This document shows, in pieces, positions 1 through 35,524 of a DNA stretch of 35,524 nt (within the stretch, counting starts at the first letter, position 1; the number at the start of each line of letters is the position of its first letter). The notes below the pieces were generated by a model. That model saw nothing but the letters and a program-made list of their open reading frames with translations, made no database searches and was not told the DNA's origin. Position numbers and translations under genes: made by a program. The stretch is from a bacterium. GTDB lineage: Bacteria; UBA9089; CG2-30-40-21; SBAY01. The stretch covers positions 1-35,524 of the forward strand of contig JBFLYA010000011.1 of the NCBI GenBank assembly GCA_040757115.1, given 5' to 3'.

Positions 1-135
1 GTTGAATATTTTGCTCAATAATGTCAGATTTAGGTTTTTCAATAATTGAAGGACACACCTCTAACCCCTCTCAAGAGGGGAATATAACTTTTCTTTAATT
101 CTATTGCCTCATTGAAAAGCACTTCTCTTTCTTTT

Positions 136-202
136 GTTTGGAATTTTGATTTTTGGTCATTGGAATTTATTTGTAATTTGGAATTTGTGATTTGGAATTT
201 TG
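136..202. repeat. 67-bp heptamer-built dispersed repeat (TTGGAAT-type units); inverted near-identical copy at 35434-35500
   Basis: gtttggaattttgatttttggtcattggaatttatttgtaatttggaatttgtgatttggaattttg matches the reverse complement of 35434-35500 with about 2 mismatches. Confidence 0.85.
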
Positions 203-335
203 TAATTCACTACACTATTTTTTGCAATTCATGGTTTAGCCATAACTTTGCAATAATTCCTCTTCCTTGTGTTTTCAGGGGATTTCAATCTTCTAAAAAA
301 TCACGAAACTATAGTAAAAAGGAAGGTTTAACAAG

Positions 336-1160
336 ATGATTGAGGTTGCGGGAATAAAATTCCAAAAGGATTATAAAATTTATTACTATGATATAAATAA
401 TCTTGAGTTGAAACATGGGGATTGTTGTATCGTAGAAATAGACCGAGGAATAGATTTAGCTAAAGTAATACAAATGCCTAAAATAATTGAAAAGGCTAAA
501 GGCTCTAAACCCCTGCCTAAAGTTATCAGACTGGCGACTCGCGAGGATTGGAACAAGGTAAGAGAAAATAGGGCAAAGGGAAAGGCCGCTTTTCTTTTTT
601 GTAAACAAAAAATTAAAGAACAGGAGCTATCTATGAAGCTTGTTACTACTCATTATACCATAGATGGCAAAAAAATCATTTTTTATTTCACGGCTGAAGA
701 AAGGGTAGATTTTCGACAATTAGTCAAAGATTTGGTGCATCACCTTAAAATCAGGATTGAGTTACGGCAGATTGGTGTTCGGGATGAGGCTAAATTGTGT
801 GGTGGATGTGGTTGGTGTGGTCGGGAATTATGTTGTGGAACTTTCTTAAAAGAATTTGATTCTGTTCAAATCAAAATGGCTAAAGAACAAAATCTTATCC
901 TCACACCAGGTAAAATATCTGGTGTTTGTGGTAGATTAATGTGTTGTCTGGCTTATGAATATCCGATTTATGCTAAATTCCGTAAACAAGCACCAAGATG
1001 CGGAACAAAAGTAACTACGCCAAAAGGAATAGGAACTGTCCAGGGTATAGATGTTATGCGAGAACAAATTATTGTGAAATTAGAAGGAGATGCAGGCTCT
1101 CTATCTTTTCCCTTGAAAGAGGTACATTCTTTCTCATTGGTAAAGGGTGGTAAAGAATGA
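336..1160 (+). CDS. ricT: PSP1-domain protein, RicT/YaaT (stage 0 sporulation family)
   Basis: FYFTAEERVDFRQLVKDL, RIELRQIGVRDEAK, CGRELCC, KISGVCGRLMCCLAYE motifs; conserved position upstream of metG. Confidence 0.9.
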   Translation: MIEVAGIKFQKDYKIYYYDINNLELKHGDCCIVEIDRGIDLAKVIQMPKIIEKAKGSKPLPKVIRLATREDWNKVRENRAKGKAAFLFCKQKIKEQELSMKLVTTHYTIDGKKIIFYFTAEERVDFRQLVKDLVHHLKIRIELRQIGVRDEAKLCGGCGWCGRELCCGTFLKEFDSVQIKMAKEQNLILTPGKISGVCGRLMCCLAYEYPIYAKFRKQAPRCGTKVTTPKGIGTVQGIDVMREQIIVKLEGDAGSLSFPLKEVHSFSLVKGGKE

Positions 1161-2665
1161 AATACTATGTTACTACTCCGCTTTATTATGTTAATGATTT
1201 ACCACATATTGGTCATTCTTATACCAATGTTGCGGCAGATACATTAGCCAGATATAAGAGGTTACGAGGCTACGATGTCTTTTTTCTGACTGGCACAGAT
1301 GAACATGGCCAGAAGATTGAGCGGGCGGCTAAAGAACAAGGACTATCCCCTCAAGAATTAGCCGATAATGTGGTCGTTAGATTTAAAGAACTCTGGGAAA
1401 GACTTAATATCTCTTATGACGATTTTATCCGAACCACTGAACCTCGCCATAAAAATGCCGCCTGGCGTCTTTTTAAAATAATCTATGAAAACCAGGATAT
1501 TTACCGCGGTAAATATGAAGGTTGGTATTGCACCCCTTGCGAAACTTATATCCCCGAAGGTCAGTTAATAGAAGGTAAATGCCCTTCTTGTAATAGACAA
1601 CCAGAATGGCTGGCTGAAGAAGGCTATTTCTTCAGATTATCGAAATATCAAGAGCCATTATTAAAATATATCGATTCTACTCCTGATTTCATCCAGCCAG
1701 AATTTAGAAGGAATGAGGTAATTAATATTATTAAAGAGGGTTTAAAAGACCTGAGCATCAGCCGAATGACATTTGATTGGGGAATTAAAGTGCCAATTGA
1801 AGGGGCATTTGATGTTATCTATGTCTGGTTTGAGGCGTTAATTAATTACATTACTGGCTGTGGCTTTGGACTTGATGAAGAAAAATTCAATCATTACTGG
1901 CCAGCTGATGTTCATATTATTGGTAAAGATATCTTAAAGTTTCATGCGATTATCTGGCCAGCAATGCTTATCTCGGCTGGTATTAACCCACCTAAGAAGG
2001 TCTTTGCTCACGGTTGGTGGACTATCGAAGGTAAAAAGATGTCAAAATCAGTTGGTAATGTCATCGACCCAAATAAAGTCATTGATGAAGTAGGTGTGGA
2101 TTGTTACAGGTATTTTTTACTTCGAGAAGTCCCTTTTGGATTAGATGGCGATTACTCTTACGAAGGATTAATTCATCGAATAAATAGTGATTTAGCTAAC
2201 GACCTTGGTAACCTTGTTTCAAGGACTTTAGCCATGATTCAAAAATATACCGAAGGCACAGTGCCACAACCGTCAAATGAAACCTCAAAATTAAAAGATA
2301 TGACATTAGGACTTCTTCCGCAAGTTGATACTGCTTTTGATAATCTACAATTTCATATCGCTTTAGACCATATTTTTAAATTAATTCGTGCCTGCAATAA
2401 ATATATAGACGAAACCGCACCCTGGAATTTAGCTAAAACTAAAGATGACAAATTAAATGATATTCTTTATGATTTAGCCGAGTCAATTAGATTTATAACT
2501 ATCTATATTTCACCTTTTATGCCAGATTCAGCAACAAAAATCTGGCAACAATTGGGTCTGGAAGAAAATATAAGTGGGACTAATGAATTAAGCCAGTGGG
2601 GTATATTAAAACCCGGCACGAAAATCAATCGTGCGGAATCTGTATTTCCGAGGATTAAAGTTTAG
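1157..2665 (+). CDS. metG: Methionine--tRNA ligase, short form without C-terminal tRNA-binding domain
   Basis: YYVTTPLYYVN, HIGH, GTDEHG, zinc knuckle (CTPC...CPSC), IGKDILKFH, KMSKS; ends at FPRIKV (502 aa). Confidence 0.97.
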   Translation: MKYYVTTPLYYVNDLPHIGHSYTNVAADTLARYKRLRGYDVFFLTGTDEHGQKIERAAKEQGLSPQELADNVVVRFKELWERLNISYDDFIRTTEPRHKNAAWRLFKIIYENQDIYRGKYEGWYCTPCETYIPEGQLIEGKCPSCNRQPEWLAEEGYFFRLSKYQEPLLKYIDSTPDFIQPEFRRNEVINIIKEGLKDLSISRMTFDWGIKVPIEGAFDVIYVWFEALINYITGCGFGLDEEKFNHYWPADVHIIGKDILKFHAIIWPAMLISAGINPPKKVFAHGWWTIEGKKMSKSVGNVIDPNKVIDEVGVDCYRYFLLREVPFGLDGDYSYEGLIHRINSDLANDLGNLVSRTLAMIQKYTEGTVPQPSNETSKLKDMTLGLLPQVDTAFDNLQFHIALDHIFKLIRACNKYIDETAPWNLAKTKDDKLNDILYDLAESIRFITIYISPFMPDSATKIWQQLGLEENISGTNELSQWGILKPGTKINRAESVFPRIKV

Positions 2666-2677
2666 TCGCGCTCTATA

Positions 2678-2849
2678 GTAGTTATTAACGAAAATTTCTC
2701 ATAGAACAGATATAGCAACAGGGTTGATGGTTGATAGTTTATAGTTTATAGTTGATAGTTTATAGTTTCATAGACTATCAACCATCAACCATTAACTATC
2801 AACCATCAACTATCAACAATACTAATGTGAACTTTTGGTTAATACTTAC
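2678..2849. mobile_element. Miniature inverted-repeat element with internal inverted heptamer arrays (GTTGATA/GTTTATA then TATCAAC/CATCAAC)
   Basis: Ends gtagttattaac ... gttaatacttac (imperfect inverted repeat), flanked by tctata/tctatg; heptamer arrays at about 2722-2817 face each other. Confidence 0.65.
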
Positions 2850-2878
2850 TCTATGAGATTATTTCAGGAGGTAATTTT

Positions 2879-3649
2879 ATGGCTAAAGTTATTGCTGTTG
2901 CGGGTAAAGGCGGTGTCGGAAAGACAACTATTGCCGGCTTTATAGTCAGATTTCTTAAAGAGCAAAATTGTGTCCCTATTCTGGCTGTTGATGCCGACCC
3001 ATCAATGAATTTGAATATTACTCTTGGCGTAGATGTTCATCGCACCATTGGTGAAATCCGAGAAGAGGCACGACCAGAAATAGGAAAAAGACCTGCTTAT
3101 ATGAGTCTGGCAGAGTATTTTGAACTGGAAGTCAATCTAGCTCTGGTGGAAAGTAATTCCTTTGATTTGTTGACAATAGGCCGCCCTGAGGGAAAAGGAT
3201 GTTATTGTTCCGCAAATAGTAATTTAAGAGATATGCTGAAAAAAATTACCTCAAATTATAAATATGTTGTCATTGACAATGAAGCCGGGATGGAACATAT
3301 CAGCCGACAAACAGATGATAAGGTAGATGTGATGTTGATTATCTCAGACTCATCCCCAAAAGGATTAATCGCCGCAATTAGAACAAATGAATTGATTAGA
3401 AAACTTGAAAACGAGGTTAAGCATACATTCTTTATCATTAATCGAGAGGCAAAAGACCTTCCGTCTAACTTCATTAAAGAGATTGAAAATCATAAACTCC
3501 CCTTTGCCGGCAGTATTCATTTTGACCCTTCCATTTCTGAATATGAAACTGTTGGCAAATCAGTCTTTGACCTCCCAGATGATTCCATCCTCTATCGGGA
3601 CATAAAAGATATTCTTCAAAGAATAAATGAAGTCTGTCACTTCTGGTAA
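2879..3649 (+). CDS. cooC: CooC/AcsF-family nickel-insertion ATPase (CODH/ACS maturation)
   Basis: GKGGVGKTT deviant Walker A, VDADP, GRPEGKGCYC metal-binding motif, DNEAGMEHISR; RBS aggagg upstream. Confidence 0.88.
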   Translation: MAKVIAVAGKGGVGKTTIAGFIVRFLKEQNCVPILAVDADPSMNLNITLGVDVHRTIGEIREEARPEIGKRPAYMSLAEYFELEVNLALVESNSFDLLTIGRPEGKGCYCSANSNLRDMLKKITSNYKYVVIDNEAGMEHISRQTDDKVDVMLIISDSSPKGLIAAIRTNELIRKLENEVKHTFFIINREAKDLPSNFIKEIENHKLPFAGSIHFDPSISEYETVGKSVFDLPDDSILYRDIKDILQRINEVCHFW

Positions 3650-3657
3650 TGAATGCC

Positions 3658-3910
3658 GTAACCGTTCAGGTGGTAATTTACCGCAGAGACGCAGGGGAAC
3701 GGAGAAGACATGGAAATAAATCAGATAAGAGAAAAGATTATTGAGGCACTCATTGCAATACATAGGACATCAAAACCAAATTGTTAATCAATCATGAGAT
3801 GTTGGTCCTCAAAAGCTTGCTCTGAGGAAAATCAGAGATGGAATGAAGCTTATGGTAAATAGTTTTTAATTTTTTCTCTGCGTCTCTGTGTCTCTGCGGT
3901 GAACGGTTAC
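3658..3910 (+). mobile_element. MITE with GTAACCGTTCA/TGAACGGTTAC ends carrying an internally deleted GxxExxY-like gene remnant
   Basis: Perfect 11-bp terminal inverted repeat; subterminal accgcagagacgcag / ctctgcgtctctgtgtctctgcggt; 3710-3787 reads MEINQIREKIIEALIAIHRT..., 3828-3869 reads KIRDGMKLMVNSF*. Confidence 0.8.
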
Positions 3911-3927
3911 TAGGTCAGATTATTGTC

Positions 3928-5151
3928 TTAATAAACAGAAAATGGTTCGATATCTTCACAAACAATATCGCCGGTGATATAATGTAAGAATCTCCCGCCA
4001 AATTCATAGTTACCATGAGGTTCACTACCATTGAGGGTATAACTTAATAATGGTGCTTCAAAATTAGCATTTGCACCAATTGTGACCCCTGGCAGGTTAA
4101 GTATAGATATTAACGAATTATCTGGAAACTTAACCCATACCTTTGCATCAAGGACATCAGCTGTATCATCGTTAGTCACATGGGCGTTAGCAGTTAAGAT
4201 ATTTCCTGTGGTAAAGGTCGCACCGTTTAGAATAATATCCAGTGATAGTGCTTGAGGTGGTGTTGTGCCTGACATAAGGATTGTGCTGTTGCCAATTGAA
4301 GACTCTCCATATCTTATTCTAAACCAACCATCTTCACCCCAGCCTGTTCCCCAGCTATTCTTGCATATCCAATATCCTTCTATGTTGTTGTAACCAACAA
4401 AAGCAATCTGGTGGTATCCTTCAAGAACTCCCCATGAGTATTCATAGACTCCACTCTCGTAGAAAAAGAAATCAGTATATACTGCCATTGTCGTGGATAA
4501 AGGTGTTTGAAATAGTGCCCCGCGGATGCTATCCACATTATTTGTCACCCAATTCCATTGACTAATTTGTGTAACCCTATCTTCCCAATCAGGACAGGTA
4601 TTTGCACAGGGATAATCATTACCATTACCTGAAATATAGGGATAACACGCCTCATCAGGAGTTCCGGAGTCTCTCAGATAATTTGCCGCCGATGAGGGAT
4701 ACCATCCGTAGTCACATAACCCACCACCACAGGAAAACAAGTGTTGTTCTGAAAGGTCAATAGATAGAAGTGGGTTATTTGCTTCGATACGCGCTAAAGG
4801 CTCTAAAGCACCAATCGCCCCAAAGGCAACACAACTTCCACAAGCCCCCTGATTGCGAATAGGGGTCGTCCAGTTATATCCATTTGCATTTCGCCAGTCC
4901 CAGATATCGGGTAAAACCTTTGTAGATTTTACCGTGATTGATGGTTTGGTTTGAGGAACAATTATTGCCCCGCATAACCTTTTTCTTGCCTCTTTAGAGA
5001 GTTTGGAAACATCTGTTTCTCCTGCTGTCCAACTTGTTCCTTTTGACTTGATTGCCTTTTTTATTGCCGATAACTCTGCATCCTGTCCAAAGACTAACTG
5101 ACAGGACAGCATTAATCCTATAACTATACTTGTTATTAACTTTAAATTCAT
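3928..5151 (-). CDS. Secreted papain-family (C1A) cysteine peptidase with short prodomain and C-terminal beta-rich domain
   Basis: N-terminal signal peptide; QGACGSCVAF (catalytic Cys), LSEQHL, GYHQIAFVGY (His), YWICKNSWGTGWGEDGWF (Asn). Confidence 0.92.
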   Translation of the reverse strand: MNLKLITSIVIGLMLSCQLVFGQDAELSAIKKAIKSKGTSWTAGETDVSKLSKEARKRLCGAIIVPQTKPSITVKSTKVLPDIWDWRNANGYNWTTPIRNQGACGSCVAFGAIGALEPLARIEANNPLLSIDLSEQHLFSCGGGLCDYGWYPSSAANYLRDSGTPDEACYPYISGNGNDYPCANTCPDWEDRVTQISQWNWVTNNVDSIRGALFQTPLSTTMAVYTDFFFYESGVYEYSWGVLEGYHQIAFVGYNNIEGYWICKNSWGTGWGEDGWFRIRYGESSIGNSTILMSGTTPPQALSLDIILNGATFTTGNILTANAHVTNDDTADVLDAKVWVKFPDNSLISILNLPGVTIGANANFEAPLLSYTLNGSEPHGNYEFGGRFLHYITGDIVCEDIEPFSVY

Positions 5152-5168
5152 CTGTCAACCTCCTTATC

Positions 5169-5226
5169 TTTGGTAATTGGTAAATGGTAATTAGTTACCA
5201 ATTACTTGCTTTTAAGTTCGTGAAGC
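5169..5226 (-). repeat. Dispersed GGTAATT/TTACCAA heptamer element directly upstream of the peptidase RBS; related copy at 22274-22336
   Basis: Minus strand gcttcacgaacttaaaagcaagtaattggtaactaattaccatttaccaattacca vs plus strand 22274 gcttcacgaaattaaaagtaagtaactggtaactaattaccattcaccagttaccaattacca. Confidence 0.8.
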
Positions 5227-5312
5227 CCTATTTAGTGATTAACTAAATGGCTGGAATTTATAAGAATCTTTTTCCACCTCCTTTCTCCACCTGATTTTTA
5301 GCCTTTTATAAA

Positions 5313-5341
5313 ATGATAACATATAAAATAGAATATGTCAA
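5313..5341 (-). promoter_or_regulatory. Sigma70-type promoter for the C1 peptidase
   Basis: Minus strand TTGACA-17 nt-TATCAT with extended -10 TG. Confidence 0.6.
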
Positions 5342-5366
5342 GAGTTTTTTACTAAAAAAAATAATA

Positions 5367-5396
5367 TTGACAAACTGTGTAGAAATATGCTATTAT
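5367..5396 (+). promoter_or_regulatory. Sigma70-type promoter for the cobalamin operon
   Basis: TTGACA-18 nt-TATTAT with TG extended -10, upstream of the riboswitch. Confidence 0.6.
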
Positions 5397-5462
5397 AATT
5401 GCTACGGGTAAAAAAGGGATAGATTTTTAGGAATAGTTACCTTAAAGAAATAAAAAATCAGC

Positions 5463-5638
5463 GTAGGTAGAGGAAGTCCTTGTGAGATTCAAGGCACTGT
5501 CCCGCAACGGTAATAAAATCAAAAGATAAAAAACAGAAGACACAAAAATAAGGTTTAACCTTATAAATCTGAGTTCGGACTTTTGATTATTGAGTCCGGC
5601 CGACTACCTACATTTGATAACTACCTTCGCGGAAAGGG
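5463..5638 (+). promoter_or_regulatory. Cobalamin riboswitch
   Basis: Closing helix gtaggtag (5463-5470)/ctacctac (5604-5611); aggaag; T-loop hairpin ccttg-tgagatt-caagg; cactgtcccgcaacggt; B12-box-like gagtccgg; downstream ccttcgcggaaagg hairpin whose loop can kiss cccgc; precedes cob genes. Confidence 0.9.
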
Positions 5639-5656
5639 AATAAAAAGAAAGATTTT

Positions 5657-5692
5657 AACCCAATCTTCTTCGTGGCGAAGGTTGGGTTTTTT
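5657..5692 (+). terminator. Intrinsic terminator acting as riboswitch expression platform
   Basis: aacccaatcttc-ttcgtggc-gaaggttgggtt hairpin followed by a T run. Confidence 0.8.
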
Positions 5693-5778
5693 GTTGAAGA
5701 CTAATAAAAGCAACACTCAATTCCTGAACCTGTCAGGAACAGGTTTTATCCGAGAGCGCTCTTAAAAGGAGGTGGTAA

Positions 5779-5889
5779 ATGATGGAAAAACCAAAAGCCA
5801 AAGACAAAAAAGATGTTATTGCCTTTCGCAAAAAATGTAAGGCTAAAGGCACAGGTCTTTCACATTACATTCTCCTCGATAAGAAGTAA
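5779..5889 (+). CDS. cbpA: 36-aa radical-SAM-modified peptide precursor, CbpA-like (absent from ORF track)
   Basis: RBS aaggaggtg then ATGATG...TAA: MMEKPKAKDKKDVIAFRKKCKAKGTGLSHYILLDKK; the RKxCKAxGTGLSHYIL core is the motif I recall for CbpA peptides; first ORF after the riboswitch, upstream of a SPASM enzyme. Confidence 0.88.
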   Translation: MMEKPKAKDKKDVIAFRKKCKAKGTGLSHYILLDKK

Positions 5890-5898
5890 TGAATGACC

Positions 5899-6018
5899 CG
5901 GTAATCGGTTATCGGTAATACTGGTTACCGATAACCTGATTACCAAATTTGTAACCGTTCACCGCAGAGACGCAGAGAAAAAAAATAAAAACTCTGTGCT
6001 CCCTGTGTCTGTGTGTGA
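5899..6018. repeat. Heptamer palindrome (ggtaatcggttatcggtaa/ttaccgataacctgattacc) plus partial GTAACCGTTCA element between peptide and maturase
   Basis: Direct reading; gtaaccgttcaccgcagagacgcagag starts at 5951. Confidence 0.75.
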
Positions 6019-6049
6019 GGATACATCAGGAAATGGAGGAAATAAAATT

Positions 6050-7420
6050 ATGGTAAGTTCGCGAGGAATTTATTTTAATACAGGTGATGGAATTTCACTT
6101 CAGCCCATAGATATTAAACATAAAGATTATCTCGGATTGGTATCTGCGGATACGGCCTTCTGGATATTAGTTAAGAAAAGTCAATTGGTTAAGGTTCTGA
6201 CTAACATATCTTCTTTGCAGGAATACCGTAAAAAACAACAATCTTTTCTTAAAGAAATGGAGGCTTTGAGGTTTGGGTTGAAACCTTCTGCAGTTTATTT
6301 TAATCTAACTGACCGCTGTAATTTGAATTGTTCGTATTGTTACATCCCGGAAAGATTACGGAAGAATGGCAAACAAATGTCTGCGGAGAGAGTCTTGCGT
6401 GCACTTGAAATCTTAAAGGCTCATTTTAAAGACCAGAAGGCACAAATTGTCTTTCACGGTGCTGAACCACTGCTTAATAAAAAAGCACTATTTTTGGCTA
6501 TTGATAGATTTGGAGATGATTTTCACTTTGGTATCCAGACTAACGCTACATTGCTGGGAAAGGAAGAAATAGACTGGTTGACTTCAAGACAGATAAGTAT
6601 TGGGCTTTCTCTTGATGGCCACACAGCACAGGTGGCTGACAGATTGCGTAAAACATGGGATGGACGAGGTGTTTTTCAAAATGTCATCAAGGCAATAAAT
6701 CATCTTAAAGGTTATGAAAATTATTCGGTCATCTGCACTGTAACAAAGGAAAATATGTCCTCACTGACCAAAATAGTTGAATTTTTACATAATCTGGAAG
6801 TTCCAGTTTGTATGCTAAACCCGGTGCGCTGCACCCTACCAGATGCCCGCAAGTCTAAACCCACAGATTTTGACTTAGCAAAGGATTATCTCAAGGCATT
6901 AGACAAAACATATCAACTTTATAAAAAGACTGGCAGACGGCTTGTGGTCGCAAACTTCGCTAATGTCCTGGTAGCAATTATTGCTCCAACTGGTCGAAGG
7001 TTGATGTGCGATATTTCACCCTGTGGCGGAGGAAGATGCTTTTTTGCCATTTCAAGTAACGGCGATTTATTTCCTTGTAGTGAGTTTATTGGGTTAAAGG
7101 AATTTAAAGGTGGTAATCTTTTTCAAAACGATATTAATAAAGTCCTGACATCAAAACCATTTAAACTTGTTACCGAGCGAAAGATTGAAGGCATTAATCC
7201 CTGTTCTCGCTGTGCCATAAGACATTTTTGCGGCTCACCCTGTCCGGCAGAGGCTTATGAGATGAATGGAGCGATGGAAACTCGAGGTGCATTCTGTGAA
7301 CTTTATGAGGAACAGGTGCGTTATGCCATGCGTTTGATTGCAGATGGCAAAGAGGATGCCTATCTCTGGGATGGCTGGGATAAAGGAACAGTGACCAGTT
7401 TGAATATAACCAGTGTGTAA
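6050..7420 (+). CDS. cbpB: Peptide-modifying radical SAM/SPASM enzyme, CbpB-like
   Basis: CNLNCSYC, FHGAEPLL, QTNATLL, SLDG; SPASM cysteines CDISPCGGGRC...FPC...CSRCAIRHFCGSPC...FC; start moved to ATG 6050 behind ggagga (ORF-track start lies in a repeat). Confidence 0.9.
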   Translation: MVSSRGIYFNTGDGISLQPIDIKHKDYLGLVSADTAFWILVKKSQLVKVLTNISSLQEYRKKQQSFLKEMEALRFGLKPSAVYFNLTDRCNLNCSYCYIPERLRKNGKQMSAERVLRALEILKAHFKDQKAQIVFHGAEPLLNKKALFLAIDRFGDDFHFGIQTNATLLGKEEIDWLTSRQISIGLSLDGHTAQVADRLRKTWDGRGVFQNVIKAINHLKGYENYSVICTVTKENMSSLTKIVEFLHNLEVPVCMLNPVRCTLPDARKSKPTDFDLAKDYLKALDKTYQLYKKTGRRLVVANFANVLVAIIAPTGRRLMCDISPCGGGRCFFAISSNGDLFPCSEFIGLKEFKGGNLFQNDINKVLTSKPFKLVTERKIEGINPCSRCAIRHFCGSPCPAEAYEMNGAMETRGAFCELYEEQVRYAMRLIADGKEDAYLWDGWDKGTVTSLNITSV

Positions 7421-7429
7421 AATAAAATA

Positions 7430-8923
7430 ATGAAAAAGGCAAAAACCATTCAAATTTGTGGAACGGGCTCAGCTGTGGGTAAGAGTGTCCTGGTAGCAGG
7501 GTTGTGCCGAATCTTTCTTCAGGAAGGATTTAAGGTAGCACCTTTTAAGGCACAAAATATGGCACTTAATTCCGCTGTTACTCAAGATGGTCTGGAAATC
7601 GGTCGGGCTCAGGCAATGCAGGCACAAGCCTGTGGATTAAAACCTACGGTTGATATGAATCCTGTATTACTTAAGCCGACCAGTAATGTTGACTCCCAGG
7701 TTATTATTTATGGCAAACCAATCGGAAATATGTCCGCATTCCAATATTACAACTACAAATCAAAGATATTTCCTCAGGTCAAAGAATCTCTGAATAGATT
7801 AAGACAGGAATTTGACATTGTGGTCATAGAGGGTGCAGGGTCACCCGCAGAGATTAATCTAAAAAAATACGATATTGTCAATATGCGGATTGCTCGCTTA
7901 ATAAAATCGCCGGTATTGTTAGTCGGCGATATTGACCGAGGTGGTATTTTTGCCTGGTTATTGGGCACATTACAACTTCTGTCTGAGTCCGAAAAAAAGT
8001 TAGTCAAAGGTTTTATCATTAATAAATTTAGAGGCAACAAAGCCCTTTTGAAAAATGGACTGCGTTTTCTGGAAAAAGAATCAGGTAAAAAAGTGGTTGG
8101 TGTTGTTCCTTATTATGATGACATAAAACTGCCTCAAGAAGATTCCCTGTTTTTTGACCAGCCTAAAAAAAGCAGGGTTAAAGAAGACGCAATAAAGATA
8201 GTTGTGGTCAGGCTGCCGCATATCTCTAACTTTACTGATTTTGATGTCTTTGAACAGGAAGAAGTGGATTTTGAGTATAGCGTTGATATAAATGATATAA
8301 AAAAGGCAGACTGTATTATTTTACCAGGAAGTAAGAATACCTGCGATGATTTAGAGTTTCTTTATGAGAAAGGAATTGTTGAGGTAATAAAACAAAAGGC
8401 AGAGCAAGGTTGTGTTATCGTAGGAATTTGCGGCGGCTATCAGATGCTTGGCAACAATATCCGTGATACCTTTGGCGTGGAAGGTAAAAAGAGTGTTCAA
8501 GGACTGGGATTGCTTGATATGGAGACGCAATTTAATAAGGAAAAGAACACCTATCTGGTGCAAGCCAAAGATTTAACCAGAAATCTCCTCATCAACGGTT
8601 ATGAAATCCATCATGGTCTAACTAAAATTAATGGTTCGTATTTATTTTTAATTATCAAACGCGGGGACAAAAAAGTGCATATTAAAGATGGAGCAGTAAA
8701 TTATGCGGGTAATGTCTGGGGGACCTATATTCACGGACTTTTTGATAATCATTTATTTCGACATAATTTCTTAAATGAGCTGAGAAAAAAAAGGGGGTTG
8801 CCCATTAAACAAGTGATGGGTGAATTTTCTCAAGATAAGGAATATGATAAACTTGCTGATTTGTTACGAGAAAATCTTGAGATGGAATTTATAAAGGAAA
8901 TAATCGGTGTCTATAATGGCTAA
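7430..8923 (+). CDS. cobQ: Cobyric acid synthase
   Basis: GTGSAVGKS, PFKAQNMALNS, EIGRAQ, MNPVLLKP, EGAGSPAEINL, ISNFTDFD, GICGGYQMLG, GYEIHHG, GTYIHGLF. Confidence 0.97.
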   Translation: MKKAKTIQICGTGSAVGKSVLVAGLCRIFLQEGFKVAPFKAQNMALNSAVTQDGLEIGRAQAMQAQACGLKPTVDMNPVLLKPTSNVDSQVIIYGKPIGNMSAFQYYNYKSKIFPQVKESLNRLRQEFDIVVIEGAGSPAEINLKKYDIVNMRIARLIKSPVLLVGDIDRGGIFAWLLGTLQLLSESEKKLVKGFIINKFRGNKALLKNGLRFLEKESGKKVVGVVPYYDDIKLPQEDSLFFDQPKKSRVKEDAIKIVVVRLPHISNFTDFDVFEQEEVDFEYSVDINDIKKADCIILPGSKNTCDDLEFLYEKGIVEVIKQKAEQGCVIVGICGGYQMLGNNIRDTFGVEGKKSVQGLGLLDMETQFNKEKNTYLVQAKDLTRNLLINGYEIHHGLTKINGSYLFLIIKRGDKKVHIKDGAVNYAGNVWGTYIHGLFDNHLFRHNFLNELRKKRGLPIKQVMGEFSQDKEYDKLADLLRENLEMEFIKEIIGVYNG

Positions 8924-9710
8924 AACAAAGGCTTTTTGTTGCTGGAGTGGTGGTAAGGATAGCTTATTGGCTTGTGTTAGGGCAAGCAAAGAAGTTGAGG
9001 TTACCTATCTTTTAAATATGGTGGATGAAAATGGTATCTCCTCTCGTTCACACGGACTTGGTTCAAATGTATTGAAACTCCAGGCTGAGATAATCGGTAT
9101 CCCGCTTGTTCAGAAGAAAACCAGCCGACAAACCTATGAACAAAGGTTTAAGGAGGCGATAGCTGAGATTAAAGACCTGGGTGTTTCTCCTGAAAATCGG
9201 GACTCGGGACTCGGGGTTCGGGACTCGGGAAGGCTGGTAGCCGCAGGCTTCAGCCTGATTTCACCTGAACCATCAAACCATCAAACCCATTTTCATCTTC
9301 CTTTGTGCCCACTCCCTGTGGGCATGAGCGTTTCTCAAGGTGTATTTGGCGATATTGATGTTGTAGAACATCGAGATTGGATTGAGCGGGTCTGTCGAGA
9401 AATGGAGATAACCCCAATATTTCCCTTGTGGGAAGCAGATAGAGAGGAGATGCTTGCAGAATTTATGCAGGCTGGCTTTAGAGCCGTGGTTGTCTCAAGC
9501 AAAATAGGACAGGAATGGTTGGGTAGAGAGATAGATGAGCAGTTTGTCAACGAACTGAGGGCATTGGGGAACATTGACCTATGCGGCGAAAATGGCGAAT
9601 ATCACAGCTTTGTCTATGATGGACCTATATTTAAAAAACCGGTACTATTTACCCCGGGTAAAACTACCTTTAAAGACAATCGCTGGTTTTTGGAGATAAT
9701 TCCAAAATAA
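8916..9710 (+). CDS. Diphthine--ammonia ligase-like (Dph6/MJ0570) PP-loop ATP pyrophosphatase with a 49-aa in-frame insertion
   Basis: WSGGKDS PP-loop, SRSHG, VFGDID, PLW, DLCGENGEYHSFVYDGPIF; likely start at ATG 8916 overlapping the cobQ end. Confidence 0.85.
   Translation: MAKTKAFCCWSGGKDSLLACVRASKEVEVTYLLNMVDENGISSRSHGLGSNVLKLQAEIIGIPLVQKKTSRQTYEQRFKEAIAEIKDLGVSPENRDSGLGVRDSGRLVAAGFSLISPEPSNHQTHFHLPLCPLPVGMSVSQGVFGDIDVVEHRDWIERVCREMEITPIFPLWEADREEMLAEFMQAGFRAVVVSSKIGQEWLGREIDEQFVNELRALGNIDLCGENGEYHSFVYDGPIFKKPVLFTPGKTTFKDNRWFLEIIPK
9183..9336. mobile_element. 147-bp in-frame insertion bounded by a GTTTCTC direct repeat
   Basis: GTTTCTC at 9183-9189 and 9330-9336; interior has cgggact heptamers, GTAG-headed palindrome gtagccgcaggcttcagcctg, aaccatca repeats and hairpin tgcccac/gtgggca. 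Confidence 0.8.
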
Positions 9711-9718
9711 ACTAATTA

Positions 9719-10097
9719 GTAAGCGTTCAGATAGTAATTCACCGCAGAGACGCAGAGCAACAGAGAAAACATAGAAATAAAGTAACTATTCAGCCACTGA
9801 TTATAGCACTTATTAATCGGTAACCGTTCAGGATATAGCCACAGAGTTACAGAGAACACAGAGGGAATATATAACCAACGAATGAACACAAGTACAAAAA
9901 GATTCGACCTGTGCGGTTAAATGTAAAATGGATAATGTAAAATGTATAACTGAAAGGTAATGAGTCTGGCGAAGGACTAAAATTTCCCATTTTTCATTTC
10001 CTATTTTACATTTATTTTTCCTTTGCGTCTCTGCGATGAATTAGTTTAATCGCACAGGTCGATTTTTTTCTCTGCGTCTTTGTGTCTGTGTGGTGAA
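9719..10097. mobile_element. Stack of nested or partial miniature elements
   Basis: Three GTAA-type left ends (9719 gtaagcgttcag, 9782 gtaactattcagccac, 9820 gtaaccgttcagg); separate element 9904-10062 with ends tcgacctgtgcggttaaa/tttaatcgcacaggtcga (17/18 match); degenerate right end ctctgcgtctttgtgtctgtgtggtgaa. Confidence 0.75.
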
Positions 10098-10113
10098 TCA
10101 GGAGGTTAAAGAG

Positions 10114-11199
10114 ATGGACGCAATCCTGCTTTTAGGACATGGCAGCAGGTTATCAGAAACCAATAAAACACTCCTTCAAATGGCTCAAATGGTTAAGGAG
10201 ATAGGTAAGATACCATTGGTTGAGATAGCATTTTTACAGTTCCAGAGGCCTGATTTCTTTGACGCTGTCAAAACCTGCATCTCGAAGAACGCAAAAAAAA
10301 TCATTGTCCATCCTTATTTCCTCTATCAGGGAAGACATTTTGAAGAAGATATAACCGAAATGATTACAGAGGCAAAAAAGAGATATAACGAGATTGAGTT
10401 TATCCTCACAGAACCTCTGGGCGTGCATGAAAATATCGCCAGAGTCGTCCTTGAACGAACAAAGAAGAATATCCGTGAGATTAAAATACTCAAATCTCAC
10501 GAAATAGAGGAGAAAAGCATTGAGATAATCGGCGAAGAACTGGGTGAAACAAACTTCCGTGATACTGAATTATCCATTGTCAAAAGGGTTATCCATGCCA
10601 GTGCAGATTTTGATTTTGCTAAAAATCTACGATTCCACCCAGAAGCCGTAGAGGCAGGGATAAGAGCAATAAAGGCGGGAAAAGATATTCTTGTGGATGT
10701 CAGGATGGTTGAGGCAGGGATAAATAAGAGATTGCTTCAAAACTGGCATGGAAGAGTTATCTGTAAAATCCAAAATTTTGCTTCGCAACATTCTTCGCAT
10801 TCAAAATCTAAAATCCAAACTCCAGAAGATAAAACAAAAGCAGAAATGGGAATAGAAATGGCATTACAGAAAAATAACAATATTGGTATCATTGCCATTG
10901 GAAATGCGCCCACAGCCCTCTACCGGGCAATGAAACTCATCCGTGCTGGAATTTACACCCCTGGACTTGTTATTGGTGTGCCAGTTGGCTTTGTTAAGGC
11001 AGTTGAGTCAAAAGAGGTGCTCCTGCATATGAAATATCCATTTATTACCTCAGTGGGAAGAAAAGGCGGAAGTCCGGTCGCAGTGGCAATAGTCAATAGC
11101 CTTTTAAAAATAGCAGAAGGAAATACAGTAACCGTTCCTGTGATTCAGACACTGGACATCAGACACAAGACTATAGACTCTATTTATGCAGGAAATTAG
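10114..11199 (+). CDS. cbiC: Fusion of CbiX/SirB-type sirohydrochlorin cobaltochelatase and precorrin-8X methylmutase (CbiC/CobH)
   Basis: N-terminal LLGHGSR, PYFLYQGRH..EDI, EPLGVH; C-terminal IEEKS..II, RVIHASADF, AIGNAPTAL, IGVPVGFV, GRKGGSPVAVAIVN; start ATG 10114 behind aggagg. Confidence 0.9.
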   Translation: MDAILLLGHGSRLSETNKTLLQMAQMVKEIGKIPLVEIAFLQFQRPDFFDAVKTCISKNAKKIIVHPYFLYQGRHFEEDITEMITEAKKRYNEIEFILTEPLGVHENIARVVLERTKKNIREIKILKSHEIEEKSIEIIGEELGETNFRDTELSIVKRVIHASADFDFAKNLRFHPEAVEAGIRAIKAGKDILVDVRMVEAGINKRLLQNWHGRVICKIQNFASQHSSHSKSKIQTPEDKTKAEMGIEMALQKNNNIGIIAIGNAPTALYRAMKLIRAGIYTPGLVIGVPVGFVKAVESKEVLLHMKYPFITSVGRKGGSPVAVAIVNSLLKIAEGNTVTVPVIQTLDIRHKTIDSIYAGN

Positions 11200-11260
11200 T
11201 GACATTTGGGAAACCATCCTCAAAACTTCACTCCCTGAATTTTTCCACCTGTGCAGTTAA

Positions 11261-11681
11261 ACATTTCGCTCCTACGGAGCTGAATTCTTTAAGGATTATC
11301 ATAGTCTACAAATATATCACTCCTAACGGAGTTTAAAAATATAGCACTTATTATTCAAAACTTTACTTAGAATTAAATACTCGTAACTACTCGTAGTGAA
11401 TTAACAAGTTATGCGTGAACCATTGCTACACTATGTCAAATTAGTGCTATAACTCTCTATATTTTTAGACAATTATGTCCATTTGGCTTGCCTTCCTCTA
11501 TTTCTTATGATAAAATGGGGAAAAATAGAATATGAAAATTCGACCTCATCCTTCATTTAATGTCCCATAGGGACATTATATCGGTAAATGGTTTTCCATA
11601 AATTTTCTACCAATATATCGTTCCTACGGAACTGATTGATTTGTCTATCTATTCCTACCGATATTATGTTCCTAACGGAAT
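11261..11681. repeat. Cluster of five REP-like palindromes, consensus CTAC-N2-ATAT-N3/4-(T/C)TCCTA(A)CGGA
   Basis: Hairpins at 11268-11280, 11319-11332, 11559-11577 (inverted copy), 11620-11632 and 11669-11680; CTAC (GTAG on the minus strand) precedes three of them. Confidence 0.75.
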
Positions 11682-11719
11682 GATTATTCTCATGCCTTAT
11701 TTATGGGTATTATCCTATG

Positions 11720-11998
11720 CTGGAGTTTCGTGAATTTTCTATGATTCCTTTCTCATTTAATCTTTGCGTTCTTTGCGGTTAAAAAAAGGATAAACCACAA
11801 AGGGCACAAAGTAGTAACGCAAAGGACACAAAGGGAAGAAAATAGGTGAAGCATTTTTTATCAACTCAACTTCAAAGGATAAGTTGCAAAAAAAAATCAT
11901 CAGGCTTTTGAGCCTAATTTTGCCATCTTTGAGCAAAATAAACAGATTGATAAGGATTCAGATAGCCTCAATAGCTCCTTAAATTAACGAAACTCCAG
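11720..11998. mobile_element. MITE with CTGGAGTTTCGT(G/T)AATTT ends
   Basis: 11720-11737 ctggagtttcgtgaattt and 11981-11998 aaattaacgaaactccag (17/18 inverted match); interior has ctttgcg/cacaaag repeats. Confidence 0.75.
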
Positions 11999-12052
11999 TA
12001 AAAGTCGTTTAATGTCTCGTTTGAACTGGGTTGTTCTTCGAATAGTCAGCTT
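11984..12052 (-). pseudogene. N-terminal remnant of a YafQ-like (RelE superfamily) toxin
   Basis: Reads (K)LTIRRTTQFKRDIKRLL, then runs into the MITE end; expected TAATG stop/start overlap is TAAAG. Confidence 0.65.
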
Positions 12053-12324
12053 TAAGATAACAAATCCTTTCGTAATTCTTCGACAGAATGAAATACAGGC
12101 ACGGTAGATTTGTCTTCGGCAAATGCTTTCAAGGTCGTTTCATTCGGGATTTCAAGTTTACCAAAACTATGTCGAATATCTTCATCTTTCAGAATATATC
12201 GTGTGACAGCCACGCGGTCTTTTTTTGGTAATGCCCGAAATACCCGATAAAACGCCTCTCCTGTAGTGATTGTCACAGATTGATATTTTTCCAAATCTTT
12301 TTTTGATGTCAACATCTTTGGCAC
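12052..12324 (-). CDS. Small probable type II antitoxin (DinJ/RelB-like C-terminus)
   Basis: C-terminal IPNETTLKAFAE...FHSVEELRKDL pattern; RBS aaggag before GTG; coupled to the toxin remnant. Confidence 0.6.
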   Translation of the reverse strand: MPKMLTSKKDLEKYQSVTITTGEAFYRVFRALPKKDRVAVTRYILKDEDIRHSFGKLEIPNETTLKAFAEDKSTVPVFHSVEELRKDLLS

Positions 12325-12372
12325 TCCTTTTTTAAACTAATCGGAATTTTTTGAGTGTTACCTTCACTTTTG

Positions 12373-12452
12373 CCCCGTTAGAAATACCTACTATTGATTG
12401 TTTCAGTCCCCCTTTCTCTTCACTCTACTACTTATAGACATTTCTAATGGGG
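12373..12452. mobile_element. 80-bp miniature element with CCCCGTTAGAAAT ends
   Basis: ccccgttagaaat ... atttctaatgggg, flanked by a tttg direct repeat; its right part recurs at 14659-14708. Confidence 0.65.
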
Positions 12453-12660
12453 TTTGTCCATTATGAGAATATGTTACCAAAATCTTTCCCTATTGTCAAC
12501 AAGATTTTAACTGACAGTCCTGAAGAGTAAAAATCTTTGCACAAAAACTCCTTGAAATAATCCATTTTTTATTCTGGGAAGGTTTGTTTTTGTTTCTGTT
12601 TCAGTTAGGTTCCAGCCATAATATTGACTATACCTTTGGGGAGAAATTCTTAGCTAATTT
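12403..12660. repeat. Non-coding segment downstream of res, duplicated at 14659-14916; contains a minus-strand promoter
   Basis: Near-identical sequence starting tcagtccccctttctcttcactctactac; TTGACA-17-TAACAT (12471-12499) vs TTGACA-17-TAAAAT (14726-14754). Confidence 0.9.
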
Positions 12661-13248
12661 TTATAATATCAAATCAACCCAATTTTCAAAAGAGCTATTC
12701 TTAAAATCTTTGCTTGCTTTGTCAAAATAAACCCAGCGTCCGCGATAATTCCGCTCGGTGTTGGTGACTATACCGCCAAAACATTTTTTGCCTTTTTTAT
12801 TTTCACTTTGAATATACTTATACAATCCATCAATTTTTGGTCCAGCAATCTGTTTTGTTAAGCTGGCCTTGGTATCAAACAGGCCAATCCTTCCGTCCTT
12901 CAACTTCACAATAAAATCAACATAAAAGGGGTTCTTTTTGCCGTTGTCATAAGGAACGGCAAAAAATGTTGCGTCTCTGTCACCGTTTTTAAACCACCAC
13001 TCAACTTTGTTGTCCGATTTTTCCAAAAAATCAATAAAAAGCCGTTTCCGGTTCCCATCTTTCATCGCTGTAAAACGGCATCATTATTGATTTCTTTACT
13101 TCTTCAAAATTTCCGCCATCATTATTGTTTTGCCCGAGCCGGTCGGCGACTTGAAAACAAGTTTTTTACTCCCAGAATAACCCAAAAGCCGCTTGGCTTT
13201 TATCAATAAATCATCTATTGCGTTTTCTTGATAAATTTTTAGTTGCAT
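12661..13248 (-). pseudogene. Internally deleted second copy of the type III restriction (res) gene
   Basis: 13248-13103 matches the res 5' end (MQLKIYQENAID...SPTGSGKTIMMAE) and is joined at a cttc microhomology to the res 3' end; about 1.6 kb missing; premature stop and an extra frameshift near 13040. Confidence 0.92.
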
Positions 13249-13250
13249 AG

Positions 13251-14375
13251 TTAATCAAATAATTTTATGTACTGCTGATGGGCAAAAACTTTATTTCTTT
13301 TTTTGCCAGTTATTTCTCTTAGAATTTCTAATTTAACTAATTTATTGACCAATGCTAAAGCATTAGGATTTTTAAGTCCTGTCATCCTTTCAATGTCTTT
13401 TATTGTCGCAAGGGGTGTGTGAAATAGAGAATTAAAAACTAATGTCGCCTTGTGAGTGGACCTTCCTAAAGATAAAATTTTATTCAAGCCATCCCCCCGT
13501 AGTTTCAATATCTTTTTACTTGTTTCAACTGCCTGTTCGGCGGTAACCGCTACTCCTTCAAGAAAAAACTTTAACCAACCTTCAATATCATCTTTTCCGT
13601 GAAAAGCGTTAAGACGGTCATAATATTCTTGTCTATATTTTTTGAAAAAATCTGAAAGATAAAGCAAGGGCTTAGCTAATGCCTTTTGCTGACAAAGATA
13701 AAATGTAATTAAAAGGCGTCCGATTCTTCCGTTGCCATCTAAAAACGGGTGAATGTTTTCAAATTGAGCATGAAGCAACCCTGTCTTTAACAATATCGGC
13801 ATAGGAGATTTATCGTGCAAAAACTTCTCAAAATTATCCAGCAAAGTCATTATTTCCTGCGGCGGAGCCGGAATAAAAGATGCTCTTTGGAGAGTTATCC
13901 CACCTATCCAATTTTGAGATTTTCTAAATTCTCCCGGTTCCCTTCCTTCGCCTCTTACACCTTCAAGCAAGATTTTATGAATTTCTCTTATCAATCTTAA
14001 AGAGAGCGGGAACGATTTTAGACGGTCTAATCCATAATTCATTGCTTTTATATAATTCAAAATTTCATCAACATCTTTGTGGATTTCCAAATCTTCTACT
14101 TTCGCTTCCGCTTTCAAAACATCGGTAAAGGTAGCTTGTGTTCCCTCCACCTGACTTGATAAAGTCGCCTCTTTTCTGATATACATCAGAATAAAAAAAT
14201 CCACATCGGGCAATGTTTCGGCAATTCCATCCAGCCGACCCAATGCCAAATCTGCTTTTGAAAGCAAACTTTGAAGTTCCTCATCGGCTTTAATTTCAAA
14301 AGGCAAGAAATCTGGCACAAATGCCTTATATTGCAATTCACTTTTTAATTGGTTAATGTATTTTCCGCTTCTCAT
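13251..14375 (-). CDS. Fic-family protein (Fic/DOC N-terminal domain, Fic core, C-terminal wHTH)
   Basis: HPFLDGNGRIGR motif, EATLSSQVEGT inhibitory motif, PGEFRKSQNWIGG. Confidence 0.93.
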   Translation of the reverse strand: MRSGKYINQLKSELQYKAFVPDFLPFEIKADEELQSLLSKADLALGRLDGIAETLPDVDFFILMYIRKEATLSSQVEGTQATFTDVLKAEAKVEDLEIHKDVDEILNYIKAMNYGLDRLKSFPLSLRLIREIHKILLEGVRGEGREPGEFRKSQNWIGGITLQRASFIPAPPQEIMTLLDNFEKFLHDKSPMPILLKTGLLHAQFENIHPFLDGNGRIGRLLITFYLCQQKALAKPLLYLSDFFKKYRQEYYDRLNAFHGKDDIEGWLKFFLEGVAVTAEQAVETSKKILKLRGDGLNKILSLGRSTHKATLVFNSLFHTPLATIKDIERMTGLKNPNALALVNKLVKLEILREITGKKRNKVFAHQQYIKLFD

Positions 14376-14382
14376 AATTTTG

Positions 14383-14446
14383 AATCGTAGATTGGTTGTT
14401 TTTAATCTACGATTTTAAGTATAAATCGTAGATAAATTATTGTCAA
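14383..14446 (-). promoter_or_regulatory. fic promoter overlapped by three copies of an AATCGTAGAT operator-like motif
   Basis: Minus strand TTGACA (14441-14446)-17-TATACT (14418-14423); aatcgtagat at about 14383 and 14424, inverted atctacgatt at about 14405. Confidence 0.7.
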
Positions 14447-14916
14447 TCTTTTTCTACCATAGATAACTTTTTGATTGTTTATGTTTTACTAAATAAATCA
14501 TTTACATATCTTTTTAATCGTCCCCGCACAAAAAATTTTTTCATTTAAGGAAACGAAAATTTTTCTGTTTTGATATTCTGCTAACGCAGAATTGCAGAAA
14601 CGCTTCCCACCCCAGACGACGGAGCGGGCGGGCAAAAATTCATTGGTGGGGATGACACTCAGTCCCCCTTTCTCTTCACTCTACTACTTATACACATTTC
14701 TAACGGGGTTTGCCATTATGAGAATATTTTACCAAAATCTTTCCCTATTGTCAACGAGATTTTAACTGACAGTCCTGAAGAGTAAAAAATCTTCACACAA
14801 AAACCCCTTGAAATAATCCATTTTTTATTCTGGGAAGGTTTGTTTTTCTTTCTGTTTCAGTTAGGTTCCAGCCGTAATATTGACTATACCTTTGGGAAGG
14901 AATTCTTAGCTAATTT

Positions 14917-17136
14917 TTATAATATCAAATCAACCCAATTTTCAAAAGAGCTATTCTTAAAATCTTTGCTTGCTTTGTCAAAATAAACCCAGCGTCCGCG
15001 ATAATTTCGCTCGGTGTTGGTGACTATACCGCCAAAACATTTTTTGCCTTTTTTATTTTCACTTTGAATATACTTATACAATCCATCAATTTTTGGTCCA
15101 GCAACCTGTTTTGTTAATCCAGCCTTGGTGTCAAACAAGCCAATCCTTTCATCCTTCAACTTCACGATAAAATCAACATAAAAGGGTTTCTTTTTGCCGT
15201 TGTCATAAGAGATGGCAAAAAATGTTGCGTCTCTGTCGCCGTTTTTAAACCACCACTCAACCTTGTTGTCCGATTTTTCCAGAAAATCAATAAAAGCCGT
15301 TTCCGGCTTCCATCTTTCATCGCTGTAAAACGGCATCATTATTGATTTTTTTACTTCAACTTTTTTATACTCGCCGCCAAAAGATAGAGTTTCCGGAACA
15401 TTCCAATCCGGCACCTCAACCATTTCACTTTCTCTTTTTTCAACTTCTTCTCTGTATTTTTCCTTGACTTTATCTAAAACATTGACGAAATGCTGAGAGT
15501 TTTTATCGCTCAAAACTATTTGGACGATTTCTTCCCAAACATCGCCATACCACATTTTTAATTCTTGCTCAAAAAACTTATAAATTGATTCTTTTACTCT
15601 GCCAACTGACCTGTCTTCAGGATAGAAAGGTGTTAGGTGGTCGCGCACCCAAAAATCAAGCAATTTCTGTAAATCAAAACCGCTGGTTTTTATGGGCTTA
15701 TCGCCAACAATTTTAACTCCTGCCAAAGCGTCAACATCTTCGGCTTTATAATCAGAGATGATTTTCAAATCAATTTTTCTTATCTTTATATCAACATTCT
15801 TTTTCAAGCCATATTCCCTGGCCTCTGCTAAAAATATCTCTGTAAAAAGAGGAGATAATCTCGTTTTCTCACGATGTCTTTTGGGATAGCAAGAAACTAA
15901 ATTTAATTTAGGATCAAAACTTCTCCTGCTTGTGTAAATCGTGATGTAATCTTTGGCAATGTCTTCTTTAATCTCTATATTGTCCAAATTGGTATAAACA
16001 TACCCATAATTCAAAATCTCGCTTTTGTAATGGCCCTTATCTGGTTCGGGCATACGCATAATCCTGCCGACTGTCTGGATTGAAAAAATCGGACTGTGCC
16101 ATTCTCTAAACAAAACTAAAATCTGTGCTCTCGGACAATCCCAGCCCAAAGCAATAGCCTGCTTGAAAAGTAAAACTTCAACATAGTTATCCATCTTTTC
16201 TACTTCTTCTTTATTGATGTGTTCGCCCGAAAGCCAAATTCCTAGCCGATTGTTTCCTTTTTCCGTTGAGATTTTATATTTGCTTTTCAAAATACTTTCC
16301 ACCCGTTCCCTTATTCTATCCTCTAAACTTGTTTTTCTGTCTGGCAATTGAATTAAAACTAAAGGATTGACATTAACTCCTTCTTTTTGAAATTCTTTAA
16401 CTAATTCTTGCTTCTTTTTCATCGCCGCGTCTATGACCAATTCCTCGCTACCACCACTTAATTTCTGTGTTTGGATTTTTCCTTGTCTTATAAAACTCTC
16501 AAACTCATCATTCAAAATAACCGCTTTTTTAATCATTCCGTCTCTTTTGACATCCTCAAGCAAAACATCAACAGAAAGGTCGCCGCTTAAAACCGGCGTT
16601 GCCGAAACCTCAATTGTTAATTTCGGCCCAATCATCTGAATTAGGCCTTGCGAAATTTCGCTGGTGGCGTGATGATGGGCTTCGTCAATAATCAAAATTA
16701 TTTCCAGGACATCTTCCTTTGTCCTCTCTAATACCTTTGACAAGTTAAAATCCTGTTCGTTATCGCGAATATAGATATTGTCTGCTTTGTTTATACTTTC
16801 CCAGTTAAAAAATAAAATCTCATTTCCGCTTATTTTCCTGTCGTCTAAATCCTCAAAATAGGAACACTTTAACGCTCGGCTTGTCTCAAAATAGTTTTCT
16901 AACTTATCTCGGCTTTGCTTATGAAGCTGTCTTGGGGCCGTCCAGATAAAGCCGAGAGATTGCCTGATTTCTCTGTCGTCCACTAACTGCTTCAAAAATT
17001 CCGCCATCATTATTGTTTTGCCTGAGCCGGTCGGCGACTTGAAAACAAGTTTTTTACTGCCAGAATAACCCAAAAGCCGCTTGGCTTTTATCAATAAATC
17101 ATCTATTGCGTTTTCTTGATAAATTTTTAGTTGCAT
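14917..17136 (-). CDS. Type III restriction endonuclease Res subunit (SF2 helicase plus C-terminal PD-(D/E)XK nuclease)
   Basis: SPTGSGKT, IIDEAHH, SATP, LGWDCPRAQIL, QTVGRIMR, FYVDFIV...DTK; start at ATG 17136, 4 nt after the upstream stop and matching the second copy's start. Confidence 0.9.
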   Translation of the reverse strand: MQLKIYQENAIDDLLIKAKRLLGYSGSKKLVFKSPTGSGKTIMMAEFLKQLVDDREIRQSLGFIWTAPRQLHKQSRDKLENYFETSRALKCSYFEDLDDRKISGNEILFFNWESINKADNIYIRDNEQDFNLSKVLERTKEDVLEIILIIDEAHHHATSEISQGLIQMIGPKLTIEVSATPVLSGDLSVDVLLEDVKRDGMIKKAVILNDEFESFIRQGKIQTQKLSGGSEELVIDAAMKKKQELVKEFQKEGVNVNPLVLIQLPDRKTSLEDRIRERVESILKSKYKISTEKGNNRLGIWLSGEHINKEEVEKMDNYVEVLLFKQAIALGWDCPRAQILVLFREWHSPIFSIQTVGRIMRMPEPDKGHYKSEILNYGYVYTNLDNIEIKEDIAKDYITIYTSRRSFDPKLNLVSCYPKRHREKTRLSPLFTEIFLAEAREYGLKKNVDIKIRKIDLKIISDYKAEDVDALAGVKIVGDKPIKTSGFDLQKLLDFWVRDHLTPFYPEDRSVGRVKESIYKFFEQELKMWYGDVWEEIVQIVLSDKNSQHFVNVLDKVKEKYREEVEKRESEMVEVPDWNVPETLSFGGEYKKVEVKKSIMMPFYSDERWKPETAFIDFLEKSDNKVEWWFKNGDRDATFFAISYDNGKKKPFYVDFIVKLKDERIGLFDTKAGLTKQVAGPKIDGLYKYIQSENKKGKKCFGGIVTNTERNYRGRWVYFDKASKDFKNSSFENWVDLIL

Positions 17137-17140
17137 AAGA

Positions 17141-18520
17141 TTAAATCCGTCCTTGTAAAAATTTTTGTATATCATTCTTAAATGTTTCTCTTGGTGGATT
17201 TTCCCATTGAAACAGATAAATTAAATCTAAATATGACTCAAGAGCAAGCTGATCTGATTTATTCAGTAAATCGGTGACAGAAAAAGTTTGCGTATGATAA
17301 TTCCATGGTTCGCTAATTTTTGCCATTCGTGGAAAACTAGAAGGCATTCTATTAAAAGAATCTACAACGAGCTCGCGATTATTTAAATCATAAAGTTTGA
17401 TTTCAATAATCAAATTTTCATCAAAAACGTTTTGAGTCGCTAATCGTTTAGCAAATTCAAAAATTTCGGTTAATGTATATAAAGTTCCAAGAACACCAAG
17501 CCATTTTTTACCTTTAAGTTCGTCTCCCCTTGCCCATATATTTCTATATTCGACATCTTTTAACCAATCCTCTCTTAAGGCTAAAAGGTGATAAAAATTA
17601 GCGCTTTTAGTCATTCTCCAAAATTCAATATGATTAGACCAATTGATAGTTTTTTCAACCCCATCTAAAGTAGGATAGGGTTCACCCTCACTATCTCTAA
17701 AATGAGGATAATCCCAACCCTTAAGCTTAACAACAGCGGATTGCACAATATCTTTTATTTTCTGTTTCTCAATTCTTTGTGAATTATAAACACTAGGGCG
17801 GATGTTTATTTCCCAATAGCCCTTGGATTTTATTTTTGTGATAACTTCATCCTTGTTCATAGTTACTTTGATATCCTTCAACTCTGCTTTAAACTTATCT
17901 TGGTCAGTTTTTGTACTTTTTAACACTTTCACACTTGACATTGTCTTAAAAAATCTTTGCACTCTAACAGAGAACAAGGCTAATTCCTTTTCAATTGCTA
18001 AATCTATTATCTCTCTCATTTCAGAAGGTTCGGTAATCTTTTTTGTTTCCGGTTTGTCGGTTCTAATATAAACAACAGAATTTTCAAGCCGATTTAAATT
18101 TCTGTTGTTTTTGCAAATAATGGGAGCAAATATAAAACTTTGAACTGCGAAAACTATAAAATTTTTACTATCATATTCAATATTGAGAATTTGAAATTTA
18201 GGTTCTGGTTCGCCAAAGTTTCTCACATGTTCAAAAATTAAATCTTGATCGTAAGTTTTTAAATTGTCCTCGCTCACTCCTTTTAATAAATATTTCTTTT
18301 CTTCATCGTCCCTCTCTATTCCTAAAATTATCTTACCTCCATCACGAGTATTAGACATAGCTAGAATACTCTTGATAATTTCTTGAACCTTGTCGTTCTC
18401 TCGAATAAGATCAATCTTGTTTGGCCAAGGAATAGAAGGTTTAAATTCAACAGATTTACTCTCATTTGGAGATTCTAATATACCGGTAATAATTTTGTCG
18501 GCTTTTGTGGGATTAATCAT
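17141..18520 (-). CDS. Schlafen/AlbA_2-domain protein fused to an unrecognised C-terminal domain
   Basis: ESKSVEFK...IIKSILAMSNTRDGGKIILGI...YIR is the AlbA_2 signature; second domain starts near MNKDEVITKIKSKGYW. Confidence 0.8.
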   Translation of the reverse strand: MINPTKADKIITGILESPNESKSVEFKPSIPWPNKIDLIRENDKVQEIIKSILAMSNTRDGGKIILGIERDDEEKKYLLKGVSEDNLKTYDQDLIFEHVRNFGEPEPKFQILNIEYDSKNFIVFAVQSFIFAPIICKNNRNLNRLENSVVYIRTDKPETKKITEPSEMREIIDLAIEKELALFSVRVQRFFKTMSSVKVLKSTKTDQDKFKAELKDIKVTMNKDEVITKIKSKGYWEINIRPSVYNSQRIEKQKIKDIVQSAVVKLKGWDYPHFRDSEGEPYPTLDGVEKTINWSNHIEFWRMTKSANFYHLLALREDWLKDVEYRNIWARGDELKGKKWLGVLGTLYTLTEIFEFAKRLATQNVFDENLIIEIKLYDLNNRELVVDSFNRMPSSFPRMAKISEPWNYHTQTFSVTDLLNKSDQLALESYLDLIYLFQWENPPRETFKNDIQKFLQGRI

Positions 18521-18524
18521 AACT

Positions 18525-20198
18525 TTACTTAAAAATCCTTCTATAAACCCGTAAAATTGCTTCGGGGATTGGCGATAATTGGACTTTCTGTTTTACATCT
18601 TTGAACTCATCATCAAAAGTTTCATCGCCCAAAGAGAAAACATAGACGCTGAATTTTCCTTTTATGTCTTTAATCGCTTTTTTGAAAGCCGGAATTGCTG
18701 TTTGGTCCCAAATAATGCCAGTATAGTAGTCTGAATTTTTGAAAACTTTAAATCTTTCGTTATCTAATACCTTTTCAAAAGTTCCCTCTTTAACACAAAG
18801 CATTTCTGTTGCCTGTTGGGTGAGTTTAATTTTGTTGCTGTCCGTTGGCTCATCATAATCAACAAAATCGGTTTTGAAATATTTAAGGTTGGCTGGAATT
18901 CCTGTTATATCAGGATAGTCTTTATGTCCTTCTATAACTCTTTTAATTCTAGTCCAGCATACTTCTTCAGCAATGTCATTTTCGTTATTTGTACAAAGGA
19001 TAAATTTTCTTTCGCCACTATCTTCTTTATTAAGCAACAAAAGAGCATGAGCAGTAGTTCCCGAACCCGCAAAATAATCTAAAACGATGGCATTTTTTCT
19101 TGAATATAAAATTGGAGCTATGCAATCGTAGGTATTCCAAATAGATTTTGGAAAATCAAAATGGGTATTCGGCACTAAAGCGTGGACCAATTTTGTCCCG
19201 TATTCATTGGCATCATAACGACTATCTTGCCATACTGTTCTAACTGTTCCAAAATCCTTACCAATTTCAATTTCATAACCTGTTCTTGTTCTTCTTGTTC
19301 TCAATAAATTTTTAACTTCTTCTATGCTTTGTCTTGCATATCGCCATTTCCTTTCAATTTTGTTTCTATCAATGGGATAAATATAATAAGCATCACCAAC
19401 TTTTTCTGTCTGCGATTTTGGGTGTTTCTCATTGGGTAAAACATCCCCAAAACCAATAACCTCATCATCTTTTACGATGATCGGATAAAAACAGTTCTTG
19501 GCGTCTGTTCTTAACGATTCACCGCCGTTATCCCTTAAATTCCTCCAATCTATATCTTTAGGCTGTATTTTTCTCTTTTCTATAACTCTCAATCCTTTCC
19601 TAAAAACAAAATACGCATATTCGTGGGTATATGAAAAATTATTTCCTTGAACTCCTCTTGGATTATGCACTATTGTTATACAATGAATTTCAAATCCTTT
19701 AAAAATTTCTTCCAGTAATAATCCCAATCGGTAAAATTCATTATCATCAATTGCACAGACAAACACGCCGTTTTCTTTTAATAAATTTCTTGCCAATCGC
19801 AGTCTATGCCCCATCATACTTAACCACTTGCTGTGTCTCCACGCATCGTTAATATCAACATAGTCATTGTTATACTTCCAATCTCTTGCCCCTGTATTAA
19901 ATGGAGGGTCAATGTATATGACATCTATTTTACCAGGGTGGGTGTAATTCAAAACAGAGAGGGCATGATAATTATCACCTTCAATCAATAAATTTACTGG
20001 CTTATTTTTATCGGTAATAATTTCTTTATCCTTAACTTCTTTCAACACCGGCAGTTTCTCTTTGCACATCTCAACCACTTCTTCTGGTTTTTCTTCCCAA
20101 ACAAGCCCGTATTTTTTCCTTTTCTTCAATTCCTTTTTCAGCCGCTCAACTTCTGCTTTCAAATTTTCAATCTCTAATTTTTTATTTTCTTTTGCCAT
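18525..20198 (-). CDS. Type III Mod-like amino (N6-adenine) DNA methyltransferase, beta class
   Basis: KKYGLVWE, LIEGDNYHAL, IYIDPPFNTG, FDFPKS, VLDYFAGSGTTAHA, RKFILCTNNE. Confidence 0.92.
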   Translation of the reverse strand: MAKENKKLEIENLKAEVERLKKELKKRKKYGLVWEEKPEEVVEMCKEKLPVLKEVKDKEIITDKNKPVNLLIEGDNYHALSVLNYTHPGKIDVIYIDPPFNTGARDWKYNNDYVDINDAWRHSKWLSMMGHRLRLARNLLKENGVFVCAIDDNEFYRLGLLLEEIFKGFEIHCITIVHNPRGVQGNNFSYTHEYAYFVFRKGLRVIEKRKIQPKDIDWRNLRDNGGESLRTDAKNCFYPIIVKDDEVIGFGDVLPNEKHPKSQTEKVGDAYYIYPIDRNKIERKWRYARQSIEEVKNLLRTRRTRTGYEIEIGKDFGTVRTVWQDSRYDANEYGTKLVHALVPNTHFDFPKSIWNTYDCIAPILYSRKNAIVLDYFAGSGTTAHALLLLNKEDSGERKFILCTNNENDIAEEVCWTRIKRVIEGHKDYPDITGIPANLKYFKTDFVDYDEPTDSNKIKLTQQATEMLCVKEGTFEKVLDNERFKVFKNSDYYTGIIWDQTAIPAFKKAIKDIKGKFSVYVFSLGDETFDDEFKDVKQKVQLSPIPEAILRVYRRIFK

Positions 20199-20202
20199 AA
20201 TT

Positions 20203-20886
20203 TTAGATTAATCCCTTATTTCTGAAACTAAAGAAGCCGTCTTTAACTACAATAATATGGTCAAATACTTCTATGTCTAAAATTCTGCCAGATTCCACTA
20301 ATTTTTTTGTAATCACTAAATCATCTTCCGATGGTTCGGGGTCGCCTGATGGGTGATTATGAGCAAATATAACCGAAGCGGCCTTACTTTTAATTGCTTC
20401 GGCAAAGACCTCGCGTGGATGGGCAATGCTTGTGTTTAAACTCCCAACTGAAACTTCTGCGATTGAGTGGCCTCTACTATTAAGAGCGATGATATAAAAA
20501 TGTTCTTTATGATAATCTTTAAGTTTGCTTTTTACCAGCCGATAAACTTTCTCTGGGTCGGTAAGCTCTTTGCTTCTATATGACGGGGCTTGAGTTGAAA
20601 GCCGACGGCTAATTTCAAAAGTGGCTTTTATTTGGGCGGCTTTTGCCAAGCCAATTCCTTTAATTAAGGATAATTCTTCAATACTTGCTTCTGACAATTT
20701 TTGCAAACTCCCAAAATGACTTAATAACTTTTGGGCAGTGACCGCCACCGATTCGCCGGCGACGCCTCGGCCTAAAATAAGTTGTAACAATTCTTGAGCC
20801 GAGAGTGCTTGTTCGCCAAACTTAACTAACCGCTCACGAGGCCGTTCATCTTTTGGTAAATCATGAATGGTAAATGATTTGTTCAT
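20203..20886 (-). CDS. radC: RadC-family JAB/MPN protein
   Basis: ERPRERL, GIGLAKA HhH motif, HPREVF, HNHPSGDPEPSEDD, DHII. Confidence 0.95.
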   Translation of the reverse strand: MNKSFTIHDLPKDERPRERLVKFGEQALSAQELLQLILGRGVAGESVAVTAQKLLSHFGSLQKLSEASIEELSLIKGIGLAKAAQIKATFEISRRLSTQAPSYRSKELTDPEKVYRLVKSKLKDYHKEHFYIIALNSRGHSIAEVSVGSLNTSIAHPREVFAEAIKSKAASVIFAHNHPSGDPEPSEDDLVITKKLVESGRILDIEVFDHIIVVKDGFFSFRNKGLI

Positions 20887-20887
20887 A

Positions 20888-20944
20888 TTATTCCATTAAA
20901 TCATCGAGCGAGGAGACGCCAAGTGCATCTGCGATTTTTTTAAC
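20888..20944 (-). pseudogene. C-terminal remnant of an XRE-family HTH regulator
   Basis: Reads VKKIADALGVSSLDDLME* immediately upstream of radC; no intact 5' part. Confidence 0.5.
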
Positions 20945-21185
20945 TCATAGAAATTTGATAATATGTAAAGATGGGCATCCTTTAACAGATTGCTTTCAAT
21001 CTCTTTAATTAGAGTAATTCCTTTAGCAATTTTCTGTATAACCTTAATATTATATCTCCTATAAACCTCTTTTAGTATACTACTTCATTAAAAGTTTGTC
21101 AAGAGGCTGACCGAGAATTTTTATCTCTTCTACTATTTTGGTAAAAACCTACTAAAATTAATATTTTGACTCAATTAGCCCTAAA

Positions 21186-21420
21186 ATGACCGTTCACCGC
21201 AGAAACACAGAGACGCAGAGAAAAAAATTAAAATCTATTCACCAGAGATAGAAATTTCCTTTTTTTGTGCATTTCGGATCTTTCGTTATTTATTAATCTT
21301 TTAATACTTACTTTCGACTAACTGTTTTTAAACCTTTTTAAACACCGAAAAATACAAAAAAAGATATTTTCCTCTCTGTTCCTCTGCGTCTCTGCGGTAA
21401 ATTACCACCTGAACGGTTAC
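21186..21420 (-). mobile_element. GTAACCGTTCA-family MITE with 8-bp target site duplication
   Basis: Ends atgaccgttca (degenerate)/tgaacggttac; gccctaaa at 21178-21185 and 21421-21428; close copy at 25655-25903. Confidence 0.9.
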
Positions 21421-21509
21421 GCCCTAAAGGCAAGGAAAGATTATAAAATTGTATCTTAAAAAGAAAAATCCTGAAAATTTACTCTTCAGAACGAGATTTA
21501 CATTTTTTC

Positions 21510-21538
21510 TTGACAAATAACAAATGATTTAGTATTAT
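21510..21538 (+). promoter_or_regulatory. Sigma70 promoter, probably giving a leaderless transcript
   Basis: TTGACA-17-TATTAT, then 7 nt to ATG 21546 with no Shine-Dalgarno. Confidence 0.6.
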
Positions 21539-21545
21539 ATTTTGT

Positions 21546-22241
21546 ATGAAAATGGATAACCAATTAAAAAGAAGATATGAGTATGAAATAGAACAACTTC
21601 ATAATATGGTCATAGATGAGGCAGAGACAAAAACTATTGCGGAAGAATACCTTCAATACTTATGTCAGGCAAGAGTTGCCCTGAGCCTGGATGACCAGGT
21701 AGAAACGGAATATTACATTACTTTGACCAAATCCATCTTTGCTCGAACAAAAAAAAGTAAAGAACTTCAACAAGCCTGTGGTCGAAGAATAATTTTATAT
21801 GAACTTATCTGGCTATCTGTCTTATTAATCCTTATCCCAATAATAATCTTTAGATTTGGGCGATTTATCGTGCTTGGGGTTCCTGGTGAATATTACATTT
21901 GGGGTGGTATCGGAGCAACAATCTCAGCGATATATAATTTTATTAAACAAACCTCTCTTAGAGATTTTGATAGACAATTTATTACCTGGTATTATATTAA
22001 ACCTATGTTAGGAATAATCACTGGAGCTGTAGTTTATTTTTTATTTATGTGTATCATTTTTGCAATGGGCGTAGAAATTGACCCGATTAGACCTAATTTA
22101 TTGATTTTATTAGCCTGTTGTCTAACAGGATTTAGTGAAAAATTCTCTTTAGAAATGGTTGAATCTGCTTCCCGGTCAATCTTTAATATCCCTTCACGAG
22201 TTAAGAAAGGAAAACACAGAGAAGTAGATAGTAGAGAGTAG
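21546..22241 (+). CDS. Hypothetical membrane protein with about four transmembrane helices
   Basis: Soluble helical N-terminus; hydrophobic segments with WGGIGA, WYYIKP..G, GFSEKF. Confidence 0.7.
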   Translation: MKMDNQLKRRYEYEIEQLHNMVIDEAETKTIAEEYLQYLCQARVALSLDDQVETEYYITLTKSIFARTKKSKELQQACGRRIILYELIWLSVLLILIPIIIFRFGRFIVLGVPGEYYIWGGIGATISAIYNFIKQTSLRDFDRQFITWYYIKPMLGIITGAVVYFLFMCIIFAMGVEIDPIRPNLLILLACCLTGFSEKFSLEMVESASRSIFNIPSRVKKGKHREVDSRE

Positions 22242-22357
22242 CCAGTTTCAACTAACTGCTTATTATTTTTAAAGCTTCACGAAATTAAAAGTAAGTAACT
22301 GGTAACTAATTACCATTCACCAGTTACCAATTACCAGATGAAAGGAGGTAAAAAGGC

Positions 22358-22936
22358 ATGAGTGAACTTTTTGAGATTCGCTGGCACGGTCGCGGTGGAC
22401 AAGGAGCCAAAACTGCGGCAATTCTATTTGCAGATGCAGGTGCGGGTGAAGGTAAGTATGTTCAGGCATTCCCGGAATATGGTCCCGAGCGAATGGGTGC
22501 GCCTGTTCAGGCATTTAACCGCCTTAGTAATGAACCAATTACACTTCACTGTGGGATTGATTCCCCGTCTGTGGTGGTGGTGCTTGACCCAACATTGATT
22601 GAAACAGCAAAGGTGACACAAGGATTAAAAGAAAACGGAATGCTTCTGATTAACACAAATCAACCCCCTAACATAATGCGTCAAAATTTACCAGATTTTA
22701 AAGGAAAACTGTTTACGGTAGATGCGTCAACTATCTCTAAACAAGAACTGGGCAAGGAAATTCCTAATACACCCATGCTTGGTGCGTTAATTAAGGTAAC
22801 TAATTTAATAGACTTTGACCGAATGCTTCAAGATACACGCAAAAAATTGGAGAAAAAATTCAAATCTAAACCAGAGGTGATTGAAGGTAATATTAAATCA
22901 ATCCAACGAGCATATCAGGAGGTGAAAGGCGAATGA
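22358..22936 (+). CDS. porG: Pyruvate/2-oxoacid:ferredoxin oxidoreductase gamma subunit
   Basis: EIRWHGRGGQGAKTA, QAFPEYGPERMGAP, PNTPMLGA; RBS aaggagg. Confidence 0.93.
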   Translation: MSELFEIRWHGRGGQGAKTAAILFADAGAGEGKYVQAFPEYGPERMGAPVQAFNRLSNEPITLHCGIDSPSVVVVLDPTLIETAKVTQGLKENGMLLINTNQPPNIMRQNLPDFKGKLFTVDASTISKQELGKEIPNTPMLGALIKVTNLIDFDRMLQDTRKKLEKKFKSKPEVIEGNIKSIQRAYQEVKGE

Positions 22937-23229
22937 AAGAAAAAGAAGGATGGATGGATTTACCTATTGGAGGCTTAATATTAGAAGGCGGCACAGCAAC
23001 TAAATACATCACTGGCGATTGGCGGAGTTTAAGACCCATCTGGGATAGTGAAAAATGTATTAGTTGTTTGACTTGCTGGATTTATTGCCCGGATTCTTCT
23101 ATTTTAGTAGAAAATGAGAAGATGATAGGAATTGACTACGACCATTGTAAAGGCTGTGGTATTTGTGCTAATGAATGCCCACCTAAAGTTTCTGCCATAA
23201 AAATGGTCAATGAGGCAGAGTTCAGGTAA
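22933..23229 (+). CDS. porD: Pyruvate/2-oxoacid:ferredoxin oxidoreductase delta subunit (2x[4Fe-4S])
   Basis: TGDWRSLRP, CISCLTCWIYCPD, DYDHCKGCGICANECP. Confidence 0.93.
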   Translation: MKEKEGWMDLPIGGLILEGGTATKYITGDWRSLRPIWDSEKCISCLTCWIYCPDSSILVENEKMIGIDYDHCKGCGICANECPPKVSAIKMVNEAEFR

Positions 23230-23299
23230 TCGGTAATCTTGATTACCGATTTCAAACGGTGAGCAATGACACTATATTCAATTGCGTAGTGACCGCGCA

Positions 23300-24217
23300 C
23301 TATACTTCTTTAATCCCTTCCATAATCTTTTCGCTAATTTGGGCAAGATTTCTATTTACCTCTTCATAGTTTTTAAGAAGTTTAGCCCCAGAGGTGACAA
23401 CAGTGCTTAATTCACGGTCTAAATTACCGATAATTGTCCCCATCTCCACTACATTCTGTTTAAGTGTATTTAAAATATCAACCATCAGTCGTAGGTCTCT
23501 TTTGATTTTCCTATCTTTTATACCAAATAAAACTAATCCGAGAAAATAATGGAAGGTTCGAGGTGAGGTCAGATGCACCATCCTTGTTTGAGCATATTCA
23601 CATAGTTCTGTTTGAGTCAATATTTCATAGTAAGCATTTTCTGAAGGGATGTAAAGTAAGACAAATTCAATATTCTCTAATGTCACATACTTAGCCACGG
23701 TGTCAATTTGACTTTTAACCTCTTTTTCTAATTTTCGGCGTAGTTCCTTCTCATCTTTTTGCGTAGCTCTAACTAATTTGCGGTAGGTTTCAATCGGAAA
23801 TTTTGTATCAATCGGAATAATTTCATTCTCTAACGCAATTGCACCATCAACCTTTGTCCCGTCTGATAATTCATAGTCTTTTTTATAGACATCGCGTGGC
23901 AATTTATCACTAATTAAGGTATCCAGGATAATTTCTCCCACGCTTTTCATCCCTTTAGTCGCTTTTAATACCTCATTAATCTCGGTTAATTGTTGAGAGG
24001 CTGTTTGTTCTCTTAATTCTAATTGCTCCAGAGACAAAGAAAGCATATGAATGGTGCGATGCAGGTCTGTTTTTACCCCATCAATCGTTTTGGTAATATT
24101 CCCTAATCCTTCAATAGTAATGTTTTCCTTTCTTCTATAAGATAAAATGGAGAAACTCACGGCAATGATTACACCTATTAAGGTCAATATCATCATTATC
24201 AATTCAATTCCAGTCAT
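23300..24217 (-). CDS. rmuC: RmuC-family DNA recombination protein with N-terminal membrane anchor
   Basis: GEIILD, VDGAI, IPIDTKFP, LYIPSENAY, TSPRT; coiled-coil flanks. Confidence 0.85.
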   Translation of the reverse strand: MTGIELIMMILTLIGVIIAVSFSILSYRRKENITIEGLGNITKTIDGVKTDLHRTIHMLSLSLEQLELREQTASQQLTEINEVLKATKGMKSVGEIILDTLISDKLPRDVYKKDYELSDGTKVDGAIALENEIIPIDTKFPIETYRKLVRATQKDEKELRRKLEKEVKSQIDTVAKYVTLENIEFVLLYIPSENAYYEILTQTELCEYAQTRMVHLTSPRTFHYFLGLVLFGIKDRKIKRDLRLMVDILNTLKQNVVEMGTIIGNLDRELSTVVTSGAKLLKNYEEVNRNLAQISEKIMEGIKEV

Positions 24218-24283
24218 TTTTTTTTACACTCCTCTCATAATTCATAATTATTTAGCCACAACGGCACAATTATCCTTTTCCCA

Positions 24284-25492
24284 TTATTGCTTTTCTCTAA
24301 AGGAATTAAGCAATAGATAGAGTCTGACTAAACGATTATTAAATATATATTCTCCTCGTTCATATCCAGATTTTAAGACATTAAGTCTTTTCATTCGTTG
24401 GAGAAAGTTATCAAATTTTTTCTTTTCTACATCAGAAAGCCCTTTTTCAATATTACCTTTTTGGAAAGATAAATCAAAGTCTTCCTTACTAAGTTTTGAT
24501 AAAATTGAATGATACTCTCTGCTACGCAACGCCTTGTAGACTTGTTGGTCAACAAATTTCTTGCCCGTATCTTCTGCGGCTACAAGAATTCCATTTCTCA
24601 CATCGTCTTTGTCAACAACATTATCCTTGTCTATCCAGAAAATAGTCTCACCTATAAGATGCATAATTTTGGGAAATCCAGCTGAATAATGGGATAGAAG
24701 GGACATTGCTTCATCTGTAACCTGCATATCCACAGAATTAAATGTTTTGTTAAAAAACACTTTTATTTCATTATTGTCCATTGGCTTAAGCTCAACTATC
24801 TCAAAAATTCGTTCAACGGGTTGATGATGTTGAATCATCTCTCTTCTTCTCTCTTCAACTCCACAAAGTATTAACATTAAAGGAACTTTGTCCGTGCAAA
24901 GAGCGTTCTCATCGACCAATGTTTTAATGAAATGAGCAAATTGTTTATTTTTGGTAATTCCGTTAATTTCATCAAGAATTAACATTATCCCTTTAATACC
25001 ATTATCTTTAACTCGATTCAACAACTCACGCAAGAAGGGTAAAAAACCCTGTGAGATATTTGGCCCATCAGTTTTTAACTGCTCAAGGTTTACACTAAAT
25101 CCAAAGAGTTCTTGTTGACCTATGTATTTTGCCAGAAAATCTCGAATTTTATCAGTAATGGTAGGTCTATAAACTTGCGTTTTAATTGTTGTTTCAACCG
25201 TTTTAATAGCCACACCTTCCACTGTTTCTACATTACCAAGCAATACATGAATGCCCAAAATTTGGTTATCCTTTTCTGCACAATATTTCATAAAACCAGC
25301 CAGGGAACTTTTACCAATTCCATATTCACCTGTTAGAAAAATTGCCTGTGGCTTTCCCAATTCAACTTGCTTTATTGACCTGGTAATTCGTTGAATTTCA
25401 TTTATTCTACCAATAAAGAATTCTATCGGGACAGGTTGCCCTGGATAAAATGGGCTTTTCCCTTTACTAATAATATTCATCCCTTCCCCCAT
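24284..25492 (-). CDS. Stand-alone P-loop ATPase (AAA_16/archaeal ATPase, STAND-like) with C-terminal winged helix
   Basis: SPFYPG...FIGR..EI, GEYGIGKSS, LILDE, SAGFP, GEYIF. Confidence 0.8.
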   Translation of the reverse strand: MGEGMNIISKGKSPFYPGQPVPIEFFIGRINEIQRITRSIKQVELGKPQAIFLTGEYGIGKSSLAGFMKYCAEKDNQILGIHVLLGNVETVEGVAIKTVETTIKTQVYRPTITDKIRDFLAKYIGQQELFGFSVNLEQLKTDGPNISQGFLPFLRELLNRVKDNGIKGIMLILDEINGITKNKQFAHFIKTLVDENALCTDKVPLMLILCGVEERRREMIQHHQPVERIFEIVELKPMDNNEIKVFFNKTFNSVDMQVTDEAMSLLSHYSAGFPKIMHLIGETIFWIDKDNVVDKDDVRNGILVAAEDTGKKFVDQQVYKALRSREYHSILSKLSKEDFDLSFQKGNIEKGLSDVEKKKFDNFLQRMKRLNVLKSGYERGEYIFNNRLVRLYLLLNSFREKQ

Positions 25493-25608
25493 ACAGAACT
25501 GTGTAATTATCTCGCCATAAGAATTGTGGAGGAGTTATCCTCATCCTATTATAAAATACTACATTTGAACACCTTTGTCAAGTATTTTTTTTGAAACTTA
25601 CCCACATC

Positions 25609-26063
25609 GTAACTATTCAGCCACGGATGGACACAGATGAAACACGGAAAATTCGTAACCGTTCACCGCAGAGACGCAGAGACGCAGAGAAAAAATTAAA
25701 ATCTATTCACCAGAGACAAGAAATTTCCTTTTTTTGTGTGCATTTCGGGTCTTTCGTTGTTTATTAATCTTTTAATACTTACTTTTGACTAACTGTTTTT
25801 AAGCCTTTTTAAACAGCGAAAAATGCGAGAAAAATACGAAAAAAAGATATTTTCCTCTCTGTTTCTCTGCGTCTCTGCGGTAAAGGATTACCTGAACGGT
25901 TACGAAAATTCGTAATCCGTGTCCGTTTTCCGTGTCCGTAATCAGGCTTAAGGGTTTTTCTCCTGTTGTCCTCTGCCCTCTGCTCTCTGCCTTCTGCCCT
26001 CTGCCTTCTGTCCTCTGCTATTTATCCGTGCTAATCCGTGTCAACCAGTGGCTGAATAGTTAC
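25609..26063. mobile_element. Outer MITE with GTAACTATTCAGCCAC ends, interrupted by a second MITE
   Basis: Perfect 16-bp inverted repeat gtaactattcagccac/gtggctgaatagttac; interior cacgga/tccgtg repeats and ctctgcc heptamers. Confidence 0.88.
25655..25903 (-). mobile_element. Inner GTAACCGTTCA-family MITE with 8-bp target site duplication
   Basis: Perfect 11-bp inverted ends; gaaaattc at 25647-25654 and 25904-25911. Confidence 0.92.
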
Positions 26064-26086
26064 TAATTTGATTAATAACCACTATA

Positions 26087-27013
26087 TTACCCATAAAGCT
26101 CGGCAATGCCCTGTTTATAAATTTTAGCGGAAGTCTGGAAATTCGTTAATTCATCCTCATTTAATTCAAGTTCAATTATCTCTTCTACCCCATTTGCACC
26201 TAATCTTGCAGGCACTCCAATATAAATATCTGAAACTCCATATTCTCCTTGTAAATATACAGAACAGGGTAAAATTTGTTTTGTATCTTTAATGATACTC
26301 TCCACCATTTGAACTGTCGAGGCGGCTGGGGCATAAAAGGCACTACCTGTTTTAAGCAATGTTACTATCTCACCGCCTCCTTTTCGCGTTCGTTCAATTA
26401 ATCTATCTAATGTTTTTTCATCCATTAATTCTGTAATTGGTATCTTATTTACCAGCGTCCATCGAGGTAATGGCATCATTGAGTCCCCATGTCCACCTAA
26501 AATTATTGAAGATATATTTTTAGGAGAGATTTTTAATTCTTGTGAGATAAAGTAGCAAAATCTGGCAGTATCCAATATCCCCGCCTGACCAAGCACCCTT
26601 TGAGGACTAAGCCCGGATACCTTAAAGGCATGATAGGTCATCACATCTACCGGATTAGTCACCATAATGATGATAGAATCAGGGGCATATTTGACTATAT
26701 TTAAGGTTATTTCTTTAATAATCTGGGCATTTTTATAAAGCAAATCTAACCTATCCATACCGGGTTTACGGGCAAGCCCGGCGGTAACAACTACTAAATT
26801 TGAATTTGCCATTTGAGAATAATCAGATGTGCCAATGATTTTAGTCTCAAATCCTTCTATTGGGGATAATTGAGCGATATCAAGTGCCTTTCCTTCGGCT
26901 AATCCTTCAACTACATCCACTAAAATTATCTCATCAATCAATTCTTTTTGAGCCACTAAAAGGGCAGTTGTTGCGCCGACATTGCCTGCCCCGATGATAC
27001 TAATTTTTTTCAT
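26087..27013 (-). CDS. mdh: Malate dehydrogenase (LDH-like, NAD-dependent)
   Basis: IIGAGNVG, TAGLARKPGMDRLDLL, VTNPVD, LDTARF, LGGHGD, RTRKGGGEIV, GSAFYAP; start at ATG 27013 behind aggaga. Confidence 0.95.
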   Translation of the reverse strand: MKKISIIGAGNVGATTALLVAQKELIDEIILVDVVEGLAEGKALDIAQLSPIEGFETKIIGTSDYSQMANSNLVVVTAGLARKPGMDRLDLLYKNAQIIKEITLNIVKYAPDSIIIMVTNPVDVMTYHAFKVSGLSPQRVLGQAGILDTARFCYFISQELKISPKNISSIILGGHGDSMMPLPRWTLVNKIPITELMDEKTLDRLIERTRKGGGEIVTLLKTGSAFYAPAASTVQMVESIIKDTKQILPCSVYLQGEYGVSDIYIGVPARLGANGVEEIIELELNEDELTNFQTSAKIYKQGIAELYG

Positions 27014-27033
27014 TGATTTTTTCTCCTTTTTTA

Positions 27034-27930
27034 TCAATACCTTATCATTATCGACAATCGGTGACTTGAACCTAAATCTTGATAAGGCACATAGCCATAA
27101 TCTAATTGATAAGACTCCTTAAACTTATAGCCTAACCCTACGGTTATACCCGAAAGTGGTTCATTATCAATCTGTTTCAATTTATATCTATAGCCAGTTC
27201 TCAAAAAAAGTCTTCCATACCCTTTTGCTAATCCAAAATGAACAGATGGTTTGCTGTCAAAGGGTTTATAAAAGTCTATGGCTAATAATAAACTATCTTT
27301 TTGGTATGAAATTCCACCTCGCAACAGTGTAGGGTAATCAAACTCTTTTTTGTAAATCTTCATTTTTTTCATTTCATTCCAATTTTGTAAAGTTAGACCC
27401 ATTTTAATATTTTCTCGTAATGGATATAAATAACCGAGGTCAAATACCACGCCCGTGCCCTTTTTAGCATCTATTTCTTGAGAGATTAATTTAAGACTTA
27501 TCCCAACATCTTTATGAGCCCATGAGATAATAACCGCTATATCTTTTGCCCCAAAAGTCCCTATTGGCACTAAATCATACTCATTTCTTCTGCGTTCTAT
27601 ATCGTCTATGAACAATCCTATCACGCCAAGACCGATAGTTTGTTTCTCTTTTAGAGGCACAGTCAGTCCTATAAAATCATGATTTATTTCTTCAAACCAG
27701 AGATTATGAATAAAGATAAACTGGCGGGTATTGATTTGAGATAAGCCAGCAGGATTCCAGTAAATAGCCGTAACATCATCCGCAATTGCAGTAAATGCCT
27801 CACCCATTCCCACAGCCCCTGGACCTACTGCAATTTTAAGGAAAGAGGCACAAGTTTCACCTGAATTTAATGCAAATGCTGTATTTGAAAATAAGATTAA
27901 CACCCCGATTATAATTAAAATCCTCTTCAC
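27034..27930 (-). CDS. PorV/PorQ-like (UPF0164) outer-membrane beta-barrel protein
   Basis: Signal peptide; FLKIAVGPGAVGMGEAFTAIADDVTAIYWNPAGL; terminal LDYGY...LGSSHRLSIMIRY. Confidence 0.85.
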   Translation of the reverse strand: MKRILIIIGVLILFSNTAFALNSGETCASFLKIAVGPGAVGMGEAFTAIADDVTAIYWNPAGLSQINTRQFIFIHNLWFEEINHDFIGLTVPLKEKQTIGLGVIGLFIDDIERRRNEYDLVPIGTFGAKDIAVIISWAHKDVGISLKLISQEIDAKKGTGVVFDLGYLYPLRENIKMGLTLQNWNEMKKMKIYKKEFDYPTLLRGGISYQKDSLLLAIDFYKPFDSKPSVHFGLAKGYGRLFLRTGYRYKLKQIDNEPLSGITVGLGYKFKESYQLDYGYVPYQDLGSSHRLSIMIRY

Positions 27931-27939
27931 TTTATTCTC

Positions 27940-30378
27940 CTATCTAATAATGGCTATCTTGCCCTTTTTAGTTCCTGCATCACATTTAAGTATGTAGATA
28001 TAAACTCCAAAGGCAACATCTTTATTTGAATCATTCTTAGCATCCCAGTAGACTACCTCTGAACCAGGATATTTTTGAATTTCAGTCCCTTCTTCATCTA
28101 ATGTCCGAATTAATTCACCTGCTAAATTATAAATATAGACTTTTGGGTTAGAATTCAGTGGTATATTGCCAATCTTAAGCACATCACCTTCATCAGGATA
28201 GCAAGGATTAGGATAATGGATAACCTTATCAAGTGTTTCTACTTTTAGATTTATATTTACATCAAAGTTATCCACATATTCATACCCCCCATCATCACTT
28301 ATTTCTATAGAAAAACTAACCTTATGAATAGGAGGACAATTTGAATTAACCATTATTTTATAAGGATTACTGGAGTTATTAGAAGTGCCTCTATAGGGTA
28401 TATTACCAAAAGTGGCGGTTCCGCTAATAATAGTGATATACGGGTCAGTAGTAGATAATGTGCCTGTTACTCCTGTTATTGTTCCATCCTTTAAATTTTT
28501 GAGTGTAATTATCAAATCAACTATCTCCCCTGGTTTATCAATGACATTATCAATAGTCTGGTCAATACAAAAAATCTCTTTTACCACACCTATTTTCATA
28601 GCCGGGTCGCCTAATAAATTAAGGCAGAACATTATCCAGCGGTAAGGATTATGCTCAGCACACTGATTGATAAACTCCATTTTACTTCTACCAAAAGTCT
28701 CGCCAATACAGGAATATCCTCCATTAAAAAATTTTTTAAAAAACTCTATCTGATATTCGCCGCTATATTTTTTGACATTATATTCATCAAACCAACCATA
28801 TCTTGAATTGCCAACAAATGCTACTGCACCACCATCTGGATTTAAAATCATCTCCTCACCAATACAATCACTTCCATTGGGATTTTCAAATGTTCCACTG
28901 AAATCTCCAGCAATACAGCCAATAGTGTTAAAGATAAAGGTTTTAGAGCCATTACTTAAGATTCTGACATCTATATGGCTACCAATTTCAAAAGGAGGGG
29001 CAGTATACCAGTGAGCATGATTAGCATGGACAATTAGTCCTACGCCAGAATTGATATAGGTAGTTATTCTATCGTTATCCACACCACCTTGAGTTTGATA
29101 TTCTCTAAAGATAGTATATGTTCCTGGTGTCTCCTTTGCAATCTCTTCCATAATTTCCTTTGCATCACAATTATTCTCAAGTTTATAGGCGATTAAAAGC
29201 TCCTTATAGAAATAGTCGTCTGATGATTTTTCAAAAGTAATTACTTTATTAACAAAATTAATAGCTTCTGATAAATTACTTACCGGAGCCCTTCCAATGG
29301 AAACCTCTGGCATCAAATCGATATTATCTTCGTTTAATTCCCCATAAACTTTATCTCCATCTGTATCCCAGTCCCAATCCTTATCAAAGCAGGTATAGTA
29401 AAGGTCACAGGGGATCTGGCAGTCTATCACATCTCCAAAATGTGGAACGTTTGGCACTTTGGCATATACCCCGCGATATGGAATAACATCTGTATCCCCG
29501 CCCAAAAGGACATAACAGGTTCCATAATTTTCATAGTAATTTTTAATAAAAGCCTTAATCTTTTCTTGATTATCTACACCTGGATAGTTAGTGTATATCC
29601 AGGATGTAGTAACAATTTTAGTGGTCATTGGTTTTGAGTTACATAATGATTCAAAAGCAGATACTAAATTTCCATCAGTGATAATTACATACTCATAAGT
29701 AACTAATGGGATTTGTCTTTTCTCAGATGCATAAGTATTTACCAGATGAGAATTGACGACTAATTTATTTACTAACTCCCTATCTTCTCTAAATCCTCTA
29801 AAGGTAGGACTCATAGCCTTTGTTTCAGATGATGTAAGATTCAGATTGAAATTTATTTGTTTATTCCAGAATAATTGTTTAGTTTCAGGATTGTAGCTGG
29901 CGCCAAAAACAGAAAGGCAGGCAAGATTGTAACCTCGTAACTTCTGAATAGAATTAAGTTTGATGATATTTTCGGGATAAAAATCTAAAGATAGGTATTG
30001 CGGGTGCGTAGTTTTTGAGCCATTAGATATAGGAATGGGTGGGGAAACAGGACAGATGTTGTATTCACCCTTTAATTCTATCTGTACCATAGAGGTAATC
30101 GTTACATCTTTAACCACTGCCTCTGGTGGTAAAAGCACAAAAAAGCTGCGCACCGGTAATTTGGGTCTGCCAATCTCAGCAGACTCATGACATTCCCGAA
30201 CCTCTACTATATCATAACCATTAATAGATTTTATTTTTAAGGGTTCAATATCAACTTTACAGGCAATAAATGAATTAAGGGCGTCAAATTTAGTTAAAAC
30301 ATCCTCTCCAAAAACAGGTAAGGTTATCAAATTTATTAAGACAGCCCAAAATAAAATATTTGTCTTTTTGGTTTTCAT
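27940..30378 (-). CDS. C25 (gingipain-family) cysteine peptidase with propeptide, Ig-like domain and T9SS/FlgD-like C-terminal domain
   Basis: Signal peptide; GRPKLP propeptide; YVLLGGDTDVIP, DLYY, IGRAP, HANH (His), GCIAG (Cys), GGAVAFVGNSRYGW, NLLGDP; C-terminal YPNP...IYNLAGELIR...WDAKN...GVYIY...GKIAIIR. Confidence 0.9.
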   Translation of the reverse strand: MKTKKTNILFWAVLINLITLPVFGEDVLTKFDALNSFIACKVDIEPLKIKSINGYDIVEVRECHESAEIGRPKLPVRSFFVLLPPEAVVKDVTITSMVQIELKGEYNICPVSPPIPISNGSKTTHPQYLSLDFYPENIIKLNSIQKLRGYNLACLSVFGASYNPETKQLFWNKQINFNLNLTSSETKAMSPTFRGFREDRELVNKLVVNSHLVNTYASEKRQIPLVTYEYVIITDGNLVSAFESLCNSKPMTTKIVTTSWIYTNYPGVDNQEKIKAFIKNYYENYGTCYVLLGGDTDVIPYRGVYAKVPNVPHFGDVIDCQIPCDLYYTCFDKDWDWDTDGDKVYGELNEDNIDLMPEVSIGRAPVSNLSEAINFVNKVITFEKSSDDYFYKELLIAYKLENNCDAKEIMEEIAKETPGTYTIFREYQTQGGVDNDRITTYINSGVGLIVHANHAHWYTAPPFEIGSHIDVRILSNGSKTFIFNTIGCIAGDFSGTFENPNGSDCIGEEMILNPDGGAVAFVGNSRYGWFDEYNVKKYSGEYQIEFFKKFFNGGYSCIGETFGRSKMEFINQCAEHNPYRWIMFCLNLLGDPAMKIGVVKEIFCIDQTIDNVIDKPGEIVDLIITLKNLKDGTITGVTGTLSTTDPYITIISGTATFGNIPYRGTSNNSSNPYKIMVNSNCPPIHKVSFSIEISDDGGYEYVDNFDVNINLKVETLDKVIHYPNPCYPDEGDVLKIGNIPLNSNPKVYIYNLAGELIRTLDEEGTEIQKYPGSEVVYWDAKNDSNKDVAFGVYIYILKCDAGTKKGKIAIIR

Positions 30379-31328
30379 CGTTTTTCTTGTAATTCCTTTG
30401 TGAAATCAGCACTTTCAACTGAGAAGTCGATTATCCCTTTAGCTCGCTCAATAACCGTATTTATCTCTTCCTTATGTGGGATATATTTAGCGAATTTTAC
30501 TAAATCACATTCCTTTAAAAAGTTGTTCACTAAATTGACATAATCCTGTCCTATCAGGTTTATTTTCATTTTCTCAATCAGTTCTTGAGTAGTCAACTCT
30601 AAGGCATTAATTTTATATCTTCTTTCGATATATTGTCTAATAACATCTGAAATTTGAATGTAATATTCCTTTACCAAACCCTGAGTTAGAAGATTAGATG
30701 TTCTAATTTTATTAAGTTGTTCATAGGCAATTTCGTGTGGCGGTCTAATAACTTCTACCTCCTGTTCCAATGGAGGTTTCTTTCTTTTATTCCAATAGAT
30801 TAATCCGATAACGCTTATCAGTAAAATTAAAAATATAATGATTAATATCCATATCCATTTAGTTAAATCTGCCTTAATTTCTACGGGTGGTTTTATATCT
30901 TTAATATCTTTAGCGTTTTGGGGTAGAACTGATTTTACTTCTATTTTTATCTCTTGGGAATGTATTTTCCTCTTTTCTTTATTGGGCAGTATGTATTCAA
31001 TGATTACTGCCGGTATCTTGAATTTACCTGTTTGATATGTAGTAATAATATATTCATACTGAATAAGTATTTTATTCCTTGTTTTTTGAGGTTTTAATTC
31101 TTTATAATTCAGAATCTCAAAATTACCCGGCTTTATTTCTGGAGGTGTAATCTGAACATTATTATCTTTTTCAATAACTAATGTATATTTAATCGGGTCA
31201 CCAATAGTAATAATTGGTTTATCTACCTTAACTGTTATTTCTGGTTCTTGAGCAAAAACACAGGAGCTAATGAATAAAAATGCGAAAAAAACTTTCATAA
31301 ACAAATTTAATTCCTTTATCTCAATCAC
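30375..31328 (-). CDS. BatD-like membrane-anchored protein
   Basis: Signal peptide, Ig-like domain (ITIGDPIKY), DIKDIKPP, transmembrane helix, PPHEIA, YY..ISDVIRQYIE, ALELTTQE, DLVKFAK; true start may be ATG 31298. Confidence 0.75.
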   Translation of the reverse strand: MIEIKELNLFMKVFFAFLFISSCVFAQEPEITVKVDKPIITIGDPIKYTLVIEKDNNVQITPPEIKPGNFEILNYKELKPQKTRNKILIQYEYIITTYQTGKFKIPAVIIEYILPNKEKRKIHSQEIKIEVKSVLPQNAKDIKDIKPPVEIKADLTKWIWILIIIFLILLISVIGLIYWNKRKKPPLEQEVEVIRPPHEIAYEQLNKIRTSNLLTQGLVKEYYIQISDVIRQYIERRYKINALELTTQELIEKMKINLIGQDYVNLVNNFLKECDLVKFAKYIPHKEEINTVIERAKGIIDFSVESADFTKELQEKR

Positions 31329-31507
31329 TTTTTTAAAATCTCAAGGACTACCTTCGGGGTCATCTCCTTTTTTAATAGGCAGAAGTCAGGGGACAGACTT
31401 CTCTCCTCTGACTTGAGCCAATGAAATATACCAATAAACGGATAGTAAAATTTTATCACAAAACAAATGATATGTAAAGTATTTTTTTGTAGTGTTGATA
31501 ATTTTTA

Positions 31508-31536
31508 TTGACACAAACCCAATTTACTGATATAAT
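31508..31536 (+). promoter_or_regulatory. Consensus sigma70 promoter
   Basis: TTGACA-17-TATAAT. Confidence 0.75.
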
Positions 31537-31572
31537 TTTTAACATAACCTGAAGGGGAAAAAGGAGGATATT

Positions 31573-32640
31573 ATGGCAGAGAAAAAAACACAATCAGAAA
31601 AAGTTTCTATAACAAGCACCAAGCAGGAAATACTCGATGCATACCAATCACTTCTTAAACAACTCGAAGAGAAAAGTAAAACTGAACTAAAACCAGAAGA
31701 GAAAACTGAGGAGAAAAAGAAAAAAGAGGTAGTAGAATCAGCAGATGCTCTGTCTGCGGAAGGAATTGTAACCCAGCTAATTAATCTGAAATTAGAGATA
31801 GGCAAGATGTTGACACAAGTTTCAGATAATATGGAGAAGGAAGTCAATAAATACACTGGAATTAAGAAGGCTATCGAAATCAAAGAGAAAGAATTAGAGG
31901 ATATATATGGAATAGAGCGGGCATCGGCAACATTAGCCGCTTTGATAGAAGCCCAACATCAAAAAAGAAAGGAATTTGAAGCTGAAATAGTCGGTAAAAG
32001 AGAGGAGTTAGACCAGGAAATCCAACAAACTCGGCGGAAATGGGAAGAAGAGAAGAAACTCTATGAGGCACAAATCAAAGAACAACAAGATAAAGAGGCA
32101 AAAAGACAAAAGCAGGAAAAAGAGGAGTATGAGTATGCCTTTAAACGAGAGCAACAGATAACAAAGGATAAATTTGAAGATGAAAAGATAAAACTGGAAA
32201 AAGAAAGTCAAATTAAAAAAGAACAGCTCGAAAAGGAACTGGCTGAACGAGAAAAGATAATTGTAGAGGGTGAGAAGGAATTAGACGAATTGCGAAAGAA
32301 GGTTAGTGCTTTTCCCAAAGAAATGGAAACAGCCATAAGTAAAGTTGTTAAAGAAACTACTGAAAAAATCCAGTTAGATGCAAAGAATAAAGAAGAATTG
32401 TTGAAGAAAGGATTTGAAGGTGAAAAGAATGTTCTTCTCACGCGAATTGAATCTCTTGAGAAAACAGTAAAAACACAAGAAGAACAGATTACAAAACTCT
32501 CAAATTCCCTTGAAAAGGCATATCAAAAGGTTCAGGATATTGCGGAAAAGGCAGTTGAAGGCTCTTCAAATCTTAAATCTTTTACTAACCTCCAGCAATT
32601 AGTAAAAGAACAAGTGAACAAAAAAATGGATGAAAAATAA
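31573..32640 (+). CDS. Hypothetical all-coiled-coil E/K-rich protein
   Basis: RBS aaggagg; [13 protein letters not shown]-terminus; charged heptads throughout; stop overlaps the gmhA start. Confidence 0.75.
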
Positions 32641-33200
32641 TGGAAGAAAAAGTTTTAGCCCAATTAAATGAAAGTGCAAAGATAAAATTAAAGTTAGATA
32701 CAAAACAAATTGTTGTTGCCGCTCAACTCATCATCGAGGCGTATCAAAAAGGTGGTAAGGTGCTTTTGATGGGAAATGGTGGTAGTGCCGCAGATGCCCA
32801 ACATATTGCTGGCGAGTTAGTGGGTAGATTTAAAAAGGAAAGAAAGGCATTACCGGCTATTGCCCTGACAACAGATACATCCATCCTAACCGCAATTGGA
32901 AATGATTATAATTTCGACGAAATCTTTAGACGACAGGTAGAAGCGTTAGCTCAACAGGGTGATATTGTCATTGGTATTACTACAAGTGGTACTTCGCCAA
33001 ATGTGCTCTTAGGTATTGAAAAGGCTAATGAAATAGGGGCAAAAACTATTGGATTATCAGGCAGAGATGGTGGAAAACTGCGACAAATTGCTAATCTTTG
33101 TCTAATTGTTCCTTCAAACAATACCCCACGAATTCAGGAAGCACATATCACCATCGGCCATATTATCTGTGATTTAGTGGAAGAGACATTATTCAGATAG
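32640..33200 (+). CDS. gmhA: Phosphoheptose isomerase
   Basis: [41 protein letters not shown]. Confidence 0.96.
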
Positions 33201-33735
33201 CATTAGTATTCGTTGCAAACGATGTTCCACCAAAATGATAGATAAAATTTGTTTTTTCTATTCTCCAGAATGCACCGTCAAAAAGGTCTTCATTGGCACA
33301 GGCACTAACAATTTTCCCAATAAAGATAGTATGGTCACCAGCGGGATACATCTCTAAAACCTCACATTCTAAATGCCCAGGACACTCTTTGATTAATGGT
33401 GGTTTAACTATTCTAGCTGGCAGAGCAGTAAGTCCACTTTCTTTAAACTTATCTATGTTTTTACCTGAGGTAGTTCCACAGAATTTGACTTGATTTAAAA
33501 GGGAAATATCCGGAATATTGATGATAAATTCCCGTGTGGATTCTATCAGTTGGTGGGAAAAATGGCTTTTAGCCACACTTATTGTACATAATGGAGGCTG
33601 ATGACTAACTGGCATTTGCCAGGCAACAGTCAGAATATTGGGTTTTCCCTCTTTTGAAATAGAGGTTACCAGCACAACACAACCACTATTTATAAGCCGA
33701 TTAGCATAGACAAGAGATACCTCTTTTTTATTCAT
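33193..33735 (-). CDS. Flavin reductase-like protein
   Basis: [43 protein letters not shown]; start moved to ATG 33735 because the ORF-track TTG is the -35 box. Confidence 0.88.
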
Positions 33736-33742
33736 ATCATAA

Positions 33743-33771
33743 ATTATATAATTCCCAAATGAATTTGTCAA
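33743..33771 (-). promoter_or_regulatory. Consensus sigma70 promoter, probably giving a leaderless transcript
   Basis: Minus strand TTGACA-17-TATAAT, then 7 nt to ATG. Confidence 0.7.
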
Positions 33772-33778
33772 GGATTTT

Positions 33779-34015
33779 GTAAGCGTTCAGGTGGTGTAAC
33801 AAAAGGAGATGTGGAGATTAAGGAGATAGGGAGATATTATTAAAAAAATTGAAATTAATAGAAATTAATAGAAATTTATGGAAATTTGTTGTTTTCCACA
33901 ATCAATTTCTACCTATTTCTATAAATTTCAATCTATTTCTATTATCTTATCTCCATATCACTCTTATCTCCTTATCCCCTTTCTTACACTTTTGATATAT
34001 AGCCTGAACGGTTAC
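33779..34015. mobile_element. GTAA-family MITE with ggagat/atctcc and tagaaat/atttcta internal inverted arrays
   Basis: Ends gtaagcgttcagg/cctgaacggttac (12/13 match); no target duplication visible. Confidence 0.82.
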
Positions 34016-34272
34016 GCAATGTCTATGTCCAGGGACAAGGACCTGGCACACCCTGCTTAACCATTGAGCCAGGGATGGTGGAAGGGGTCAAAAACCCTAA
34101 TTTGGTAAAAAGGGCAACAGCAATTCTCGATGAATTTTTAGAGACTGAATTCACCTATGTTTAGGAGAGATAGAAAAAAATATTTTTCGTAAAGATTTTG
34201 AGAGGAAAATAAGGAATAATGAGTCTCTATCTAATTTTTCACCGAGGATTTCTGAAAGGGCAAATTTTTTTG

Positions 34273-34301
34273 TTGACAAAAACAATTAAAGAAGATATAA
34301 T
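34273..34301 (+). promoter_or_regulatory. Consensus sigma70 promoter
   Basis: TTGACA-17-TATAAT, then RBS aaggag. Confidence 0.75.
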
Positions 34302-34319
34302 TATTTTAAGGAGATAAAA

Positions 34320-35168
34320 ATGCCTATTTCATTGATAAAAGAGGAAGAAAGACATATCTTACGGGTTTTGCCTATCCTTCTAAAGAGGGATGAGCAATTA
34401 AGAGGCTCTCTCTATGCCATCCTATCTGAAACTTTTGCCACAAAGGTTGATCTCAAGCTGATTATTGAACAGATGAATAAGAGGTTTGAAGAGCAAAGGG
34501 AAGAAACAAACAGGCGATTTGAGGAAATCAACAGACGCTTTGAGGAACACAGGGAGGAAACAAACAAGCGATTTGAGGCAATGGAAAGGCGCTTTGAGGA
34601 ACACAGGGAGGAAACAAACAAGCGATTTGAGGAAATCAACAGACGCTTTGAGGAACACAGAGAGGAAACAAATAAAAGATTTGAACAGATAGACAAAAGA
34701 TTTGAACAGATAGACAAAAGATTTGAACAGATAGACAGAAGATTTGATGTAATGGATAGAAAACTTGAAGACCAGAGCGATTGGGTAGGTGTAGTTGTTG
34801 GAGGCCTTCAAAGGAGGGCTGGTAGGAATTTGGAAGATACAATTGCAGGAACATTAAGATGTGTTTTAAAAACACCTGACCTGAAGCCAGAGTATCTTAT
34901 GATGAGAAAGAAGATAACAGATGAAGAAGGGATTATGGGAAGAAAGGGAAAAAGCTATGAAATAGACCTCTATGTCCATAATTCTTATGCCCTGGTTTTT
35001 GAGATAAAATCCTATGCTGAAGCTGATGATGTAGAAAGATTTAATGACAAGGCAGAGATAGCAAAAAAGCAATTTAACATCCCTCAAGCAAAAAAGGTAT
35101 TTGTTACATTACAAAAAGAAAGGGATATGGCTGAAGTTTGCAAGACTTTTGGAATTGAGTTAGTTTAA
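34320..35168 (+). CDS. Coiled-coil repeat protein with C-terminal PD-(D/E)XK nuclease-like domain (DUF3782-like architecture)
   Basis: (T/I)N(K/R)RFEE repeats followed by GRNLE...EIDLYV...FEIKS. Confidence 0.78.
   Translation: MPISLIKEEERHILRVLPILLKRDEQLRGSLYAILSETFATKVDLKLIIEQMNKRFEEQREETNRRFEEINRRFEEHREETNKRFEAMERRFEEHREETNKRFEEINRRFEEHREETNKRFEQIDKRFEQIDKRFEQIDRRFDVMDRKLEDQSDWVGVVVGGLQRRAGRNLEDTIAGTLRCVLKTPDLKPEYLMMRKKITDEEGIMGRKGKSYEIDLYVHNSYALVFEIKSYAEADDVERFNDKAEIAKKQFNIPQAKKVFVTLQKERDMAEVCKTFGIELV
34473..34760 (+). repeat. Intragenic tandem repeats: 54-bp (11+7 aa) units followed by 21-bp units
   Basis: gaaacaaacaagcgatttgagg recurs every 54 bp; aagatttgaacagatagaca recurs every 21 bp. 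Confidence 0.9.
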
Positions 35169-35433
35169 AATAAAAAATTTCTCCTTGATTATATAGGAAA
35201 GTATAAAATATACCACGAATTTCACGAATTGGACGAATAAAAATGTGTCTAAGTATCTGGTAGTCTATGTAACCTAGACACCTAGTGCTCTGTCGCCATT
35301 CAAGTGATTGATTGGCCGTTGTCCCCCGCTGGCGGGGATCTAATCCTTACCCACAAGTTGGGTAACAAGATGAGGTAAGTAAGGATAAACTATGAATGGG
35401 AGATTAGAGATTGCAGGAGAGCGGAGTAAGTGG

Positions 35434-35524
35434 CAAAATTCCAAATCACAAATTCCAAAATACAAATAAATTCCAATGACCAAAATTCAAAATTCCAAAC
35501 AATATGAGTAACTATTCACCACGA
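35434..35524. repeat. Inverted copy of the 136-202 repeat followed by the start of another GTAACTATTCA element
   Basis: caaaattccaaatcacaaattcc...ccaaac; gtaactattcacc at 35508 runs off the window end. Confidence 0.8.

Follow-up and report, generated by a model that had tools for sequence, protein, structure and literature searches.

The locus considered here raises the question of how a short element without a transposase gene comes to carry the two ends of a protein gene but not its middle. The element occupies positions 3658-3910 of a 35,524-nucleotide stretch of bacterial DNA, referred to below as the window, and is a 253-bp MITE whose terminal inverted repeats (TIRs) are perfect over 11 bp. 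An earlier note on this DNA had proposed that the family of such elements descends from a repeat-flanked GxxExxY gene cassette which was captured between transposon ends, and that this would help to explain how the genes and their repeats spread. The window element is very probably a non-autonomous MITE that arose from a GxxExxY cassette with IS66-type ends and that is moved in trans by an IS66-type transposase. IS66-type MITEs are a known kind of element; the pedigree of this one is unusual and well documented, and in other respects it is an ordinary MITE.

The features of the element, of its surroundings and of the related copies in the window are collected in Table 1. With up to one mismatch, the TIR 11-mer GTAACCGTTCA occurs at 11 sites in the window compared with 0.29 expected from shuffled sequences, and the right TIR together with its neighbouring C reads GTAACCGTTCAC, as it does in the intact insertion sequence of another genome of the same order (G007:C299). 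The subterminal repeat ACCGCAGAGACGCAG is found exactly at 3680-3694 on the plus strand and with one mismatch at 3886-3900 on the minus strand, while up to two mismatches give 11 sites in the window where none is expected. These placements agree with the perfect ends and subterminal repeats that the earlier note had described, and the arrays of the element have a repeat period of 8 nt, not 9. The stretch 3710-3787 translates as MEINQIREKIIEALIAIHRTSKPNC followed by a stop, and 3828-3869 as KIRDGMKLMVNSF, likewise closed by a stop. The 253 bp contain no transposase gene; the ORF on the coding strand is a relic of 25 codons, and a minus-strand ORF of 67 aa (3560-3763) overlaps the element.

Table 1. 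Features of the element at 3658-3910, its flanking genes and related elements in the window
Feature	Position	Strand	Remarks
Flanking ParA/MinD-like ATPase gene	2879..3649	+	stop codon 9 nt before the element
Left TIR	3658..3671	+	11-mer GTAACCGTTCA perfect at 3658-3668; 14 nt GTAACCGTTCAGGT in common with the IS66-family element G000:C198:3061-4623
Cassette leader array	3680..3709	+	three CAGAG-type 8-nt repeat units; ends at the former start codon
N-terminal gene relic	3710..3787	+	GxxExxY codons 1 to about 24 (MEINQIREKIIEALIAIHRT...); closed by TAA; non-coding
Deletion junction	3778..3786	+	matches the 10-bp direct repeat AGGTTTGTTG of the parent gene
Decayed INFNVxVL relic	3787..3810	+	codons near the 3' end of the gene
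22-nt insert	3811..3832	+	not in full-length cassettes; consensus AAAAGCTTGCTCTGATGAAAAT
C-terminal gene relic	3833..3869	+	last 12 or so codons and stop; ..RDGMKLMVNSF, stop, compared with ..RDGIKRIANRF, stop, in the intact gene
Trailer array	3870..3899	+	reverse complement of the leader array
Right TIR	3900..3910	-	TGAACGGTTAC, the exact reverse complement of GTAACCGTTCA
Flanking papain-family protease gene	3928..5151	-	convergent; stop codon 17 nt past the element
Solo family end (TIR, array, A-run)	5951..5990	+	immediately upstream of a radical-SAM/SPASM gene, ORF called from 5996
Truncated copy	9719..9798	+	left end, leader array and first codons (...AACATAGAAATAAA; ATA in place of ATG); other elements interrupt it
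Sister MITE, 25655 type	21186..21420	-	left end degenerate
Sister MITE, same ends and arrays	25655..25903	-	gene remnant consists of the last five codons (LVNRF, stop) only; 8-bp target duplication GAAAATTC
MITE with the same TIR type	33779..34015	+	left end GTAAGCGTTCA; arrays of the GGAGAT type, which also surround another GxxExxY subfamily

The ancestry of the element is recorded in full-length cassettes of the same genome. Two PF13366 cassettes of 472 bp (C25:10206-10677 and C178:12091-12562) have exact GTAACCGTTCA ends, carry leader and trailer arrays as in the window element and both have a TAG at codon 5. According to MAFFT and blastn alignments the element is collinear with these two and with C460 and C34. 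Its positions 1-113 match full-length TIR-bounded cassettes with 87-90% identity (E 9e-37 to 3e-42) and its positions from about 175/180 to 253 with 87.5-88% identity (E 8e-25 to 3e-23); in the case of C178, the two blocks are 90.3% (1-113, E 3e-42) and 88% identical (180-253, E 3e-23). A chance resemblance between element and cassette is rejected at an E value of 3e-42. At the protein level, a pairwise BLASTP comparison of the N-terminal relic with residues 1-24 of an intact GxxExxY protein of the genome matches 16 of 24 positions (E 9e-9 for this single comparison). Protein profiles, namely Pfam PF13366 (E<=10), TIGR04256 and a custom HMM, give no match on the window relics, to which such models are blind. 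The identity of the relics rests on DNA homology and pairwise BLASTP, which together bear out the earlier assignment of the fragments to the first and last residues of a GxxExxY protein.

The way in which the middle of the gene was lost can be read from a 10-mer, AGGTTTGTTG. The 472-bp parent has one copy at position 121 and another at 361, with a spacing of 240 nt (80 codons), and these fall in the codons for GLL/ES and GLL/INF. The miniature form has one copy of the 10-mer (3778-3786) as well as the 22-nt insert, and the lengths add up (472 - 240 + 22 = 254). Residues D67, E77, K79, Q91 and Y95 were covered by the deleted 240 nt, and the relic ORF stops at codon 26, short of the GxxExxY motif (residues 24-30 in the intact protein), the codons of which have decayed. 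The ATG is kept in only 11 of 23 family copies and the stop codons vary among copies, which implies that the relic is not under coding constraint. The window element is a relic of a GxxExxY gene and not a member of that protein family.

The family extends throughout the genome (G000; 4.32 Mb in 462 contigs, 36.8% G+C), which like that of the sister species (G001; 770 contigs) is available as a fragmented assembly. Exact 11-mers number 280 (GTAACCGTTCA) and 321 (TGAACGGTTAC) compared with about 0.9 expected per strand, and a blastn search with the window element as query returns 373 matches, including 54 at full length. The 23 full-length copies with at least 85% identity have a mean pairwise identity of 92% (86-99.6%) and a consensus of 254 nt. 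Transposition is documented by a set of 105 elements, defined as pairs of exact TIRs less than 700 bp apart, 31 of which are flanked by perfect 8-bp target duplications; the controls gave 0 at offsets of 3, 8, 12 and 20 nt and 5 among 10,712 mismatched flank pairs. The same set contains the A-type array in 75 elements, the N-terminal relic in 39 and the C-terminal tail in 65, from which it follows that most of the swarm descends from this GxxExxY cassette. Dozens of copies of this MITE family are also found in G001, where precise empty sites exist for C112:3060-3314, which is of the same size class as the window element (single 8-mer GGAAAAGG), and for C234:17570-17863 of the 294-nt class (single 8-mer AAGAAAAG). 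For three further copies G001 is uninformative, as it has the flanks on different or broken contigs or shares the insertion. Empty sites in G001 together with copies common to both species indicate that the family was active before and after the species split. The 276- and 294-nt classes (C110:1448-1741, C234:17570-17863, C110:4218-4493 and similar) consist of the 254-nt class plus short inserted palindromes, for example GCTTGCC...GGCAAGC and CCTGAT...ATCAGG, which look like tiny secondary insertions.

Within the window, the related copies retain different parts of the ancestral gene (Table 1). The leader with a lost start codon that had been claimed for the copy at 9719 is present, and the tail said to be common to the copies at 21186 and 25655 was recovered in the form of CTGGTGAATAGATTTTAA on the minus strand of both (21186-21420 and 25655-25903). 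The site of the copy at 25655 is occupied in G001 as well and hence yields no polarity. The solo end at 5951-5990 might supply the 5' region of the adjoining radical-SAM/SPASM gene. Many copies in G001 are 99-100% identical to the MITE at 33779-34015, which suggests a very recent burst of this type. The segment 9719-10060 is a nested composite in which the truncated family copy is broken by a GTAACTATTCA end, followed by a GTAACCGTTCA element with CACAGAG arrays and then by a TTCGACCTGTGCG...CGCACAGGTC pair.

The ends of the element are those of IS66-family insertion sequences. The 1563-bp insertion sequence G000:C198:3061-4623 has 14-bp TIRs (GTAACCGTTCAGGT) and a frame comprising DUF6444 and DDE_Tnp_IS66 (PF03050, 1.9e-39), which is broken by two stops, one TAG and one TAA. 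It has no arrays, and the arrays are therefore not part of the terminal site of the transposase. In G007, contig C299 contains a 1505-bp insertion sequence with the 13-bp TIR GTAACCGTTCACA and an intact transposase of 468 aa (DUF6444, zf-IS66 and DDE_Tnp_IS66, 4.5e-39), which shares only 40% identity with the C198 protein, and a third insertion sequence in G008 has the ends GTAACTACTCAGG and an open frame of 541 residues. In the available text of PMC12898284, ISDge4 of the ISBst12 group is described with the ends GTGACTACTCAGCA/GTAACTGCTCAGCA, one transposase of 449 residues and an 8-bp direct repeat; by comparison with that description, the element family has the ISBst12-group traits of an 8-bp duplication and GTAA-type termini. 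Neither G000, which has one two-stop copy and fragments, nor G001, which has one partial copy of a different gene, yielded an intact IS66 transposase with these ends, and repeats are likely to be missing from both fragmented assemblies. A metagenome scan for the C198 transposase returned no close relative. Judged by sequence, an ISBst12-type IS66 transposase, and not another protein, would most likely be what moves the element.

The gene from which the relics derive is itself abundant in the genome, where PF13366 (PDDEXK_3) is matched in 120 places, about 20 of them near full length, and many matches span only profile positions 2-26 or 83/90-117. A custom GxxExxY HMM likewise gives 128 matches (20 full, 16 partial, 55 N-terminal-only and 37 C-terminal-only). 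The studied ends lie within 130 bp of 37 of these, and the remaining 91, many of which are relics, are not near such ends; spread or decay of GxxExxY cassettes is therefore not confined to the ends studied here. Parent genes reach 4e-48 with TIGR04256 and up to 5.9e-46 with PF13366, the former value being that of the intact same-subfamily genes C460 and C34, which have 125 codons and the ends GTAACT[AG]TTCA / TGAATAGTTAC. Intact GxxExxY genes inside the ends under study were looked for, as the earlier note had advised, and found: an uninterrupted 125-codon ORF lies between exact GTAACCGTTCA and TGAACGGTTAC in the sister species (G001:C327), and the 496-bp element G000:C68:24650-25145 holds an ORF of 126 codons, intact and from another subfamily, between IS66-like ends, which in gene orientation read GTAAGGGTTCAGG and CCTGAACGGTTAC and are flanked by the 8-bp target duplication TTATACAC. 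The similar gene-carrying element C430:14892-15402 has the duplication GATAGGTG and one internal TGA. Both C68:24650-25145 and C430:14892-15402 have moved as units, and elements of this type, including that in G001:C327, are mobile insertion cassettes in the sense in which the available text of PMC3129680 uses the term.

The arrays are specific in sequence to each GxxExxY subfamily of the genome and are mirrored on either side of the gene, and at least four subfamilies with differing arrays (CGCAGAGA, GGAGAAG, GGAAAAG and CACGAAGG) are framed here by IS66-like ends of the GTAAC[CT][GA]TTCA type, for which a single accidental capture does not account. The intact GxxExxY protein has the nuclease residues E27, D67, E77, K79, Q91 and Y95. 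Its structural model (pLDDT 94.7) shows weak fold matches to Cas4, lambda exonuclease, the nuclease domains of AddAB/AdnAB and Hjc (best E 6e-4), and a PDB sequence search with the protein returned 0 matches at E<=1.

Other GxxExxY cassettes in the genome are bounded by a second vehicle, the 18-bp inverted repeat TTCGACCTGTGAAATAGG, which is unrelated to the IS66 ends. Five near-identical cassettes of this kind are present in G000 (C256:23588-23971, C437, C133, C386 and C273) along with two internal-deletion derivatives (C187:93-270 and C68:1528-1705), and cassettes and derivatives often adjoin CACAGGTCGAA...TTCGACCTGTG palindromes. A further repeated derivative (G000 C33:1249-1368, C435:16776-16895 and C260:3144-3263) is bounded by GTAACTATTCACC...GGTGAATAGTTAC and comprises some 40 codons from the N-terminal part of one more subfamily, that with CACGAAGG arrays, joined to unrelated GTGAAT-type repeats; it is nested in other MITEs.

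It is proposed that the ancestor of the window element would have been a 472-bp mobile insertion cassette with IS66-type ends, in which a GxxExxY (PD-(D/E)XK, PF13366/TIGR04256) gene was enclosed by inverted 8-nt arrays. An in-frame 240-bp deletion between the 10-bp repeats would have removed all catalytic motifs, a 22-bp insertion would have come next, and the resulting 254-bp product would then have been amplified, with the gene termini persisting as decaying relics. A single-ORF IS66-family (ISBst12-type) DDE transposase would recognise the GTAACCGTTCA(GGT) ends in trans and give rise to the 8-bp target duplications. The reverse order of events, in which the miniature element came first and later received a GxxExxY gene to give the 472-bp form, is hardly credible: it is true that cassettes lie inside several types of outer ends and that elements are often nested, but the miniature form carries codons of both gene ends that join exactly at the direct repeats of the parent, which is the signature of a deletion, and the insertion of a gene could not leave corresponding halves of that gene's coding sequence beyond its own borders. 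This order is rejected on the direct-repeat junction. It is very unlikely, too, that the GxxExxY nuclease itself, as encoded by the intact C460 and C34 genes, mobilises cassettes and miniatures through the arrays or ends and that the likeness to IS66 is secondary. The 8-bp duplications and GTAAC...TCAG ends are of the ISBst12 type, insertion sequences with identical ends exist, that of C198 manages without arrays, and we know of no PD-(D/E)XK nuclease that makes target duplications unaided. These points outweigh the subfamily-specific mirrored arrays, which flank genes across many phyla without IS66 ends, the conserved nuclease residues and weakly nuclease-like model, the five near-identical TTCGACCTGTGAAATAGG-ended cassettes with deletion derivatives of their own, and the lack of an intact IS66 transposase among the sequences of G000.

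A doubtful though possible reading is that GxxExxY cassettes are selfish elements in themselves, which repeatedly lodge inside IS66-type MITEs and use the IS66 transposase for their dispersal. At least four subfamilies share this type of location, and at TTCA/TGAA the ends of the cassette (TTCACC.../...GGTGAA) overlap those of the transposon. If so, the cassette would be a parasite of a parasite, and the retention of the arrays by almost every successful MITE of the genome would be due to an action in cis, either as sites for the nuclease or through a fold-back that favours transposition. A different proposal, which is compatible with the main explanation, concerns the present role of the window copy. 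No target-site duplication is present around 3658-3910, which implies arrival by deletion or recombination rather than simple insertion; the simplest reading is that the copy came with a small deletion or through recombination. At the same site the sister species lacks the element, and between flanks that are 97-98% identical it has 46 bp in its place that include a hairpin and then a T-run, so that the window copy would have replaced a terminator-like hairpin. Synteny at this site is lost in more distant relatives. The unoccupied site (L041, G001:C387, 1252-1300) reads AATAGCGGGAG...CTCCCGCTATTTTTATT between the convergent genes and resembles a bidirectional intrinsic terminator. That the window copy now serves its host between the convergent genes, as a hairpin in RNA or as a terminator, would fit this replacement, the short distances to both stop codons (Table 1) and the predicted end-to-end RNA fold with paired ends (-81.3 kcal/mol, z = -6.0), and is nonetheless improbable. 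A strong fold is to be expected in any case of a sequence with TIRs and mirrored arrays, a simple scan for promoters and terminators over the element found nothing above chance, the only Rfam match is a sub-threshold lncRNA outside the element and not a meaningful one, and copies of the family occupy many contexts.

Several known systems resemble the proposed history in part. In REP/REPIN systems, a small gene (RAYT) is flanked by inverted short repeats and many gene-less repeat derivatives occur genome-wide, which is reminiscent of the repeat-flanked small gene and scattered gene-less derivatives described here. However, REPINs do not generate 8-bp duplications, the flanked gene here belongs to the PD-(D/E)XK fold (PF13366) and is not a Y1/HUH transposase, and mobility is ascribed to the DDE transposase of another element. 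The ORF-bearing intervening sequences of 23S rRNA likewise consist of a compact ORF of about 120 codons inside inverted repeats that are capable of forming a long stem, as are those of the cassettes, whereas the cassettes encode another protein family, are not located in rRNA and show direct evidence of DNA transposition. Eukaryotic MITEs can arise by internal deletion of an autonomous element, as mPing did from Ping. The ends were kept, the middle was deleted and the short form was amplified in both cases, with the difference that the gene deleted here is not the transposase. IS231/MIC231 is an example of mobile insertion cassettes and passenger-carrying insertion sequences. The 459-511-bp parent forms, at least two of which have target duplications, correspond to the mobile insertion cassettes of PMC3129680, as far as its available text describes them, in having IS-type ends and one passenger gene but no transposase. 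They differ in that the passenger is a repeat-bounded cassette which recurs across phyla, and the window element has gone one step further by losing the core of its passenger and becoming a MITE. MITEs of the IS66 family's ISBst12 group, for which ISDge4 (PMC12898284) is the reference insertion sequence, share with the present family the GTAAC...TCAG starts of the TIRs and the 8-bp duplications. Common to both are also a small size, the lack of a transposase, a high copy number and cognate insertion sequences with the same ends. Unlike them, the window element has as its interior the remnant of a passenger cassette rather than of a transposase gene, and 75 of the 105 swarm elements carry the arrays of that cassette.

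A function is not known for the GxxExxY or PDDEXK_3 proteins, which are very widespread. Almost no literature was found under the names GxxExxY, PDDEXK_3 and TIGR04256, and the portions available hold no content on mobility. The locus provides a concrete and datable route by which GxxExxY cassettes spread in one lineage, namely between IS66-type ends, and illustrates that an entire MITE swarm can stem from a passenger cassette rather than from a transposase-bearing insertion sequence. Intact, nonsense-bearing, internally deleted and array-only forms constitute natural material for testing the importance of the arrays, to which occupied and unoccupied sites in the two sister species add.

The capture between IS66-type ends is, on the genomes compared, specific to this lineage. 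In three related genomes (G006, G003 and G008), same-subfamily cassettes have 79-84% DNA identity and the same arrays but lack IS66-type ends. A more distant comparison covered 80 GxxExxY loci from many phyla, where mirrored arrays of the CRCRRAG type (TTCACCRC.../...GYGGTGAA) occur upstream of the gene in 16, downstream in 23 and on both sides in 11, compared with 4 and 3 in the swapped control, and where a GTAACYRTTCA-like end is present at only one locus. A general link between GxxExxY genes and IS66 ends is rejected on this count (1 of 80). The descent from a repeat-flanked cassette captured between transposon ends that the earlier note had put forward is thus supported by the IS66-family nature of the ends, by the three related genomes with cassettes free of them and by their rarity elsewhere; its explanation of how these genes and repeats spread holds for this lineage and does not hold for the movement of GxxExxY cassettes in general. 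The lone IS66-like end among the 80 loci is located at about 1010-1032 of L050, a Syntrophobacteraceae MAG in which the trailer array runs into ...GCGGTGAATGGGTAC, and may be due to chance or to a second capture. In MAGs of other phyla, array-only hairpins accompany intact GxxExxY genes (L064 and L071), and a leader with the first codons is duplicated beside an intact GxxExxY gene (L112), which indicates that gene-less or truncated derivatives also arise outside this lineage.

Follow-up and report, generated by a model that had tools for sequence, protein, structure and literature searches.

The locus described here carries a genuine CbpA/CbpB pair, consisting of a precursor peptide gene (cbpA) and the gene of a radical SAM/SPASM enzyme (cbpB), and it adds a new member to a family that is already named in the databases. 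In the window, i.e., the whole analysed stretch of 35,524 nt, both genes are predicted, with strong support, to lie on one transcript that starts at an AdoCbl-class cobalamin riboswitch with an intrinsic terminator, and cobQ, a Dph6-like gene and cbiX-cbiC can with equally strong support be regarded as local passengers on this transcript (Table 1). Taken as a whole, we consider it probable that riboswitch, cbpA and cbpB form a conserved unit, that the enzyme binds a module of the peptide, that the modification falls within the segment GLSHY and that the product has an intracellular role. What cobalamin riboswitches usually regulate is the synthesis or uptake of B12, or substitute enzymes that work without B12. 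That a modified peptide is part of this regulon in eight or more phyla implies that the B12 or cobalt economy has a player that has gone unrecognised.

Table 1. Features of the cbpAB locus, with positions counted from the first letter of the window.
Feature	Position	Strand	Evidence or remark
Sigma-70-like promoter candidate (TTGACA, 18 nt, TATTAT, with TG)	5367..5396	+	11/12 consensus matches
AdoCbl-class cobalamin riboswitch aptamer	5445..5642	+	RF01482, 41.3 bits, and in-genome paralogues
Intrinsic-terminator-like hairpin and T-run (expression platform)	5657..5697	+	Hairpin 5657-5688, 12 pairs
cbpA, precursor peptide	5779..5889	+	36 aa from 5779, more likely 35 aa from 5782; TIGR04164 match
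cbpA-cbpB spacer, 160 nt, with inverted repeat and genome-wide short interspersed repeat (~5945-5995)	5890..6049	.	blastn
cbpB, radical SAM/SPASM enzyme with N-terminal RRE-like beta3-alpha domain	6050..7420	+	TIGR04163, Pfam, AF2
cobQ, cobyric acid synthase	7430..8923	+	NF001989, 637.7 bits (cut-off 273)
Dph6-like PP-loop ATP pyrophosphatase (Diphthami_syn_2)	8907..9710	+	PF01902, 168.4 bits, two stretches
cbiX-cbiC fusion (cobaltochelatase/precorrin-8 methylmutase)	10090..11199	+	CbiX 101.3 bits, CbiC 226.6 bits

The initial annotation had postulated a 36-aa peptide ORF with a strong ribosome binding site that was absent from its ORF track, and had assigned peptide and enzyme to TIGR04164 and TIGR04163. 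The ORF was found as described, with a GGAGG Shine-Dalgarno sequence at 5768-5772, and both identifiers are right, as both proteins score above the curated cut-offs. The cbpA ORF matches the NCBIfam model TIGR04164 (“modified peptide precursor CbpA”) with 52.3 bits (E 2.7e-14, cut-off 35), whereby CbpA residues 13-36 align with profile positions 1-24 of 25. Translation probably starts at 5782, since in the homologue of the same genus (L048) the first ATG position lacks a start codon and the second is occupied by a GTG. The peptide has 12 basic and 4 acidic residues and contains the conserved module I13...R16..C19...G23-T-G-L-S-H-Y29. Among 37 distinct homologous core DNAs, the codon-position entropy is 0.38/0.11/1.60 for positions 1/2/3, and its concentration at third codon positions indicates that the small ORF is under protein-coding selection. 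Each of 43 homologous peptides has a Shine-Dalgarno sequence, and all of them are encoded directly before cbpB. Conservation of the peptide upstream of the maturase, which had been named beforehand as a test, holds throughout, as cbpA lies immediately 5' of cbpB on the same strand here as well as in all 42 related loci with upstream DNA. The source genome holds one cbpA copy and exactly one cbpA/cbpB pair, whereas the family as a whole comprises 2758 database clusters (90% identity) at E<=0.001, many of which are named CbpA by NCBI or JGI.

Across more than eight phyla, the core of CbpA hardly varies. G25, L26, and H28 are identical in 43 of 43 aligned peptides, and among diverse representatives the segment following G25 reads LSHY in 147 of 150 modules, LSHF in two and LAHY in one. 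A Cys is kept in 214 of 216 modules; among the representatives at 50% identity, 148 of 150 modules have it shortly before L26, and one additional peptide has it 12 residues ahead of L26. Overall, the Cys is conserved in ~98-99% of the CbpA modules, with rare replacements by Ser (L026/P0189), Ala (P0156) or Gly (P0274). In the Ser variant L026, the enzyme keeps all invariant residues and the riboswitch scores 72.7 bits. The distance between Cys and L26 is variable (6, 7, 8, 9, 10 or 12 residues), as are the tails behind the motif (DKK, KKK, APSAD and others). The 13 top-scoring CbpA matches contain two whole modules in tandem, and the module can therefore be regarded as self-contained. Moreover, CbpA is found in frame with CbpB in a single ORF (one case, P0156) and in frame with an AsnB-like ORF (three cases, P0131, P0136, and P0149). 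The 885-aa protein P0190, a low-complexity Lys-rich match, was treated as a false match in the count of the 150 modules.

A cobalamin riboswitch and a terminator had also been proposed in front of the peptide gene. The hairpin is present, consists of 12 pairs (5 G-C) followed by TTTTTGTTG, and is retained in both the MFE and the centroid fold. For the aptamer, Rfam gave no match anywhere in the window at the gathering threshold; in E-value mode RF01482 matches over its full length (model positions 1-149) with 41.3 bits and E 5.6e-6, including 72 unaligned inserted bases, which is below the gathering score of 50 bits. However, RF01482 exceeds the threshold in three other copies of the same genome (one on contig C151 and two on contig C421; 51.6-54.4 bits), and the core of the window aptamer is nearly identical to these accepted AdoCbl copies, so that they align almost base for base; the window aptamer alone has an insertion of ~60 nt in a peripheral loop. 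RF00174 has no match in the source genome. RF01482 also matches before cbpA in the homologous loci of the same genus (L048, 38.4 bits) and of the same family (L051, 57.2 bits). The promoter candidate is located ~50 nt upstream of the aptamer and is no more than a match to the consensus, in a region with 17 promoter-like sites compared to 18.8 in shuffles. The usual logic of cobalamin riboswitches is that the controlled genes are made only when adenosylcobalamin is scarce, and therefore cbpAB would be expressed under this condition. All sequencing runs found to contain the stretch are DNA runs of one groundwater study, with no RNA run listed.

The gene behind the peptide encodes a CxxxCxxC plus SPASM enzyme, as originally proposed. 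CbpB matches TIGR04163 over the entire profile (positions 1-428 of 428) with 676.7 bits and E 1.2e-203 (cut-off 375), and Pfam identifies a Radical_SAM as well as a SPASM domain. Alignment with homologues places the start at 6050 and not at the GTG of the longest ORF at 5996. The Cys motifs are C90/C94/C97 for CxxxCxxC and, in the SPASM domain, C325...G338-x4-C343, C385-x2-C388-x5-C394-x3-C398, and C416; in 38 homologues all radical SAM and SPASM motif residues are invariant or conserved to at least 90%, so that the motifs are complete. In the AF2 model (pLDDT 87.8, pTM 0.88), CbpB appears to be built like CteB, with an N-terminal RRE-like sheet, a radical SAM barrel and a full two-cluster SPASM domain. 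Its best non-self HMM families are PapB, the anaerobic sulfatase-maturating enzymes (anSME), QhpD and the SCIFF maturase, although CbpB stays below the cut-offs of the PapB, SCIFF and QhpD models (172, 128, and 128 vs. 340, 425, and 453 bits).

According to the model of the complex, CbpB is predicted to bind the self-contained 24-residue CbpA module. The complex reached a score of 0.90, compared to 0.02 for the best control, a mark that was attained for 58 of 80 complexes with solved structures and for 2 of 110 mismatched pairs; unlike in this calibration, the model was made with its own alignments and with ligands riding along, and the score may partly reflect memory of the solved CteB, SuiB, and ChlB peptide complexes. 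At least 71% of the contacts agree between the runs, with a partner pLDDT of at least 62. V12-I13-A14 of CbpA would add a strand to the N-terminal beta-sheet of CbpB at strand 37-42, R16 and K17 contact residues 311-312 and the C-terminal tail, and the remainder of the module, as far as residue 33, contacts barrel and SPASM residues, so that G23-Y29 are modelled inside the catalytic cavity. AF2 on the in-frame CbpA::CbpB ORF of P0156, which is truncated at its C-terminus, left the peptide part undocked with a pLDDT below 50 and was thus uninformative.

On this basis, a 5'-deoxyadenosyl radical would abstract a hydrogen within the invariant G-L-S-H-Y segment of CbpA. The most likely outcome is a thioether ring closed by Cys19, which we hold with slightly more doubt than belief; it is suggested by PapB, anSME, QhpD and the SCIFF maturase being the best families, by CteB being the closest structure, and by the Cys being nearly always kept. 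Since no dedicated exporter or protease occurs in the operon or regularly among the 29 surveyed loci, the basic peptide might further be neither cleaved nor exported by dedicated machinery and act inside the cell in the cobalt or corrinoid economy during B12 shortage, a role that we put forward with considerable doubt. Full-text literature searches, with subscription journals and supplements outside their coverage, yielded nothing published on TIGR04163/TIGR04164, on a radical SAM enzyme named CbpB or on a RiPP under riboswitch control, and text look-ups in PMC10114670, PMC10288494, PMC12727194, and PMC9600662 gave nothing of relevance; this agrees with the earlier statement that no product is established for CbpA/CbpB.

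As far as can be judged from the sequences, control by a B12 riboswitch is the most constant feature of the CbpA/CbpB family. In a survey of 36 places (35 related loci and the window), a cobalamin riboswitch was present directly before cbpA in 18 and at the head of the operon in five more; the remaining 13 showed none, and 11 of these are truncated on the upstream side. All 22 cobalamin or AdoCbl riboswitch matches in the related loci are located upstream of cbpA and on its strand, and therefore riboswitch, cbpA and cbpB can be considered as the conserved unit. In stand-alone loci, 147-324 nt separate the end of the aptamer from the G23 codon. The wider neighbourhood was surveyed with Pfam for 29 of 39 loci (ORFs from 4 kb upstream to 6 kb downstream of cbpB), with eight Desulfurivibrio-group near-duplicates, the short locus L014 and the cut locus L047 excluded. 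The description of the pair as heading a cobalamin operon is correct here, whereas most other phyla have the pair by itself, preceded by a riboswitch of its own, and the 11 cob/btu-operon loci have it in the middle of the operon, surrounded by genes for the nucleotide loop, salvage and Btu transport. Likewise, the absence of an exporter or protease was borne out for this operon, and neither a dedicated exporter or protease nor leader-removal machinery is a regular neighbour in the 29 loci, but HlyD-type adaptors follow cbpB in three of them (L024, L028, and L030). TonB receptors or BtuFCD are neighbours of cbpAB in many loci; together with the HlyD adaptors they also fit an exported product. 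The divergent papain-family protease of the window (3928-5151, minus strand) was set aside as a partner, as it is not a conserved neighbour.

The genes behind cbpB were identified by HMM and Pfam in the order and at the places given before. cobQ starts 9 nt after the cbpB stop codon. The PP-loop gene remains below the Dph6 cut-off (113 vs. 197) and its ORF is interrupted in frame by a repeat of ~150 nt (~9185-9335; depth ~95 matches in the genome), and 380 nt of interspersed repeats separate it from cbiX-cbiC. A further repeat is present in the cbpA-cbpB spacer, and its core reaches a depth of ~155 blastn matches on 105 contigs. Homologous spacers are shorter, ranging from -4 to ~100 nt with a stop-start distance of -4 to +2 nt in many loci, and the length of the spacer here is thus attributed to inserted repeats. 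Of the 11 cob/btu-operon loci, 10 have a Dph6-like gene after cbpB; as a core partner this gene was rejected, because PF01902 is found in none of the five genomes with stand-alone pairs. The suggested survey for a consistently absent cob/cbi step revealed none: CbiD was not found in the source genome, but of 10 other carrier genomes seven contain it and three gave no match, and therefore the idea that CbpAB replaces a missing cob step was rejected. The carriers comprise both de novo B12 producers and apparent salvagers.

With respect to the chemistry, the distance between Cys and L26 varies whereas G25, L26, and H28 never do, and hence the essential target may not involve the Cys at all. In that case CbpB would cross-link (C-C or C-O), epimerise or oxidise residues within G25-L26-S27-H28-Y29, and the Cys could serve, for example, as a metal or corrinoid ligand in the finished peptide, with the same pair and the same regulation. 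This is a realistic alternative, which we hold tentatively: next to the near-constancy of LSHY, the modules in which Ser, Ala or Gly replaces the Cys while all else is intact speak in its favour, and CbpB matches cyclophane formers and anSME with E 1e-26 to 1e-40, whereas the high retention of the Cys and the thioether formers as nearest characterised relatives in both HMM and fold comparisons argue against it, as does the mismatch to the anSME target motif, where CbpA has a Gly at +4. Far less probable is that the small ORF is a mere regulatory leader or a chance ORF and that the actual substrate of CbpB is something else, for instance a corrinoid. The absence of the peptide from the original ORF track would fit this reading, but it is opposed by the TIGR04164 score, the coding-type conservation, the 2758 clusters, the tandem and in-frame fused forms and the difference between complex model and control, and it is close to refuted.

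Regarding the fate of the peptide, it is unlikely, although it would fit several neighbourhoods, that modified CbpA is exported during B12 starvation, either as a cobalt or corrinoid “metallophore/corrinophore” that is retaken via TonB/Btu or as a cationic peptide freeing corrinoids from neighbour cells. In L020, the gene directly before cbpAB encodes a TonB receptor and is itself led by a riboswitch; a TonB receptor gene also precedes the pair in L019. Moreover, cbpAB shares the operon with BtuF/C/D and a TonB receptor in cob/btu-operon loci, and both the HlyD-family adaptors and the 12 basic residues of the peptide could be read in this way. However, neither a signal peptide, a leader-cleavage motif, a dedicated ABC exporter or protease, nor an immunity gene is found in the window or regularly among the 29 loci, most pairs are located alone among unrelated genes, and the almost invariant core is unlike that of antagonistic peptides. 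Somewhat less probable still is the use of CbpA as a sacrificial scaffold, comparable to the peptide precursors of PQQ and mycofactocin, from which a small molecule would be excised as cofactor or cobamide building block, e.g., a His/Tyr-derived base or linker. The conserved His28 and aromatic residue 29 and the AsnB-like ORFs in frame with CbpA are in line with this, and in 10 of the 11 cob/btu-operon loci an AsnB-like synthetase-domain protein and the Dph6-like PP-loop enzyme flank cbpAB, often together with one or two small radical SAM proteins inside nucleotide-loop or salvage operons. Yet these accessory genes are lineage-specific, the source genome has a weak AsnB-like match (30% identity) and by tblastn no small radical SAM or CbiZ partner, the conserved core contains neither a protease nor a tailoring enzyme, and tandem precursors with variable tails better fit a peptide product. 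A more speculative proposal, also improbable in its entirety, is that modified CbpA serves during B12 starvation in the direct handling of cobalt or corrinoids, with His28 and Cys19 as ligands in a small ring, acting as a RiPP-type chaperone or, where TonB/Btu or HlyD genes adjoin, as a secreted “corrinophore”. In accessory-rich operons, with AsnB-like ORFs in frame with CbpA, the Dph6-like amidating enzyme and small radical SAM proteins, the His might then carry a diphthamide-like decoration.

Returning to the CbpA/CbpB pair as the preferred explanation, the survey narrows the target of the modification to the invariant G-L-S-H-Y segment and flags informative natural variants, namely modules without Cys, tandem modules and in-frame fused ORFs. 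The family is large, yet compact, with one peptide and one enzyme, and its cultured carriers include Hydrosulfovibrio ferrireducens, Fundidesulfovibrio putealis, and Sedimenticola hydrogenitrophicus; therefore, the question of what CbpA and CbpB do is directly testable.

Among known systems, the SCIFF maturase CteB (TIGR03974; PDB 5WHY, 5WGG) is the closest solved structure, both by sequence (E 7e-29) and by fold (TM 0.68-0.75; best match 5WHY with E 3e-22), and it shares with CbpB the RRE-like N-domain, the radical SAM barrel and the SPASM domain. With 127.7 bits against a cut-off of 425, however, CbpB is not a member of the SCIFF maturases. SCIFF is likewise a small conserved peptide that is not known to have a dedicated protease or exporter, but contains six Cys instead of the one in CbpA, and we know of no riboswitch linked to SCIFF/CteB. 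Short peptides that are modified by a radical SAM/SPASM enzyme to give a product used in the cell are also found in the PQQ (PqqA/PqqE) and mycofactocin (MftA/MftC) systems. These need further conserved enzymes and proteases, whereas the conserved CbpAB core has neither, and the motif of CbpA is internal and followed by variable tails.

The second-best fold match is anSME (TIGR03942; PDB 4K36-4K39), for which CbpB scores 138 bits with a cut-off of 349. anSME accepts Cys or Ser, which would fit the Cys-to-Ser variant of L026, and its target motif is C/S-x-P/A-x-R. CbpA reads C-K-A-K-G and does not match this motif because of the Gly at +4, and an anSME-style oxidation is impossible for the Ala and Gly variants. 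The best non-self HMM match of CbpB is the PapA/PapB ranthipeptide system (NF047865; 172.4 bits, below the cut-off of 340). PapB is described in PMC10739248 as a radical SAM/SPASM thioether former that links Cys to Asp. Since the tails of CbpA vary, CbpA has no conserved Asp/Glu acceptor, unlike PapA. The CbpA/CbpB family itself (TIGR04164/TIGR04163) has the same order of peptide and enzyme, the same cobalamin context and the same module in 43 aligned homologues, and the pair shows no family-level difference to it. Families of this kind are said to go back to Haft and Basu in 2011. The peculiarities of the present locus are local, namely the extra loop insertion in the riboswitch, the position of the riboswitch directly before cbpA, cobQ between cbpB and the Dph6-like gene, and the repeats in the spacer and in the Dph6-like ORF.

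The small ORF of the window matches family TIGR04164 "modified peptide precursor CbpA" (NCBIfam; 52.3 bits, cut-off 35), and the enzyme encoded after it matches TIGR04163 "peptide-modifying radical SAM enzyme CbpB" (676.7 bits, cut-off 375), with PapB as runner-up at only 172 bits. The initial annotation had given both identifiers correctly and was right in describing a real pair, which truly belongs to the CbpA/CbpB families that annotation pipelines have already named. Reading of 5200-7600 places a GGAGG 6 or 9 nt ahead of the two adjacent ATGs of cbpA. The remaining genes of the window are unrelated, including upstream PSP1, MetG, a ParA-like ATPase and a divergent papain-family protease, and downstream lies a defence/restriction-like block. 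The genome is full of short interspersed (MITE-like) repeats, which probably account for the break-up of the assembly into 462 contigs. One repeat core, about 155 blastn hits deep on 105 contigs, sits in the cbpA-cbpB spacer, and larger elements of about 150-360 nt fill the intergenic DNA that follows the Dph6-like gene and cbiX-cbiC. A further repeat of about 150 nt (depth about 95 genome hits) lies in frame inside the Dph6-like ORF, so that the Pfam match of this protein falls into two stretches while the reading frame is unbroken.

Features of the window and related riboswitch copies in the same genome
Feature	Position	Strand	Basis
Promoter-like site TTGACA/TATTAT	5367-5396		Consensus match only; such sites not in excess over shuffles in the region
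RF01482 match	5445-5642		Rfam, E-value mode
12-pair hairpin and T-run	5657-5688		Stable in MFE and centroid fold
cbpA, 36 aa	5779-5889	+	ORF listing, TIGR04164 match
cbpB	5996/6050-7420	+	TIGR04163; Pfam Radical_SAM and SPASM
CobQ	7430-8923	+	Pfam
Diphthami_syn_2 PP-loop (Dph6-like)	8907-9710	+	Pfam
CbiX-CbiC fusion	10090-11199	+	Pfam
In-frame repeat	9185-9335		
Other repeats	5945-5995, 9711-10089, 11340-12000		
Fic/DOC protein, ResIII helicase, Schlafen/AlbA_2 protein, N6_N4 DNA methylase, RadC	12661-20886	-	
RF01482 copies above threshold, other contigs	C151:168-312, C421:13276-13414, C421:16339-16477		Rfam search of the genome; window copy additional

A scan limited to a single genome of each species yielded 39 loci with CbpB relatives of 45-76% identity, labelled in their source records as Omnitrophota, Nitrospirota, Planctomycetota, Elusimicrobiota, Chloroflexota, Thermodesulfobacteriota, Kiritimatiellota, Chlorobiota and Pseudomonadota, and the relatives of the window supplied five further loci. 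In each of the 42 loci with DNA upstream of cbpB (L013 and L052 are cut there), motif scanning in six frames and an ORF-picking script located a CbpA-like ORF that immediately precedes cbpB and has a Shine-Dalgarno sequence; the proposed precursor is conserved upstream of the maturase homologues. With residues numbered from the Met encoded at 5782, R16, G25, L26 and H28 are invariant among 43 aligned CbpA sequences, and conservation reaches 90% or more at I13, C19, G23, T24, S27 and Y29. The entropy of codon positions 1, 2 and 3 is 0.38, 0.11 and 1.60 (nine core codons, 37 distinct DNA versions), and this excess at the third position marks selection on the protein. When a large protein collection was searched with a CbpA profile, 2758 clusters matched at E<=0.001, and many of them carry the NCBI or JGI name "modified peptide precursor CbpA"; from the all-against-all representative library, 266 representatives at 50% identity were obtained.

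At Rfam gathering thresholds no RNA family is present anywhere in the window. With an E-value criterion instead, RF01482 (AdoCbl) gives a full-length match of 41.3 bits (gathering 50, E 5.6e-6), with 72 unaligned bases that all lie in one loop. The aptamer core is nearly base-for-base identical (MAFFT) to the three above-threshold copies of the genome, from which it differs only by an insertion of about 60 nt that has no second copy in the genome, and therefore an expanded peripheral loop rather than aptamer decay explains the low score. RF00174 has no match across the whole genome, every detectable B12 riboswitch of which belongs to the RF01482 class, and both riboswitches on contig C421 share it with BtuFCD and TonB-receptor matches. 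In the MFE fold, the 3' margin of the aptamer (ACUACCUUC, 5620-5628) pairs with the Shine-Dalgarno region of cbpA (5766-5775), which hints at translational control besides termination and may also be due to chance.

Among 35 further loci searched with Rfam, RF00174 lies directly before cbpA in nine of ten loci of one search set, in 5/7 of another and in L049, whereas L051 and L048 have RF01482 in this position, above threshold in the former and at 38.4 bits in the latter; in the directly-upstream loci listed, 147-324 nt separate the aptamer end from the G23 codon. In L017, L044, L046, L020 and L019 the riboswitch heads the same-strand gene run of cbpA. All 22 cobalamin-class matches are upstream of cbpA on the same strand, and with the window included the riboswitch is directly before cbpA in 18 and at the operon head in five of 36 loci. 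No riboswitch was seen in 13 of the 35 loci; in nine of these the contig starts within the upstream cob operon or no more than about 250 nt from its first ORF, in two the upstream DNA is shorter than 400 nt, and L018 and L025 are without such an explanation. Across these loci, the riboswitch is the constant companion of cbpAB, forming a conserved triad with both genes.

The Pfam survey of neighbours comprised 234 ORFs from 29 of the 39 loci, leaving out eight near-duplicates, one very short locus and one that is cut, and revealed two contexts of cbpAB, either inside a cob/btu operon (11 loci) or stand-alone in other phyla. The 11 loci are mostly labelled Omnitrophota, four are Nitrospirae, Planctomycetia or Syntrophaceae, and one is just "bacterium". 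Here cbpAB belongs to a long plus-strand operon with CobT, CobS, CbiB, CobD (Thr-P decarboxylase), sometimes CobU, CobC or CbiZ, followed by BtuF/C/D, CobA and a TonB receptor; in L013 a c-di-GMP-I riboswitch (L013:9507-9594, 65.6 bits) lies downstream of the receptor gene. An AsnB-like protein with the synthetase domain only, whose closest solved structures are AsnB and beta-lactam synthetase, adjoins cbpA in ten of them, and L013, the remaining one, is cut 5'. This protein ends in a zinc-ribbon-like CPGC...CKVCG motif and reads in frame into CbpA without a stop in three independent sequences (L015:1762-2805, L017:8656-9708, P0149); elsewhere its gene directly adjoins cbpA or overlaps it by 22-34 nt. 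This suggests that the AsnB-like enzyme acts on CbpA in the loci having it. A Dph6-like PP-loop protein follows cbpB in all cob/btu loci except L017, often with one or two small radical SAM proteins next. Stand-alone pairs are surrounded by unrelated genes, with an FMN reductase next in the Desulfurivibrio group and an HlyD-type adaptor in L024, L028 and L030. Since the Dph6-like gene is absent from 5/5 genomes with stand-alone pairs, it is accessory rather than core.

AF2 models CbpB with confidence (pLDDT 87.8, pTM 0.88) and shows an N-terminal domain of three strands and two helices (residues 18-75) before the barrel; the nearest solved proteins are CteB, then anSME, TigE, ChlB and SuiB. 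Modelled with both alignments, three 4Fe-4S clusters and SAM, the CbpB-CbpA complex scores 0.90 (median of three runs; best control 0.02), a mark met by 58 of 80 solved complexes and 2/110 mismatched pairs, although own alignments and riding ligands differ from this calibration, and the score may partly reflect memory of the solved CteB, SuiB and ChlB peptide complexes. The runs have at least 71% of contacts in common, with a partner pLDDT of at least 62. The surest contacts are those of peptide residues 11-14 with enzyme strand 37-42; R16/K17 contact residues 311-312 and 449-453, and all peptide residues 9-33 touch CbpB, barrel and SPASM residues among them. The model supports binding of CbpA by CbpB and fits two independent sequence facts, namely tandem modules and an in-frame CbpA::CbpB ORF (P0156). 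The thirteen top-scoring database peptides (P0001-P0013, e.g., Sedimenticola; 67-80 aa) contain VIA.RK.C.A.G.GLSHYILMDK twice, the whole 24-residue unit being duplicated. The module of about 24 residues is therefore complete in itself, and recognition does not reside in the Lys-rich N-terminus.

We infer that the GLSHY segment is the invariant target of modification. Regarding the chemistry, we tentatively favour a thioether at Cys19, as the characterised families nearest to CbpB by HMM and fold form thioethers, and all but two of the 216 modules in one sample have the Cys, which lies close before L26 in 148/150 modules of more diverse representatives and 12 residues before it in one further peptide. 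However, Cys is replaced in three independent variants by Ser (L026/P0189), Ala (P0156) or Gly (P0274), and its spacing to L26 ranges from 6 to 12 residues, yet G25-L26-x-H28 never vary; a Cys-independent change within GLSHY is only slightly less likely than the thioether. The Ser variant L026 retains all invariant CbpB residues and a riboswitch of 72.7 bits. Peptides of L050/L051, from the taxonomic family of the window, have the sequence ...RLKCEKTANGLSHFVMYGD and are rich in Cys at the N-terminus (CGCC or CCCC), and their CbpB proteins are only 39-40% identical to that of the window. One family thus harbors two very different cbpAB lineages, L050 and L051 versus the window and L048, and a quick, unfinished tree places the CbpB of the window in a 13-row clade of mostly Omnitrophota-labelled loci (SH-aLRT 98). 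This hints that the cassette may have moved horizontally, with no direction claimed.

The organism is a heavy B12 user, with 18 matches to the B12-binding domain PF02310 that reach the family cut-off and lie in open frames 447-575 aa long. Its genome also has CbiA, eight TP_methylase domains, cbiX-cbiC, cobQ, CobT, CbiB, CobS, CobD, CobU, CobA and BtuFCD, and CbiD and CbiJ were not found in the genome (estimated completeness 99.87%), which would make it either an incomplete de novo producer or a user of unrecognised substitutes. As CbiD is encoded in seven of ten other carrier genomes and was not found in three, cbpAB occurs in producers and likely salvagers alike; a role as substitute for one particular missing cob step was rejected. 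The CbpA product is probably a small, very basic, modified peptide that stays uncleaved and is switched on by B12 shortage. Our best guess, itself a rather unlikely one, is that the modified peptide would handle cobalt or corrinoids inside the cell. Export as a scavenger seems improbable, and equally little weight is given to CbpA being sacrificed as precursor of a small molecule.

No paper on the CbpA/CbpB family, its product or the riboswitch link was found in full-text literature, in which few subscription journals are covered; the families reportedly go back to a paper of 2011. What the survey adds is the riboswitch-cbpA-cbpB triad, GLSHY as the invariant target, natural variants that lack the Cys, have tandem modules or are fused in frame, and the modelled binding mode. 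The pair would work like SCIFF/CteB, PapB, QhpD and anSME, but it is not a member of any of these families, scoring far under each cut-off.
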